Assembly (NCBI GenBank): GCA_965655095.1
Contig: OZ296649.1
Location: forward strand, 41,850,001-41,914,000
Source of the DNA: Haplodiscus bocki
Lineage: Eukaryota
Direction: 5' to 3'
DNA: 64,000 nt
The position numbers and the translations under genes are program-made. The notes beneath the pieces were generated by a model. It was not told the origin of the DNA, ran no database searches, and saw only the letters and a list, made by a program, of their open reading frames with translations. How positions within the stretch are numbered: the stretch's first letter is position 1; every line of letters begins with the position of its first letter. Below, piece after piece: positions 1 to 64,000 of the stretch.

Positions 1-743
1 TCAAATTTGTTGTTGTATTGAGAAGCATTTTGCAACTGATTTGTTTCTGGTGAAGTTCGGAAACAAGATTTTTATGTTTGTTACATTTGGTTATTTCAGC
101 CTTTGCGACCTTTGAAAGTTACTTCAGATTGTCCGATTGATAACGTTCAATTGATATCTCTATGATATCAATTGTTTTAGAACGTCCTGAAAGAATTGAA
201 TAATTAAAAATTTGCTATTTAGGTCGCATTTACGGCGGTTCAACTGGCACGCAGTCAAATAGGCAAGTGATTGAAAGTGTGAAGAGTTGAATTGTTTCGA
301 AATTGTTAAGGAAGTTTGATGAGTTGTTTCTTTTCCGCCCACAAAATATATGGAAGAAAAACATTCTCTTGCCACGTGCAAGTTTTTATGTAAACTTGCC
401 AATCGCACAACTCTGGTGATATGGTGCAATTAAAACTCTGAAAATGTGAAATCAAAGTTATTTCAAAACGTTTTTAAACACAAATTCGATTTTTTTAAGA
501 AAAATTTCTTTGAGAAATTATACCAAATTTGTTGGGGAATGCACATAAAAGGCTCTTTTTCCGAAGGGGATCCGTTTCATCCAAAACCGGATGGCATTAG
601 CAAAGCTGGAAGATGAGAATATCCTTGTGGTAGTCAAGCGTCTTGTTTTTCTTTATCTTCAACGCATTTCGACAGAATTTCAAAAAGGAAAGTAATGGAT
701 TAAATTTCAGAGTATTTGTAAGTGTCAAAATTTTGACAGTTAG

Positions 744-997
744 ACCTCTAATTACAAATACTCAGCAGCGTTAATTTAAAAAATTCAACAATTGTGGATC
801 ATCATAGTAAATAGCGCCCTGGAGAAGTGTAAAGGAACAAACCAAAAAGTTACAACACGTTTTTTACGTTTTGATATCAAAATCTGTTGTAACTTTTTGG
901 TTTGTTCCTTTACACTTCTCCATGGCGCTATTTACTATGATGATCCACAATTGTTAAATTTCTTAATAAACGCTGTTGATTATTTGTAATTAGAGGT
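744..997. mobile_element. Foldback MITE (near-perfect inverted repeat, ~110-bp arms)
   Basis: ACCTCTAATTACAAATA...GTTACAACA at 744-857 is mirrored by TGTTGTAAC...TATTTGTAATTAGAGGT at ~885-997 around a ~30-bp spacer; no coding capacity. Confidence 0.8.
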
Positions 998-1009
998 AAT
1001 TAAACTTTT

Positions 1010-1130
1010 GGGTCGAGTGATACTTTGGTCCGAATCTGCATCTGGTCCGAATCTGTAGCTGGTCCGAATCTGTATCTAGTCTGAATCTGTATCTGGACCG
1101 AATTTGGTGTTCGGGCCGATTTGTCACACC
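1010..1130. repeat. Mini-element made of ~5 copies of a 17-bp unit (TGGTCCGAATCTGTATC) with imperfect inverted ends
   Basis: Tandem units are directly visible; the end TTCGGGCCGATTTGTCACAC resembles the reverse complement of the start. Confidence 0.7.
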
Positions 1131-2342
1131 AGCAGTTGCAATCACTTGAAAATTATCGACTGGCACTTCATTTTTGCTGTTTCACAATACTGTAATATGA
1201 AATAACTGAGAGCCCAGTTGACCTTATGTTTTTCTGGAAGTCGAAACAAGGTATTTTTCAGCCGGTAGCAGGTTTTAGCGGTAGCGTGGTAAGTTTTTAA
1301 ATTTCTTCGCCGATGACATTAATGCTATCCCAACATTTCAATCAGTATTTGAGAAGTTAGAAACTGTGCGTTGTCAAAAACGCTTTCATCTACAGTATGT
1401 TAGATTTAACAAGCAATCCGATAGTTTTTGAGAAAATAGTTTCTTTGAAAAGTTTGAAGTTTCTTTTTGACGTCAGTTTTGCTGTTTTGAACATAGTGCA
1501 TGTTAATACGTGAGCATTTTGGCGCGTTTTTTATCAGAATCTGGGCCATCAGAGTGGTTGAGTTCATAGCAATGTCATCCTTACCGAAAGCTAGGTCTTC
1601 GACTCTCCACAATTTTTCACCTCGCTTTCAGCAGTTGTCATCCAAAAAAAAGCAAGGCTACTGCGCCTCTTGTAAAGCGAGGCGAAGCCAATTGTCCCTT
1701 CAACTGCCACGGATGCGATTTCTTCCATTGACACATAACCAAAATTTTCAGCATTGAAGACTAACTTCCCACGACGTAACGCAGAAAACGTTCGGATTTT
1801 TATTAAAAGTTATCACCAGAGTTCGCAACAAAATAAAAGTTGGATTTAAGTCGACTCATTTGAATACGATTTCTCTTAGGCCAAAATTGGTAATTTTTTA
1901 GTTGGTTCTTCGATACTTTCAAACTTCTGAGTTCAATTTCTCTGAGGGCCACAAGTCGAACTACTCTTATATAAAATTTGAAAATTCAAAATTTTGGATA
2001 TTTCGTTTGGAACAATTTTTAACGGAAGTTAGTTTACTACAATTGTATTCTGTACCAATTTTGCGGCGTAATTAAGTATCAATCAACTATTGCCACCAAA
2101 TGCTCTTGGAAGAAGTTAATATGAGAGTCAACATTCATAGTGATTTTTTTCGGCCGCCACTTACGAAAGGGTTTTTCATCAGACGAGATATATCTAACAT
2201 CAAACTTTTAAATGAATATCACTTTAAAACTTTTGTAAGCTTGAAATTATTGGTCTGTGTCGGAGGCGCTGCTTTTTGGGAGTCTCGAAGAAGCTACTTT
2301 TTGAGAGTCTCTTAAGAAGCCCGAGCGCTAAGTTGCTTAGCA

Positions 2343-3582
2343 CTGGGGTTGAAGTCTCACGAGAAATCAATGCTGTCCAGAACTCATTCATGAACAAACA
2401 GAACTGTTCTGCGCTGAATCAGAACTGAATCAGCGCTGCATATTACTTGAAAATCAACTCTGGTTCAGAGGAAACCAGCTCTGAAGCACGTATTTTTGGA
2501 ACTGGACAGAGCGATTGTGTCTGAAGCAGAGCTGATTACCGCTGACGTCATATGATTCAGGATTACTAAATTCAGGGCAGAAGTAACCTTTTAGATTCGG
2601 ACCTTGTTTTTTGGAGAATAAGGAAATGGACAATGAAATTTCAGGTATATATGGTCAAACAAAAATATTCAAAAAACAGCATTTATATAACTAGAAAACA
2701 TCACCATATTTGAGCAAAAAACGCTCCCAAAAATGCGTAATAAGACCTACATGCTTGGGAACGTTTCATCAACACCTAAAAACAAAAAGGATCAAGATCT
2801 AAAGGGGGACCAGGAATGAGATGTGGAGAATAAAGTCTATAATCATTCCGGTATTAACATCTGAAGCCATGTGACGCTCATTTTTTGAAAAAAAATCCGG
2901 AAAAAACCCAAATATTAGATCTTATTCCTGTCTCCTCGAAAACTAAAAAGGAGAAGATTTTAAAGAAAAAAATCTAAAAATCTTTTACAAGGAGGCAAAG
3001 AGGCAAAATGAAACTTTTAGAGTTTATCAGCGCTGAAACAGCACTGCTTTTTTCTGAAACAGCGCTGCTTCAGAGTTGATCAGCCCTGATTTTCTCTGAA
3101 TCAGCGCTGGTCAAAATTCATCACATTTTTGCCTGAAACATCCGTAAAACAGTATCATGCACACGACTTGATCAGCTCTTTTTTGTTGAATACTTCATAT
3201 TTGAATTGTTTTTCTGTTATTTAGGTCATGTGCAGTCGTGGAGTGGCGAAGAATGGTTGTTACACCAATTCAAATTTTTGACGCAATTTTGGCTAGAAAG
3301 AGTTTTTCGACAACTTGAATAATCTTATGCATTCTCTTTTCGGTGACCATAATATCTTGCCTAACACTATACGAGCTTCTTTCACTGATTTTTCAATTTT
3401 TTTTTACTCAGCGCTGAACAGCACTGATTCATGAAAACTCACGACTGATCAACTCTAAAACAGCCCTGATCAGCGCTGGTGTTTTTTATGTTCTCTGAAT
3501 CAGTGCTGAACATCACTGAAAACTGTCAAACTTCTGAAACAGTGCTATTCAGCGCTGAATATTTCTGAGACTTCATCCCGGG
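2343..3582. mobile_element. Non-autonomous TIR element with CCCGGGTTGAA-type termini and TCAGCGCTGA subterminal repeats (CACTA/EnSpm-like)
   Basis: Left end CTGGGGTTGAAGTCTCA, right end TGAGACTTCATCCCGGG; many palindromic CAGCGCTG motifs near both ends; 2-bp flanks CA/CG. Confidence 0.65.
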
Positions 3583-4686
3583 CGCCTATATTTTTTGCTG
3601 GATTTGGGTAAGTTTTGTTTGGTTTTTTCTCAGTTTGAACCGTGTGTCCAATTTTGTTCCCATGAGCTCAATTATTTCGTTTGCTTTTGAAATCGTCTCT
3701 TAGGTTTTGAGCAATAATGAGAAAGTATCGTATTGTTTACAAAAGAACATTTTACAACACTTTTTGCTTGCTTAAAGGTAGAAAAACTCAAATTCCTCCT
3801 GATTTGTAACTACATAACTACGACTTAGTTTTTAGTCAGTGCTTTTAATTCAAATTTACAAAACAGTGGTTAGTTTTTTCACTGTGTATTCAACGAAAAA
3901 GAAAAGACTGCACACAAGTGAAGATCGGGTCCTCAAAAAAGAGTAGAAGCAAGTATATTGTACACGATAGGTAGTAGGTACCCCTCTGGCATTTTGAAAT
4001 TTTTATTTGTAATGAAAGCTTGATAGAATTTCATATCATAATTCACTTAGAGTACACCAAGAAAATTATTTGTTCTGCTGAAATTTCAAAACAAGCAACC
4101 CTTGTTCATTTTGTGACTGTTATTCAAAAAGCAAGCTTCTTCAAATAATTTTGTAAGCTCGGCTGAATGTTTCAGAGTTCAGATTTTACAGTTTATGAGA
4201 AATGAATCAAATGTCAGAAAGCTTTTGAACAAAAGTATTGCAAATACTTTTTTGCCTATCTTAAAACATGTAAAATAATGAGCGTGTGCAGTTATAGTTT
4301 TCGAAGTTCTTGCAAGTTCTACCGATTTTACTCTGACAGACATCACTTCAAAACTTGAAAGAAAACTTGGAAGCATTTTTTAAACTTTCATTAAAACATT
4401 TCATCTTTCGACACCGAAAGACACCGTTTTTATACCGAAAACCGAAAAAATCTAATAACGAATTTGAAACGTACCGCTCATACATCCACCGAGCATGAAA
4501 ATCTTTTTTTGAAAACAATTTTTGCACTTTATTTTTTTTCAGTTTCGCTCAGAATAGCATCAACAGTAAGAAGCAGTTATGCGGCAAAAAATTCCAGTCT
4601 TGATAAGGATGCGCCTTATGTTGTAATACCATTAAACCTATTAAACTTAACTTCTAATTCCTTATAAAGGTTCAATCAGCAGTGTC

Positions 4687-4789
4687 GGTCGGGTGAAATG
4701 TCTTTGGGGTTAAATGTTTTCGGGATTAAATGTCTGTGGGTTGAAAGTCTTGGGGTTAAATGTCTGTGGAGTGAAATGTACTGAAACCC
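4687..4789. repeat. Mini-element of ~6 copies of a ~16-bp unit (GGGTTAAATGTCTGTG)
   Basis: Visible tandem array; begins GGTCGGGTG like the element at 1010 and ends AAACCC. Confidence 0.65.
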
Positions 4790-7700
4790 AAGTTTTGACA
4801 GTGCTAGTCATCACTGGACATGACTGTGGGTTCAAGGTGCTCCCAGCTGTCTTCTTCATTGCTACAGTTATCAATTTAACTCAATTTTCATACTCTAATG
4901 CACTAATTCAATTGCTGTTATCAGATTTTTGTTGTTGGTTTATAAAAATTAACACAATAACAAAATTTCATGTATGCGGAGTAACGTTCTTTTACACCAT
5001 TCAATATTATATTCTTGAATCATTGTTTTTGCATTGAAATACATGGTATCGATACAAAAAAAAAGATTTTTAACGCAATGTTTCGTATGATTCCAAGTCG
5101 CAATGTAATACGTACAATTTCAATAACGTAGACTATATTGAGATTAAGTTATCGTAACTTTCACTTTCAGCCCCTTTTTAGCGAAGAAATTGATGAAAAA
5201 TAACCCAATGGAGCTCGCCCAAAAAACAGTTCATTTAAACTGCTAAGTCCAATCAGTATCTGTTCGAATGTTTGGACCGATTAAGATATTCTAATAAAAC
5301 CAGGAAAGCTTCATTATTTCCGTAAAATTTGATTGACAAAAGTCTTGGGAAAAAAGTTTCTTGAAATTCAACGGTGAATATCAGAATGATTTAAATTTTA
5401 AAATGCCTTCGTTTTTCTCTGATTTTCTCGCCCCTGCTGTTTTTATCTTTTTGACTCTATTTTGAACTTCGACAGAGAAGGACTCAATCAGTACTAATCT
5501 TATTGGGCAACGAATATCATAATTTGGAAGGTTCAAGCTTCCTCCTGTTTTTTCAACTTTGATTTTTGCGGAAATGCTCCATTAACAAATGGTTCGGCGG
5601 AAGCGTTGTTCACTCACGCTTTGAAGATTTTTTGCTGAAAAATCCATCATTGTGATCTAACCCACTTTTTTGACCAAACTGAAAAAAAGGAAAGGGCAAA
5701 AAAATCAGACAAAAGCAGGGATTTCTAAAATAAAACCATCTCGATATTTGTCGCAAAATTTCATGAAGCTTCCTCTCCAATAACATTTTTGTAAATCAGC
5801 TTTTTACAGAAACAATGAAACTTTCTTGGTTTTTATTATAGTATATTAATAGAAACAAACTTTTGAACAGCCACTGAGTATAGAGAACAGTTACTTGAAG
5901 CACACAGGAATTAGAATAACAGGAATTGATCTAAATTTAAAACTCAGTATACTACAAACATATCTCCAATTTCTTTCGTTTTGACTATAGTGTTTACCGG
6001 TCTAATCCTGCTTTCACATCGTGTTGTTTTATACTCTTCTTTTAAAAATCAGATGTGATTTCCCAAATCGTATCGTCGATGCTGCATGATATATTTGTAA
6101 ATTGTAACATTGTTCAAAGGCATGAAACTTATGAAACATAAAAAGAACCTATTTTATACAGGTAATTTGAAGGTTTTCAAATACCTGTTTCTTTATAGTC
6201 GGCGTTTTATGAAAAAAAAATCCTAACTGTTTCAGTGGTTTTTTCAGCTTTTCTGATAAAAGATGGAGCAGTTTCAGTAGAAATACTGTCGCTTTTGCAT
6301 TTTTCCGCTGCTTACGCGACAAAAATTTCAAACTATTTTGGCACCAAACTTTAAATCAAACATTTAAAACCACGATTACGGGCCAGAAAACTTACAGCAT
6401 TTCTTTTTTTTGTGAAATAAAACCTCAAAATTTTCCGTGATACTTCTTTTTCCAAATTCCGACTTTTTTCAATTCTTTGAAAAACAAACGGCGATGATAT
6501 TCGTGATGCTCTCTTTTACATACTCTAGCGAAATTTTCATGGAATTTTTCTTTCATTTGAAAGCTACGAAACACTTTTGAAATGAATTTAATGATTCATT
6601 GCAAAATTTTCCCATCTGAATTTGGTCTATTGGGTTGATTTTTTTCAGGTATCTTCGATAAATTGCGCAAAATTTGGCGCAGTTTTGAAACTTTGATCTA
6701 AAGTTTCGATGACAACAAGATATTATTTTTTTTTAAGTTAAAAGATGCAACAAATTGTTTTAAATGTAGCAGATGTCATTCTATTTTTTTTCCAATTTTC
6801 AGTCAAAGTAACGTAGATTTAGTTTAAACTACACTACTCGGCGTCACTTTTGAACACGTAATAAAATAACGTCAAGTCGTCAAAGATGTAACAAACAACA
6901 ACAGGCGTGAAATGATAGGGATGGAAACTTTGGACAAGCCAACTACTTTCTCTTGTCATTGCATGGCTTGGAAACCTCAACTATTAACAGATCAGCGAAA
7001 ACTTCAAAAGACACGTATGCTGAGTTCTATATGTTTTATGAATTACTTGACGGTACACCTAATTTCATCATACAAAAATTTCGCTAGTGTAAGCCACAAA
7101 AATTCTTTGCAAAAACACCAATTCGAAAATTTTGGTCCATTGACATTTCTACTCAATGTATAATGTACCTAATTGTGACCATTAATTTTTTGGTAATTTA
7201 ACAAAATTTCTAGCAACTTATTATAACATAAAATTTGATACCCATCCTTCGGCATAATTTGTTTTTGCGGTGGGGCCAATACTTTTCAGTATTTTTCAGG
7301 AAGCCGTTTAGTTATTTTAACCCTTGTGCCATTCTTGGTTTGTTTCCATTAATTTTCATCTTTGAAACGCTTTCTAACAAGTTCTCTTGTAACAGCACAA
7401 GAACTTTGTCTTTCACTTACATGTCTCAGTAATTTTTAGTTGTCCTGATTTTGTGATGAAACGTTTGCTTTTGATATTTCTTTTGATTCTGTTTTTCCCA
7501 GAGACCCAGATTGACTGGATGACCTGAAAAAACATTTAAAAAGAAAAAGAGGCAAAGGGTGTAATTGGCCGTTCGGATTTTCCTGAGTTTTCATGCTTTT
7601 TGCATTAGGGCAAAATTACAAGTTTTTTTGTTCTAAGAAACAAGAAGTCCATTTGCGGTCAAGTTTCGATACATAGTCAAGGTGACAGTAGCTTTTGTTG

Positions 7701-8912
7701 ATGACTTTTCAAGAAAGTCTACCAAAATTCGTGATCTTCTGCAATGTTGGAAGACTGAGTGAAGGAGGTTTTGATGAAATCGCAACCTTTTTCACAAATT
7801 TTGGAATCGTGATTGACGTTTTGGTCTACATAAATGCAATTCTCATATATGAATCATCTGAAAAAAACCTCGGTAGTCTCTGCAACTTTGGTAATTTGTG
7901 CTGCTTGAGTTCTTTAGTACCTGAAGAGATTTTTTGCTAAGAACTTGGATGAAGCCTACATATCTTGGCGTAGAAAAATGTGACATAAAATTTTGGGGGT
8001 AACGACATTTGATTTGGGATCTTTTGGCATGTACTCGGTAAATATACATATGTTAAGACCATGAAGCTTTTTTCTTCACTATGAATGACGCATTTTGATT
8101 TTAAAAAGCACCCAAAAAATTGCAGAGCTGTCATCCACACGAAGCGCCATTTCAACCTTAAAAAATAAGAGTGATTTGATGTCGAAAAAGAAATTTGAAA
8201 ATTTTAATGAAGTAGACAAAATTTTACACAGAATAACAAACTTATGTACACGTTCCATACACTGGTAGGATACTCGAATAAGTAGAAATTCAGTTTTTCC
8301 CCGGTTCGAATTTGACTTTGCATCTGGTTTATATCAAAGCTACTTCATTTTCTACTTTGATGGCCCATCCGAGTTTAAGTCTCAGACATTAAGCTTTGAT
8401 AAGATCTTATCAGCGCTGAATCAGCCCTGTAGATTACCTGAAATTTTCTGAACAGCGTTAATTCTGCTCTAATCAACGCTGAAACGACAATTTTTCAGAG
8501 CAAAAAGCCAGCACCGAACAGCGCTCATTTAGCACTGATTTCTCTGAAACAAAGGTGGTTCAGCGCTGAACATATCTGAAGCTCTCTGAAGCAGTTCTGA
8601 CGAACTCTGATTCTCTTCGAAACAGTGCTGAACACATCTGATTTTTTTCTAATTAATGTGATTCTTCTTATCACCTCTCCAAACTTATATCATATGTCAC
8701 ATTTTCTCCATAAAATTTAGATCTTATCTTTTTGCAAATTCAAATCCTATTTTTGTTTGGCAACAATTCGATCTTATTGCTATTCGGCACAATTGGTTTT
8801 TAATTCCCTCTTAGAGAAAATGCATTCATATTACTTTTAAACAGAATTATGCCTCAATCTTACTGACAAAAATACAGAAATAGGTGACAAGGTATCTGGA
8901 AATAAAAGCTAT

Positions 8913-10517
8913 CCCGGGTTGACATCCTTACTACTTTCAGCGATGATCTTAGAAACTCCAGATTGATTCAGCGATGCAAATAGATTTATCAGAATGTTTC
9001 AGAACTGATAATTGATGCACATTGCATGAGTTTTGATGAAAATCATTGTTTCAGAGCTAAAACAGCCATGATCACCGTTATTACAGATTAAGAATTCAGC
9101 CATTTTCGGAGCTGAAACAGCGATTATCAGAACAAAAAATCTCTGAAAACTAATGAACATCGATTAGCACTTATGAAAATCTCTGAACATTACTGAAAAT
9201 GTCTGAGAACCACTGAATATCTATGAAAATCTCTGGTCATCTCTGAAAATGCTTTAACAAGCTGAACACTTATGGAAACATCTCAACATTATTGAAAATG
9301 TCTGAGAACTGTTCTGAACATCCATGAAAATCTCTGAAAATTACTTTTTTAACTCTGAAACGGTCTGAAAACCTCTGTTAACGCTCTTCATTGCCGAATG
9401 GTCTTCAACCTATATTTTGTCGACTTTTAATGAACTACATTTAAGAAAAAAAATGAAATGAATCAACAATTAGGACAAAATAAACACACTTCACGCAAAA
9501 ATCTATAACAGAGGGAGCATAATATTGCTTTAGGCGCTATTCCCGAAATAGATTTAGATGCCCCCCACCAAAAATGGGGATAAAGTTCTCAAATATTAAA
9601 AGAGAATAAGATCTAAAGCACCAAAAACATCAAAAGAATAACAAATTAAAGTCACTAGGGAATAATGTCTAAATCAATAACGTCAAAATCAGTGCACTAA
9701 GATACTGGACGAACTTGAAATGACAGACAACTGTGCTCCAGATGCTCAATTTGCAATGGGCCTCACGCAATTTGCACTAGACGCAGATACCTCGAGAATA
9801 CCTCTGGCATGGCTCTTTAGGTTTATTCCCGAAATGGATTTAGACTTTATTATTCAGACACCATTCCTGACCCCCCCCCCCACAAAGTGGGAGTAAAAAC
9901 TCAAACTTGAGACGTTATTCTGCTCCGTCGAGTAGACTCTGATGAAGTCTTAACTATGCTGAATCAGCTCGGCAAATAACTGATTTTCTCTGCGATCATT
10001 CCTGAAAAATACTGATTCAGCTCTGAACATAACTGACTTCTTCTGATCCAGCAATGAACATTTCTGGCACAGAGACTTTACATGTTTGCCCATAAACACT
10101 GTAAAAACATCGGAATTAACTCCTGTAACGTTTTTCTTCCTAATTTCAGGGTTTATTTTAGTATTTCTTACCATTTATTGTTCTAGTAAGAAGTCTTCTG
10201 ACATGGAATCAAAAGGAAATATAGTTTTCCGAAGAATCAATTTTTTGGAATTCTAATTTTTTAATTTCTCGTCTTTTCAGCATCAATATTGAAAAAAACT
10301 AGCTTTTTGGCGTTTTCATGGTCTTTGCCTGTTTGCTGCTTGCCAGTAATGTTCAGAGCTGAGTCAGAGATGTTCAGAAATCTTCATTATTGAATCAATT
10401 ATGACCACAGATGTCAAAATTAAAGTCGGCTGGTACGGCTCTGAACATCGCTGAAAACGCAAAAACTTCTTGATCAGCGCTGAAAATGACTGAATATTTA
10501 TGACAGCTCAACCCGGG
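8913..10517. mobile_element. Non-autonomous CCCGGGTTG-TIR element, same family as 2343-3582, probably nested in an older copy spanning ~8300-11038
   Basis: AT|CCCGGGTTGA ... TCAACCCGGG|AT (2-bp TSD AT); CAGCGCTG/CTCTGAA-rich subterminal repeats; the same motifs continue outside at 8410-8640 and 10520-11038 (ending TTCAACGCGGG). Confidence 0.7.
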
Positions 10518-13500
10518 ATCAGTTCTGTTCAGCGCTGTCTCAGTGGTCATTTTCTCTTGAACAACGCTGTTTCGGAGCTGTTCAGCGCTGAAATGTTCTG
10601 ATGGAGCTGTGATCAAAATTAAAATTTTTAGCTTGAAACAGTAAAGGAACATCCTTTGTATCACCAACCCGTTTTTGACTGCATTAGCCCATTTCCTTGC
10701 AGAAAAACGATATATTAGTTGTTTTTACATCATTCAAATCACAAGTAGTTATGAAGCAGTGAAAAAAAATGTTTCCACTATTTCTAATCACAAAATTTTT
10801 CAAAAGTTGTTTTCTGAAACTGAAATATTCCAGAACCACTTGTTTTCTGGTATCGCAATATCTTCTCAATCGCTTTCAAAGCATTAATTGTTAATTTTTC
10901 AACTCATTTTAACACAGCGCTTAAGGGCGCTGCTTCGAAGAAACTCAGCGCCAAACAGCTCTGAGACAGCGCTGATGAGCACTGAAATTTATGAAACTTC
11001 TGGAACATCGCTATTTTGCTCGGGGCCTTCAACGCGGGTGGCTTTGAAATTTTTGGCAAGAACAAATTCTCATAATTTTCAAATGACTCATTTTAAATTG
11101 GAAAAAAAGTAAGATTTTTGTTCTAATGATTATAATCGATCTTCCTGGTTTGATACGTTGAATAGAACTCAGAATAAACATTTGCGAACATTCGATATTT
11201 CTTTTGAAAAGATGTTCCGGTGACATTTGTAGGTAATTTTTTAATACTCATTTGTTGTTTCTCCAATCGAAACATCTCTAATTTCCATGCTTTTTATTGC
11301 CTTCATTCTCTCTTTAAAAACGCTGCCAGGGTGCTATCATATTTCGGACGATAACAATTGACGGGAAATGGATTGTTTATTAGTAATAAAATAAACGATT
11401 TCGCCACAGAATGGGCTTTTATGCACAATTGGTAATCGTTCAACAAAAGAAAACGGAACATGAACCTCTAGGTAAATTAATTCGAATCAAAATATATTTT
11501 ATTGACTCTTGACAGTGTTCGTTTGCAGAAGAAAAATTGATAATCATTCAAAATTTTTAAAGGAAAGTCTCGAAAATTAACTTATTCGAAATACACAACT
11601 CTATGTAAAACTTAGAAGACTATATGTGTTGGGTCGTAAGTATCACAACATTATCATGTTTATTTCTTCTCCAAACACAGTTTACATTGACAATCATATT
11701 CGCGCAAAAAAATGTAGTTGGGCCCGAAAATCGGTTTCCTCGGCTTAATCAACTTGTGGAACATTGGTATAGTAAACTTTAATGTGGAGCTGGATGAACG
11801 TAGATTATAGCAATATTGGAAAAAGTAAATTCAAAAGTAGTTCCACTTTTGACCGAGTTTTATCACCGTCACGAAATATTATCATTTTTCAATTAATTGA
11901 ACTCAATTAACTCTCCAAGGTCGAAGGTTTTGTAAGTTCTCTTGGCTACCCTCCGACTGAAATGTTAGCAATTCAAGCAAAATATTTAATTGTTAGAATT
12001 TTTTTGGAAATTTTTCTCTATTTTTCATCAACTTACTGTTGCAAGTTATTTCATCAATAGCTCAAGTTAGATTTTAGCAGTTGATTCATTCCTGTCTTAT
12101 TTCTCTTCCTCATTTTTGTGCAATGGCGGGCGCCGGATGATTTTGGTGGAATGTGTTTTTGATGGGAATAAAGCTGTTTTGGGAAACTGAAATTGAAGTC
12201 AGTGTAGTAAGAGTAGTGGAGTCTGCAATGTAAAATAAGTTAAATTAATTTCAGGCAGACTGAAGAGATTAACTTGTGTTTTTTGTCAGAATTTTTGAGC
12301 AGAAAAGTCATCATTTTTGTTTTCTTTTCCTTACAAGTCGCAATTTATCACCTGACATTCGGATAAATTGACGTTAAAAACACCATTTTAATCATTTGTT
12401 CATTGTCAAATATTTACATCCAATTTTGTTCTATAATTAACAATAAAAGTTTGCTCAGTGTTTCTCTAAAAAGCGGTTAGTTGTCGCAAATTGTTTTCTG
12501 AATATTTCATTAATTTCCATAATGAAATTTTGCATCTATTAGACAAGCGAGGCGAGTAAAGGGGGACCCTTTGCCCTTTCCATTCGAAATATTCACCACA
12601 CGTCTGCCTAAGCACTCAGTCGCAGTTCCATAGAAAGGCAAATGAGGCACATAAAAGACCAAATTTAACAATTGTTTTATCCCTCTGTTTTCACAGCTTG
12701 AACATAACAAATGCAACAGAGGAGCAAGACGCGATAAAATAATAGAAATTTATGAAAAATGCAAAATAAAATGCTTCTCGTTTAAACACAATTGATGAGC
12801 TGTGGAGAAGAGGCTTTTACGGTAGATTAAGTAATAGTTACTTTCGCGGCGCTCTCTCAATTTAGCAAACACTTGATCTTGTTTTCAAGCATCTTCTCTT
12901 CGTGGTACACTTTTATTGAATGTCTCGGTAAGACCAGTCCGAATTTCATAAGTGCTCATTTTTGCTTCATCACTCTCAAGATGTAACGGGAAGAACTTTC
13001 GCGCCTTTTAAATCCTTCATTTTGAACCCTTCAAGTGCCAAATACAAGCGATGGCTTTTAAAATGACTTGCTAATGCGGCTCAACATCTAGAATCCCTGC
13101 TCCTCTAATGCTTCTTAATTGGACCTGGTCACTCAAATTGATGCAGCAAATTTCAATTCAACGTTGAAAAACAAACGTTTCTAAGCAAATTATACTTCGT
13201 CTTTTCTCTTTTCAATCTATCTGTACCTATCTTGCTAAACATATCAATCATCCATCGTACAGGCAGTCAATCATTCACTGCTCGTTTTTGTTGTCGTTTG
13301 ATTAGCACACTTCAAAATACCCGATTAAAAATCATCGCTCATCACTTAATGTGCATGTGCGCGCTTGGTATACCTATAGGGCGGTGGCTTGCTGACTTTA
13401 GCAGTCAGCCGAAGTGTTACAATAAAATAAATCCGCTACAAATGGGGAGTTTTTTGTATATTGTGAACACCACCGTCGTTACTTCCATTATCCTGCATAT

Positions 13501-14653
13501 TTTCTACCTCTATCGTAAACGACTCTGCAGAGTTGATATACATGTATATCAAACAAAACCTATCCATGGTTTCTATTGAATCCTGGCTATTCTTTCTAAA
13601 TTTGAATGTCAAGAAAGGATTTTTGAAGCAAACTTTCGATTAAAACAACGCTTATTTGTTCCGGATGGAAGTTCACCGCGGCCATGAATCATGAAGAGAA
13701 ATAGGACACGTTGCAAAGTCTTGGTGTTTGATTTATTCTCTTAAAATACTCATTCTTAAGATGGCTGCTCCAGTTTTTACTTGTAGTTTTTTTAGATCTG
13801 GCTAACAATAAGGAGTCATTTTGTGACTAAATTTCTTTCAGCAGATCAAATGAAGCAATCTTGAGATTTGTGATATATTGATTCTGGAAAATTTTGATGA
13901 TTGTTCTCACACGCTTCAATGCAAGATTCTACATTTTTCCTCAGTGGTAGAGTTTTGCGCTTGCATAGGGAGGTTTGCAAGAACAATTCTAGCTCCACTC
14001 AGAACTGTTGTGACACCAAGCAGCCCCTTTGTCTTCAGATAGGATGGTTCACTTCAAAACGCACTGCTGATGAAAAAGATTTTGAACATTGTGGATTTCG
14101 ACTGGTCAGTGAAATGCTTCAGTCGTTAGTCTATCAGTGCTGCAATAATTTATTGCAAGTCAATATGGTGGCATACTTATCGAGAACAAGTTTTCCTAAG
14201 AGCTGGCAATGATTTCGAGTGAGAATCTGTATAAGCTTGGCCGTCCCCACAAAAAAAATTGTAAGTTTTGATTTCTAGCATATACTTGACATGTCGTATT
14301 CAGCTTTAAGGTTTTCCTGAGATATAAGTATGAATTTATAGACATTTTGCATTCATTATATTAGAGAGCTTGCTATCACTTGTGAAGATAAAATGTTAAT
14401 AAATTAACAGCCAACCCAGCCTCGTCTAAAAAGCAAGCATCTAAGTTATAAAATTATTGTAATTCAAACACAGACAGAGAGAAACATAGTAGTGCATTTT
14501 ATCTGCACATATGGGAAAGTTTGGCATTTTATTCTGAAGCAGTAAAAACGTTCAAAGGTCACGTATGGTAAATTATTGTAAATAAATTTTGCCATAAATC
14601 ACTTCCATGTGTGCAAAAAAAGCATACAAAAACCTGGCAACTTCAAATGCTTA

Positions 14654-15250
14654 AGTAGTGAGAGAGCGAGCAAACCAGGTGGCGGGGTGGTAGAGGTCGC
14701 TCCACGTTTTAAGATAGGCTGGAGGATCCGACAGCTGACTAGTGGGTAAAATATATGAAATGGGTAGACGTCCCATCTCGGGTTCTAAGTTCAAACGAGG
14801 AGTCAGTCTGTTAAGATAGGGTTAAAACATGTTTTCGGTGGAGGCGAGACGATCAATTTACTTACATAGCCGAGCGGAGGTGAGAGTATTCGGACGTAAT
14901 GAGATAGGGAATATGTAGTTGTATATATAGGAGCAAGACAGCCAGGTGGTTGAACACAGCAATGTAATAAAATAGGTGACAGGAGCACAGAACAGGTAAG
15001 GATCTTGATCCCCCTCTCTGATGTGTCTTCAATGACTGGCGCGGTTAGTGGTCATTTTTGCCACAGTAAGACTTCCGAAAGCAGTTTTCGTTTCTTATTA
15101 GAGTATCAGGCGGTGGGCGGAAATATATCACAGCACCGAAACAATTATTACGCCTGAGGTTATTCATTACACCTGCAGTTAATAAGAACGCTTGCTGTTA
15201 CATGTAACGGCTGGAGAGGGATTAATATATGCTGCTGTCAGTTGTTTTAC
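14654..15250 (+). repeat. Maverick left TIR
   Basis: Reverse complement aligns with 29920-30494 (shared CTCATTACGTCCGAATAC, TTGATCGTCTCGC, ATTAACTGCAGGT); roughly 70-85% identity by eye; inner boundary approximate. Confidence 0.88.
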
Positions 15251-15339
15251 TTCCTGTTGTAACTTAATTCCGTGTAAATGATTGTAATGTGCTTCGAAAA
15301 GTTAAGTTAATTAAATTGTATGAAACCGAACAAACATTT

Positions 15340-18070
15340 TAAGTTAAAAGTTTAATAGAATGATTTTTTAAAAGAAAAGTATGAATTTTGTCTGCTTCTC
15401 CTATTATCGTCGGATAAAAATACGACAAGTACTGTTGTTCTGCTAAAAGGCTACTACAGTCTGATTCATTTTTCGGATTCTGCAATTTGTAGATATTACT
15501 ATATCTGCTTCCTTGGAGAGTTTCCAATATTTCACTATGCGACCGTCTTCTTTGTCATCAAGTTTTCGTTTGTTTAGTCCCTCCTAGATGAGTTGATAAG
15601 TGTTGGAGCGAAAGTCGTAACAAAAGTACCTTTCATCACATAAAGGCAACCTTTCGGTGCAACAAAACTGCTCTTTCCACAGTTCAGGTTCTCTTGTTCC
15701 ATTTTGTTTTTGTTTCGCACAAACTGTACGGGAAAAAGTAACGGCGAGCGTCTGCTTTGAAGTTACAGTCTTTGCTTCGCGACAACTCCCGTTCTTTCCT
15801 TTTTGTTGCTTTTTCTTGGCTGCAACTATAAGTATCCTTCTCAGCAAGTGCTATAAAGAGATAACTTACATACATTTTCATCTCTTATTTGTTTGTACCG
15901 CAAAATTTTCTCAAGTTTTTGTAACAGAGCTCCAACACTCTCAGTTTAGTATACTGCAAAACACAAAAAAACTCCACAAAAATTGGCTTTTCTTGTTCAA
16001 TTTCCGACTTCACCAGTTGCATTTCATAGAGTTGAACGTCGAGATATCTAGTATCTTGTACAGTTTATTTTCGATTGCTGCTGGCATCGTCTCATCATTC
16101 AGGTGATCTGTAACATATGACGACTACGGTCTGTAACTTTATTAACAAAAGAACTGTTCACCTGTAATTTATTTGACTCTGCCACAACTCTAGAGTTTGG
16201 ATTTTTGTCTCATTGTCGTCAAGCATTAACAGCAGAATGCAAAAAAAGCAATGAAGCACTTCACAGGAGCGTACTTAACAAAATCATAAAAATTGGTGCG
16301 CACGAGGCTCAGTCTCAAACTAAACAAAAGTAACGGGGAACGATTGTTTCATTCTTTTGCTCAAAGAAAGATTTTTTTTTCGTAGAAGCGGATTCATGAG
16401 TTCTTCTTTCTTCGCATACTCCTAAAATGAGGGACGAAAATCTTGTCTGCTTACGCTAATATTTTCGAACAGCGTAAAAAAGTTGTCAAATTGTTTTCTC
16501 AGATGCTGTGGGACCTGATTGTGACACTGTAAAAAACCAAACATCCAGCTTGATTTGATTTTTCTTCCAATGTTCTCTTGAAAGAGAACCCTTCATTCAA
16601 TTGTCGCTTTACTAAACTTTCTATCTTTTTTAGTGACCATCACTTACATTTCTACACCTCTGCCGTCTCCTAAATTCTCTGTTTGATGCACTGCGTGTAT
16701 TTTGTCAATTTGCCTCTTTTTATTTCAGTATCTTCTGCGGCAAAAGCTCGTGCTTTTTGGCATGAACAAAAATGAGGAAATCAACCCCGTGCTTCAAACA
16801 TGATGTTGCAATACGCGCAAATTGCTCTGCACTGAAGCAGTTATTCTCTTTCAGAATTTATGTGGTGAAGAAGCCCGCCATTTTACACTCGCACTCAAAT
16901 AGCTGGAAAATGACATGACCATATTTTCGAAGATTCTTGTCTTACTTTGTTTGTGTTTAGATCCTTAGAAATCTTCGTCAAATTAGCATTTAGTGTAAAA
17001 TCCTGTAGACATGGGCTGACACATAGACTTTGGGAAAAATGCTAGCATCATTCTCAACAAGTGATTTGCAATTTCTCTAGGACCTGTGAATAACAATCTC
17101 ATCAACAAAAATTTTACGTGTACACTTTGCTGAGGGTCGACCAATCATGTCTTCTTAGTTTATCATCGGCAAAAGCCTGTCGCTCCATTTGAAGAAGAAA
17201 ATTTTGTGCTATTAGACTTGTGTTTACACTTTTTGACGAAAAGCGGTAAGAATCATCCGAGCTTGAGCAAATCACAACGATTTTTGTGATAAAATGCAAC
17301 CATTTTCTACGAAGCCTCCAAAGTCGGGTCAACGTTTTTGATGTTGTATCACAGCAAAAAGCTTCTTGCAAGTTTTTCTCAGTAAAAGTGATTCACAACT
17401 CCAGTAGCTGGTACTTCAAAGAGTTTCACATTAGTTCAGGCAGAGACCGTGAACAATACGCTAGTGATCAATTCTTTATTTTCTTGACAACTTCAATTTC
17501 ACATTTGAATGTAAAACGTTTCATAGAGGAATTTCTGTGTGATTCAATTTGTTTGGGTGATTGAGCCATTCGGACGGATTTTTTTTTCGTTTCTGATATT
17601 CTGAAAGTTTCTGTGAGAGAATCAAAGCTCGTGCGTCCGCCAGAAAAGATCAAAATGTCGAGCAACTGAAAATTACCAAGCTTGAACTGGATTAAATGAC
17701 CGGCCTTCTCATCAACAGATCCTCCATCTCTCATTGAGTAACACAAACAGCTAGTATGTAAGCGCCTACCAAAAGCATATCATACTTTGCACTGTTCACC
17801 CAAAGAACGGTAGTGTCTTGCGATATTTCATGAATCCATCCCGCAATTGAGGTAGTCGATTTTCCTGCAACTGCGGAAACTGTGTTGAGACTTTGTCAAA
17901 ATCAGCTTCGAGGCCGTCCTCTTCCATATTGGTTTTTTGGCTCAAACTGTGATGAACTTTTTCCAAAATTAGTGCAATGTTACTTAATATTGTTGCTTCG
18001 ACTGCAGGAACTTCAACTTCAATTGAACTTTAAATTTTCAAACATGTTTTCTTTTCTAAACAAAAAGTGA
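15340..18070 (-). pseudogene. Protein-primed family B DNA polymerase (pPolB), frameshifted and with stops; N-terminal part not found
   Basis: Fragments on minus strand in the expected order: exo II-like NSAKYD (~17790), FKLGNFQLLDILIFSGGRTSFDSL, EDMIGRPS...CKSLVENDAS...SMCQPMSTGFYT (motif A region, ~17000-17150), REPELWKEQF...RYFCYD, C-terminal LSYFYP...IHT. Confidence 0.85.
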
Positions 18071-21000
18071 AACAAGCCTTTTACAATTTCAAATCAGTGT
18101 TTTTGGTCAGCGAAAAATATTCAAAGAGAATAAGTTTTCCTGATAAAGCGAGAACGTTTCTGCGAAGATCCATCAAGAGGAACAATCTTCCCTGATAAGG
18201 TAGAAACTTGTCAGATGAAAATTCACAAGTGAAATATTTCCCCTTTCAAAAAATTTTTGTCTGAAAAAAATGGTCAAATAGAGCAATTAGCTTCCAAGTT
18301 GCCCTTGAGTTTTCTCGTATCAATTGTCAATGAAATGCGTAGAAAGAGCAACAATTGAATCTTGCACAATCTCCGTAGTGTAGAGGGTGAAAGCTGCTGA
18401 TAACAGACGAACAGATATATCGAGGTGTGTTCTCGCCATACATCGACGTAAGGAAACTTTTAAACCCAGTAAATCTCAGCTACAAGAGAACTGTTTCTCA
18501 ATTTATTGTAAGAGGAGGAACTTTCAATTGTGAATGGTAAGAACAAAAGCACTGCCAGCTCTGTCATTTGTTTAAATTGAAGACTTTAGAAAATATCCAT
18601 CGTTTTCACCACTGTGCTACCGATAAAAAAACTCAAAAATTATTGACCAGTTGATTTCTGTCAGAATGCAAAATCACAGTATTTTTTTGTTCTCACTTAA
18701 TGAAGAAATACCTGAAGGAGTTTCATATCAAACGGACGGAGACAGTTTCTCCAACCACAGTATTTTTGAAGTTATTTGGTCCCAGCATTAACTGGGACGA
18801 GTTAAGAATGTCTCCAACAAAACATCACGCACAGTCAAAATGCTGCAGTTTTTTGACTCGAAGACAGAGCAACATTTCCTTCAAAAAAAGCGAATTCATC
18901 CACAGAGCGGTTTGGTTGTTCACTCAACAGTTCGTGCCAAGGTCTTGAAGCTTTTGTTTTGATCGAGCTGGCAATATTGACACAATCTACTACCGAAACA
19001 AAAAACTGTGGTTAATTCCACAAAATCGAGAAACAAGCCCTTTGGTTATTGCTCAAGAGATAACACTGAAACATCGAACCAACTAACTTATTAAATGTTT
19101 AGTTTTGATAATGACAAATACTGCAGCTTCTCCATCAAAAAGTCTGATATTCTCAAAAAATGATTCAAGCTAACAGAACAGCTCGGCCTTAATAAATGCA
19201 AACTTTACCACCTATGCAGGAACTGATAATACGTAGCTTACAAGTTTTGAATACTTGAAAACAATTACGACGTGTGGCACAATCGATGAAAATTGCCGCT
19301 ATCGTCGCTCTTTTCTCCTTATTGGGACCGAATTTTGTCCGATTGAGAGGTATTCACGGAAACTTTGCGCTCTCAAAAAACTTTTTCAAGTAGTCCCTAG
19401 AGCGAATGCGGATCTGCACAATACGTTTCTAAGTGTTTTTCGTAAAATTGCTTGGGAAAGTCAAACAAACTCGTTTTTCATGATGTGTGACCAAAGTACT
19501 TAGACTTTTGGAGAGGTGCAAAACTCAGTTCAGTACATTTTTGGACACGTCTGATGTCATCGAGGTTGTTGTGCAAAACAAAGTTTGTCTAATTGCGCAC
19601 ATTGTTTACAGAGCGGTGAAAAGTCTTACAATTGTTTGTAAAGCAAAGCGTGCTGCAGCAATTTCAACAACTTCAACAAGTTCAACAAAAAAACAATTTG
19701 ATGAAAATGGAACTTCTTGTTTCATCAAAATCACAAATCAAGACTAAGAAGTAGAAAAACCGTCCCCTTTCCTCTAAAAGTATCTCCGTGAACCACAAAC
19801 CGCCATACCTGAATCAGCCATAAATGCATGAATCTTGTCAACAGTACATTTACTGACCAAGTCAACTAATTTTTTTTCTCTTTTAATTTCATTCCACAAA
19901 TAGGCACCATGTTTTTCTCCGTCTCCAACAACGACATACAGTTGCTTCCCGATTTTGGTCTACATTCTGTAACGCTAAGTTTTGAAAATTGTGTCCAAAA
20001 GTTGACATCTAGCTCACAAAAAGGTCGTTTGGCTGCTTGCAACATGCTTCAGGGTCAGACATAGGAGTTTTACTACAATCATTTGGCTCGCATCACGATC
20101 ACTCCCTGGCAGTCTAGCAGCACAGAACACAAGAACCGCGTGAGGAGGTTCCTTTTAGAGCTGGAGCGGAGGAAATCCTTACCATTGGTTTTAAGGATTC
20201 TCATCTCGACGACAGAGAGTTTCAGTTGGAGTTTTCCGAGCGTTAAACGGAGACGCTGTTCGATCCCAGATTAGACACCCGTTTTCGTCAGCTGTCGAGA
20301 ATTCTGTGATAAGTCTGCTAGAAATCCCACTGTACTCAACGATGAGGAGGACGAAGAGGACTTCGTCATGCAGATTTCTTTTCTTTGAGAAGCCAACCCG
20401 ATTCCAAACGTTGCTGAGACTTTGCTTTTTCTAGAATTGGAACTCAAATGGTTCTGGGTTAAGCATAGAAAATTGTTTCAAAAATTATTACTTTGTTTGT
20501 AATATACTGAACGACTTCGTTAAAAAGCTATATTTCATCGTCTCTTTATCTCTGAACAAGTCAGAAGAGGTTGAGACAAAGGGAAGTCTATGTTCTCATC
20601 AGTACTTCTTCTAGGTTATTTAAATGTCCAGTACATACAGAGAAGACAAAATGACAGCATAGCAAAATCAATTGTCAAAATCACTGCCAGGATGTGTATG
20701 GGAACTATTGTTTGAATGCTTTTATCTTTTTGACGATAATTTTTTATAATTTAGGTTGTAATTGGTCATCGACTCATGGACAAAAACGATATGAAAGGTA
20801 TATATGGTGGAACTAGTGTGGAAATTGGCACCACAGTTAACTAAAGTTTTTGATTCGAATTATGACACGTTGTAAGAATTTTTGTTCCACAACTTCTTTT
20901 TCTCGAAGAAGACAATTTGCTGCAGAGTTCTGCTTTTACAAGAACACAAAGAAAAGCAAAATTTGACAATTATACGGAATAACTTCAGTCAAGACGTGAC

Positions 21001-22630
21001 ATTCTGAATGCAAATTTTTGTGAGAAGACCGATTTTTGTGAACTTACTTTCATTTCAAATTCTGACGCTCTGATAAAAACTTGATTCTAAATCTGACGTG
21101 TTGTCAAATTTTAGTTCAAAAACTGATTTTAACCTTGTTTTCAAGCTTATTGTTAACTCATAAATTCTGCTGCCTACAGAGAGAGCAGCTTGTTATAGAA
21201 GACAAAAATAAAACACTCTGTCCGTTTCGAACTTACCCACAAGTACAATTTTAAGTTGCTACCTTAAACAGTTCCTTTATCAGTTTGGAACAAATTCCAT
21301 TTGATGTGGGACATACTAATACAGCAACTGTGTGAAAAGTAACGGAACTTATCGTTCCCATCAAATCAACATTGTTTCTATCAAAATAACAGTCAAAAAG
21401 TGGAATTTTGCATGCAATAAGAGAATTTTTTTCTTTTGTCCTCATCGTGGAGCAACAAAAAAATCAAAGGAACTCAAAAACCCGGAAGATCTACAGCATA
21501 TACATGTTTTTATCTAACGATGTGGGACGATATATAACGAAACCTCGAAAACAAAGGAAGTGACAAAAGTGAAACTTTCTTCTATGAGTGTGTGGCATGT
21601 GTTTGTTCACCGATTGGTGATCTTTCATTGGTAATCACTTCGTATATGTAAAAAAGATTCTTGACCAGTACACTAGTACTCCTTTTTGCACTAGCAATGG
21701 ACTTGTAAAAATCTCTTTGATCTTCAAAAAACGGTAAGTTAAAGGAGTGTTTAAGTTAAAAGTTACTAAATTACTGGTTTATTTAGAATAACCAATTGGG
21801 AAACGATCTACAGTTTATGTCGTTTCCAGTTAAAATTTGGTTTTTTAAAACTGGCTCATTTCTTTCCCCGAAGACTGATCAACTAGTGTCAGACGACATT
21901 GTCCGTTGGAAGATGCTGAAAAAGTTTTTTTTATCGCATTTTTTCTTCAAGAGTCTTTTCTCTAATGCTGAGCGGTCTGTCCACTCCTCTGCTTCGTTGC
22001 TTGATCTGAGCTGCCCTTTGCACAGCTTCAAACAGTTGCCGTTTATGAAACACTTGTTTGGCCCAATCGATACTTGAAAAGTGTTCAGTGACAGTCCACA
22101 TGTTACTATGTGAATCGGAAAGTTCCAAAAGCTGCAGCGAGTCTCCAATCTCACGAAGCAGTAAAGCATGATCGTTGTAATTGGACAAACAATATGTTGT
22201 CCTGTTCGGCCAGGCAGTTTTTCTTATTCACATTGTGAACTTCTTTGTTTTTGCAGAAATGAAGAGCTCTCTTTCTGAAAGTTTTGCGTAACACCCGGCA
22301 ATCATTTGCAAGTCAACGTTGGCCATTTGATTGATTATTGCATTCTCTAAGGAAATGAAATTAACAAATATTCGAAGATTTTTTTCCTTTCACTAAGCAT
22401 CCTCATGTTGGGGATAAAATTGGTGTTAGTGATTTTAGAAGGAAAAACCTCCAGAAGAAACAATTGTAGTTCGGTTGGAGATCTAAAAAGACAGCAAGTT
22501 TTTCTTCCAAAGCCACACCCTGAGAATCAGCCTCAACAAACAGCTCGCGTCTTCCAGGTATCACTATAACTTTTGATTTCCATGGCATAATTTACTAAAG
22601 CTGCCTTGCCTAATCCACTTGCACCACTAA

Positions 22631-23160
22631 GTGGACATTAGTGAAGGCCAATTCAGACACGGAGAACTTTTGCGGTCTGAAAAGGTGCCCCACTTGCCGG
22701 TTTTTTGCAGTCCATGTTTTCAAGAAAGAAGACAAATAAGATTTTCGACTGGTACACAATCCTGTAGTAGGAGAGGCAGTTTTGAACCAATTTGTGAGAC
22801 CACGAAGTCAGCCAGTTGTTGCCGCAAAAAAATTAGCGGAGAAGAAAACTTGTCTGCCGCGCAGAGGCTAACAGTTTCCAAGATTATGGATGAACAAATC
22901 AACCTGGCTCACAAATTGGTTGACGTTATGGGTCATCCAAACAGATAAAATTGTGTGATTCTTCTGACCTACACTGTGAACAATTCACAGAGCGTATAAG
23001 CTCAAGTCCAAATGTTTGCTAGAAAAAATGAGGCACAAAAATGTCTATCAGGCGTCTATAAGATTTACAAATTCGATTAGAATGTAAATTTGCTCAATTT
23101 GTTGATTTCTGTATATGATGTTTGCCAAACAAACCATTTATAGCATTTTGTAGGAATAAT
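22631..23160 (+). pseudogene. Decayed Maverick accessory ORF of unknown function
   Basis: The 105-aa ORF ending MDEQINLAHKLVDVMGHPNR continues in frame past in-frame stops with protein-like sequence (AQVQMFARK...LLNLLISVYD). Confidence 0.4.
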
Positions 23161-24059
23161 TCCAGCCATTTAGACTCGATCAATTTCTTCTGTGATCTCC
23201 AGTATGAGTGGGAGTTTGTTAGATAAAAGACAACTCTTTTTCGGGCCGAAATCAAAATTGAGACTTTGTCATGTTAAACTAGCAACTTCAAAACTTTCCC
23301 CTAAATAAATACACTAACAGTAGTCAAAACAAGTACAAACCATTGAAGTTATTTACTGCAAGGAAGAAAAATTTTGCTGTGAAGGACAGTAGATGTAGTG
23401 GTAGGAGAACAACATGTGCAGACTTCAATTTTAATACCGACAAGATGAACTTTGTTTTGTATTAATTTCGAAACCATGAATACCTCAAATATAATGCACT
23501 AGACCGGGAACTGATGGAGTACTGGAAGCGTTTAGCAAAACGAGTAAACCTAGAGAATCACATTGACATTGATCCCAGGCGGTGTATTGCACTCGACCAA
23601 ACAACCATGCGTAACAGAAACAAAATTCATCAAGTTTGGATATCCTTTATTCTAGTAAGCTGCTTCAGATACTACACGGGAGTAAAATTGTCACTCTAAC
23701 ACAATGGTGTTCACGGAAATTCACAATGTGTTTTGTCAAAGACATGTTCCTCTTGGAACGGTAGAATTTTTAAACATGGGTTTAATTGAAGTTTTTTGAA
23801 TGCGGGAGTCATGGGTTATAGAAAATCTTGTTTGCACATTTTAGTTTACTACACCAAATTTTCTAAAGTACCTACATAACCCATAGATGCTTCCAAATCA
23901 GTGCGCTCACTGTTTAGCGACAGACCCGGCTGCTGTTACTTACTGAACGAGGACTATATTCATGTTTGCTTGTCCACGGGAGTGGTTTACTAATTCAACT
24001 GAAAAAAAAAACGTTTTCTGCTTTCCATTTTGATTCGTTTTAATTTTGAAACAGTTAAT

Positions 24060-24515
24060 TTTACATTGCACAAATATTGTGTTCTAACATGAAAACGGTA
24101 TTAGAGAGTTTGGAGTTTTATCAATGATAATGTTCAAGAATACTCATTTTGTCCCCCAAAAAAGGCAGCAACCCACAAAATAGGCATTTTGAAGAACAAT
24201 GAATTTGAACTGAATTGTGTGTAGCAAACAAGTTTTCGATAACATTGAGTTTCCAATCATCCATCTTAAAACTGTCAGAATTGAATACTTTGGAAAATGG
24301 ACAAAAAATGCAAGGTTTTTAGCGATATTGTGATTAAAGAGTTGGAAAAATTGGAAGATCATGACTGCGCCAAAGATGAAGACTTGTAGATCCCAAAACA
24401 GATGAACATTCAAAGATGTCCTCAAATTACCCAATCCGACAAAAAACTACAATTCATTTTGCAGAACGCGAGCCAAAAATGATTGGTAACTGGACAATGC
24501 CCCATTTGACGTTGT
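24060..24515 (+). pseudogene. Decayed small Maverick accessory ORF, possibly of DEDD-exonuclease-like fold
   Basis: Frameshifted reading GIREFGV...EYSFCPPKK...EYFGKWTKKCK...LEKLEDHDCAK...TTIHFAEREPKMIGNWTM. Confidence 0.4.
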
Positions 24516-24902
24516 CGGCGTCGTTTTGTGAAAATTTTCGTTTGGGTCTACGTAATAAAAACTTTTCTTTGATCGAAATTTTTGTCCTAATTTAAATTTT
24601 GAGAAACTGAGCGTACACTCCGGAACATTGATTGAAAAAACCATACCATTTTTGATCAAAATTTCTTTGACGACAGCAGGCAACAAACTAATATCTGATC
24701 TTGTTTGAAACAAATCCGTTCCAGAAATCTGATTGTCATTTTGTCCCAATTTTTTGTCATTTTGTCCCAATTTTTTTGTCATTTTGTTGACTACCTTGGG
24801 GCCACTTCTGGAGAATTCGTCATTCGATAACTTGTGAATACTCAACTGTTCGGGTGAGAACTTATTGTATTGCACCAAAAAATTTTCACAATCTCCAAGG
24901 CT

Positions 24903-25500
24903 ATGAGTCAGTTCTTTCAACAAAGAATAGATACTTTACTTTAATAATTGGAAATTCCAACAACGCAAAACTGCACTTTCTTCGCAAATGGTTGAAAAAC
25001 GGAACGTTTCAACAGTTTTTTGCCAAAATTTGTTTTTCTCTCAACACGCTTAACCAATTTTTGATTTTGAGAAATTATATTGATATTCTTGAGTTCGTTT
25101 AATACGCAATTTTCGATTTTATCGAATCATTAAAGTACTTGTTAAAGACTGACATTTTTTGTGAAGAGATTTGCATTTCAAAAGGTCTTGTCGATAATCC
25201 AGTCACTGGATATTAATTCGGGTTTAGTATTTCTTACAATTAACAAAACTTGTTTCAACAATGTAAACCACAACGGGACGTTGAGCTCCAAATTACATAT
25301 ATTGTTTCTTTGAAATAACCCGGTGATGTGGTGCAAATCGTTGCGCTAAGTACACAGGTAGGCCCCGGATCAGAGTTGGTGGACTGGCATCAATACGCAA
25401 TGTATGTTCATTGCATCTTTTACTGATTAACTTATCGCCACGAACAGACGATCGACTACGATATTGTACACACAGCTGACTCTTTCGTTCAATTTTTTCC
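24903..25500 (+). pseudogene. A32/FtsK-like DNA packaging ATPase of Maverick
   Basis: STKNRYFTLIIG followed by an eroded Walker A, eroded Walker B region (KYLL..DIFCEEI), QNLFQQ...RDVELQITYIV...PGDVVQI and HLLLINLSPRTDDRLRYCT, typical of Polinton ATPases. Confidence 0.8.
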
Positions 25501-25834
25501 TAAGGCAATTAGATCATATATATTCTTTGAAAGATGACCACACAAAACAACTCTACTCTCTAAAAGCTCCAATTGTTTTCCCGCAATGTTAAGAGCCTTT
25601 TTGCAAGTCCTGTCCAAAAAAGTTCCTCCTATTTCTATGCCGGTGTTCAAAGGACCAGCTCCAACGATGAAAACATTGAATAAAAGGACATCAAGTACCA
25701 AATTTTCTTTTAAAAACGTAGTGGCTTTTTAGTGAAAAAAAATTGAACTCGGAGAGGAAACGTTCTGGAATCCAAAAAAAACATACAGCCCAGAAAAGTC
25801 AATATTCCTTTAGTAATTACTCCTTTCTCGTGAT

Positions 25835-26210
25835 GTGGAGCACTTCATTCTCGTTTCTGTTTTTGAGCGGAACGAGAGTTTGAATACACTGTCAAATAAT
25901 GAAAACTTTCCAAAACATCGAACTAATCAATATATCACGTATCAAATCAGGTCGCTTGGAGAGAAAACAAAGGAAAACTTGGTTGCCGGAGGTGACTCTT
26001 TGGGGAAAAAAATGATATTCCTTCGTATCGAGCTTCCAAAGTCGCAATCAAAAATGCGTGGTTGATCCGAAACTGAACTCTGACGGTCAGGTTTTGCGCA
26101 ACATCTGCCACGTAGAAATCCGAAACAAGGGAGACCTTTGCTTTCTTTGACTTAACGCTGCTGCATAATCGTCATTTCTCGTTTTGAATTGAAAACGCAT
26201 AACCAAAGAC
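25835..26210 (+). pseudogene. Decayed Maverick ORF between ATPase and integrase
   Basis: Begins MEHFILVSV (MEQFVLVP-like start seen in Polinton small ORFs) and continues past stops; position fits Polinton gene order. Confidence 0.45.
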
Positions 26211-26213
26211 AGA

Positions 26214-27100
26214 GTAGCTGCTCCGCCATTCTCTGAACGTCAGCAGCTGCAAAAATTATACACACAAGGTTGGGTATTTTTCGGATCTGTGCTCATTTTA
26301 GTGAAAGCTAGCATTGTACCAAATTTAGGGTGAGATAAATCCTTGCATTCAAAAATTGCCTCTGCAGAATTCAGTTTGGCCGCTCGTAAAATCAAAAGAA
26401 TGAAGGCCATTTCCCGATTCGAAAAAGAAAACTGACGCATAGGTTCGACATATGATGATAAAGTTGCAAGAGATCAAGGAATGTTGTAGAGTAGATTGGT
26501 TGGTCAAGACTTGTTGAACAGAACTGTAGGTGCACAGAAGATGAAAAGGAAAGGACTCCAAAGAAACTGTTTGAATCTTTTCACCCATGACTGCAGAGGA
26601 AATTGACACCCGAATTTTTTGGGTTCACAAAGGTGCGAAGATTGCTGTAGAGTTCGCAAATCCTTGCAATGGTAAAAAAGACGATTTATTTTTTACAAAG
26701 CCTGAGTCTAACGCTGTATTTTCAAAATATACACCACGATCCTTGAAGAACAAATTTTACCGGTACATGGAAGACTGTGAAAAAAAATCACGAGTTGACT
26801 AAGTTTGTCGCAACTTTTACTAAAAGAGGGAACTGCTAGATTGATTTGATACCGAAAGCTTGAAGAATTGTGTCTTTTTGTACATTCTGTACAGCAAATC
26901 AATTCGAGAAATGAAAACACCAAGTTTAATAATAGAGACATATTTCTCATCTCCGAGTATGAATCACCCTTCGGGAAAAGTCAAGTGCCACAGTTTGCAC
27001 AGCAGTAATTCGAAACTGATTGTTGCATTTTCTTCCACAAAAACCAGCAAAAAATATATTAAAAGATGAGGAAGATTAAACTACACGTGGTGAATTCATC
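26214..27100 (+). pseudogene. Retroviral-like (c-) integrase of Maverick
   Basis: LQKLYTQG..FGSV..LVKAS, KRMKAISRF, LVGQDLLNRTV, FWVHKGAKIAVEF (eroded second Asp region), RSLKNKFYRYMED, and a C-terminal RHISHL/PFGK/FETDC-type SH3-like tail in shifting frames. Confidence 0.82.
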
Positions 27101-27830
27101 TCTTCTACACTCTATTTACAGAATCAACGGAATCTGAAAGGGCAATAGCACCTTGGATAATCAAAAATATTACCCAGCATTGTTGGGAAAGAGTCACAGA
27201 CGGAACTTCGTTTTTTTTCGAAAAAAAAATTCGAAGCTGTGACAATTTTTCTATATGGAGCCTGGCTCCTATCCTTCCGTCAATGATAAAATGGAAGCCA
27301 GGAACATGCTCTGTGGACAGAAACACAATTACAACGAAAGCTGCATCCAAATCAAAATGTCTGGAAGAAGGGAGAAAAGTTTTTGCTTGCAAATGTTGGA
27401 TCTGGTCTTGCATTTTTTATATGGACTTGGGCCACGTTTTTGGAATCAATTTTGACGGCGAATTTGAAGTTTTGTGTGGGAAAAAGGTCCCCACATGCCA
27501 GGAATTGCTTACAACATTGTCCTAACACACTCTTTCATGAATTGAACAGGCCTGGTTGAGTGAGTTTTTTTTGTGATACGAAAGCTGCTTTGCTACGCTG
27601 CTTTCTTTCTACCTCAAGGCCAGAACCCGGGACAAAAAAACTACTGGACAGCATATGAACTCTCTGACGTTTAGTAACCTGGTATTTAGACCGCTTCTCA
27701 AACATCCACCTCATAGTATTCACGTTGACTCGAATGACACCAGCGGTGAAAAAAAGATATACTGTGTCTGTTGATACCACTTTACTCGTGGTTAAATCTA
27801 GAAAAGCTTCCAAAATTCGTTTCCAGCGAA
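27100..27830 (+). pseudogene. Minor capsid (penton) protein of Maverick
   Basis: EPGSYPSVNDKMEA, CDTKAALLRCF, FSNLVFRPLLK..HSIHVDS.DTSGEK: hallmarks of the Polinton single jelly-roll penton; its 5' end appears fused to the integrase end by a small deletion. Confidence 0.75.
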
Positions 27831-27843
27831 AAAGATGCTCGAA

Positions 27844-28200
27844 GATGGTTGCTTCAAGACATATATACTTTCCATAATGTAGAGGTTTTGGTCGACGGCG
27901 TGGGAGAGATTTCGGTGCACTTGAACAAAAAATGGGAAGAAAGTGTTCATTTTTTTGCAATCATGTCGTCCCAGGTCCGAAACGCCTGATGCTGACTTGC
28001 TGGATTTTGCTGCGCTGAAAAGTGCAGAGGTTGTTAGTGGTTAACAGAAATCAAGATATCCGCCGGAAGAGTAGGAAACGAAACCTTGAGGTAACAACTG
28101 ATTAGTGGTAGCATGGAGAAGCAGAACATTCCAGAAAAAACTCCTGAAAAACCAGTTGGTCGGAGAGAGAAGTTTTTTTCACAAACTTTGTTGTTTATTA
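27844..28200 (+). pseudogene. Small basic Arg/Gly-rich putative core (pVII-like) protein
   Basis: MVASR...CRGFGRRRGRDFGAL...LLDFAALKSAEVVSG; located between penton and major capsid as in Polintons/adintoviruses. Confidence 0.55.
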
Positions 28201-28229
28201 CGCCTTTTCAAAGAAAGTTTTGGTATGAA

Positions 28230-29460
28230 TTTTTAGTAGTAGTTTCTGGAAACGTCAGAAGTCCCGGTTGTTGACAATGTCTTGTTCTCCCACGAACAAG
28301 AAAACTAGCATACTGAGTTTGGGTTTCACAACACTTGGAATTTTCACGTTTTTCTCTAAGACATGTTTTCAGGTGTTGAAACCGAAAGTGGACTAAAATC
28401 GTGGTTAACGAAATTTGCAAAATCAATGGAATTAGGAAATTTTACAAGGAACAAACATGAGAAGTTACTGTGGACGACAAGGTGAAGGATTTTATTCCAG
28501 TTCCTCTCGTTACCCTTGTAAACAAATTTTGCATTCATTCTTTTGCAATGCTGACGTGGTTATCAACAAGTTGCAATTTTTAAACCCGGATGGATTCCAT
28601 GGGCACAAGTTTCTCATTTCTACGATTTTTAGAAAAGCCATCTCTGAAAAGAAAAAAAATTCCACTGCGTAGGATATGAACTTGAGGAATCTTGTAATTA
28701 GTTGTCTGAACATGTTTCCAAAAGAAGAATGAAACTGCTTAGTAGACCTGATGACTTCATGTTGTATGGCAACATGGGGGATGCTTTTTGCTCCACTTCT
28801 AATCCGAGCCAAAATTAAATTTTACATGATTAGCACAACCCCAACGTTAATCTTGGAATTACTGTTTCATCGCTTTACATTCCACGTACTGCTCTCACGG
28901 ATCATGATTAGAAGAGAAACGACTCGTTTGCAGAAACACCCGTGGAGTGCAACTATTTGACGACCCCTGCAAAGGTATTTTTCTTTCCTGCAAGAAAAAA
29001 CAAAATCATTCAAAGAAACATTTTCAACCATGCACAAGTTCGTCAAATTGCCATTACAATGATTACAAACTCTGCATTCACAAGATTATTTTCTGAAGAT
29101 CCATTTTGCTATCAACAGCTCAACCTGAGACATAATAGAAATCACAAAAGAAGTGAACCAAAATGACTTCGATTCCGTTGACAATTGGAGCTTTTTTGTT
29201 AACACATTCAAAACAATGAACTTTCAATGTGATATCCCTTGATTCCTTCTAATAATTTCAAAGACCATTTTATACAATTGTTCGTCTAGTCGTCAACGGG
29301 AGATAATACAGAAATTTATCACAACCCAAAACCTGTTGGATACGAATGAAACTTGAGCTAATCTTTATATTCCTCGAGAATACCATACCAAAATTTTTTT
29401 GGAAAACGAATGTCTTCGGTTGCAGTCGACAAAGTTGGTGTTCTTGGAACAATTATTAAA
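28230..29460 (+). pseudogene. Major capsid protein (double jelly-roll) of Maverick
   Basis: VPVVDNVLFSHEQE, QILHSFFCNADVVIN, LLIRAKIKFYMIS, FPARKNKIIQRNIFNHAQVRQIAITMITNSAFT..FSEDPFCYQQ, C-terminal RMSSVAVDKVGV; many stops and frameshifts. Confidence 0.82.
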
Positions 29461-29834
29461 ACGGACAACCTTGACCTCCATTAAATGAAAAATTGTTCCC
29501 CTCTGCTGGAGTGTCCGTACATTAGTTCAATCCTTCTAGGCTTTGCTCAATCGGATTTTTGCCATTTCAAATACGCTACCCAGCATTTTTCAAAAAATCA
29601 GTGATCACAAACTCTCATCAGAAAATGTCTTTTGCATACTCCCTCGAACGTGAAAGGTGCAATTTTGTTATGCATCACTACCCAATGTTGATACCAGTGT
29701 CATTACCGTCCCTTCCTAGCGTCTGCCGCTGCGGTCTCTACACGACAAATGCATTTTTTCTTCTAAGTTCTGGCAACATGGAATTACCGGAGTTCATCAA
29801 GTTAATGTATTTTTTTACCAATAATCACATGTAA
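29461..29834 (+). pseudogene. Adenain-like cysteine protease of Maverick
   Basis: VITNSHQKMSFAYSLE (eroded HW...FDSLG region) and LPSVC(R)CGLYT (QxxxSxxCGxY-type catalytic Cys region); last gene before the right TIR. Confidence 0.65.
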
Positions 29835-29919
29835 CGTTTCAATAGTTTCAATGTAACTGTGCAAGTTTTGCAAGGCTGCCGTTAAAAAGTGTATTCTCTC
29901 GTTAGCTTTTTAACTTTTT

Positions 29920-30494
29920 AACCAACTATTAGCAGTATTTTAAACTATTTCCCGCAGTAACCTGTAACAGCAGGCGTTTTGATTAACTGCAGGTTCAATG
30001 ATTAAACCCAGGCGTATAATTCGTTTCCGTGCTGTAAGATATTTCCACCCGGCACCTGCCATTCAGGAAAAAAACTGTTTTTGAAAGTCTGACTCTACCA
30101 CAAATGACCCCTAACCGCGCGGGTCAATAAATCACATCAGAGAGGAGGATGAAAAGCCTTCTTGGTTCTGTGCTCCAATCACTTTTTACCCTACTTTGTT
30201 CAGCCCCCTGGCTGTTTTGCTCATATATATATACAGCTACATTTTCCCTATCTCATTACGTCCGAATACACTCGCTTACACTCGGCTATGTTAATATATT
30301 GATCGTCTCGCGTCCGCCGAAGACATATTTTAAACCTATCTTAATACATTGACCCCACGTTCCAGCACAGGACCCGAGAAAGGACCTCCACCCACTGTCC
30401 TCCATTTTACCTACTCTGGGAACCTAAAGCCTATCGTAATACATGGACGTACATCCTCCACCCCGACACTTGATCTGCTCACTCTATTACTTCT
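29920..30494 (-). repeat. Maverick right TIR
   Basis: Inverted copy of 14654-15250; terminal GCTCACTCTATTACTTCT aligns without gaps to the reverse complement of AGTAGTGAGAGAGCGAGC. Confidence 0.88.
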
Positions 30495-31249
30495 TGCCTA
30501 TAATACTCCAGTAAGTATTCCTAAAAAAGGAGAAAGGACAGGAGCCATTGTGATCTGGGACATTTTGTCAGTGCATGCGCAATTTCAACGCAAAGACAAG
30601 CGAAGCATGGGAGAACTGGCATAACAATTGAATCCATGATTGTTGCTTTAGCTCTCTTGATTTACCCTAGAAAATCCTTTTGACGATGGCTGAGAGTTCT
30701 CAAACTATAATCTAGCTTTTCATAAAGGTAACAAGGAACGTCAATTTTTCCACCCAGCAGGCTGAAAAAACTTCCAGTCATAACCTGCCGCAAAAAGGGT
30801 TTCCGAATAAAAAAGGAAATCAATCACTAGTCTTTAAAAATGAAAGACTTTGACCAGTTCACTGGTGAAATTCCGCTCTTGTAGATATTCAGTTCTAGTG
30901 TTTTTCATATTCCCAGGTGATTTTTAAGGAAACTGAAACCCCATATTCTAACTAAATTTACGAATACTGAAACTGAAGTATGCACAAGACAGCAGCACAA
31001 CGACAAGGTATCTCTCGGAGGAAAAAGTAACGGAACAGCTTGCTTTATACACTTTTTTTCAACTTTCAAAGCAATGTACTATACCGATAATGAGATGATT
31101 GTGAAACTGTAGATCATAATTTTTCGTCAAAGCAAAAATGTTAGCTTCTGCGGAGTGCTTTAATGTGTACTCTGTGAAGCAATTTGATCAATAGATAGCG
31201 AGGTAATCAGTTTTGAAAAATATTATGTGTGTTCTCTTCTTTGTTAAAA

Positions 31250-31790
31250 TTAAGAAACAAGATTTTCCGTCGAAAATTTTTTGTCTCACAGTGTGGAAAA
31301 AGTTCGTAGGGGAATCCTTTAGTGTCTCATTAATTTTGGGTATCGAAAAATGTTAGAGATAAGAGGGGGCGAATCACGATTTTCCCTCGAAATTGTTTCT
31401 GTCTCTCAGTACCGAAACATTTCGTAGAGGAACCCTTCTGTGCTGTGTTTCAGAAACTTTCCGGCAGCGAAAAAGTTTATGGATAAGGGGGAGGGAGGAA
31501 GTATCAAAATTTTCCGTCTAATATTTTTTGTCTCACAGTGCTGAAAATTTTGCAAAGGAACCCTTTATTGTTTCAGTAATTTCGGGTATCGAAAAATGTT
31601 AGGGATAAATCGTAAAAATATTTGTCACGACAGAGACTCGAACCCCGAACCTACTGCTTGATAACGTTGTTGTCCTAACCCTACTGCTGTCATTTATTTT
31701 TAAATAAAAAGAGTTCGTCTGAAAAAAAAGTAAAACGGCCCTACTGAATGAATAATTTTTCTTGCATATTACATATGCAGCGAAAAATAA
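31250..31790 (-). mobile_element. Partial copy of a Helitron-like composite repeat with a tRNA-like segment and ~120-bp internal repeats
   Basis: Reverse-complement homolog of 42090-42908 (shared GCATATGTAATATGCAAGAAAAATTATTCATTCAGTAGG, GGGGTTCGAGTC and TTTTTCGATACCCGAAATT repeats). Confidence 0.6.
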
Positions 31791-31924
31791 TAATCATAGG
31801 AGTCGATTCACAGAGTTACGGTATACCGTAACTCTGTGAATCGACTCCTATGATTATTATTTTTCGCTGCATATGTAATATGCAAGAAAAATTATTCATT
31901 CAGTAGGGCCGTTTTACTTTTTTT
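31723..31924. repeat. Perfect 202-bp palindrome with no spacer
   Basis: Centre GGTA|TACC at 31823/31824; the 101-bp arms are exact reverse complements. Confidence 0.95.
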
Positions 31925-31983
31925 GTCGAATTAGTTGCTTAATAGTAACATATATGTTACTATTAAGCAACTAAATCGACAAA
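31922..31983. repeat. Second zero-spacer palindrome (62 bp, one mismatch)
   Basis: TTTGTCGAATTAGTTGCTTAATAGTAACATA|TATGTTACTATTAAGCAACTAAATCGACAAA, centre 31952/31953. Confidence 0.93.
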
Positions 31984-32071
31984 TGTATGTTTAGTGAATT
32001 CAAATCTGTTTTGGTGGGTATCGGGTTCGTTTTTACAACACCGTACAATTAGCAGTCATCTCGATTACGTA

Positions 32072-32756
32072 CCAGGGTCGACAGCCGTGGTCAAACATGA
32101 TGATCATGCAATGACATGGTATGATCATGGTGATTCATGGCATGGCCATCATGGAGAATAGCATGATCATGCCATGGTGACCATGGTCATTATTATAACA
32201 TAGTCAGGACTCTAAACATCCAACCAACTTTGTTAAATAGTAAGCAGGTAGTAGTCCCTTTGTTTTTAATATGAAATATGTTGGACGAACACATCAAAAA
32301 CTACCCAAAAGCCATTTAGGAAAATGTATCTCTCTCCCAAAATATTGAAGTCACCAAAAATAACAAGAAGCTGTGATATGTATGTTATATTGAACCTGTT
32401 GCTCGATAAGAACTTTCTGTTTGTTTATTATAGAAGAAAACTCCGATCTCTCTGGAGTAATCCTCGTTTTTAGCTTTGATGACTCGGAAATTTTGAGGCG
32501 TATATTCCTCTAAAGCCAGTCAAGTGTGCCATATAATGGTATATGGCAGCAACTACTTGAAAAAAAATAATGACGAAATCCCCATTTTTTAAAAAAACAT
32601 GGAAAACATGATGATCATACTATGATCATGCCATGAATCATGAAGACCATGCCAAGAAACATGGCCGCCATGCCGTCATCATGGCATGATTATGGCAATG
32701 TTTCGCCATGATCATGGCAAGATCATAGCATGGCAGCCATGTTTTTCCAACCCGGG
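32072..32756. mobile_element. Non-autonomous CCCGGGTTG-TIR element with CATG-rich subterminal repeats
   Basis: TA|CCAGGGTCGA ... TCCAACCCGGG|TA; dense CATGATCATG/CCATGG motifs at both ends. Confidence 0.7.
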
Positions 32757-33356
32757 TAGTATTGTATATGATAATGTGGGAGTTATTCTGAATTTCGAGG
32801 TGCAGTGCGATGTAATATGAAAAAGTAGTAAATGTACCATTCGCTCACGTACCGAATGACATAAGACCACTAAACATAAATTTCGAAGTAATCTCACTAA
32901 CTAAACTTACAATTATCATTAAGTAGTATACATAATTAGTACTAATTGTGCTAATGACAGCCTGAAAGGGATTTGCAATACTATTAGCATTGAAATCAAC
33001 ACCTTCGGCATCTCGACATCACCCAATCCGACCACTCGGTGGCCGTTATGTGTGCCCTTGCTATGCTCGGAGATTCTTACTTGCCCCCATTAGTAACATT
33101 TTTTTATTCGTAAAGACATGCGTTGACTATATTATAACAAAGTTAACGGGTAGTACCTATATAAATTTCAGCCAATCAGAACATTTTGTCTGTACGAGAT
33201 ATAAATTTTATGTTAAATGAGACTCTTTTCAATTTTATGCATAAAATTGTTGATTTTCCATTCTTGTTAATCAACAGAGCCTGTATCGAACAGCTGTTAA
33301 ACTCAACTTGGAACCCTTGCACTGCGATTCATAATGTATGATAATGTGACGACTAG

Positions 33357-35524
33357 TGTCGCACGTGGTGGGGGTAGAGGTATTGCGAACCTATTCTTTA
33401 CTCAGTTGTGCTGGCGTTTGACTCAGTCAGCACTATTATGCTATAGCGACGGTTATTATTTATAAGTCTCATTAGGGTGCCTTGCTTAACGTGCGAACAA
33501 AGGGATTGCGTGAATTCAAGCAAGGACTTGTGAGCTATAAAGAAGAATACAAAAGAATTTTAAATTATAAACAGTGAAAATTCAATATTTTGAACAGTAG
33601 AGGAATCATAACTGCTCGTATGGGAAAGGGGAATTACTCATATGGTCTTTTACGTTAGAAGATGGCATTGATCGTGTTGATGTTGGCTGTTGTTGATTAC
33701 TGCCGATTGCTGATGGTTGCTACTGGTTGCTGGGTGATTGATGGCTACGGCTGGGATACTGCTTCTAGGCGGGAAAGTCTTTGAATACTTTCGAAGAGAC
33801 GATGAGGAATTTCGGCTAAGACAAGTTTTAAAATTGTCTTAGAATATTTCGAGGAGGTGATGAAGAAATTTGACTAAGAGAAGTTTTAAAATTGTCTTAG
33901 AATAATTCAAAGCAGCGATGAGGTAATTTGGCAGAGACATGTTTTAAAATTGTCTTAGAATAATTCGAAGCAGCGATGAGGAAATTTGGCAAAGACAAGT
34001 TATAAAATTGTCTTAGAATAATTCGAAGCAGCGATGGGGAAATTTGGCAAAGATAAGTTTTAAAATTGTCTTAGAAGAATTCGAAGCAGCGATGAGGAAA
34101 TTTGGCAAAGACAAGTTTTAAAATTGTCTTAGCATATTTTCGTTGAGAGGCAACTGGAATCTGGTAAAGACATTACTGAAAATTGTCTTAGAATATTTTC
34201 AAGGAGAGGCAATTGGAATTTGGTAAAGACATTACTGAAAAATGTCTTAGAATATTTTAGAGGAGAGGCAATTGGAATTTGGTAAAGACATTACATAAAA
34301 ATGTCTTAGAATATTTTCGATGAGAGGCGATTGGAATTTGGTAAAGACATTACATAAAAATGTCTTAGAATATTTTCGACGAGAGGCGATTGGAATTTGG
34401 TAAAGACATTATTTAAAAATGTCTTAGAATATTTTCGTTGAGAGGTAATTGGAATTTAGCAAAACAAGATTTAGACTTGTCTTAGAATATTTTCAGTGCA
34501 AAGCAATTGGAATTTGGCAAAGACAAGATTTAGACTTGTCTTAGAATATTTTCAGTGCGAAGCAATTGGAATTTGGCAAAGACAAGATTTAGACTTGTCT
34601 TAGAATATTTTCAGTGCGAAGCAATTGGAATTTGGCAAAGACAAGATTTAGACTTGTCCTAGAAAATTTTCAGAGCGAGAATTAAGCTCTAGAAAATATG
34701 ATGAGAGGAAAGTGGGAGAGAGTTTCGCCTCGGGGAATTAGGCCAGTTGACGGTAGGAAAAGGAATGAATAAAGTGAGAGTACGGGGTATTTATACCCTG
34801 TTATATAGCAATCGAGTAATTGACCAATAGGAAAGCGCCGCAAATATCAATGTCAACGAAGGTTATCTAGTCGGTAGCAATAGTTGAATTTTGGAAAAGG
34901 GACGGTTTCTGCATATTTAACCCATAACTCGGAATTTAGAATAAATTCTAAAGACCATGGAATTAGACGAGGTGAGAATGATCTATGAGTAATGTCAATT
35001 CTCTTTGCCTAAGAACCTCGTGGGGGGTCGTGCATATTTAAGATCCACTCAAGCTTCAGAACCTAAGTTCATCCACGGAACCCGCACACGCCAATGCCGA
35101 AGCTAGCGTCAGTGGACACCGTTTATACTCCGATGGCAAGAGTATAGAATTTGTAGAGGGAAAGAGGAATTTTTTCTAAGTTAGAATGAAAATGGGACTT
35201 GGAATATTTTTGTCCGAAGAGAAGCAGGAAGAGAATTTAGAATAATTTTAACCGAGCAAGAATGGAAAGAAAATAACGTTAAAAGGAAAGGGAGTAAAGT
35301 AAAAGGGAAGAGGAGAGTAATGTAAAGTAAAAGGGAAAGAAGTAAAGCTGCCGTCCGGTAAGCGAGTAAGTCAGTAATATTCAAGCCGCTTTCCTCTACC
35401 AGCTACAAAATGTAGCTAACGCGCGCGTGTCTTTATTTTGTGCGTTGGACCACATTTCAACGCGTTTAGAAATTTTCCTTTTCTTTCCTTTTACATTTGT
35501 TTAAGCGTTAGCTATAACGCGACA
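33357..35524 (-). repeat. 3' LTR (2168 bp)
   Basis: Direct repeat of 38235-40286 with TG...CA termini. Confidence 0.95.
33777..34680. repeat. Tandem array of ~15 x 58/59-bp stem-loop units in the 3' LTR
   Basis: GTCTTAGAATA recurs every 58-59 bp (33836, 33894, 33952 ... 34656); each unit contains AAGACANN-N7-NNTGTCTT. Confidence 0.93.
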
Positions 35525-36956
35525 ACTCACCGGGGTTAAAGGGATAGAAAAATGATTGGGGGGTGCAAGGGAAATAGGTTTAAAAATATAAAGAAGATGT
35601 CGGCAATGCGAGAGCGGTACTTGGTGGTCTCTGCCATCCAGTCGTGTAAATCTAGCATAAGTAAATGAAATCGAATTTTATCGTACCTGGCCAAAACCCA
35701 ACAATCTTCTAGCTGCAATCAAGATGTTAACTGTAAGCTTCGTGTAATCTAACTTTCATCTGCATTCAGTTTAGCGGGAGAAAAGAAAAATAGCTTAATT
35801 CGCCACCGGATTCCCAAGTGGAAAAGGTCTCTCTATTCTGCCAGAGGAATAGCTATGGAGGAATACCGTAATATCAAACCGGCGCTCTGTGGGCACTAAG
35901 ACAGAGTAGGAGCTAAGTTTTTATAGTAGTAGCTCCACTACTTTTAAAACGACGCCGAGATTTTTATAAAGGACGCTGGGTCGAACCCAGTTTCGTCAAA
36001 AAGTGCCAAATCAAATTTGCCTCTTCCGTAACAAGTTTATTAAAGTCAGCCTATTTTCAGGCTGTCTGTCAATGTGACTTGAGATTAATGTAGTCTGGAA
36101 AGCCTCGTCAGGCTTGCAAAAGACGTGTGGGCCCATTAATTATAATTCGGATAGAGGAAGAATAAGTAGTTTGTTCGAGGGTTCTATATTTGATGTGAAG
36201 ATTGTTCCCACTTAGTTAGAGTGAAAGCGGGTGGACTGTTGATCAGTGACACCTCGTGAAATACCCCAAGGTCTTTGTGCGTAATCAAGAGAGTCGTGCA
36301 GGCTTTGGTTTTCCCGTTCTTCCAATTTTCGGGGATATCTAGGGTCACAAAGAGGCTGGCGAAATCTTCTTTTCCAGCTATTTTGGGTATAAGTATCGCA
36401 GCGAGTAGATTCTCAACAATCCGGATTCTGACTTAAAGGCAGTTCCCGTCAGTAATCCAAAAGATGTTAAAATATTGTGCTCTCCTTCAGATGTCATATA
36501 TGTTGTCGAAAGCGTGTAGGGTGTTGATCTGTGACACCTCGTGGCTTGCAACGAGTAGATTCTCAACAACCCCCAAATCTAACTTTGGAGAATGCTTCTG
36601 GCAGGTTTTCAAAAGCTGGATAGAAAAGTTCTAAAGATTGTCCATCATGAAAATGTGCTCCCAATGAAGTATCTTTGGTTTCCACTTGCCGCGAAGAGTT
36701 AGTTCTGGGTTGGTTTTTGGTGTGGCCAGGGCATTATGGTCGATTATCTTGCGGTTCAAGAATTCCAGGTAATTAATTGCGTGGATAATCTTGGCTGACA
36801 AGATTTTTGTATGCATGCCTAATGCTGGTTATTTGGATGAGAAGAATAGATATAGGATTAGACGTGGGCAATAGAGAAGGTGCAATCAAATAAAGTGAGA
36901 ATATAAAAAGTTTAAAAAGGATATAAAATGGAAATAAAAAAGAGGCTTTGGAGGCT

Positions 36957-38128
36957 TCAGTAGCCTAAAGGAAGTGAGTCCGATGATTCACCGTCAGACT
37001 CGCCGATTGATGTAACTTCTGCCATATTGAAGCTCATGCCATTGTCCCTTGGAAGGAGTCTTCGTTCGGGAGGAGTAAACTGTTGATCTTCATGTTGCCA
37101 TTTTGCTTCCTCATTAGAGAGCCGTTCGATCGATGGGCTGCTTCTATCATCCACTTCAAGAAAATTGTTCATGGCGTCGTTGTTTGGTGGTTTAGGATTG
37201 AATTGCTCAATGGAAGAGTCCTTTATGGGACTGATTTCCCTTTTGGACCACATATCGTTGCGTATTTTTCGTACTTCTTCATCTCGCATTTTTTTGCGAC
37301 ACCAATTTAATTTATGTCCATTTTTATGGCAGTAATTACAGAATCGGGTAGTTTTTTGTCTTCCCTGTTGATTGGGATGAAAAGTCCGTGAAGTTACTGC
37401 TACGGCGCTGACGTGATATTCTTTCAACTCTGATCGAAGGTTTTTTTTATCTCCTGTCCAAGTGTTGCCAATTCTGCTTTGGTTTGTGCTTCATGAGATA
37501 GAAAAGTCGAGGATGCCTCTAGTATCAAATCTTTTTGAATTATCTGGGCACAGAAATCGTTCCACGTGGCGTTTGGACGCTCCATCAGATACTCTTGAGC
37601 TTTCCGTTGGAGATATCTAGGTCTAAGTCCTCGCAGACTGTAGTCCATGTACCTCTGTCTCCTTTGTCTGCCTTGTGCTGCTCGTTCTGCATTTTGTTGA
37701 GCGGCCTCAATACCGTTCATATCATCGGGCCAGCCCTTGTCAACTGTCCGTTTGATACGTTGTAAGAAGTTCCGAATTTCTTCTCCATCTCCTCTAATAC
37801 AAGATTCCACTTCCATTCGGTATCGAAATTTATTTCGTCCATCTGAAAATCTAGTGATGAAGGTTGTTCGAACATCCTCCCAGGTTGTTGCGTTGGTTAT
37901 ACTGCTCTCATACCACTCAGCGGCTGGTCCTCGGAGTAAAGATGAAAACAGCGCTTTTTTTCTGAAAGTGTAGTTTGCAAGTTCACCCGCATCTCCAGGT
38001 GCGTCTCCAAGAGCAAAGTTGATTTTTCGTTCGATTAGTTGAATGAAAGATTCGGCATCTTGATCGAGATCTGTGCCAGAAAATTTGTCCACGGCCAAGT
38101 CGGGATAGGCAAGATGAGCAGCAGCCAT
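36957..38128 (-). CDS. gag: Gag (capsid-like domain plus CCHC zinc knuckle), split by a frameshift in an A8 run at ~37441-37448
   Basis: The 234-aa ORF has KFSG and LRGPAAEWY...TWEDVRTTFITRF (retrotransposon Gag signature); the -1 frame continues NLRSELKEYH...CNYCHKNGHKLNWC (CX2CX4HX4C) to the stop at 36957; about 390 aa if joined. Confidence 0.85.
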
Positions 38129-38213
38129 TGTAATAATTATCAGAACAACATAAACCGTACAAATATAGCTCCAGCAAAAACGGATTTTAGTTAAAAGGGT
38201 TGCTCACAGATGG

Positions 38214-38231
38214 GCCTCACTGGTCGCACCA
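38214..38231 (-). other. Primer-binding site (tRNA 3'-end complement)
   Basis: Minus strand reads LTR-CA aac TGGTGCGACCAGTGAGGC; its complement GCCTCAC-TGGTCGC-A-CCA has tRNA T-stem, acceptor and CCA geometry. It resembles elongator Met or Ile-TAT 3' ends; identity unresolved. Confidence 0.8.
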
Positions 38232-38654
38232 GTTTGTCGCACGTGGTGGGGGTAGAGGTATTGCGAACCTATTCTTTACTCAGTTGTGCTGGCGTTTGAC
38301 TCAGTCAGCACTATTATGCTATAGCGACGGTTATTATTTATAAGTCTCATTAGGGTGCCTTGCTTAACGTGCGAACAAAGGGATTGCGTGAATTCAAGCA
38401 AGGACTTGTGAGCTATAAAGAAGAATACAAAAGAATTTTAAATTATAAACAGTGAAAATTCAATATTTTGAACAGTAGAGGAATCATAACTGCTCGTATG
38501 GGAAAGGGGAATTACTCATATGGTCTTTTACGTTAGAAGATGGCATTGATCGTGTTGATGTTGGCTGTTGTTGATTACTGCCGATTGCTGATGGTTGCTA
38601 CTGGTTGCTGGGTGATTGATGGCTACGGCTGGGATACTGCTTCTAGGCGGGAAA

Positions 38655-39440
38655 GTCTTTGAATACTTTCGAAGAGACGATGAGGAATTTCGGCTAAGAC
38701 AAGTTTTAAAATTGTCTTAGAATATTTCGAGGAGGTGATGAAGAAATTTGACTAAGAGAAGTTTTAAAATTGTCTTAGAATAATTCAAAGCAGCGATGAG
38801 GTAATTTGGCAGAGACATGTTTTAAAATTGTCTTAGAATAATTCGAAGCAGCGATGAGGAAATTTGGCAAAGACAAGTTATAAAATTGTCTTAGAATAAT
38901 TCGAAGCAGCGATGGGGAAATTTGGCAAAGATAAGTTTTAAAATTGTCTTAGAAGAATTCGAAGCAGCGATGAGGAAATTTGGCAAAGACAAGTTTTAAA
39001 ATTGTCTTAGCATATTTTCGTTGAGAGGCAACTGGAATCTGGTAAAGACATTACTGAAAATTGTCTTAGAATATTTTCAAGGAGAGGCAATTGGAATTTG
39101 GTAAAGACATTACTGAAAAATGTCTTAGAATATTTTAGAGGAGAGGCAATTGGAATTTGGTAAAGACATTACATAAAAATGTCTTAGAATATTTTCGATG
39201 AGAGGCGATTGGAATTTGGTAAAGACATTATTTAAAAATGTCTTAGAATATTTTCGTTGAGAGGTAATTGGAATTTAGCAAAACAAGATTTAGACTTGTC
39301 TTAGAATATTTTCAGTGCGAAGCAATTGGAATTTGGCAAAGACAAGATTTAGACTTGTCTTAGAATATTTTCAGTGCGAAGCAATTGGAATTTGGCAAAG
39401 ACAAGATTTAGACTTGTCCTAGAAAATTTTCAGAGCGAGA
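38655..39440. repeat. Tandem array of ~13 x 58/59-bp stem-loop units in the 5' LTR
   Basis: Same units as 33777-34680 with two fewer copies. Confidence 0.93.
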
Positions 39441-39524
39441 ATTAAGCTCTAGAAAATATGATGAGAGGAAAGTGGGAGAGAGTTTCGCCTCCGGGAATTA
39501 GGCCAGTTGACGGTAGGAAAGGGA

Positions 39525-39590
39525 ATGAATAAAGTGAGAGAGTACGGGGTATTTATACCCTGTTATATAGCAATCGAGTAAATGACCAAT
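39525..39590 (-). promoter_or_regulatory. Putative LTR promoter (CCAAT box, TATA boxes, pyrimidine-rich initiator)
   Basis: Minus strand: ATTGG (39590-39586), TATATAA (39569-39563), TATAAATA (39557-39550), then CTCACTTTATTCATTC about 20-35 nt downstream. Confidence 0.55.
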
Positions 39591-40949
39591 AGGAAAGCGC
39601 CGCAAATATCAATGTCAACGAAGGTTATCTAGTCGGTAGCAATAGTTGAATTTTGGAAAAGGGACGGTTTCTGCATATTTAACCCATAACTCGGAATTTA
39701 GAATAAATTCTAAAGACCATGGAATTAGACGAGGTGAGAATGATCTATGAGTAATGTCAATTCTCTTTGCCTAAGAACCTCGTGGGGGGTCGTGCATATT
39801 TAAGATCCACTCAAGCTTCAGAACCTAAGTTCATCCACGGAACCCGCACACGCCAATGCCGAAGCTAGCGTCAGTGGACACCGTTTATACTCCGATGGCA
39901 AGAGTATAGAATTTGTAGAGGGAAAGAGGAATTTTTTCTAAGTTAGAATGAAAATGGGACTTGGAATATTTTTGTCCGAAGAGAAGCAGGAAGAGAATTT
40001 AGAATAATTTTAACCGAGCAAGAATGGAAAGAAAATAACGTTAAAAGGAAAGGGAGTAAAGTAAAAGGGAAGAGGAGAGTAATGTAAAGTAAAAGGGAAA
40101 GAAGTAAAGCTGCCGTCCGGTAAGCGAGTAAGTCAGTAATATTCAAGCCGCTTTCCTCTACCAGCTACAAAATGTAGCTAACGCGCGCGTGTCTTTATTT
40201 TGTGCGTTGGACCACATTTCAACGCGTTTAGAAATTTTCCTTTTCTTTCCTTTTACATTTGTTTAAGCGTTAGCTATAACGCGACACTAGGGATAATACT
40301 TTTAGGAGAAAATTTGCGCTTTTTACCGGGTAAGAACAAAAATAGCAGGCCCTGTTAATCAACAGAATTTCTAGCTAACTTGAGAGTAGTCATCGTTGCA
40401 ATCGGACCAATAGTTTTTGAGCTTCATTTCATTTAAAAAAACATCCATTTTTCCTGAAATACAAGTCAAAAGTCAACATAAAGTATGAAAAGAGAAGTCC
40501 CTATAATGCAACTACCGAGTAGCTGAATTAGCTCCGGATGGCTTTATTTCGATTAAAATTTGATGAGAAAATCATTGCTCAAAAATCTTTGGGAATAAAA
40601 TTTCGACATCCTTTTCATGAGCCCCATCGTTTATTCATCGAATTTTTTCCCCAAACTAGTTTTCTTCACTTCGCACGGGCTTGCGCTTCTAGTGCGTTTC
40701 AGAAATTGCACTTTCTGTATATACAGACAAAAAGTTTTGCACACAATAATGAAAAAGCCACACTGGCTTAAAGAGAGTGGGGAATTAATATCGACAGAAA
40801 TTTTGGAAAGTTGTAAAACTTTGAGAAATTGCTCCAAAAACTGGAATTCGCCAAAAATTATGAACTCATTTTCAAGTTGTTTTTTTAACCACTTTGATGA
40901 AGTTACAATAATTAATTTTGAGATTTGACAAAAATATCACTTTCAAACA

Positions 40950-41880
40950 GGTGCAACATAAAAACCAACGCACTGAAAAGATGCATTATTCGAAGGAAAC
41001 TCAGAGTGTAGATCCTTTTCTTTTTATTTGAATGTTCAAAACGTTTGAAATGCTCGCCGAAGTACGTTCACTTGTTACTGATGCACGTTTGAACGCTATT
41101 GCGAGGTTTTTTTTACCGCAGATGGGAGAAGTGATAACGTGGGAAGAGTGATAATGTTGGAGGAGTGATAACGTGGGAGGAGGAGAGTTAGAACCAAAAA
41201 AAGTGATGACGGCGCAAATTTCGTAGATACGAACAATGAACTATAGCATTTCGCCTCAATGCAGTATAGCACCGAGTTCCAGGAAAACTTCACAAGAAGA
41301 GAAAAAAATGGAAATTTGAACCCGCAGCAGTTCCTCATTTTGGTGGTTCTTGGGAGCGCACAATGAGAGCTTATATGCATGCCAATATTCAACTTTTTTG
41401 CTGAGGGATTAGCTATAGTTTTGTGACTTACATGACAAATATGGAACTCCCGTCTCTTCGTGCCTATTTGAGGTGATCCAATGGATTTGGAAGTCCTACC
41501 GACGAACAATTTTTTGCTGAGCTGGGCGAGTATTGAGGAGCCTTACTTGTCGGAACCGGATAAGCACTACACTTATTTAAATTTTCTCAGAGAGGCTCAA
41601 GCACATATGGACAATTTTGGGCACGATGACTATCTGGGCTACCTACCATTACACAATATTCACCAAAATTGGTTCAAAAACGGCCACAACTCAAGAAGCA
41701 ATCTAGTGTGGATAATCGAGTAAAAACATGAATTTTACCGCCCTGGTAGGTTCCAGGAACGTCATTTGGGCCATGATGGTATTGTTAGCTCCTGTGACGT
41801 CATGACTCAATCGGGAACGCTCTCAAAGCCTTCTGTAGAATTGTGGACTGTGTCAGACGAAAACTTGTGTTGTTACCCCT
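40950..41880 (+). pseudogene. BEL/Pao LTR-retrotransposon integrase and C-terminal (DUF5641-type) relic
   Basis: LNAIARF, SDDGANFV, WKFEPAAVPHFGGSWER, PMDLEVLPTNNFLL, QFWAR*L, GRFQERHLGHDGIVSSCDVMTQSGTLSKPSVEL; followed by PPT-like AGAGGGCCGGCAA-TG at ~41891-41905. Confidence 0.8.
41123..41195. repeat. Short ~16-bp tandem mini-insertion (GAGTGATAACGTGGGA) interrupting the BEL integrase
   Basis: Three visible units placed between the RFxxRR and SDxG motifs of the integrase relic. Confidence 0.55.
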
Positions 41881-42089
41881 CAGGATAAACAGAGGGCCGG
41901 CAATGAAAGGCTTCACGTATTTAGAGGAAACGCCGTTAACCAGTCTACATCGAAACTCTATAAAACTATACTAAAAACTGATTCAAACTTTCGGACCTCT
42001 GTGACTCTCATATTTTGGAAAAAAGTAACGGTCTAGCAAAAAATCTTTTTCTGTGGTAAAATTGGCCTTCACGCCAAAATCATTGACTT

Positions 42090-42908
42090 TATTTGTATTT
42101 TTCGCCGCATATGTAATATGCAAGAAAAATTATTCATTCAGTAGGGTCGTTTTTCTTTTTTTTTCAGAGCAGAATTGCCAACTTTTTAAATTCAAAAATA
42201 AATGACAGCGGTAGGCTTAGGACAGCAAGGTTCTCAAGCTGTAGGTTTGGGGTTCGAGTCACTGCCCTGCCAAAATTTTTTTACGATTTATCCCTTACAT
42301 TTTTCGATACCCGAAATTAGTGATACAGTCAGGGGTTACCCTACGAAATTTTTCGGCGCTACGAGACAAAAAAATTCGACGGAAAATCGTCAGCCCCCCC
42401 CCCTCTTATCTCTAACTTTTTTCGATACCCGAAATTAGTGACACACTGAAGGGTTCCCTTACGAAATTTTTCGGCACTGTGAGACAACAAATTTTCTATA
42501 GAAAATCGTGATATTCCCCTCATAGGCATAAAATTTTTCGATACCCGAAATTAATGAAACACTGAAGGGTTCCCCTACGAAAATTTTCGGTACTGTGAGA
42601 CAAAAAGTTTCCGACGGAAAATATTGATACCCCCCTCTCTTATCCATAACATTTTTCGATAACGGAAATTTTCTGAAACACAGAAGGGTTCCTCGACGAA
42701 ATTTTACGACACTGTGAGACGAAAATTTTGCAAGGGAAAATCGTGATACCTTTTTGCATAAATTACAGAAATCAGTGGTCGAATTGATTTGTCAAACTCT
42801 TCGAAAACTAATATCAAAACAGTAGTTTTGTTTTTAATCGTTTGCAAAAATTGATCAAAATATTGGTAGTTGGGCGAAAAATATGCCGGTGCTAGCCGGC
42901 CGTCTTGT
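42090..42908 (+). mobile_element. Helitron-like non-autonomous composite repeat (tRNA-like segment, ~120-bp internal repeats, 3' hairpin plus CTTG|T)
   Basis: 3' end GCCGGTGCTAGCCGGC-CGT-CTTG|T; internal repeats TTTTCGATACCCGAAATTA...GGGTTCCCCTACGAAA; no TIR or TSD seen. Confidence 0.55.
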
Positions 42909-43081
42909 CTTTATATTCATTCAATTTTTATCTCTGTATTTGACTGTCGCGCGGTTTCTGTGAATATTTGTTTGCATGCACAAGCGACATTAGACCATCT
43001 AAATTGGATGAACGATTTTCATTGGATAATGAAAATGATAATCATATCTTGTTGTAATCTTTTGGTAGAGACCTAATAACT

Positions 43082-44223
43082 GGGGGCAGGACAAAAGAGC
43101 CGATTTTAAAGGAGACAAAATCGCCGATTTTGGAAACGGGACAAAACCGCCAATTCCGAAAATGAGACAAAACCGCCGATTCCGAAAATGAGACAAAACC
43201 GCCGATTTCGAAAATGAGACAAAACCGCCGATTTTCTAAAAGAGAACAAATTGCTATGAAAATTGTTTCACTGATAAAAGTGTCTTGGCCTTATTATCAA
43301 TAATTAGCAATTATGTAACCAATTACTATTAGAAAATGAGATACCACGAACTTGAACTTAATGCACTTTCCTTCACTTTTTGCGACTAATACATAATAAA
43401 TTTTCGAGAATGCCAACCAACACCAAAGATTTTATCGAAACCCTCGCTTCCATTTAACATAAATTTGTGGTACCCACTCCCTATCTTTTGTGTACCGAAC
43501 TCCTCTGAATAATTAAAATTTGGATCTTTTCTGTTAATTCCCCCCCCCCCCCACTGATTTAACCCCCCCCACACACACACACACACACACACCATAATGG
43601 ATATGCGAAATAATAATCGGCGTAATGTTTTAACTCGAGTGAAGTTTAGCCAATCAGAGACGAGTTCGCTTTTGCGTGGGGGGGGGGGGGGGGGGAATTA
43701 ACAGAAAAGGTCCTAAAATTGCTCCTGAAAAAACTCAAACACCATTGCCAAAAAATTCAGAAATGATCTCTTCGGATATTTTCGGTTCATGCAATTGAGT
43801 ATAAAGAAAAATCAGAAAATTATATGGCGCGAAAATTAAAATTGGTTGTTTTTGGTAGTAGTTTTTTAGTTTCATTGGCATTTCATTAGATGACAGAAAA
43901 TTTAGTTTTGCAGATATATTGGGCTTAGTTGTTTTGGGTTTGGTATTTTGGAGTATAACCATTTCTTTAGTATAGTAGTATTTTAATTGCTAATTATCCG
44001 TAATTAGGCCAAGACGCTTTTATCTTGAACAACTTTTATCTTAGCAAAGACTAGCGATCTGTATTATTATGAATCGGCGATTTTGTCCCACTTTAAAATC
44101 GGCGGTTTTGTCTCATTATCAAAATCGGCGGTTTTGTCTCATTATCAAAATCGGCGATTTTGTCCCGTTTTCAAAATCGGCTGTTTTGTCCCACTCTAAA
44201 ATCGGCGGTTTTGTCTTGCATCC
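43082..44223. mobile_element. MULE/Foldback-type MITE with 22-bp subterminal tandem repeats
   Basis: Perfect 9-bp TSD CTAATAACT (43073-43081, 44224-44232); inverted ends built from GAGACAAAACCGCCGATT repeats. Confidence 0.85.
43522..43713. mobile_element. Small MITE (Merlin-like) nested in the MULE MITE
   Basis: TIRs GGATCTTTTCTGTTAATTCCCCC / GGGGGAATTAACAGAAAAGGTCC; flanks TAAAATTT / TAAAATTG (7/8 TSD); GG termini. Confidence 0.7.
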
Positions 44224-46687
44224 CTAATAACTACGTATTTCATATTTTTCATATATTTTTTGTGAATATCTGATTTTTTGTAGCCACATTAGAGCGGCAA
44301 ATTGACTTCTTCAACGCAAGTTGAGGGGTTTTTTTAAAAGATAGTATGCAATTTTTGAATTGCAGATAAATTTTTTGGGGACTTTACAAAGTTTTCTCAA
44401 ACTAATTCAGATTGCATTACCGACGGCATGAACGATAATTGCAACTAGCCAACTAGCTTCGGTTTTTACAAGTTGCTCATATTCCTAAGTACAATATAAA
44501 AAGAGACTTCGAGTTTATTGCGGGCAAATTGAAGGATATAAATCCGAATTAACCGTTCGGAATCCTCGAAGGAGTTTTTGGAAGTATCTTCGGTCTTTCT
44601 TTTGCGAGAATTTTCTTTCAAGCGTTTAATTTTTCGATAAAAGTAACTTTTTTTTTCTGAAACGTTGAAATTCTCAGGTATCTTGAAATTAAAATTTAGG
44701 TCAAGTGCGTTGTTTTCAAACTAACTTACTATTTAACTCTTTTGTCAGTTTTTACGTTTCTATTGACGAATGATCTGGTGTCCAAGCTTAGCCAATGGAA
44801 AAGCAGATATTTTCTCGTCAAAGGGCGTTTCAAGAGTTGCTAGCTAATTTATCAAAAACAAATTTGAAAAAAAAATTAGCAAGTTTCTATAGAAGACAAA
44901 TAACCGAACAGATATCTTTTTTCAATTTTATGAATGAAAAAGAAACAACTTGAGAAAGCTGTTTTTAAGCAAGCATTTCTGCGCTTAGGTCTAAATTGTA
45001 TCGAGGGTATAATCAGAATTGATGTCAAGTCGAGAAAATCCCAAAGTCTGCGCTGCCCATCTCAGAGGCGTGAAAATTTGGGTAAACAATAATGGGATAT
45101 CACGATTTTTTGTCAAAACATTTCTGTCTCACACTGCCGAACAGTTTCGCAGGGGAAACTTTGATGTTTCTGAGAACTTCTATGTTTTCATTCTTTTTTC
45201 ATTTTTATACTAGTGCAACATTATATTTTACACAAGAAATTCACAATTTCAAAGAAGCAGAGTCGACATAGTAGAAAAAGAGAGTGGGCAATTCGTTGTG
45301 ATTTTATGGAAAATTTTACAGAAAACAAAGTGACTATAAGACGGGGTCATGTCCGCGGAAGCGCCTTTTAAAAGCTGAAAGCGTGCAGATAGATTCCTAT
45401 TGACTCATGTGAACATATCTTGGCTCCGTCAGTGTGAAATTTAATGTTATTTGACTGACCGGTTATTTTTGCACTTTATCCAGATTTTGATTGGGGAGTC
45501 GTTATATCTAAAGCGTGCAACCAAATGAAGCAAAGCGAACCGCTTATTCGCAAAAGATTAAAATTTTATTTACTCGCTTTGAAAAATGAAAAAATGATTT
45601 GTATTTTTCAACAATTACAAGCTTGCCTGGATTTTGTTCATCGTTTCGGCCTCCTGTTAAATAGCAGGCGGAATTGCTTAGATCAAATTATATAATTATT
45701 TGATACTGCTAGAAGAATTGCATATCTGCAGAAAAATGTTTCATTGTTTTGCGAACAGTCTTTGTGATTTTTCGGTTACTGGATAAAAAATGGAATACCG
45801 AAATGAAAAAATTTATGTTCGGCCTGTCATTTTTGATTAATTGCTCTGAAATTCAATTCAAATTGCAGTTTGAAAACTTGAACAAAAACCGAGCGGACTT
45901 TTATTGTTAAATTGCTAATAATTTTTGCGCTCATAAATTTGGTGGCCTTCTTAATGTTGGCAGTTTTTTTTTTCAACTTTAATCTTTAATCACGTCTTTA
46001 GAACCGGATTTCTTACAGCCATCCTTCTAGAGTCTGCCAAGTATTGGTGTCAAAATTGAATAATCCAATTGACAGTCATCTGTTTGTTTATCAACAACTT
46101 CTTGCCAAAAATCATCTCAGCTTTTCCATTCTGTTTTTTTTATTCTTTCCCCAATTGCGGCTATAGTGCCATACCCTAGCTGTTTTTAGGGAAATCAAGT
46201 CATTCATCCCTCTCAATTCTCTCCCACATTTATTGGCTTTTGAAATCCTTTCGTTTTTGTTCACCTTTAGAATACCTTTCTCAGCTCTTCTCTAAGCCGC
46301 TATTTGCTCTGAGACTTCTTCCTTCTATTCATTTTTAAATTTCTATATAACTGCAAGCTTGTGGTTTTAACTTGAATTTAAAATTAGGTCGAAATAATAG
46401 AAGCTGTGATGGAACTAAAGTCAGAAATACTAAGATTGAAAAGCGTCCTTTCAAAGACGGCACATTCATGAATCTTTCAAGTTTAAAAAATTCCAATGCC
46501 TGAAAAAGAAAAAAAATTCAACGAAAAAGTGTTTGGGTAGATTAAAACGCTGTGAATTATGTCATAAATAATTAAATTTGTGAACACTAATAAAAATTTT
46601 GACTTCGACCAAACGAGATAGAGAACTCTCAGTATGGCTCAATAGAAATCCGTAACATTTTTTTTACAAAAATATCATGAAAAAACA

Positions 46688-46693
46688 TTTATT
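46688..46693 (-). terminator. Candidate Vax polyadenylation signal AATAAA
   Basis: First AATAAA on the minus strand, about 110 nt after the stop codon. Confidence 0.4.
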
Positions 46694-46803
46694 ACGTTAT
46701 AATTAGTCATCTATACAGTTTATCGATGCAATTTCAAAACTTTATAAGTTGAAATTCTGTTTAATTGGATCCTTTCAGCAAATTTGTATATATTTCTTAA
46801 ATA

Positions 46804-47199
46804 TCAGTTAGCTCCGCCCATCCAATAGAAAGACGATGGCAAAATTGCAGAGGGTAGACTTCCGATGGGGGGTTTGGCAAACTGGACTGGATTCGCATGT
46901 AATGAGGGTGGGGCGTATGACGAAATGAATGAAGGGGCGTTTGTGTTTGTGGTTGTTACTGCACCGTTGTTTGTAAACACTGAATGGGCCATAGACCTGA
47001 CATTTGGAGGCAGGGGTTTCTGGATGGGGGATGTGAAAATTCGAGGTCCAGCTGCTGTGTAGTACTGGCCAGTGGACTGTTCCAGAATTTTGAACATATT
47101 GCAGTTTGGGATTGCGTCCAAGTCATTTCGTTTCGTTTCATGTTCTCTTTGTTTTTCTCTTTTGTACTTAGTCCTTCGATTTTGGAACCAAACTTTTAC
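46804..47199 (-). CDS. Vax: Vax homeobox protein, exon 3 (helix 3 and C-terminus)
   Basis: Acceptor tttttgttctag|GTA; VKVWFQNRRTKYKRE...CNMFKILEQ (similar to the vertebrate Vax CSVLRLLEQ motif)...YWMGGAN*; phase 0; 396 nt. Confidence 0.93.
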   Translation of the reverse strand, partial: VKVWFQNRRTKYKREKQREHETKRNDLDAIPNCNMFKILEQSTGQYYTAAGPRIFTSPIQKPLPPNVRSMAHSVFTNNGAVTTTNTNAPSFISSYAPPSLHANPVQFAKPPIGSLPSAILPSSFYWMGGAN

Positions 47200-47459
47200 C
47201 TAGAACAAAAAATAACTATATGATTTTTTGCCTTGATCATCCCTGGACGCCGTGCAAATCGGTGTATACCACATTCCAAAACGCAGATTGATTTGTACGT
47301 TGAAACTTCCCCAACAATATTTTAATCACCAAATCAGTTTCTAATTTGCTGTGAAGTTGATTTCAAATTTGTTGGTTATAGTAAAATATATGATTTCAAT
47401 TCCCAGAAAACTATAGGACTCATTAGGGGAATGATCGATATTATAAAAAGCAATCTTTG

Positions 47460-48039
47460 CAACTTGACAAATTGCATCACGTGTCTTCTGCTAGTTTCCC
47501 TCTAAGAAAGGTCATTTTTGACGTATCTGGAATTGGAAAAACCACGTTTTTTGATGAACTTTTTATTTTCGGCCCATATTTAAAATATGGAAGGAAAATC
47601 TTTTTCTCGCGGCGTGCGTTTTTTTATGTTTACTTGCCAATTGCACGATTATAGCAAAGTGCACCATTTCCAATGTTGAATTTTTAGCAGTAAATTACAG
47701 CAGATGTGCTCTAGAATACGTTTCACATAGTATTATTTGTTCAAAGGGCCTTTTTTAGACCAAAATATAGGGTTTTTTTCGGAAAAAATGGAATTTTTAC
47801 CAAAAATTTTCAAATGACGAAAAATATGAATTTTGTTGTAGAATGCGTATAAAAAGATAATATTTCTCAATAATGCCTTTTCCGACCGAAATATAGGTAT
47901 TTTTTTTGAAAAGTCGAAATTTTCTTCAACTCAGAAAAAAACTGCAATTTTGCAGTAGAATGACTTTTTTTTCATCTAAAACCTATTTTAAACAAAGTTA
48001 GAGGGCGGAAAATATCCCGGTTGTAGCCGGGCGTCTTGT
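47460..48039 (+). mobile_element. Helitron-like repeat fragment in Vax intron 2
   Basis: Ends CCCGGTTGTAGCCGGG-CGT-CTTG|T, the same 3' architecture as 42885-42908; 5' limit approximate. Confidence 0.45.
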
Positions 48040-50911
48040 TCGAAATATTCGCCCAATCAGTTTCTAACTTGCTATGAATTTGATCTCAAATTTGTTAGTT
48101 ATGATAAAATAGATGATTTAAATTCTTGGAAAACTATATGATTCAATGGCGGAATGATCGATATTATAAGGAAAAACCCTTGTAAAAAGTCATTTTATGC
48201 GGAAAACTAAAATTATGCTGCTACAATTTGTCGGATGAACAACTAACTTTGTTCCCTAACTTTCAGATGTGGTGTTCAGACAAAAAAAGTTTGTTATCTT
48301 GAAATATCAATTTTCTGGGAACTAAAATAATTTTCTTGATATTTTTTCAGTTGCAGAATTGCTCCATCTTTTCTAACATCTTATGAAAGTTTATTTTGAT
48401 AATTAGATAAAATCCATCATGACGCTAATGTAGATCATTTGTTTTCAAGTATTACTTTAAAAGCCATGTTTGCAAACATTTTCTATTGAATTCGTTTTCA
48501 AAACAGGGCTGTCCTTTCCAAACTTTGTATCATCCAACTTCCGGGCCATTATGCAACGAATTGAAAGGCTAAGGCTTCTGTTTGCAACTAGAGACAAACA
48601 CTTTTTGAAAAAAATACAAAAGAATTTTCGAGCCGGCTTCACCTATTTTTTCAGCAAAAAATCTGTTACATTGATTATGAAAGAACAAAAAAAATCATTT
48701 ATGTAATGAAGGAAGAACTTATAAAAATTCATGCATTTCCCAGATGTGGTCAAAATAATATTTGTAAATATTGTCTTTTTATAAATAAAATTACAGATAA
48801 TTGTATTTGTGTAATGCGTGCTAAAGTTATTATACAAAATTTTGTTTTCTACAACCTCTGCTCTTTTTCATCTGCCTCCATGCAGTCCCTGTATTTAAGA
48901 AGCGCTGTCCGAAGAAAAGTTGTCACTACAAGTTCAATACTGGGTAATTTTGCACGTCAGAAAATATGATTGACAGCCGAAAATGTGACAAAGATTTGAA
49001 AAGGCAATCAAAAAAAGTTATTTTATTGGAAATTATTGCACTTCCTACGTGCCGGAAGTCTGAAAATTTGGATTAACACAGAATAAGCACCGGGCTATTT
49101 TTTATAAACAATAATTCCTTTCCAGCATCTCTACGGGAGATCTATTTATCTGTAAATATAACAGTCTTCAATTGTTTCAAAAACCACTACTCGCAGCGTC
49201 CAAAATAACTAAAAAAAGACTTAGATTCCATCATGTTTTGTTTTTGCAAATTTTCCTCTACTTTTGATGCGTGAAATTGGCAAAATCGTTTTATGACAGT
49301 GTTCTCACCCTCAAAAAGTGATAATTAACATTTACCCTTTAAAAGACCTCCAAATTGTTAATTTATTCAACGCAGCGTGAATTCACTTTCTGTTCATACA
49401 TTTCTAATATGAAAGTTTTTTGCACAAATTTTCAACACTGTTTCCATATAGCGCTTAAAACTGTTTTTTTAAAATCCAGATTTTTCTACGTCTGACACGG
49501 CGTTGAAATGATTTCACGACTTAAAATTTAGAGGTCTAGCTTTTTAGGCTTAACAATTTCGGGCAGAACCTGAAGTGGAGCCTCAAAAACTGTTTCATCG
49601 GCGTGAAACAAAAATTTTTTTTTAAAAAAAAGATTCCAAATGACAGCGAAACTTGATTTAGTTTCGCTAATGAGAAATCCCACTTTTTTAACATGTCATG
49701 AATATTTAAAAATTACAATTACGACGGAATTTTGAAAGTTTTATAATTTCGGAGAAATTGTCTCCTTGATTTTGTTTGAGCGCCGATGTTAGGAATATAT
49801 AATTCAAAAATTGGGATGGCTGGCGGAGAATAAACATCTCGCTTTAAGACATTCTTTGTGATGTTTACAAGAAAACAGCGAATTATACTGAAATTAAGTT
49901 TTCATGGTTCTTATCATCTGATAAACATCTGTTGGAGTTATTGACATTAATTAGTATTCAAATTGGCTAAGTTAAACAACTCTAATACGCAAACTGTCCC
50001 GTCCCCCATTTATAGACGTCAAATTTACGGAGAATGTGAAAACAGAAAGAAAGATAATTGTCTTTTTAAAGAGTAATGAAGTTTGCCTTGAATGAGTGGT
50101 TAACATATTCTAAGTTTTGGGAGATTCTTACAGCCATCATTCGAGTAGCACTCCATGAAATGTGTTCCATTAAATTGCTGTTTTCCACTTTTTTATTGAT
50201 GAAAACTCAAATGAAAAACCTAATGCTTACAAACATCAAAGAGGCAGCGCAATTTTCGATATCGAGTGCGTGCTACAGAAAATGAGTAGCGATATATTTT
50301 GAAAAGTAGCACAGCCGTAAGTTCAGCCACCCATAGCTACGATGTATCCTTGGCGTTGAGGAAAAAGTAATTAATGTAATCAGAAATGTTTGGAAACCTT
50401 ATATGATACTTTTTACGAGACAAAAGTGCCATTATTGTGCCTAAAATTTTCAGGGCTAAAAGAAAGTTATCTTTCTTGATGGTGGATTTTTATCAATTCT
50501 TGGCGTGATTTTTGGAAATCTCAAACACAAGCCGGATGATTTTTTTGCAGAAGAATTATAAACTATACAAATGGTCCCAACTTTTTCTATAAAACTATCA
50601 AAACTGATTATCATTTTTTTTCGATTAAAAATTGAAAAATGGAAGAAAAACAATCCAGTCCAGATCCGCATTCTAGATATCATAGAAGTATTTCTCAAGG
50701 AAATTTCTAACAAAAATTTCCTGGAAAGATTCTTGATCAAAAGAGAATTTTCACCAATATAAAAAGCGATTCTTCAGGGTAGAAAATGTCAAGGAAGGGC
50801 GAAGAAGTTCGTTACCATGCAAATTAGGGCTCAATTAGAAAAAAAATTGAATTAAGGTTTCTGATTTTTGATGTTGTTGTTAAATTGTAACAACTTATCA
50901 GTTCAACCAAC

Positions 50912-51099
50912 TTGAGTTTCAGTAAGACCCAAACAATTAGCGAGTTCACCCCGATCTCTCCCAACCATGTACTGATTCTGTCTGAACTCTTTCTCCAGCC
51001 TGAACAACTGTTCCGGTGTGAACGAAGTCCTCTCCCTTTTGGGTCGATCTAGGTCCAGTCCTCTGGGAAAAATCAGCTCCTTGATTTGGCCGTTGGTGT
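50912..51099 (-). CDS. Vax: Vax homeobox protein, exon 2
   Basis: ttatttctcag|AC ... CAA|gttggt; encodes [63 protein letters not shown]. The [11 protein letters not shown] signature is Vax-specific; intron after homeodomain Q44. Confidence 0.95.
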
Positions 51100-51382
51100 C
51101 TGAGAAATAAAATTTAAACTGAATTAGTTTGGAAATCAAATTGAAACAATAATGCGAGAATTTTATCGCAGCATTTGCTGAGATCCAGTGCGAGTTGCCT
51201 CACAAGTTTTTTTTCAAAATATAGAAGAAAAACCTCAAAATTTTTATAAATATGGTTTTGAGACTTCCTTCTTTTCAGCCTAATTTTAGTTGTTCCTTTT
51301 AAACTCAACTATTTGTTAAGCAATCGATCCACGGTGATCAAAATTCGTTCAAAATATATAATTATCATTTCTGGGGTCTAAC

Positions 51383-51860
51383 CTTTTATCAACATTCGCC
51401 GGGGTTCTGGGATGTTTTTTTGTCCAAATTCATCTTTCTGTAACGGTGACAAGCACCCAGATCCCGACTCCATTTCCGGAGTTCTGGCATCTCCCCTTCT
51501 CTGTAGTTGGGCATCCAGATTTGATTCCCCCTCTGTCCAAGATCCAGGGGTCGATAGTCTGGGTGAGTTTCCCTGTTTTGATGAAGAATACGTCTCGACT
51601 GAGTGTAAGTATCCGTGGTTTGCAACTGCACCAGAAGAGTCGATGATTTCGGGTGCGTGTGACTCAAGTTTCGATATCGCCGAGGATGAACTGAACTGAC
51701 ATTGTCCGAAAGTTGGCAAGATGCCGGTCTTGGGTGCAACTTGGATGCTCAGAGGGTAGCACATTGATGTGTTCATCAGAGGAACGGGCTCAGAATTGAG
51801 GGGCGAACTGATAGCGTGTTTGGGCTTAGAAAGCAAATTATCAATAGAGAAAGCGGCCAT
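51383..51860 (-). CDS. Vax: Vax homeobox protein, exon 1
   Basis: MAAFSIDNLL (eh1 motif)...PRRMLIK; donor AAAG|gttag in phase 1 joins exon 2 to give GAC (Asp); total CDS 1062 nt = 353 aa. Confidence 0.9.
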
Positions 51861-51939
51861 TTCGTTAATCTTGCAATATTGAAATTTTGGTCGATAAAAT
51901 TTGAAGATGGGATAATTTTATTGTTATTTTGACAAGTGT

Positions 51940-52100
51940 GATGACTGCCGGCTAGTTGTCCATTTAAAGTGTTATTGTTTACAAAGAAAAATTTATGGGA
52001 CCTATCAAGCGAAACAGCGGGAAAGACTTGAAAGAAAAAATGGATGAATCTGATTGGCTGTAAGAACAGAGGGAATGCGCAAGTCGCTTCCATTGGTTGC
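51940..52100 (-). promoter_or_regulatory. Putative Vax proximal promoter (two CCAAT boxes, TTTAAA, Inr-like CAGTC)
   Basis: Minus-strand CAGCCAATCAGA (~52055) and AACCAATG (~52093); TTTAAA at ~51965; 80-240 nt upstream of the ATG. Confidence 0.35.
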
Positions 52101-53363
52101 TTGCGATAATTTAACTTTACATCGCATCGTCCGTCCCATACTATACTTGTAAGAAGATAATTTTTGTGATAAAAATGGGAAGTATAAATTACTCGAGCAA
52201 CTTTGGGACAATGTTCTCTTCTGATTCAGGAATAACTTATTCAAGCTCCGAAAATAATCATTTACGTCTATCAAAAACACAGCAGTTTAATTGTTTATTT
52301 AGATTGTTTTTATTTTGTTTAACTACATTTTTCATTGTACTGCAGCACCAAAACGTTCTTGTTTCTTGCGTTGAAAAGAACATCCAAAAACGAAGGCCCC
52401 TGTTAAGTAAATTCTCTTGGTTTTTATACAAATATTGGGCAGTGCTGTAACGGCGCCAGTTATTTAATGGCCAGACAGCCAGAAATGGCAAAAATAAAAT
52501 AGATTCTTTTCCAGTTTTTGTTTCTTGATGCAGAGGCGACAAGCAATCCTCTTTTGTAATTAAACCCAGTAGTATCTAGAGTTAAAATGCTGGAAAAGAT
52601 GAAAACGCACTAGTTCGTTCAACAGTTCACAATTTCTATTCAGTGTCTTGAAAAATTGAAAAATTTGAGAAATAAGCTGCCTGACAATTTCAATGCGTGA
52701 AGTCAAATAACGTCGGCTGCTTGAAGTGGGTCGATTGAACCCCACAAACACCAAAATATTGTAAATTTAGAACAATTTTGAAAGCCATGATTGAATTCTG
52801 CTACCACGTGGAGTAATAATATTTTAAAGTCAGAATTTATGTGTATCAGATATCTCCATAAACTTAAAACTGTTAATTGTTTTTTTAAATGAAGAGTTTG
52901 GCGAGTGTACAAATCATCATTTTGAAACAGCAATACAGCAGTGTTGTCACTTGAAAAAATTGTTTTGAACCGAATTTAAATTTTTAAAACATAACATTTC
53001 GCTTAAAAAGCAAAAACTTGAAGCTTCGTTATTTGAAACATGATTGAAACCCACGACATAATTCAAACTAACCCTATCGAGATTTCCGTCCTCCTTTGGC
53101 ATATCAGTGGGTAATTTCGACAAAATTTACTTTACGTTTGGGACAATTTCCCAAAAAAGCCTTACAGAATGTATCATAATAAATGATGCGCCGCTTTCTG
53201 CTTGCCAAAAAGGTGGCTCAAACAGCGATATGTTCAGAAATTTTCCTCCGCTTGCTGGCGACGGTGAATTGGTATTATCATCAAAAATGATGAACTCGCA
53301 TCGCTAATTTGAATTCTAATTTGCGGTCCCGGGAATTAAAATTTTTCAATGTTTTCTAAACTA

Positions 53364-54651
53364 CACAAGTGTGATAAAAGAATCAGACTCCTTACTGTGA
53401 GAAAAGATTCGGACGATCAACAAAATCTCCTGCAGAAGCAATTCTAACAAAAAATAAATCCAGAAACCATTGAAACTAACAAAAAAAACTCAAAATTTTT
53501 TTGTTTTTTCCATTACACTGGACAATTTTATTTAATCTATCTGGAATTGAGCTATAAAAGTTTTGAATGTACTCCAAAGGTATTCTTTCGAATTCTTCTT
53601 GACAAAATGCCCAAAGTTCCTCAAAATTTTAGGGATGTCTTTGGAAAACTCTTTTCTTTAGCAGACTTCAAACATTTTCGATAATTTTGATGTCTGGTGA
53701 ATTCGGTGGCCAGTTTTCGAGAATTTCTAATCCATTTTCGGAAAACCAAGTCTTTGAAAGGATCGAATTATGTGCAGGAGCGTTATCTTGCTGCAATTTT
53801 TCGCCCAAAAACATTTCCGGCAATAGACTTTCTTGCAAATTCTGCAAATATTTGATCGAATTTATCGTTCCACAGATTTTTTGGAGACATTTTTGACCAT
53901 CGTGGGCAATAAAACCCCAAAGCATCAATATATTTTTGCCAAATTTTCGGGTTTCCGATAAATTCTTCTTTTCCATTCCGGTATTGGGTAAAAGACGGAC
54001 TAATACTCGTTTGTTAGGGTGCAGTTCCAGTGTTGTTTCGTCCGAAAACAGCACATTTTGCCAGAAAAATTTGGGAATTAAAGCGTAATCTTTTGCAAAA
54101 AATTTTCTGGGAAGTCAATTTCTCGCCGTAAGATAGGGTTTTTGATAGCAATTTTAGCACGCAAATGATAGGAGATTAATATTTTTCGTATCAAACTTGT
54201 GGAACAACTTTTTTTCGGGTTAAGATGCCATAAAACATGAGTTGAATTTTTTTGGGATCCTTCTGTGATAAATTTATCAATTGTTTTTCCTCTTTAGAAT
54301 CCAAACTTTTCGGTCTACTCGGACTTTTTCAATTTTTGACATGTCTGCGGGAATTATGTCTTCCAACAATATCCCAACAAGTGCTTTTTGGAACAGACGT
54401 AGCCTTCGAAATTGAAACCAAACTTTATCCTTTGTGGTAAAGTGAAACTACTTTTTGTTTAGCTTCAGTACTGCTATAAGGCATCCTTAAACTTTTTAAG
54501 CCAACTATTTTTATGAAACTTGTCAATTGTATTTACCGAGAATTAGGGTTTTCAAAATTAATTTCTGTTACATAATATTTTATTTGCTCAGAAGTATACC
54601 GTCCAAAACTTTTCTCACAGTAAGGAGTTCGATTCTTTAATCACACTAGTG
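53364..54651 (-). mobile_element. Tc1-like DNA transposon (1288 bp)
   Basis: TA|CACAAGTGTGATAAAAGAATC..ACTCCTTACTGTGAGAAAAG mirrored by CTTTTCTCACAGTAAGGAGT..GATTCTTTAATCACACTAGTG|TA (~50-bp TIR, TA TSD). Confidence 0.92.
53530..54484 (-). pseudogene. Tc1-family transposase (DD35E) with stops and frameshifts
   Basis: ATG at 54484 with an HTH-like N-terminus containing stops; LFSDET, LMLWG, LQQDNAPAH, WPPNSPDIKIIENV; 3' end approximate. Confidence 0.85.
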
Positions 54652-57600
54652 TATTTCTTCTGTTTCAAAACTTCGTGAAAAAAGTGTGAAAAAATTGTTT
54701 CAGAGGGACAGCACTGACAGCTTGGAACGATTACTAACTTGTCTTCACGCCAATGGCTCGTTCACAGAGACGGAAACAATCATTCAGACGGTCACAGGTC
54801 GAAATATCACAGGACAAAACATCCAACCGACAAATCCAGAAGTTTTGAAAAGAATATAGAGTGAAAATTGAAAAGCATTGAAAATTTTCTAGGCGTTTTA
54901 AGAATTAGGATATAAGTTGCATGACTATAATTCTTCAAAAAATGATGTATGTCCGAATTTCAGAACAATTACTGAGACTGCGTTCTATTTTCCAAAAAGC
55001 TACTATAGTGATTTTTCCAGACCCAAATGAAACTGATCCAACTTCAGGAAGTCAATATTTTTGTAATAACACCGCTGAAGTTTCACAACTAATTTATAAA
55101 AGAATGAATTCCAAAGATTTTCGCTACTTCTTTTGCAAAACATCCAGATGTTTTTGAAAGAGCACCAAATTTATTAGCGACTATAGTTTAGATCTAGTCG
55201 ACCATATGAACTGTCTGATCATCTAACCTGTCCTCAATGACAATCCAGCTACGTTGGGCATACAACCCGTCATCTGCCTATTTGATTACTAGAGCATGCG
55301 AGATTTTGTATCAACGTGGGTGAGCATCTGACAAAATATGGGGTGAATATGGCTGAGGATAGTGTGAAAAGCATAGACCGAAGTAGCAACAACTAAAAAC
55401 TTCTGACATCAGGGGCCCTTCAAACATTAAGGAAAAAAACAAGGATCAATGCTAAATAAGAAAACAGGTCAGCTAACCTTGAGGGTAAAAAACACCCTTT
55501 CATTGTCGCAATTTTATTTGTTGTGTAGACAAATTTATAATTTAGTTCAAATGTCAGTCGTAAAGAATGTCTTTGGGTATGGTTTGTTAGCATTATATAT
55601 ATTTTTTCAATTTCTAATCATGACACTTTGTGTCAAAAACGTTGAAAGCATCTGAGCCTGAAACTTTTAATAGTAAGAAGCCAAGAATGGCCAGAGTCGC
55701 ACAGCTCAAAATACTCAGAGGACGGAGTTGATTTTGATGTTTTGAAAAAATGGTTTTGAGCAAAAGTTTCTCAATGATGTGAGAAAATATAGCTTTTTCT
55801 GAGATTCCAACCCGCTACTTGTCGATTCAGTAGTTTTATATGAGAGTATCAGAAAAAATTTTGCACCGAATGCACAATTGTTTTCAAAAATACTTGGTAC
55901 TGTTTCCGCTATGAGGTATTGAAGTCTTTGATAACCGATATGAGAAAACATAGCTTATGTTGGGATTCGAACCCATTACCTGTTGATTCGTTAGATTTTG
56001 TAACAGGGTTATCGCGGAAAAAATTTGAACCGAAGGACTTAAAATTTTTCCAAAAAAGCTAGGCTTTGTTTGGTTTCCGACATAAGGAACAAATAAAATA
56101 AAACCTATACCGTGGCTGAAACCCGCCACCTTTGGCTTCAAAGCCTTTTTGTCCCAACCACTGTGGAGCATATAATTCAAAAATTGGGAAGTATCACGAA
56201 CTTCCCAAAAGTTTTTCATGTTTGCCTTTGGAAAAAGTTCCAGTAATTGTAAGGGGGTATCCCGAAATTAATTGATTCTAAGAGTTTTGAAGGGTATGGT
56301 GCAAATCTTAGCATCGAAAGCAGCAACTTTCCAGAAAAATGTAACAATACTTCTCCATACGAATTGTGGGTTGACTCGAAGTGAGGATACTTGCCTTACA
56401 AAGAAAAAAAAGTATCTCTAAAAGTCGGGTCCTTTATTTCATAATGTGGCGACTAAAAATTAATGCAGCTGTGCCTTTTTTGCAGATCTGCACAAGACTA
56501 GAATTTTTTTGCAAAATTTCTTTGGCATTTTTAGCCACAACAAAATAGCCAATTTTGCAATTCTTCACAAAAATTTTAGTTTTTAGCTTTCCAGGTCAGA
56601 ATTTTAGGGGAAAATGCAGTCTAAATCAGAAAAAAACACTGCTTCAGCTTGCTTCTGAAATATTTCAGCTTTTTATGTTTTTCTGAAGAGTTCAAGTTGG
56701 CTAATAAGGCCAATTTCGGAAAAACGTTTTGGTTTTCAGTCGGCGATTGTTAGAAGAAAAAGGGACCAATTATCACACTTACTTTTGTGTTTTAAGAACT
56801 CTGAAATCAAAAAATTTCTACAAAAATTCCACGTTTCTAATTAATTGGTGCTGTAGAAACTCCCGGGGGTCTAAACGGTATGAAAAAAAGGTCATCATAA
56901 GTCATAGATACGGTTTGGAGACTAGATATTATCAAATTTTTTCGGGATACGTCTGATTTTTGGGTTTTCGGTATGTTTCAAATGTTTGGTGTTTTCTGTA
57001 TCTGCATTATGGTTCCACCCCCATCGATTTTTTTGCTGCACTGCCCCGTTGAGACCAAAAGGTTTTAATCCATGAATAAAGGTTCGAGATTAAGTAAATC
57101 GATTTTTTTCGAGAAAACGTTTATTTTTGGGTGTTTGCTGCATTTGTATGATTTCGCCACCCCCTATTGTTTCAGCTAGCCCGGCCCATTGGTCCAGATG
57201 GCGGGACAAAAAGTGTGAAAAGCATAGACAAGGGCTTGAGACTAAGCATGTCCCATTTTTAAAAACAGTCCAATGTTAGTTTTTCACCACCCAAGCTTCA
57301 TCATAAACCCATAGATCGTTGAAGTCTATGATACTAAAAAAGAAATAACCCAAGGTTATTTTGAGCCGTACGGGTGGCGCCAACTTCGGGACGTTCCCGG
57401 CATGCTAATTTCCTACCTCCCAAATGATTTTTTTCGCTATATATATCAGTAAAATTTATTAAAATAAAACCAATTCAGGCTATGTTCGACAAATTTTTGA
57501 AATATACTTAAAAACAGCGCCAAATTTGGTCTTTTCAAGTGGGATAAAGAAACGAGCTTAGCACAGAAATTAGAGCTTTTTGCTTTTTTGCATTCCAAAT

Positions 57601-58299
57601 CAGTTTTTTACTTGGCAATATATAAAGATTGATAAAAGGCTTAAGTTAGGCAATTTATCAGATTTTTTTTCGGAGATTTTGATGCAAAAACGTATAGTTT
57701 CCATGTCCTATTGCAGAAGAAACTGTTAGTACAGCGAGTTTTTGAATTTTTTTTCCGAAAACTCATTTTTTCTTCAAAATTAAAGGTCGGTATTTTGTCA
57801 GATTCCTTTCCACGCTATCAAACTGTCCTTTGCTATCGACGTGTCTAGTTTCTGAGCCAGAAGTGAGCCTTTTGGCTTCTCAGGACGCCCATGTTTTTCA
57901 TTCACACTATAATATTTCCTACATTTTTGCACAGTTGTAATAGTAGCAATAATTATAATTTAGATTTTAAGTCGTTTCAGATACAACACATTAGGTACAA
58001 AAAAACCAAAATTTTGGCTCCTTGGTTAAATAGATCTGTGAATGTGCCGAAAATATATTGACAAATCTGTAGATGCACACTAGTGATTAAAACAGACGCA
58101 TCAAGGCTTTCAAAAAATACGTACTTTGAAAAATCTCATTGGCTAATTAAGATTAAAATGCAGATACTATTGGTCCACATTTCTGTTGATTTTTGACAGC
58201 CAAATTCTGCAGAATTGTCTGAATAAAATTTCTGTGGAGTTTGTTTTTTTTCTAATTTTGAGGTTGTTTTGAATACTTTTTGCCAAACTTTTGTTCCCA

Positions 58300-60700
58300 A
58301 AAGAATCCCTGAATCTCCTGAGGCAACTAATACCTTTTGATATCAAAGTTATGCAGTTTTTCTGTAAAATGGAAATCCTAAATATATCATTCTCGAAATC
58401 CTATGTAATATATGTAATTTCCAAAACCGCTATTTTGAGAGCTCGGTATTTTAACTATTTCAAATTAGTTTCTGATGCAAAACATATCAGTGGCTTCACG
58501 ATGGCCAGAGGAATTTTTCGAATTTGAAAGTTGTCGGAAAACAATTTGCAAAGTTGATCAAATAGGGGAAAGCCTCCAATCTGAACCAAAATTGACCAAA
58601 AATGGCTTTTTGTAACTTTTGCAATAATGACAGTAGCAGCGTCAAGTAGAAATGGTTCTAAACTAAACAAGAAGCGCAGTCGCTCTGCGATATTTTCCGT
58701 CAATGTGGCGTATGAAAAAATTGAGCAAACATAAAAAAAACCACATTTAAAAATACTCCAATTTTGACAAACGAACATCTAGATGCAGACCTTGGTGGAA
58801 AAATTCAAGCTCATAGCTTCAAACAGTTAAGAGTCTGAAAATCGACAAAATAAGAATATTAATTGGACATTTTCGCATTTTCGGCCGATCAAAATTTCAA
58901 TGAAAGAGACACAATGACTGATTATTCCATCTGATGAACATTCGAAAACGTATCACCGCCAATTCAGACCTTGGTAGAAACTTCAAATATGTAGTATTAG
59001 AGAAGAACAAGTTGGAATATTGAAATATCTCAATACTAATAGCACTCTGCCACTTTTGGTCAATCAAAATTCCAATTCTGGCGTAGAGGACAGGCTTTTT
59101 GATGTTCAGAAACGAAACGTCCACCCCAAGTAAAAAGCTATCAATTAACACTCCAAGAAAAGTAGAAAACTTTAGATTGAGACCTGGAAAAAATTTAAAA
59201 CAGTTTTTTTGGAGAAAAACGACTTCGAAATTCGAGATGGGTTTGAAATCTAAAAACTTCTGGATTGCAATGCAACCATTATAATACTCTTTTTCAAAAC
59301 TCAATTTTCCTCAAAAAGTAGAGTCCTTTCGAATTCTAATTTGGTCGAGGAAATCAAGCTTGTAGTTATAAGGAAATAGGCTTGAAAGTACAGATTTGTC
59401 AAAAGTGAGAGCATTTTGCCATTCTCGGTCTTCCAAGATTCCAACGCACGGAACAAAATCAATGAAATTTTAATCAAGTAGTCTGCCAAAGAGAAAAAGC
59501 TTCAGATTGAGATGTTGAATCAAGAAATCATTTCACCGGTTATGGAGAACTATGAGTTGGGTTATCGGAAAAACGTCAAAACTAACAACAATTCGTCGGT
59601 TTTTTCGAACTAACAAAATTGCACGGCAAGTAACGATATTATTGCTTTTCAAAACTACAAGAACCTCTGCAACTAATGAGCAGTCAATTAAAGCACTGAT
59701 GAAAAAAAATGCAGGTGGTTGCAGAGAAAAGATTTTCTATCTCTTGATGAATCAAACATAAAGGCTCATTTTGGAAAATTCGTATTATTAGTACACTAAT
59801 ACAAGAAACAATATAAATGACTTTCCAATTGAACTCTCTTGTACAAGTGTAAAATGTAAGAATTGTTCCATCGAAAGTTTGATGGAGGAAATAAAGCCGG
59901 TAGTTCCCCGGAAAAAAATTATGAAAAGAGAGATATATCTATACTGATAGCACTTTCTGAACTTTTCGGATGATTTTAATGATTCTGATGCAAGCATCAA
60001 ATCCAATGACTTCTCAACCGATTGTTCCTTTACAACAGTAAAACCTGCGATTGAGACCACTATGGAACAAATTAAAGCTGTACTTTCTGAAAACATAGGT
60101 TTTGGAAATCGAGATAAATCTGAATTGATTTCTTTTTTCTGGAAATTACGGTTAACCAAGAACTTGAAACATGGAAAAAAACGATGGTTTTCAAATCAGA
60201 TCCGCCTTTTTTGGTGGCAAGTTTTTGTTTCAGGACTTGATCGAGGAAATCTTACCAGTATTTGCTGAGAAAAAAGAGTTTGAATAGTGAGACGTATCAA
60301 TAATAATAGCATTTGTCGGAAGTTTCGGACAATCAGGATTATGGTGGAAGTCGCAAAACCACCAATGTTTCAATGGGGTACTCTGGGATATTCACAGGGT
60401 TTCTAATTGAGACCTAATTGAAATAATTGAGTCTTGTTTTTTTGGAGAAGAAAGAGTTGCAACATCAAGCAAATTCAATACTAGTTGCATTTTTTGGTAT
60501 CCCTTCAATCTGGGGATTACAGATGGATATGTTCCAGTAGAGTATTTCTCAAGTGTTTTCTGACCCTGGAGAAACTAGAGATATGAAAAAACGGATACTC
60601 AAAAAATGAAAAAAAAATCAATTGTTTTCGCCTTTTATTATTATTTTTAGCTGTTTCCTAAACTTTCAACTGTTTTAGGCTTTTTATGAAAATCGAAAGT
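58300..60700 (+). pseudogene. Highly decayed non-LTR (LINE, CR1/L2-like) ORF2 relic
   Basis: Weak, ordered echoes of RT motifs (SIKSNDFSTD..TTVKP, GLDRGN..KEFE, GYSQGF.LRP); boundaries uncertain. Confidence 0.3.
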
Positions 60701-62759
60701 GTTTTTTTCCGATTTTTTTTGAAAGTTTTCGAGAAGTGCCGATTCGCTTTAGTGGATAATTTTCGAAAAAAGTAGAGCCCACCTATCAAAAAACCCTTAA
60801 CTATGTCGAAAAAACCCTGTTTTTTGTTATTCAAAAATAAAAACGACTCAACGAGTTTCTAAAAATAGTTCAAAAAATATGGCCGACAGCGCGTGATTTT
60901 CGCTTCCTAACCGCGGTGACGCCCACTCATATGTATTATTCAAGGCTTTAATGGTTCTGCAATGTGCGCGCACATAAATCTGCGCGTCAAGGACAGTTTC
61001 AGGAAAAAGAAAAAAACTCCGACTACTGAATTGAATATTTTCCTTGCGAATTTTTTTTCGACGGAAAATAATAAAGTTCTCAGAAAGTTTATTAATGTAT
61101 TTTTTGGAAACTCCTTATTGTTTTAGCGCTTTTCGAATTTGAGATTTGTGCTTTGATGCATTTATTTTCATCACAGTTTTAATTTATGTGGTTTATATAC
61201 GTGCTATGGTTGATGCGTTGTCAAATTTCCGAGAACTTTTAGTAATTTATCATTCTGAGCCAAAGCAACCAATTTGCGCGTTTGATTGTCATGAAAGTTA
61301 CAGAACGCATCAAAAATTGTCTTGGTATCATCGCATCGTTACGCATCCAAACTAGCGTTAAAATGCCACTTCTTTTCAAACTTCTGAAGTCATAGCCCGC
61401 TTTTCTTGAAGCCAAAGCGTTTTTATTCTTCTGGAAATTTTGAAAAAAATTCGGTAAAATCTGCTGCTTCTAAAAATTTTAGCTCCAAAAATGAGATTTT
61501 TACGTTGGAAGAGTGCAGATGAGACAATTTTTTTGACGCTTACTATATTTGCTGGTTTGTCATGTGAAAAATTAGTGACACAGGTTATTCTTCCTCTTCT
61601 TGTCATAAACTTGCATTGTATTCAGAGAAAAACATTGTTCGAAATTTTTGTTCTTATTTCATTATTGTCTAATTTGAAAAGAATCAATGGCAAAGAGCTC
61701 ATATAAAGACTAACTACTTTTTGTTTTTATTTTCATGCTTTTTGAACACTTTCTCTTCCAATGAAAACGCCTTTTTATTACTTTTTATTCGTTGCGTTTC
61801 TTTTCTTTAAGGTTTTTCAAACATTTAAAATCTGACAATTGAGAAGAACGCACGATGTCCATTGTGGTGATGTTAAAAACTCGAAGTCATGTTGTTACAC
61901 TTCAATTGTCTAATTTGCATTGAATCAAATAGTTTAGGACTTTTGGCGTCGTTTAAGGGGGTGTTAGAAGTGTTTTTGAACATTCAAAATATCACCTTTA
62001 CAATAATTAGCTTCTTAAAAAAAACTCAACGTTCACTAATCACAAGAAAATTGGCAGTGGAGCCATAAATTTTGATCACTTTCGAACAGGAACAGTTCAA
62101 CTTAAAGGAAAGTTCTAAAAGTTTTAGAATCGAAAAGTGGCTATTTTGGAAGATTTTCCCATAGTCGCTGATAGTAGGAATTTATTGTAACTAACGTCAC
62201 TATAATGTACCTGGTATCTCATTCACTGCAGAATCTAACGAACCCAAAAACTTCATGGTAAGGAAAAATGATCGAAAATGCTACAACCAAAAAGTTCCTC
62301 ACTCCTGTTTTTTGTATTAGAGTTATTCGAAAAGCAAAAACCGGAAACTTTTCGCGATAGCCCGTTTGCATGTTCAAAAATTCTTTCGGACAATTTTTTC
62401 CCGCAAATATCAAAACTTTTCGCAACACCGTCATAACATTTTGATAATCCAACATTTCCTTAAAAAGACCAAAAAATTATCCGATACCCTTCGATATTTT
62501 GGGAAACTCAATTAGCAAAAACTTTGGAAATTAGAATTAACCAGCTACTGAGGCAGAGTATGGTACCAAAGAAACCCCACAAAAAGATTTGGTACGGAAA
62601 CAGAAAAATTTGGACAAAAAAAACCTTTCTATTTTCAGTCGTAATCTAAATTACGAAAAGAAAATATTTTTCTCAGTGGTTTGATTTCTTCTCCGGAGTT
62701 TGCCTGTTCGGCGTAAACATGTTCATGTTTTTTTTAAAAAAAAACTAAACTGTTCATAT

Positions 62760-63130
62760 GGACTTGTAGAATGCAATTTTGACAATCCTGACGAAAAATT
62801 TCCCCTGAAATCCGAAAATTTTTCGTTCCAATCTAAAAAAAAAACAATTTTTCATTGAAAGATTTTTTTCCAAAATCTTTCTCTGTACATGCAGAATGCA
62901 GTTTTGACAAGCCTGCCAAAAACTTTCGCTGAAATCCAAAAATTTTTCGTTCCAGTTTAAAAAAATCAATTTTTCATTGAGAATTTTTTCTCCAAAATCT
63001 TTCTCTGTACATGCAGTATGCAGTTTTGACAAGCCTGCCGAAAACTTTTCGTTCAAAGTCCGAAAATTTATGCTTCTTCTCCAAAAAATATATATAATTT
63101 TTCCCTTAAAATTGTTAGCCCCAAAATGTT
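62760..63130. repeat. About 3 tandem copies of a ~123-bp repeat
   Basis: ATGCAGTTTTGACAAGCCTGCC-type motif recurs at ~62770, ~62896 and ~63018. Confidence 0.75.
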
Positions 63131-64000
63131 TCTGAGGACAGGTAGGAAACAAATATGACAATATTGCCAAAAAATTATCTCTGAACTTTCGATGTTTTTA
63201 CTAGCGGTCTAAAGGTTTTTCGATAGATTTCTTTCCGCTAAACGCTTGAGAACCGGTAAAATTTGGCCAATTTGACCAATTTTTTCAATTTATAGATCAA
63301 TTAATCCCGCATATAGGGCTCCAAATTGCCTGAAACTTGCACAAGTTGAACGAAGAGACTGTTGCTTTGCAGAGTAAGTTTCGGTTGTGGTACGACATTT
63401 TTCGACGTGCGAAAGAAAGTTGATAATCGAGTTTACTTCGTCAACGTGGTCGCGAATTTTGTCAAATTAAAAAAAAATGATTCCTCATATGGGGCTTTCA
63501 ACTACCTGAACCTTGCCTAGGCCTAATGCAGAGACTCTATTTTATCACAGGGTAAGTTTAGCTTCTGGTCCGATAAATTTTCGATGTTTTTTCTGTGAAA
63601 GTAGTTTGAAAAGGAGATAAATTTGTCAATTTCGACACGATATTCGTCATCTTATTAGTCATTTGTATCTTTTGCCAATTTTCGCTGAAGAGACTCTCGT
63701 TTATCACAAATGAATTTTGTTTGCCCTCCGTTACTTTTTTGGAAGTTCAATTTCGCAAAAGTACGAAAATCGGTCTAATTTTTTTTATTTGCTAAAAATT
63801 GTCATAGTGTAGGTCTTTTTTCAAGCATGTTCAGCTCCAAATTGCTTCGTTTTTTTTTCAATTTCCGCATTTGGACTCTTTTTAATCACATACTATTTTT
63901 CAGAAGCGGTGCGACAGTGTTTTGATCTCTAATTTTTGCGAAAGAATCTTGAAAATTGAGTTTTATTTGGTTTTTTGAGGGTTTTTGAGACATTCAAATC

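What the first reader, a model, noticed from the sequence alone, without database searches (positions are those of the whole stretch)
33777..34680. Covarying stem-loop array in the transcribed part of the LTR
Seen: each 58/59-bp unit holds a 23-nt inverted repeat of fixed length whose arms change together: AAGACAA-gttttaaaa-TTGTCTT, AAGACATT-acataaa/actgaaa-AATGTCTT and AAGACAAG-atttaga-CTTGTCTT. The loop sequence drifts while pairing is kept, and the variants form three ordered blocks. The array lies downstream of the putative TATA, so it would be in R/U5 and the 5' leader of the genomic RNA (copy at 38655-39440). Inference: selection on structure, giving a multivalent RNA hairpin scaffold (Gag nucleation or packaging, helper Pol capture, translation control) or an array of dimeric protein-binding DNA sites. 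Together with gag-only coding this is the best candidate for an undescribed system in the window.
Basis: partly seen in the sequence, partly recalled or inferred. Interest (0 to 1): 0.82.

Follow-up and report, generated by a model that had tools for sequence, protein, structure and literature searches.

The report
Palindrome-bearing repeat array in retrotransposon LTR
Each long terminal repeat of a young gag-only retrotransposon carries 13-15 copies of a 59-base unit holding a short palindrome; the array is real and shared by related elements, but the claimed structural covariation rests on very few events and no RNA data show that it is transcribed.

Summary
Window 33777-34680 is a 58/59-bp tandem array of 15 units; its copy at 38655-39440 has 13. 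Each unit carries a 23-nt palindrome, and the units form three ordered blocks.

- **Promoter.** The gag-sense strand has a CCAAT-TATA-Inr module about 86 nt upstream of the array. Its geometry is kept in several diverged LTR families, so transcription through the array is plausible. No RNA data exist.
- **Covariation.** Only the two innermost pairs change, reflecting 2-3 events inherited by block duplication. RNAalifold and pair counts give no significant signal.
- **Across families.** The 6-bp arms AAGACA/TGTCTT and the flank TAGAAT are invariant in sequence (about 19,800 genomic sites). A second arm type, AAGTC/GACTT, is also complementary.

My best reading is a promoter-proximal LTR repeat module like the gypsy/ZAM/Idefix/rover leader repeats, expanded in the gag-only derivative. 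An RNA or ssDNA hairpin role is not excluded.

The scan noted similar LTR palindrome arrays elsewhere in this genome (s1-385867, s1-382583, s1-359407).

The parts
33357..35524 (-). 3' LTR of the element (2168 bp), TG...CA ends (TGTCGC.../...GCGACA)
   Evidence: Self-BLAST of the window and direct reading.
38235..40286 (-). 5' LTR (2052 bp). It differs from the 3' LTR outside the array by 3 substitutions and one 2-nt indel.
33353..33356 (.). Target-site duplication CTAG; the partner is at 40287-40290.
33777..34680 (.). 58/59-bp tandem array of the 3' LTR: 15 palindrome-bearing units plus a leading half unit without a left arm (33777-33817).
33818..34130 (.). Block A: 6 units, palindrome AAGACAAGTTTTAAAATTGTCTT (7-bp stem)
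34167..34425 (.). Block B: 5 units, AAGACATT-N7-AATGTCTT (8-bp stem). The first unit is the mixed form AAGACATT...AATTGTCTT.
34461..34660 (.). Block C: 4 units, AAGACAAG-ATTTAGA-CTTGTCTT (8-bp stem)
38655..39440 (.). The same array in the 5' LTR, 13 units. It lacks the units at 34322-34380 (B) and 34464-34522 (C) and has no mismatches.
34763..34831 (-). Predicted sense core promoter P1: CCAAT box CCTATTGG 34824-34831, TATAAATA 34788-34795, Inr-like TCATTC 34763-34768 (A+1 about 34766). The copy in the 5' LTR has TATA at 39550-39557 and Inr at 39523-39528.
   Evidence: Motif prediction only.
33453..33464 (-). TATAAATAATAA near the LTR 3' end: a second TATA-like site or, more likely, a poly(A)-signal region. 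A relative has AATAAA about 15 nt upstream of the aligned spot. AGTAAA lies at 33397-33402.
   Evidence: Inference.
34897..35212 (-). LTR segment conserved at 88-92% with the env-bearing and other sister families. It contains the 8-bp inverted repeat TTTAGAAT/ATTCTAAA.
35160..35330 (.). Decayed remnant of the array that the env-bearing relatives carry at this LTR position (TTCTAAGTT...GGGACTTGGAAT)
38213..38231 (-). Primer-binding site TGGTGCGACCAGTGAGGCC, 3 nt inside the 5' LTR
   Evidence: the same site is found in autonomous relative L033.
36957..38128 (-). gag, in two overlapping frames in this copy: capsid part 37424-38128, CCHC-knuckle part 36957-37427

Best explanation
The array is a promoter-proximal tandem-repeat module of the LTR. 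It is inherited within one clade of Ty3/gypsy-type, retrovirus-like elements of this genome and is strongly expanded in their gag-only derivative.

Shown:
- Each 58/59-bp unit carries the invariant 11-mer TGTCTTAGAAT (sense strand ATTCTAAGACA) and a partial inverted copy, (CT)AAGACA.
- The loop and part of the spacer vary freely.
- Unit number changes faster than point substitutions accumulate.
- Homologous arrays occur in sister families.

Inferred:
- The array lies just downstream of the sense-strand start site, so it is in R/U5.
- It acts mainly as a reiterated cis-regulatory module, a set of DNA sites for a host factor, in the manner of the gypsy, ZAM, Idefix and rover leader repeats.
- The few paired changes arose by block duplication of 2-3 events, possibly by template-switch correction of a quasi-palindrome, rather than by sustained selection on an RNA fold.
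For: **Anatomy**
- Complete minus-strand element with TSD, PBS and gag.
- The LTRs are about 99.8% identical outside the array, yet the arrays differ by two whole-unit indels.
- 5 of 8 LTR pairs in the genome differ in unit number; copies hold 10-36 units, median 15.

**Conservation**
- Arms and the TAGAAT flank are 90% or more conserved across 42 units from at least 6 families, while loop columns vary.
- AAGACA-N11-TGTCTTAGAA occurs 19,823 times in the genome, against 2 for the reversed control.

**Sister families**
- Env-bearing elements of about 18 kb (gag-PR-RT-RH-IN-fusion glycoprotein; their gag is 84% identical to ours) carry 3-5 units in the same orientation to the coding strand.
- More distant gag relatives (75-76% identity) have no array, so it is accessory.

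**Position**
- The CCAAT-TATA-Inr module is kept in geometry across families, and arrays start +70 to +105 after it. One LTR has two such module-plus-array pairs.
- Arrays also occur upstream of the module or elsewhere in the LTR in some families. That fits a position-tolerant DNA element.

**Precedent**
- 19 of 49 D. melanogaster LTR-element 5' UTRs are tandemly repeated, and some bind host proteins as insulators or enhancers (PMC8872304).
- A 151-bp leader repeat is present once in retroviral rover variants and 3-4 times in derived retroelement variants that have a changed expression pattern (PMC12992720).

**Weak fold**
- Single hairpins are -3 to -8 kcal/mol.
- There is no significant covariation and no Rfam match.
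Against: - No binding factor is known and no motif library was available, so 'protein site' is an analogy.
- The inverted symmetry is kept at three different arm spacings (outer spans of 21, 27 and 32 nt). A rigid dimer site does not predict this; a hairpin does.
- A second arm version, AAGTC...GACTT, changes both arms together. Mixed arms exist only at decay level: 161 and 95 sites, against about 19,800 and about 1,800.
- In our family the outer pair is lost while inner pairs are gained, so the stem stays at 7-9 bp. This hints at a constraint on pairing.
- The start site is predicted, not measured.
Confidence: 0.4

Rival explanations
1. The array is transcribed as part of a long R/U5 and works as nucleic-acid hairpins, either in the RNA or in the single-stranded cDNA. 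It would be a multivalent scaffold for Gag/NC binding and packaging or dimerisation, or a set of R-region hairpins that help minus-strand transfer. The gag-only derivative would have expanded it to compete for the machinery of its autonomous relatives.
For: - The predicted sense start site lies 86 nt upstream of the array.
- Both arms change together in the AAGTC/GACTT version, and there is no family-level mixed type.
- Pairs 7/17 and 8/16 are gained in blocks B and C where the outer T-A pair is lost.
- Symmetry is kept at variable arm spacing.
- Families that share the array have the closer gag: 84% identity against 75-76%.
- The gag-only family has the most units.
Against: - The covariation tests are not significant.
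- The invariant stem is 6 bp and AU-rich, at -3 to -8 kcal/mol.
- The arms are conserved in sequence, and conservation runs on asymmetrically into TAGAAT.
- Broken-stem units were propagated in several copies, for example AAGACTTT...AATGTCTT nine times.
- In some families arrays lie upstream of the promoter module.
- The leader would be about 1.4 kb with 12 upstream ATGs, which is not depleted (17 expected from composition).
- Neither strand shows a preference for G-U pairs.
Confidence: 0.25
2. The array is a functionless minisatellite. A 59-bp segment that happened to hold a short palindrome was amplified by reverse-transcriptase slippage, by misaligned strand transfer in a repeated R, or by unequal exchange, and it hitch-hikes with a successful family. 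The arm complementarity is kept or restored by template switching within the quasi-palindrome, not by selection.
For: - Unit number is hypervariable, even between the two LTRs of one young element.
- Local satellite-like expansions exist: 36 units in L026 and a 3-unit higher-order repeat in L056.
- The B-type change is a dinucleotide change (AG to TT) that makes the left arm a perfect copy of the right arm. That is the footprint expected of template switching (mechanism in PMC8794818).
- Close gag relatives do without any array.
Against: - The arms and the 11-mer stay invariant between families whose loops and spacers have diverged by about 30%.
- The module keeps its place next to a conserved promoter module in several families.
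- Neutral drift with concerted evolution would homogenise whole units, not just these columns.
Confidence: 0.2
3. The functional transcript is antisense to gag (window plus strand), as the reader's TATA at about 33535 implies. The array would then act in an antisense RNA or as a source of small RNAs.
For: - There is a TATAAAG on the plus strand at about 33535.
- The plus-strand RNA folds more stably, -225.7 against -151.1 kcal/mol.
- Some wobble-compatible variants (G-T at 7/17 in the D type; T-G at the outer pair in B) pair only on the plus strand.
Against: - No Inr sits at the right spacing after that TATA.
- Other variants are wobble-compatible only on the sense strand, for example A/C at 7/17 in L050.
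- There are no RNA or small-RNA data.
- The stems are too short for Dicer-type processing (established knowledge).
Confidence: 0.05

Closest known systems
Tandem-repeat leader (5' UTR) modules of Drosophila Ty3/gypsy endogenous retroviruses: the gypsy Su(Hw) insulator, and the ZAM, Idefix, Tirant and accord repeats (PMC8872304)
   Same: A polymorphic array of short units just downstream of the transcription start of an env-bearing Ty3/gypsy lineage and its derivatives. Copy number varies between copies. The known examples work at the DNA level by binding host proteins.
   Different: Here the array lies inside the LTR (predicted R/U5), not after the PBS. The units carry a conserved inverted repeat. 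No binding protein is known, and no sequence similarity to those repeats was tested.
rover 151-bp leader repeat expansion that accompanies the retrovirus-to-retroelement transition (PMC12992720)
   Same: More repeat copies in the derived element than in its env-bearing relatives: here 10-36 units in the gag-only family against 3-5 in the env-bearing ~18-kb relatives sampled.
   Different: A change of expression pattern is shown for rover and is unknown here. The derivative here has lost pol as well as env.
Enhancer repeats in U3 of retroviral and plant LTRs (MLV 72/75-bp repeats, Tnt1 BII boxes; own knowledge) and tandem repeats in LTR retrotransposons that seed satellites (PMC7004042)
   Same: Tandem units inside a retroelement's non-coding region, variable in number, able to expand into longer arrays (L026, L056).
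   Different: The predicted position is downstream, not upstream, of the core promoter. The units have a palindromic core.
R-region hairpins of retroviruses (HIV-1 TAR and poly(A) hairpins, used in transcription and minus-strand transfer; own knowledge)
   Same: If the predicted start site is right, these are stem-loops in R, present at both ends of the genomic RNA.
   Different: The known cases are one or two stable, well-covarying hairpins. Here there are 13-15 weak 6-8-bp hairpins without significant covariation.
TR-GAG / non-autonomous gag-only LTR retrotransposons (own knowledge; described in plants)
   Same: The host element encodes gag only, between LTRs, and is abundant.
   Different: That class says nothing about LTR repeat arrays. 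This element is in a genome the first-stage notes treat as animal, and it has 2.1-kb LTRs.

Membership tests
LTR retrotransposon (host element) | Two direct LTRs with TG...CA ends and a flanking target-site duplication | tested here: met
   LTRs 33357-35524 and 38235-40286; ends TGTCGC.../...GCGACA; TSD CTAG.
LTR retrotransposon (host element) | PBS next to the 5' LTR and gag on the same strand | tested here: met
   PBS 38213-38231 and gag 36957-38128, both on the minus strand; the PBS is shared with autonomous relative L033.
LTR retrotransposon (host element) | Polypurine tract upstream of the 3' LTR | tested here: not met
   The sense strand just before the 3' LTR reads ...CCCTTTAACCCCGGTGAGT, which is not purine-rich. 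This remains unexplained.
Tandem-repeat array (minisatellite) | Head-to-tail units of fixed period, more than chance | tested here: met
   TRF period 59, 14.8 and 12.8 copies, scores 760 and 629.
Structured RNA element supported by covariation | Several base pairs kept through independent changes on both sides, above phylogeny-aware controls | tested here: not met
   Pairs with a double change: 3 against 3.1 and 4 against 2.8, reached by 38 of 500 shuffles. RNAalifold covariation term +0.08.
Structured RNA element supported by covariation | Thermodynamically stable local fold | tested here: inconclusive
   Single hairpins are -3.1 to -7.8 kcal/mol. The whole-array z-scores of -6.5 and -7.1 are expected for any repeated palindrome.
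Structured RNA element supported by covariation | The region is transcribed | not testable with these tools
   No RNA runs hold it. Only a motif-level promoter prediction is available.
Known Rfam family | Match to a curated covariance model | tested here: not met
   0 matches at E of 1 or less over 33000-40600, both strands.
gypsy/ZAM/Idefix-type leader repeat (insulator or enhancer) | Tandem units between the transcription start and gag in a Ty3/gypsy element | tested here: inconclusive
   The array lies +86 to +990 after a predicted Inr, about 520 nt upstream of the gag ATG. The start site is not measured, and the array is inside the LTR rather than after the PBS.
gypsy/ZAM/Idefix-type leader repeat (insulator or enhancer) | Binding of a host protein; enhancer-blocking or enhancer activity | not testable with these tools
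   Needs EMSA or pull-down and reporter assays.
Dimeric transcription-factor site array | Two identical half-sites at fixed spacing | tested here: inconclusive
   The half-sites are invariant within the 59-bp arrays (27-nt outer span). Related arrays keep the symmetry at 21- and 32-nt spans.

The most novel reading that the evidence does not exclude
A clade of retrovirus-like elements carries, in a very long R region, an array of short hairpins whose arms (two complementary 'alleles', AAGAC/GTCTT and AAGTC/GACTT) are read as structure by the element's own Gag/NC or by reverse transcription (packaging, dimerisation or strand transfer). The gag-only parasite has multiplied the hairpins three- to five-fold to outcompete its autonomous, env-bearing relatives for their enzymes.
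Probability: 0.15. Interest if true: 0.75.

Novelty: new variant of a known kind. Interest (0 to 1): 0.38.

Why it matters
If the array is a cis-regulatory or RNA module, it marks how a very successful non-autonomous element (about 20,000 motif copies in a 1.5-Gb genome) differs from its env-bearing relatives. The difference is more copies of one short palindromic unit placed right after a conserved promoter. That gives a simple, testable handle on how parasitic derivatives of endogenous retroviruses gain an advantage.

The conserved promoter-plus-array module could also serve to annotate start sites of this LTR clade. As it stands, the finding is an ordinary kind of LTR feature with one unusual trait, a conserved inverted repeat.

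Tried and rejected
- **RNA evidence.** Two run searches found only four runs of one study, none on record as RNA. Laid on 35000-40400 they gave thousands of short contigs over the whole element and its flank, which is how genomic DNA of a high-copy repeat behaves. No starts or ends were reported, so no start site or poly(A) site could be mapped.\n- **Retrocopies.** A search for LINE-type retrocopies of the LTR transcript (AGTAAA region followed by poly(A)) found 0 hits.\n- **Rfam.** No match.\n- **Close gag relatives (L031-L033).** They have no arrays and no regularly spaced palindromes, so they gave no covariation data.\n- **AGTGA-N13-TCACT arrays.** This lead from earlier notes proved real but belongs to an unrelated element: no BLAST match and no shared PBS. 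I did not use it as covariation evidence.\n- **ESM Atlas on gag.** It gave no taxon, so the organism stays unknown to me.\n- **Whole-array folds.** The strongly negative z-scores are rejected as evidence, because any set of repeated palindromes gives them.\n- **A second TATA-like site near the LTR end (33453-33464).** It is equally conserved among copies, so conservation among copies cannot decide between candidate start sites.\n- **Failed calls.** One fuzzy-regex script timed out.
Full report
**1. What is there**

Window 33777-34680 is a tandem array with a 58/59-bp period. TRF reports 33806-34673, 14.8 copies, 87% matches. A second copy at 38684-39433 has 12.8 copies.

The two arrays lie in the two LTRs of one element: 33357-35524 and 38235-40286. 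The LTR ends read TGTCGC.../...GCGACA, and the element is flanked by a 4-bp duplication, CTAG.

Outside the array the LTRs differ by three substitutions and one 2-nt indel in 1,264 aligned bases. Inside it they differ only by two whole-unit indels (34322-34380 and 34464-34522) and no mismatch. So this is a young insertion, and unit number changes at least as fast as point substitutions accumulate.

**2. Orientation**

The only coding sequence is on the minus strand. An ORF at 37424-38128 matches Pfam Retrotrans_gag (E 4.5e-8). It is followed, in another frame in this copy, by a CCHC-knuckle ORF at 36957-37427.

On that strand a primer-binding site, TGGTGCGACCAGTGAGGCC (38213-38231), lies 3 nt inside the right-hand LTR. 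An autonomous relative has the same LTR end and PBS on its gag strand (L033: gag 76% identical, followed by RT-RNaseH-integrase).

The element is therefore minus-oriented. No polypurine tract is evident before the 3' LTR. I leave that unexplained.

**3. The palindromes and their covariation within the family**

The array matches at least 40 places in the 1.5-Gb genome, out of 2,525 first-look candidates. I extracted 453 units from 30 copies.

All copies show the same three ordered blocks:
- A: AAGACAAGTTTTAAAATTGTCTT
- B: AAGACATTACTGAAAAATGTCTT
- C: AAGACAAGATTTAGACTTGTCTT

Unit numbers range from 10 to 36, median 15. They differ between the two LTRs of one element in 5 of 8 pairs.

The block pattern therefore predates the family's burst, so the many 'covarying' units are copies of very few events. 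On 142 distinct units:
- Only pair 7/17 (A-U 79, U-A 51) and pair 8/16 (U-A 55, G-C 25, unpaired 61) change on both sides.
- The number of pairs with a double change is 3, against 3.1 in shuffles. Only the cell-counting measures, which relatedness inflates, exceed the shuffles.
- Mixed units exist at block borders (AAGACATT...AATTGTCTT; AAGACAAG...AAATGTCTT).
- Units with a broken stem were propagated, for example AAGACTTT...AATGTCTT nine times.

Single hairpins are weak, at -3.1 to -7.8 kcal/mol. The whole-array z-scores of -6.5 and -7.1 are what any repeated palindrome gives. Rfam has no match.

**4. The array is older and wider than this family**

The pattern AAGACA-N11-TGTCTTAGAA occurs 19,823 times in the genome, against 2 for the reversed control. 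Sampling these sites showed homologous 59-bp arrays in several sister LTR families with other loops:
- D: AAGACAGAATTTRGAATTGTCTT
- E: AAGACACAATTTGGAATTGTCTT
- F: AAGACAAGTTTTGAARYTGTCTT
- G: AAGACAAGTTTAGGAAATGTCTT

The D family is an element of about 18 kb with gag, protease, RT-RNaseH, integrase, a Monjiviricetes-type fusion glycoprotein and a MATH-domain ORF. All of these lie on the strand opposite GTCTTAGAA, as in our element. Its gag is 84% identical to ours. It carries 3-5 units.

Gag relatives at 75-76% identity have no array at all. The array is thus an accessory LTR module of one sub-clade, and it is largest in the gag-only derivative.

Across 42 units from these families:
- The arms, and the flank TAGAAT to the right of the right arm, are at least 90% conserved.
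- The inner pairs 7/17 and 8/16 are unpaired in 20 and 34 units respectively.
- An outer C-G/T-A extension (CTAAGACA/TGTCTTAG) is present in most sister units but lost in our A, B and C types.
- Formal tests stay negative: 4 pairs with a double change against 2.8 (38 of 500 shuffles), and RNAalifold keeps only the 6-bp stem at -3.5 kcal/mol with a covariation term of +0.08.

**5. What speaks for pairing after all**

- **A second arm version exists.** TTCTAAGTC-N13-GACTTAGAA has a 9-bp stem and is the first unit of the D-type arrays. CTAAGTCA-N5-TGACTTAG occurs in 49-bp arrays of two other families. Both arms carry the A-T to T-A swap.
- **Mixed arms are rare.** Genome-wide the complementary versions number about 19,800 and about 1,800 sites (3,619 strand hits). 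Mixed arms number 161 and 95, which is the level expected from decay. No family-level mixed type was seen.
- **Symmetry survives changes in spacing.** It is kept at outer spans of 21, 27 and 32 nt. That fits a hairpin better than a rigid dimer site.
- **Stem length is roughly held.** Our B and C types gained inner pairs where the outer pair was lost, keeping 7-9 bp.

These are few events. Template switching within a quasi-palindrome can also produce paired changes in one step (PMC8794818). The B-type AG-to-TT change, which makes the left arm an exact copy of the right arm, has that look.

**6. Is it transcribed?**

No RNA run holds the sequence. The four runs that do hold it behaved as genomic DNA contigs and gave no starts or ends.

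On the sense strand the LTR has CCTATTGG (34824-34831), TATAAATA (34788-34795) and TCATTC (34763-34768). In most copies the TATA sits at -31 of the Inr A.
- TATAAATA is intact in 26 of 30 copies and TCATTC in 28 of 30, across two sub-family versions of the spacer.
- The same three motifs, with the same spacing but different intervening letters, recur in 10 modules of at least 5 LTR families.
- In ours, L049 (two modules, each followed by an array) and L052, arrays begin +70 to +105 after the Inr.

This is good motif-level evidence for a real sense promoter just upstream of the array. It would place the array in a long R/U5 of about 1.3 kb.

Three points count against that, or complicate it:
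- The leader to the gag ATG would be 1,398 nt with 12 upstream ATGs, against 17 expected from composition.
- A second conserved TATA-like site lies near the LTR end (33453-33464). I read it as more likely a poly(A) region, because the D family has AATAAA about 15 nt upstream of the aligned spot.
- In some families arrays lie upstream of the module or elsewhere in the LTR.

I put the chance that the array is in the genomic RNA at about 0.6.

**7. Reading**

Shown:
- A real, hypervariable LTR minisatellite with a sequence-conserved inverted repeat.
- It is shared by a clade of retrovirus-like elements and expanded in their gag-only derivative.
- It sits next to a conserved promoter-like module.

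Inferred, with my estimate for each:
- It works mainly as a reiterated cis-regulatory module: 0.4.
- It works as RNA or ssDNA hairpins: 0.25.
- It is a passenger minisatellite: 0.2.
- It acts on the antisense strand: 0.05.

The closest known things are the tandem-repeat leaders of Drosophila gypsy-group elements. There, 19 of 49 5' UTRs are repeated and several bind host proteins (PMC8872304). The rover leader repeat is another: it is expanded in derived retroelement variants with an altered expression pattern (PMC12992720). Tandem repeats inside LTR retrotransposons that seed satellites are also known (PMC7004042); here L026 (36 units) and L056 (a 3-unit higher-order repeat) show the same tendency.

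**8. Verdict**

The strand and the TATA were misread. 'Transcribed' is plausible but unproven, and 'covarying stem-loops under selection for structure' is not supported statistically. This is a new variant of a known kind of LTR feature, of moderate interest.

Earlier notes of the scan describe what are probably the same or similar arrays elsewhere in this genome (s1-385867, s1-382583). They also describe an unrelated AGTGA-N13-TCACT array (s1-359407), which I confirmed exists.

Noticed in passing
G000:C1:17602-17925 (L034 1501-1824); also C1:11200010-11200298 and C1:7657471-7657956: An unrelated element carries 23-nt palindromes AGTGA-N13-TCACT, mostly about 66 bp apart, with very diverged spacers. 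There are 3,335 sites per strand against 1,784 for the control. Some are perfect 11+1+11 palindromes with different inner arms (AGTGAGGTGCA-C-TGCACCTCACT against AGTGAGYTCTA-N-TAGARCTCACT), which is clearer covariation than in my array. It has no BLAST match to my element and does not share its PBS.
   Followed up: partly
L043-L045 (G000:C1:19060000-19089999): An LTR element of about 20 kb (LTRs of about 2.5 kb set 18.3 kb apart) encoding gag, protease, RT-RNaseH, integrase, a Monjiviricetes-type fusion glycoprotein (in two ORFs) and a MATH/TRAF-like ORF. Its gag is 84% identical to the gag-only element's, so it is a candidate autonomous relative. Its PBS differs from ours.
   Followed up: partly
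L056 (G000:C1:1046000-1053000) and L026 (G000:C58:32379-36277): Satellite-like expansions of the same unit: 20 A-type units in a 3-unit (175-bp) higher-order repeat, and an array of 36 units in which the A and B blocks recur.
   Followed up: no
window 31258-31789 and 42096-42750: The LTR element is bracketed, a few kb away on each side, by inverted copies (about 80% identity) of a 118-bp tandem repeat. It may be nested in a foldback-like or other repeat-rich element.
   Followed up: no
window 34897-35212: This is the only LTR segment kept at 88-92% identity with the env-bearing and other sister families, and partly with L033. It contains the inverted repeat TTTAGAAT-TT-ATTCTAAA, whose ATTCTAA core resembles the array's conserved ATTCTAAGACA.
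   Followed up: partly
window 33480-33530 (minus strand): An 8-bp inverted repeat, CCTTGCTT...AAGCAAGG, about 33 nt apart near the LTR 3' end. It is conserved as CCTTGC...GCAAGG in the D family, where AATAAA follows it. It may be a poly(A)-region hairpin of R.
   Followed up: no
window 38620-39343 (table 2): Summed contig word depth over the array relative to the rest of the LTR is several-fold higher in runs X2-X4 (sample S2) than in X1 (sample S1). This may be an assembly artefact or a real difference in array abundance between samples.
   Followed up: no
window 35525-35600: The stretch next to the 3' LTR is purine-rich on the plus strand, which is the antisense strand, so the expected polypurine tract is missing on the sense strand.
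   Followed up: no
L049 2930-3262 (G000:C1:19028929-19029261): A 60-bp repeat (5 units) in a sister LTR with a longer imperfect palindrome, AAGAC-AA-TTT-T-GC-AG-GC-G-AAA-AA-GTCTT. It follows a second copy of the promoter-like module.
   Followed up: partly

What the first reader, a model, noticed from the sequence alone, without database searches (positions are those of the whole stretch)
33357..40286. Recently mobile gag-only LTR element with oversized LTRs (animal TR-GAG-like parasite)
Seen: LTRs make up about 60% of a 6.9-kb element and are nearly identical; TSD and PBS are intact; the interior encodes only Gag with its own acidic C-terminal tail and stop, and shows no trace of PR/RT/RH/IN. 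Knowledge: gag-only non-autonomous elements (TR-GAG) are described mainly from plants. Inference: a satellite retroelement that supplies its own capsid and borrows Pol from a helper Gypsy element, rather than a one-off deletion derivative.
Basis: partly seen in the sequence, partly recalled or inferred. Interest (0 to 1): 0.75.

Follow-up and report, generated by a model that had tools for sequence, protein, structure and literature searches.

The report
Gag-only satellite of a giant retrovirus-like element
This is a young copy of a many-copy, capsid-gene-only retrotransposon, most likely in a stony coral, that lost its enzymes and envelope by one ancient deletion and almost certainly spreads by borrowing them from a 20-kb retrovirus-like relative in the same genome.

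Summary
Window 33357-40286 is an LTR element on the minus strand. Its LTRs are 2052 and 2168 bp (61% of 6930 bp) and differ by 3 substitutions, a 2-bp indel and two 59-bp repeat units. It has a 4-bp TSD (CTAG), an 18-nt PBS, and an interior holding gag and no pol or env. In this copy gag is split into two ORFs by a frame break at a homopolymer run.

It is not a one-off. At least six further insertions with the same gag-only structure have their own 4-bp TSDs. One 90% cluster holds 277 distinct Gag sequences. All variants, including two from a Cyphastrea coral metagenome, share the same deletion breakpoints.

Gag dN/dS is 0.11-0.24. An intact helper candidate exists in the ENA assembly that holds the sister copies: 20,084 bp, LTRs 99.8% identical, with gag, a 1827-aa pol, a paramyxovirus-F-type env and a TRAF/MATH ORF. 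It has the identical PBS, matching LTR termini, a 4-bp TSD and 78% Gag identity.

The satellite reading is supported. Trans-mobilisation itself is inferred, not shown. This is an animal counterpart of plant TR-GAG elements.

The parts
33353..33356 (.). Left target-site duplication, CTAG
   Evidence: Identical 4 nt on both flanks.
33357..35524 (-). 3' LTR in element sense, 2168 bp
   Evidence: Self-BLAST and global alignment with the other LTR.
33777..34678 (-). 58/59-bp tandem array inside the 3' LTR, about 15 units, two more than in the 5' LTR
   Evidence: TRF and repeat families. The unit is homologous to the array in the helper LTR.
34895..35212 (-). LTR block conserved with helper LTRs (3' LTR copy)
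   Evidence: 89-91% identical to helper LTRs, while the rest of the LTR does not align.
35525..35574 (-). 3' end of the interior: region homologous to the helper's pre-LTR region, ending in GGTGAGT (35525-35531), a probable short PPT
   Evidence: Conserved in all satellites and helpers directly before the 3' LTR.
35778..36019 (-). Remnant B of the helper's pol-env spacer; in the helper it ends 36 nt before the env start
   Evidence: 78-81% identical to the helpers.
36239..36465 (-). Remnant A of the helper's pol-env spacer; a partial duplicate lies at 36486-36615
   Evidence: 71-74% identical to the helpers. Internal repeats seen.
36957..37427 (-). gag part 2: linker, CCHC zinc knuckle (37299-37340) and acidic disordered tail with its own stop
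   Evidence: ORF list and translation. The tail has no match in the helper. The tail is conserved as far as the Cyphastrea metagenome copies.
37441..37448 (-). Homopolymer run where the gag reading frame changes in this copy
   Evidence: Three-frame translation. The alignment to intact copies shows a length difference at this run only.
37424..38128 (-). gag part 1: capsid-like domain (PF03732)
   Evidence: Pfam E 4.5e-08, above the gathering score. 85% identical to the helper Gag over 228 aa. The model of a sister Gag matches PNMA2/Arc/HIV capsid folds.
38214..38231 (-). Primer-binding site TGGTGCGACCAGTGAGGC, 3 nt after the 5' LTR
   Evidence: Identical in the helpers L008, L009, L019 and L005 and in the satellites.
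38235..40286 (-). 5' LTR in element sense, 2052 bp
39657..39974 (-). LTR block conserved with helper LTRs (5' LTR copy); holds a TATAAA
   Evidence: A promoter role is inferred only.
40287..40290 (.). Right target-site duplication, CTAG

Best explanation
Window 33357-40286 (minus strand) is a very recent insertion of a non-autonomous, gag-retaining Ty3/gypsy-type LTR retrotransposon. It belongs to a satellite lineage that arose once from a 20-kb env-carrying, retrovirus-like element by loss of pol and env. Later steps removed most of the leader and a TRAF/MATH accessory ORF.

Shown:
- The family keeps the parts needed in cis: LTR termini, a conserved LTR block with a TATA box, the PBS, two pre-env spacer segments, and the short purine-rich motif before the 3' LTR.
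- It also keeps a Gag with a capsid-like fold, a CCHC knuckle and a novel disordered acidic tail.
- Gag is under purifying selection.
- Copies sit at many sites with 4-bp TSDs.
- An intact, equally young helper candidate with the same PBS, termini and TSD length exists in the ENA assembly that holds the sister copies.

Inferred:
- The satellite RNA is transcribed from its 5' LTR and its Gag is translated.
- That Gag (78% identical to the helper's over the capsid-knuckle core) packages the satellite RNA and co-assembles with helper Gag and Pol.

This particular copy has a frame-broken gag. At best it could move using Gag from sister copies.
For: - Structure, TSD and PBS.
- No pol or env anywhere in the window.
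- Sister copies with the same structure and their own TSDs, all in ENA assembly ERZ26859043: L001, L002, L011, L012, L013.
- Abundance: 1212 gag hits, and 277 distinct sequences within 90% of the satellite Gag.
- Shared breakpoints in all variants, at helper-element nt 4077, about 12430-12680 and 13092-13319. This includes L015 and L017 from the Cyphastrea sp. metagenome Ga0126343.
- One clade holds 38 of 40 short-tail Gags.
- Core dN/dS is 0.11-0.24 with confidence limits below 0.4; tail dN/dS is 0.3-0.7.
- Helpers: L019 is 20,084 bp with LTRs 99.8% identical and TSD ATTG. It carries gag 467 aa, pol 1827 aa, env 729 aa (PF24664) and a MATH ORF of 459 aa. Its PBS is identical. Further helper copies are L008 and L009/L010.
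- Gag is 78% identical to the helper Gag over 299 aa without gaps.
- Capsid-like fold.
Against: - No expression, particle or mobilisation data exist, so trans-complementation is inference.
- The window copy's own gag is frame-broken. This could also be an assembly error at a homopolymer.
- The tRNA matching the PBS was not identified.
- There is no canonical polypurine tract.
- Fold matches have weak E-values (best 7e-3), though all are capsid proteins.
- Only about ten loci were inspected at DNA level. Copy numbers otherwise rest on protein clusters.
- Gag synonymous divergence (0.19) exceeds non-coding divergence (0.05) between copies. That could reflect constraint on non-coding parts or recombination, and recombination with helper gag would weaken the dN/dS argument.
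- The host species of the window and of the ENA assembly is not established. The coral assignment rests on one JGI sample named in a preprint.
Confidence: 0.8

Rival explanations
1. A one-off dead derivative: a full-length element inserted here and later lost pol by a local deletion.
For: By descent the interior is a deletion derivative of a gag-pol-env element. This copy's gag is frame-broken.
Against: The same deleted structure sits at six or more other sites with different TSDs. Breakpoints are identical in all copies, including those from another metagenome. The LTR pair is 99.85% identical, yet the interior differs from the helper by about 22% in gag, so the deletion long predates this insertion.
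Confidence: 0.02
2. Gag-only copies are generated again and again from the full-length element, for example by template switching at a hotspot, and do not themselves propagate. The selection signal on gag then comes from the autonomous lineage.
For: Shared breakpoints could in principle be a recombination hotspot. Gag dS is higher than non-coding divergence between copies, which hints at mosaic histories.
Against: About 785 nt of filler between the breakpoints, including the novel 90-aa tail, is absent from the helpers. It is shared by all variants at 74-89% identity. Short-tail Gags form a clade apart from helper Gags. The satellite subfamilies have their own diverged LTRs.
Confidence: 0.05
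3. The retained Gag is kept mainly as an interfering protein that poisons or throttles helper particles, as Ty1 p22 does in copy-number control, rather than as the satellite's own coat.
For: Gag is conserved. The capsid core is very close to the helper's, which would allow co-assembly. The C-terminal part of the helper Gag is replaced by an unrelated disordered tail.
Against: Selection on a gene carried by a mobile, multi-copy element acts through that element's own spread. The CCHC RNA-binding knuckle is retained. Interference and self-packaging are not mutually exclusive.
Confidence: 0.1
4. A host-domesticated gag gene (Arc/PNMA-like) that happens to lie between repeats.
For: Capsid fold hits include Arc and PNMA2. 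Purifying selection is seen.
Against: The locus has hundreds of copies, is flanked by LTRs with a TSD and a PBS, is frame-broken here, and has no conserved single locus.
Confidence: 0.01

Closest known systems
TR-GAG elements of plants (terminal-repeat retrotransposons with a GAG domain; Coffea, Arabidopsis, Triticeae)
   Same: Non-autonomous LTR retrotransposons that retain a GAG ORF and lack the enzymes, regarded as semi-autonomous (definition quoted in PMC13570524). They are multi-copy and depend on an autonomous partner.
   Different: The host here is an animal, most likely a scleractinian coral. The parent is an env-carrying 20-kb Ty3/gypsy element. The LTRs exceed 2 kb and make up 61% of the element. 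At 6.9 kb the element probably exceeds the size range proposed for TR-GAG; I did not check that range. It has no phylogenetic link to the plant elements.
Env-carrying Ty3/gypsy elements of metazoans ('ancient errantiviruses'; Chary and Hayashi, eLife 2026, PMC13524379)
   Same: The helper candidates (L019, L008, L009/L010) have gag, pol and a paramyxovirus-F-like env (PF24664), LTRs and a tRNA PBS. The paper reports such elements in cnidarians.
   Different: The window element itself has no pol and no env. The paper's text never uses the term 'non-autonomous' (0 occurrences).
Burro giant gypsy-like elements of planarians (Arkhipova and Yushenova 2019, PMC6431247)
   Same: Giant Ty3/gypsy elements carrying a MATH/TRAF-C motif and an env related to mononegavirus fusion proteins, like the helper's fourth ORF and env.
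   Different: Burro encodes these within one huge polyprotein, and it is found in flatworms. Relatedness to the helper here was not tested.
ETn/MusD and IAP I-delta-1 of mouse; BARE2/BARE1 of barley (from my own knowledge)
   Same: Deleted LTR-element lineages that outnumber or rival their autonomous partners and are mobilised in trans while sharing LTR, PBS and packaging regions.
   Different: ETn has no coding capacity. BARE2 is defective in gag rather than retaining only gag. Neither was compared by sequence here.
CM-gag of Culex pipiens (Bensaadi-Merchermek et al. 1997; seen only as a reference in PMC3286476)
   Same: An animal repeated element reported to contain only a gag gene.
   Different: The paper was not read. 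Its structure and relation to LTR elements were not checked.

Membership tests
LTR retrotransposon (structural definition) | Two direct long terminal repeats with TG...CA termini | tested here: met
   LTRs of 2168 and 2052 bp, termini TGTCGC...GCGACA, 99.85% identical outside the array length difference.
LTR retrotransposon (structural definition) | Target-site duplication of fixed length | tested here: met
   CTAG on both sides. A 4-bp TSD is also seen at six other satellite copies and two helper copies.
LTR retrotransposon (structural definition) | tRNA primer-binding site next to the 5' LTR | tested here: inconclusive
   An 18-nt TGG-initiated site lies 3 nt after the LTR and is identical in the helpers. 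The matching tRNA was not found.
LTR retrotransposon (structural definition) | Polypurine tract before the 3' LTR | tested here: inconclusive
   Only a short conserved GGTGAGT (GGGGTGAGT in the helpers). The surrounding 60 nt are pyrimidine-rich.
TR-GAG-type non-autonomous LTR retrotransposon | Retains a GAG ORF | tested here: met
   Met at family level: uninterrupted 389-399-aa Gag with PF03732 and a CCHC knuckle in L001, L003, L011, L012 and L013. In the window copy the ORF is split in two.
TR-GAG-type non-autonomous LTR retrotransposon | [quoted passage not shown] | tested here: met
   Pfam on all post-gag pieces found nothing. tblastn with the helper pol against the window found nothing.
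TR-GAG-type non-autonomous LTR retrotransposon | Propagates as a family (independent insertions) | tested here: met
   Distinct TSDs and shared breakpoints. 277 distinct sequences lie in one 90% cluster.
TR-GAG-type non-autonomous LTR retrotransposon | Mobilised by an autonomous partner | not testable with these tools
   A matching intact partner candidate exists, but mobilisation needs an experiment or population data.
TR-GAG-type non-autonomous LTR retrotransposon | Size range originally proposed for TR-GAG | not tested
   The range was not looked up. PMC13570524 notes that gag-retaining families in beet also exceed it.
Ty3/gypsy (Metaviridae) lineage | Pol domain order PR-RT-RH-IN with Ty3-type RNase H and integrase | tested here: met
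   Met in the helper candidates only. On the 1827-aa pol of L019 the look-up lists RVT_1, RT_RNaseH and RT_RNaseH_2 as full hits and Integrase_H2C2 and rve without a mark. On copy L010 Pfam matches Asp_protease, RVT_1, RT_RNaseH, Integrase_H2C2 and rve. The window element has no pol. It is assigned by 78% Gag identity and shared LTR and PBS.
Env-carrying Ty3/gypsy ('errantivirus-like') | Env ORF downstream of pol | tested here: not met
   No env in the window. Only the pre-env spacer remnants remain. The helper has a 729-aa PF24664 env.
LARD (large retrotransposon derivative) | Large non-coding interior | tested here: not met
   The interior encodes a conserved Gag under purifying selection.

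The most novel reading that the evidence does not exclude
The gag-only lineage is a long-lived, specialised satellite of giant env-bearing retrovirus-like elements in corals. It has a single origin that predates the split of at least two coral hosts. It keeps its own capsid gene under selection and has evolved a new C-terminal tail and its own LTR. It may act as a defective-interfering competitor that shapes the load of its helper, an animal endogenous-retrovirus analogue of a satellite virus.
Probability: 0.3. Interest if true: 0.7.

Novelty: new member of a known kind. Interest (0 to 1): 0.5.

Why it matters
Gag-retaining non-autonomous LTR elements are treated in the literature searched here as a plant phenomenon. 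This is a well-resolved animal case with the whole series preserved:
- an intact 20-kb gag-pol-env-MATH element;
- a 9.6-kb gag+MATH intermediate;
- 6.2-7.3-kb gag-only forms.

The series has one origin, measurable selection on Gag, and helper and satellite insertions of similar, very recent age.

This gives a concrete system for asking why a parasite of a retroelement keeps its own capsid gene, and which non-coding segments are needed in cis. The LTR block and the pre-env spacer stay about 80-90% identical while gag synonymous sites are saturated.

It also warns annotators of coral genomes that hundreds of gag ORFs are not degraded full-length elements.

Tried and rejected
- **Programmed -1 frameshift at the A-run.** The site resembles a slippery heptamer. 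Rejected because sister copies read straight through in one frame and the run length varies between copies.
- **Wrong-strand reading.** The tract next to the left LTR is purine-rich on the + strand, which first suggested a misoriented interior. Rejected because the PBS, gag and the conserved GGTGAGT|LTR junction all agree with minus-strand sense and match the helpers.
- **Central PPT.** The helper has an internal GAGGTGAGT, but it is not retained in the satellites.
- **Origin of the 90-aa tail.** tblastn and sensitive blastn against two helpers found nothing.
- **Host identification from the window.** Seven long ORFs gave no Pfam family. There were no tRNAs and no Rfam hits.
- **tRNA for the PBS.** No tRNA genes were found in nine loci. 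The supplementary PBS table of PMC13524379 is not held.
- **PDB sequence search.** It gave only a weak Arc hit over the knuckle.
- **Representative-library search.** It showed no gag-pol fusion proteins among the best 150 hits, all of which were 495 aa or shorter. The helper therefore had to be reached through neighbouring ORFs.
Full report
**1. The observation**

Self-comparison of window 31000-43000 finds two long direct repeats, 33357-35524 and 38235-40286.
- A global alignment shows 3 substitutions, one 2-bp indel and two 59-bp gaps. The gaps are unit-number differences in a 58/59-bp tandem array.
- The LTRs make up 4220 of 6930 bp (60.9%).
- The termini are TGTCGC...GCGACA, and CTAG flanks both ends.
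- All coding signal is on the minus strand, so the right-hand repeat is the 5' LTR.
- Three nucleotides after the 5' LTR lies TGGTGCGACCAGTGAGGC, a TGG-initiated PBS.
- The window has no N runs and nothing that looks human.

The interior (35525-38234, 2710 bp) holds two adjacent ORFs in different frames.
- ORF 38128-37424 is 234 aa and matches Retrotrans_gag PF03732 at 33.6 bits against a cut-off of 24.1.
- ORF 37427-36957 is 156 aa, with a CX2CX4HX4C knuckle and an acidic end.
- The frame changes at the homopolymer run 37441-37448.
- Natural sister copies carry one uninterrupted 389-399-aa ORF across this site, and the run is the only length difference between the window gag and an intact copy.
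- So gag is broken in this copy by mutation or assembly error. It is not a programmed shift.

The remaining 1.4 kb has no ORF above 82 codons and no Pfam family. tblastn with an intact helper's Pol, Env and MATH proteins finds nothing anywhere in the 64 kb.

**2. It is a family**

A word-based protein search with the first ORF gave 1212 hits, many of 389-399 aa, all from ENA. The 90% cluster of the 399-aa representative has 277 distinct members.

Fetching the DNA around several of them, all from assembly ERZ26859043, showed the following elements.

| Locus | Coordinates | Structure | TSD |
|---|---|---|---|
| L001 | 7875-19306 | Tandem LTR-interior-LTR-interior-LTR, 92-93% identical to the window element over its whole length | CTAC |
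| L002 | 5958-12731 | Same gag-only unit | AAAT |
| L012 | 4754-11930 | Same gag-only unit | GGTA |
| L011 | 5132-11344 | Older subfamily | CTCC/TTCC |
| L013 | 4749-12094 | Same gag-only interior between helper-like LTRs that are 99.95% identical | GCAG |
| L003 | 5016-14582 | Intermediate: the same gag and filler, plus the long leader and an intact 422-aa TRAF/MATH ORF | not determined (3' LTR truncated) |

**3. The parent and helper**

The exhaustive representative search found no gag-pol fusion among the best 150 hits; all were 495 aa or shorter. Gag is therefore always called as a separate ORF.
- A 495-aa relative, 50% identical, is followed by a pol ORF with RVT_1 and RT_RNaseH, on contigs from two ENA assemblies and a Logan assembly of run ERR1726721.
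- One of these contigs carries an exact 24-nt match to the window's LTR end plus PBS.
- Searching with that Gag found 467-480-aa Gags, 70-79% identical to the satellite Gag over residues 11-309, listed only from ENA like the satellite hits. The three whose contigs were fetched lie in ERZ26859043.

Their loci are full-length elements.
- ctg75341 2475-22739: 20.3 kb, LTRs of 2627 and 2392 bp, TSD TGTG.
- L008: a second copy.
- L019 5329-25412: 20,084 bp, LTRs of 2478 bp at 99.8% identity, TSD ATTG. Every ORF is open: gag 467 aa, pol 1827 aa, env 729 aa (PF24664, viral fusion glycoprotein) and a 459-aa TRAF/MATH ORF. The pol product's look-up lists RVT_1, RT_RNaseH, Integrase_H2C2 and rve.
- Copy L010 also shows an aspartyl-protease match upstream of RT.

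All of these have LTR ends ...GCGACA followed by AAC and the identical 18-nt PBS, and GGGGTGAGT directly before a 3' LTR that starts TATCGCGTTA.

The window element shares these parts with them:
- the termini, the PBS and the pre-LTR region;
- a 318-bp LTR block at 89-91% identity that contains a TATAAA;
- gag at 78% nucleotide identity and 78% amino-acid identity over 299 residues without a gap;
- two segments of the pol-env spacer, the second ending 36 nt before the env start.

**4. One origin**

Every gag-only variant was mapped onto the intact helper. All lose homology at helper-element nt 4077 and regain it at about 12430-12680 and 13092-13319.
- The roughly 785 nt between the breakpoints includes the 90-aa tail. 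It has no counterpart in the helpers but is shared by all variants.
- A scan of JGI metagenomes for the LTR-end-plus-PBS string found five contigs from samples Ga0126342 and Ga0126343.
- A preprint names Ga0126343 as a Cyphastrea sp. coral metagenome.
- Two of those contigs (L015, L017) have the gag-only layout with the same breakpoints at 66-74% identity. One (L018) has the helper-type long leader.
- Their Gags lack 45 and 22 residues of the capsid N-lobe but end in the same tail motif.
- In a tree of the Gag core, 38 of 40 short-tail proteins form one pure clade (support 0.84) apart from 70 long-tail helper Gags.

**5. Selection**

These are Nei-Gojobori estimates on natural copies, using the frame of an intact copy and skipping gapped codons.

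| Comparison | dN/dS | Notes |
|---|---|---|
| Satellite copies and subfamilies, whole gag or core | 0.11-0.24 | Upper confidence limits at or below 0.38 |
| Window versus L002 (youngest pair) | 0.69 | |
| Satellite versus helper | 0.08-0.15 | dS near saturation |
| Tail only | 0.3-0.7 | Several intervals exclude 1 |

Non-coding parts are also conserved. Between the window and L001, gag dS is 0.19 but LTR, leader and post-gag divergence is only 0.04-0.06. Between satellite and helper the spacer and LTR block stay at 79-91% identity while gag dS is about 1. I read this as constraint on cis-acting sequence. Recombination is the alternative and was not excluded.

**6. Gag fold**

An AlphaFold2 model of a sister Gag, built with a 36-sequence alignment, is confident for residues 30-250 and disordered from residue 307 onward. 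Its best PDB matches are all retroelement capsids: PNMA2, dArc1, Arc (target TM 0.74), HIV-1 CA and copia. The E-values are weak, 7e-3 at best.

**7. Mechanism**

Shown:
- a non-coding-for-enzymes element with all the cis features of its helper candidate;
- many independent insertions;
- a conserved Gag;
- an intact, equally young helper candidate in the assembly that holds the sister copies.

Inferred:
- transcription from the 5' LTR;
- translation of satellite Gag;
- co-assembly with helper Gag and Pol;
- tRNA-primed reverse transcription at the shared PBS;
- integration by the helper integrase, giving the shared 4-bp TSD.

The window copy, with a broken gag, would depend on Gag from sister copies as well.

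**8. Comparison with what is known**

[quoted passage not shown] Every TR-GAG paper found in the library concerns plants.
- Env-carrying Ty3/gypsy elements with F-type env are described across metazoans, including cnidarians (PMC13524379). That paper's text never uses the term 'non-autonomous'.
- Giant planarian Burro elements also combine MATH/TRAF and mononegavirus-like env motifs (PMC6431247).
- An older report of a gag-only repeat in Culex (CM-gag) was seen only as a citation.

I file the finding as a new member of a known kind: a gag-retaining non-autonomous LTR retrotransposon, here in an animal and derived from an env-bearing giant element.

**9. Limits**

- The host species is inferred, not known.
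- Only about ten loci were inspected as DNA.
- There are no expression or polymorphism data.
- The primer tRNA is unidentified.
- One bench step was referred.

Noticed in passing
L019:5329-25412 (ENA ERZ26859043 ctg81342): An intact 20,084-bp env-carrying Ty3/gypsy element with LTRs 99.8% identical and a fourth ORF of 459 aa encoding a TRAF-like MATH domain downstream of env. The same ORF is intact (422 aa) in the 9.6-kb gag+MATH intermediate at L003:11161-12429.
   Followed up: partly
L001:7875-19306: A tandem arrangement, LTR-interior-LTR-interior-LTR, of the gag-only element between one pair of TSDs (CTAC). The two gag copies are identical apart from one indel.
   Followed up: partly
window 33777-34678 and 38655-39438; L009:2988-3473: The 59-bp LTR tandem unit has a palindromic core (CTAAGACAAT...ATTGTCTTAG). 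It is homologous between helper (8 units) and satellite (13-15 units) but sits on the other side of the conserved LTR block. The unit number differs even between the two LTRs of the window copy.
   Followed up: partly
window gag versus L001 gag and non-coding parts: Synonymous divergence in gag (0.19) is three to four times the divergence of LTR, leader and post-gag DNA (0.04-0.06) between the same two copies. The cause is either constraint on non-coding sequence or recombination.
   Followed up: partly
L015 and L017 (JGI Ga0126343, Cyphastrea sp. metagenome): Gag-only relatives whose 330-aa Gag lacks 45 and 22 residues of the capsid N-lobe yet keeps an open frame and the same C-terminal motif. 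Core dN/dS between the two is 0.68, which looks relaxed.
   Followed up: partly
proteins P0427 and P0438: Some pol-like relatives of the helper carry a Macro domain (PF01661) in their precomputed Pfam list.
   Followed up: no
window 31258-31789 and 42096-42745; 42282-42750; 31853-31927 and 42091-42165: Inverted repeats of about 530-650 bp (77-80% identical) bracket the element at a distance of 1.6-1.8 kb. There is a 116-119-bp tandem array on the right side and a 75-nt direct repeat (92%). This may be another repeat family that the element landed near or in.
   Followed up: no
window 14653-15247 and 29920-30495; 62759-63179: A 600-bp inverted repeat pair (75%) lies 15 kb apart, and a short tandem duplication of about 125 bp lies near the window end.
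   Followed up: no
window 3028-3582, 8409-8580, 10829-11012: These stretches match host DNA flanking the helper in L019 (68-78% identity). They are other dispersed repeats shared between the window's genome and the ENA assembly.
   Followed up: no
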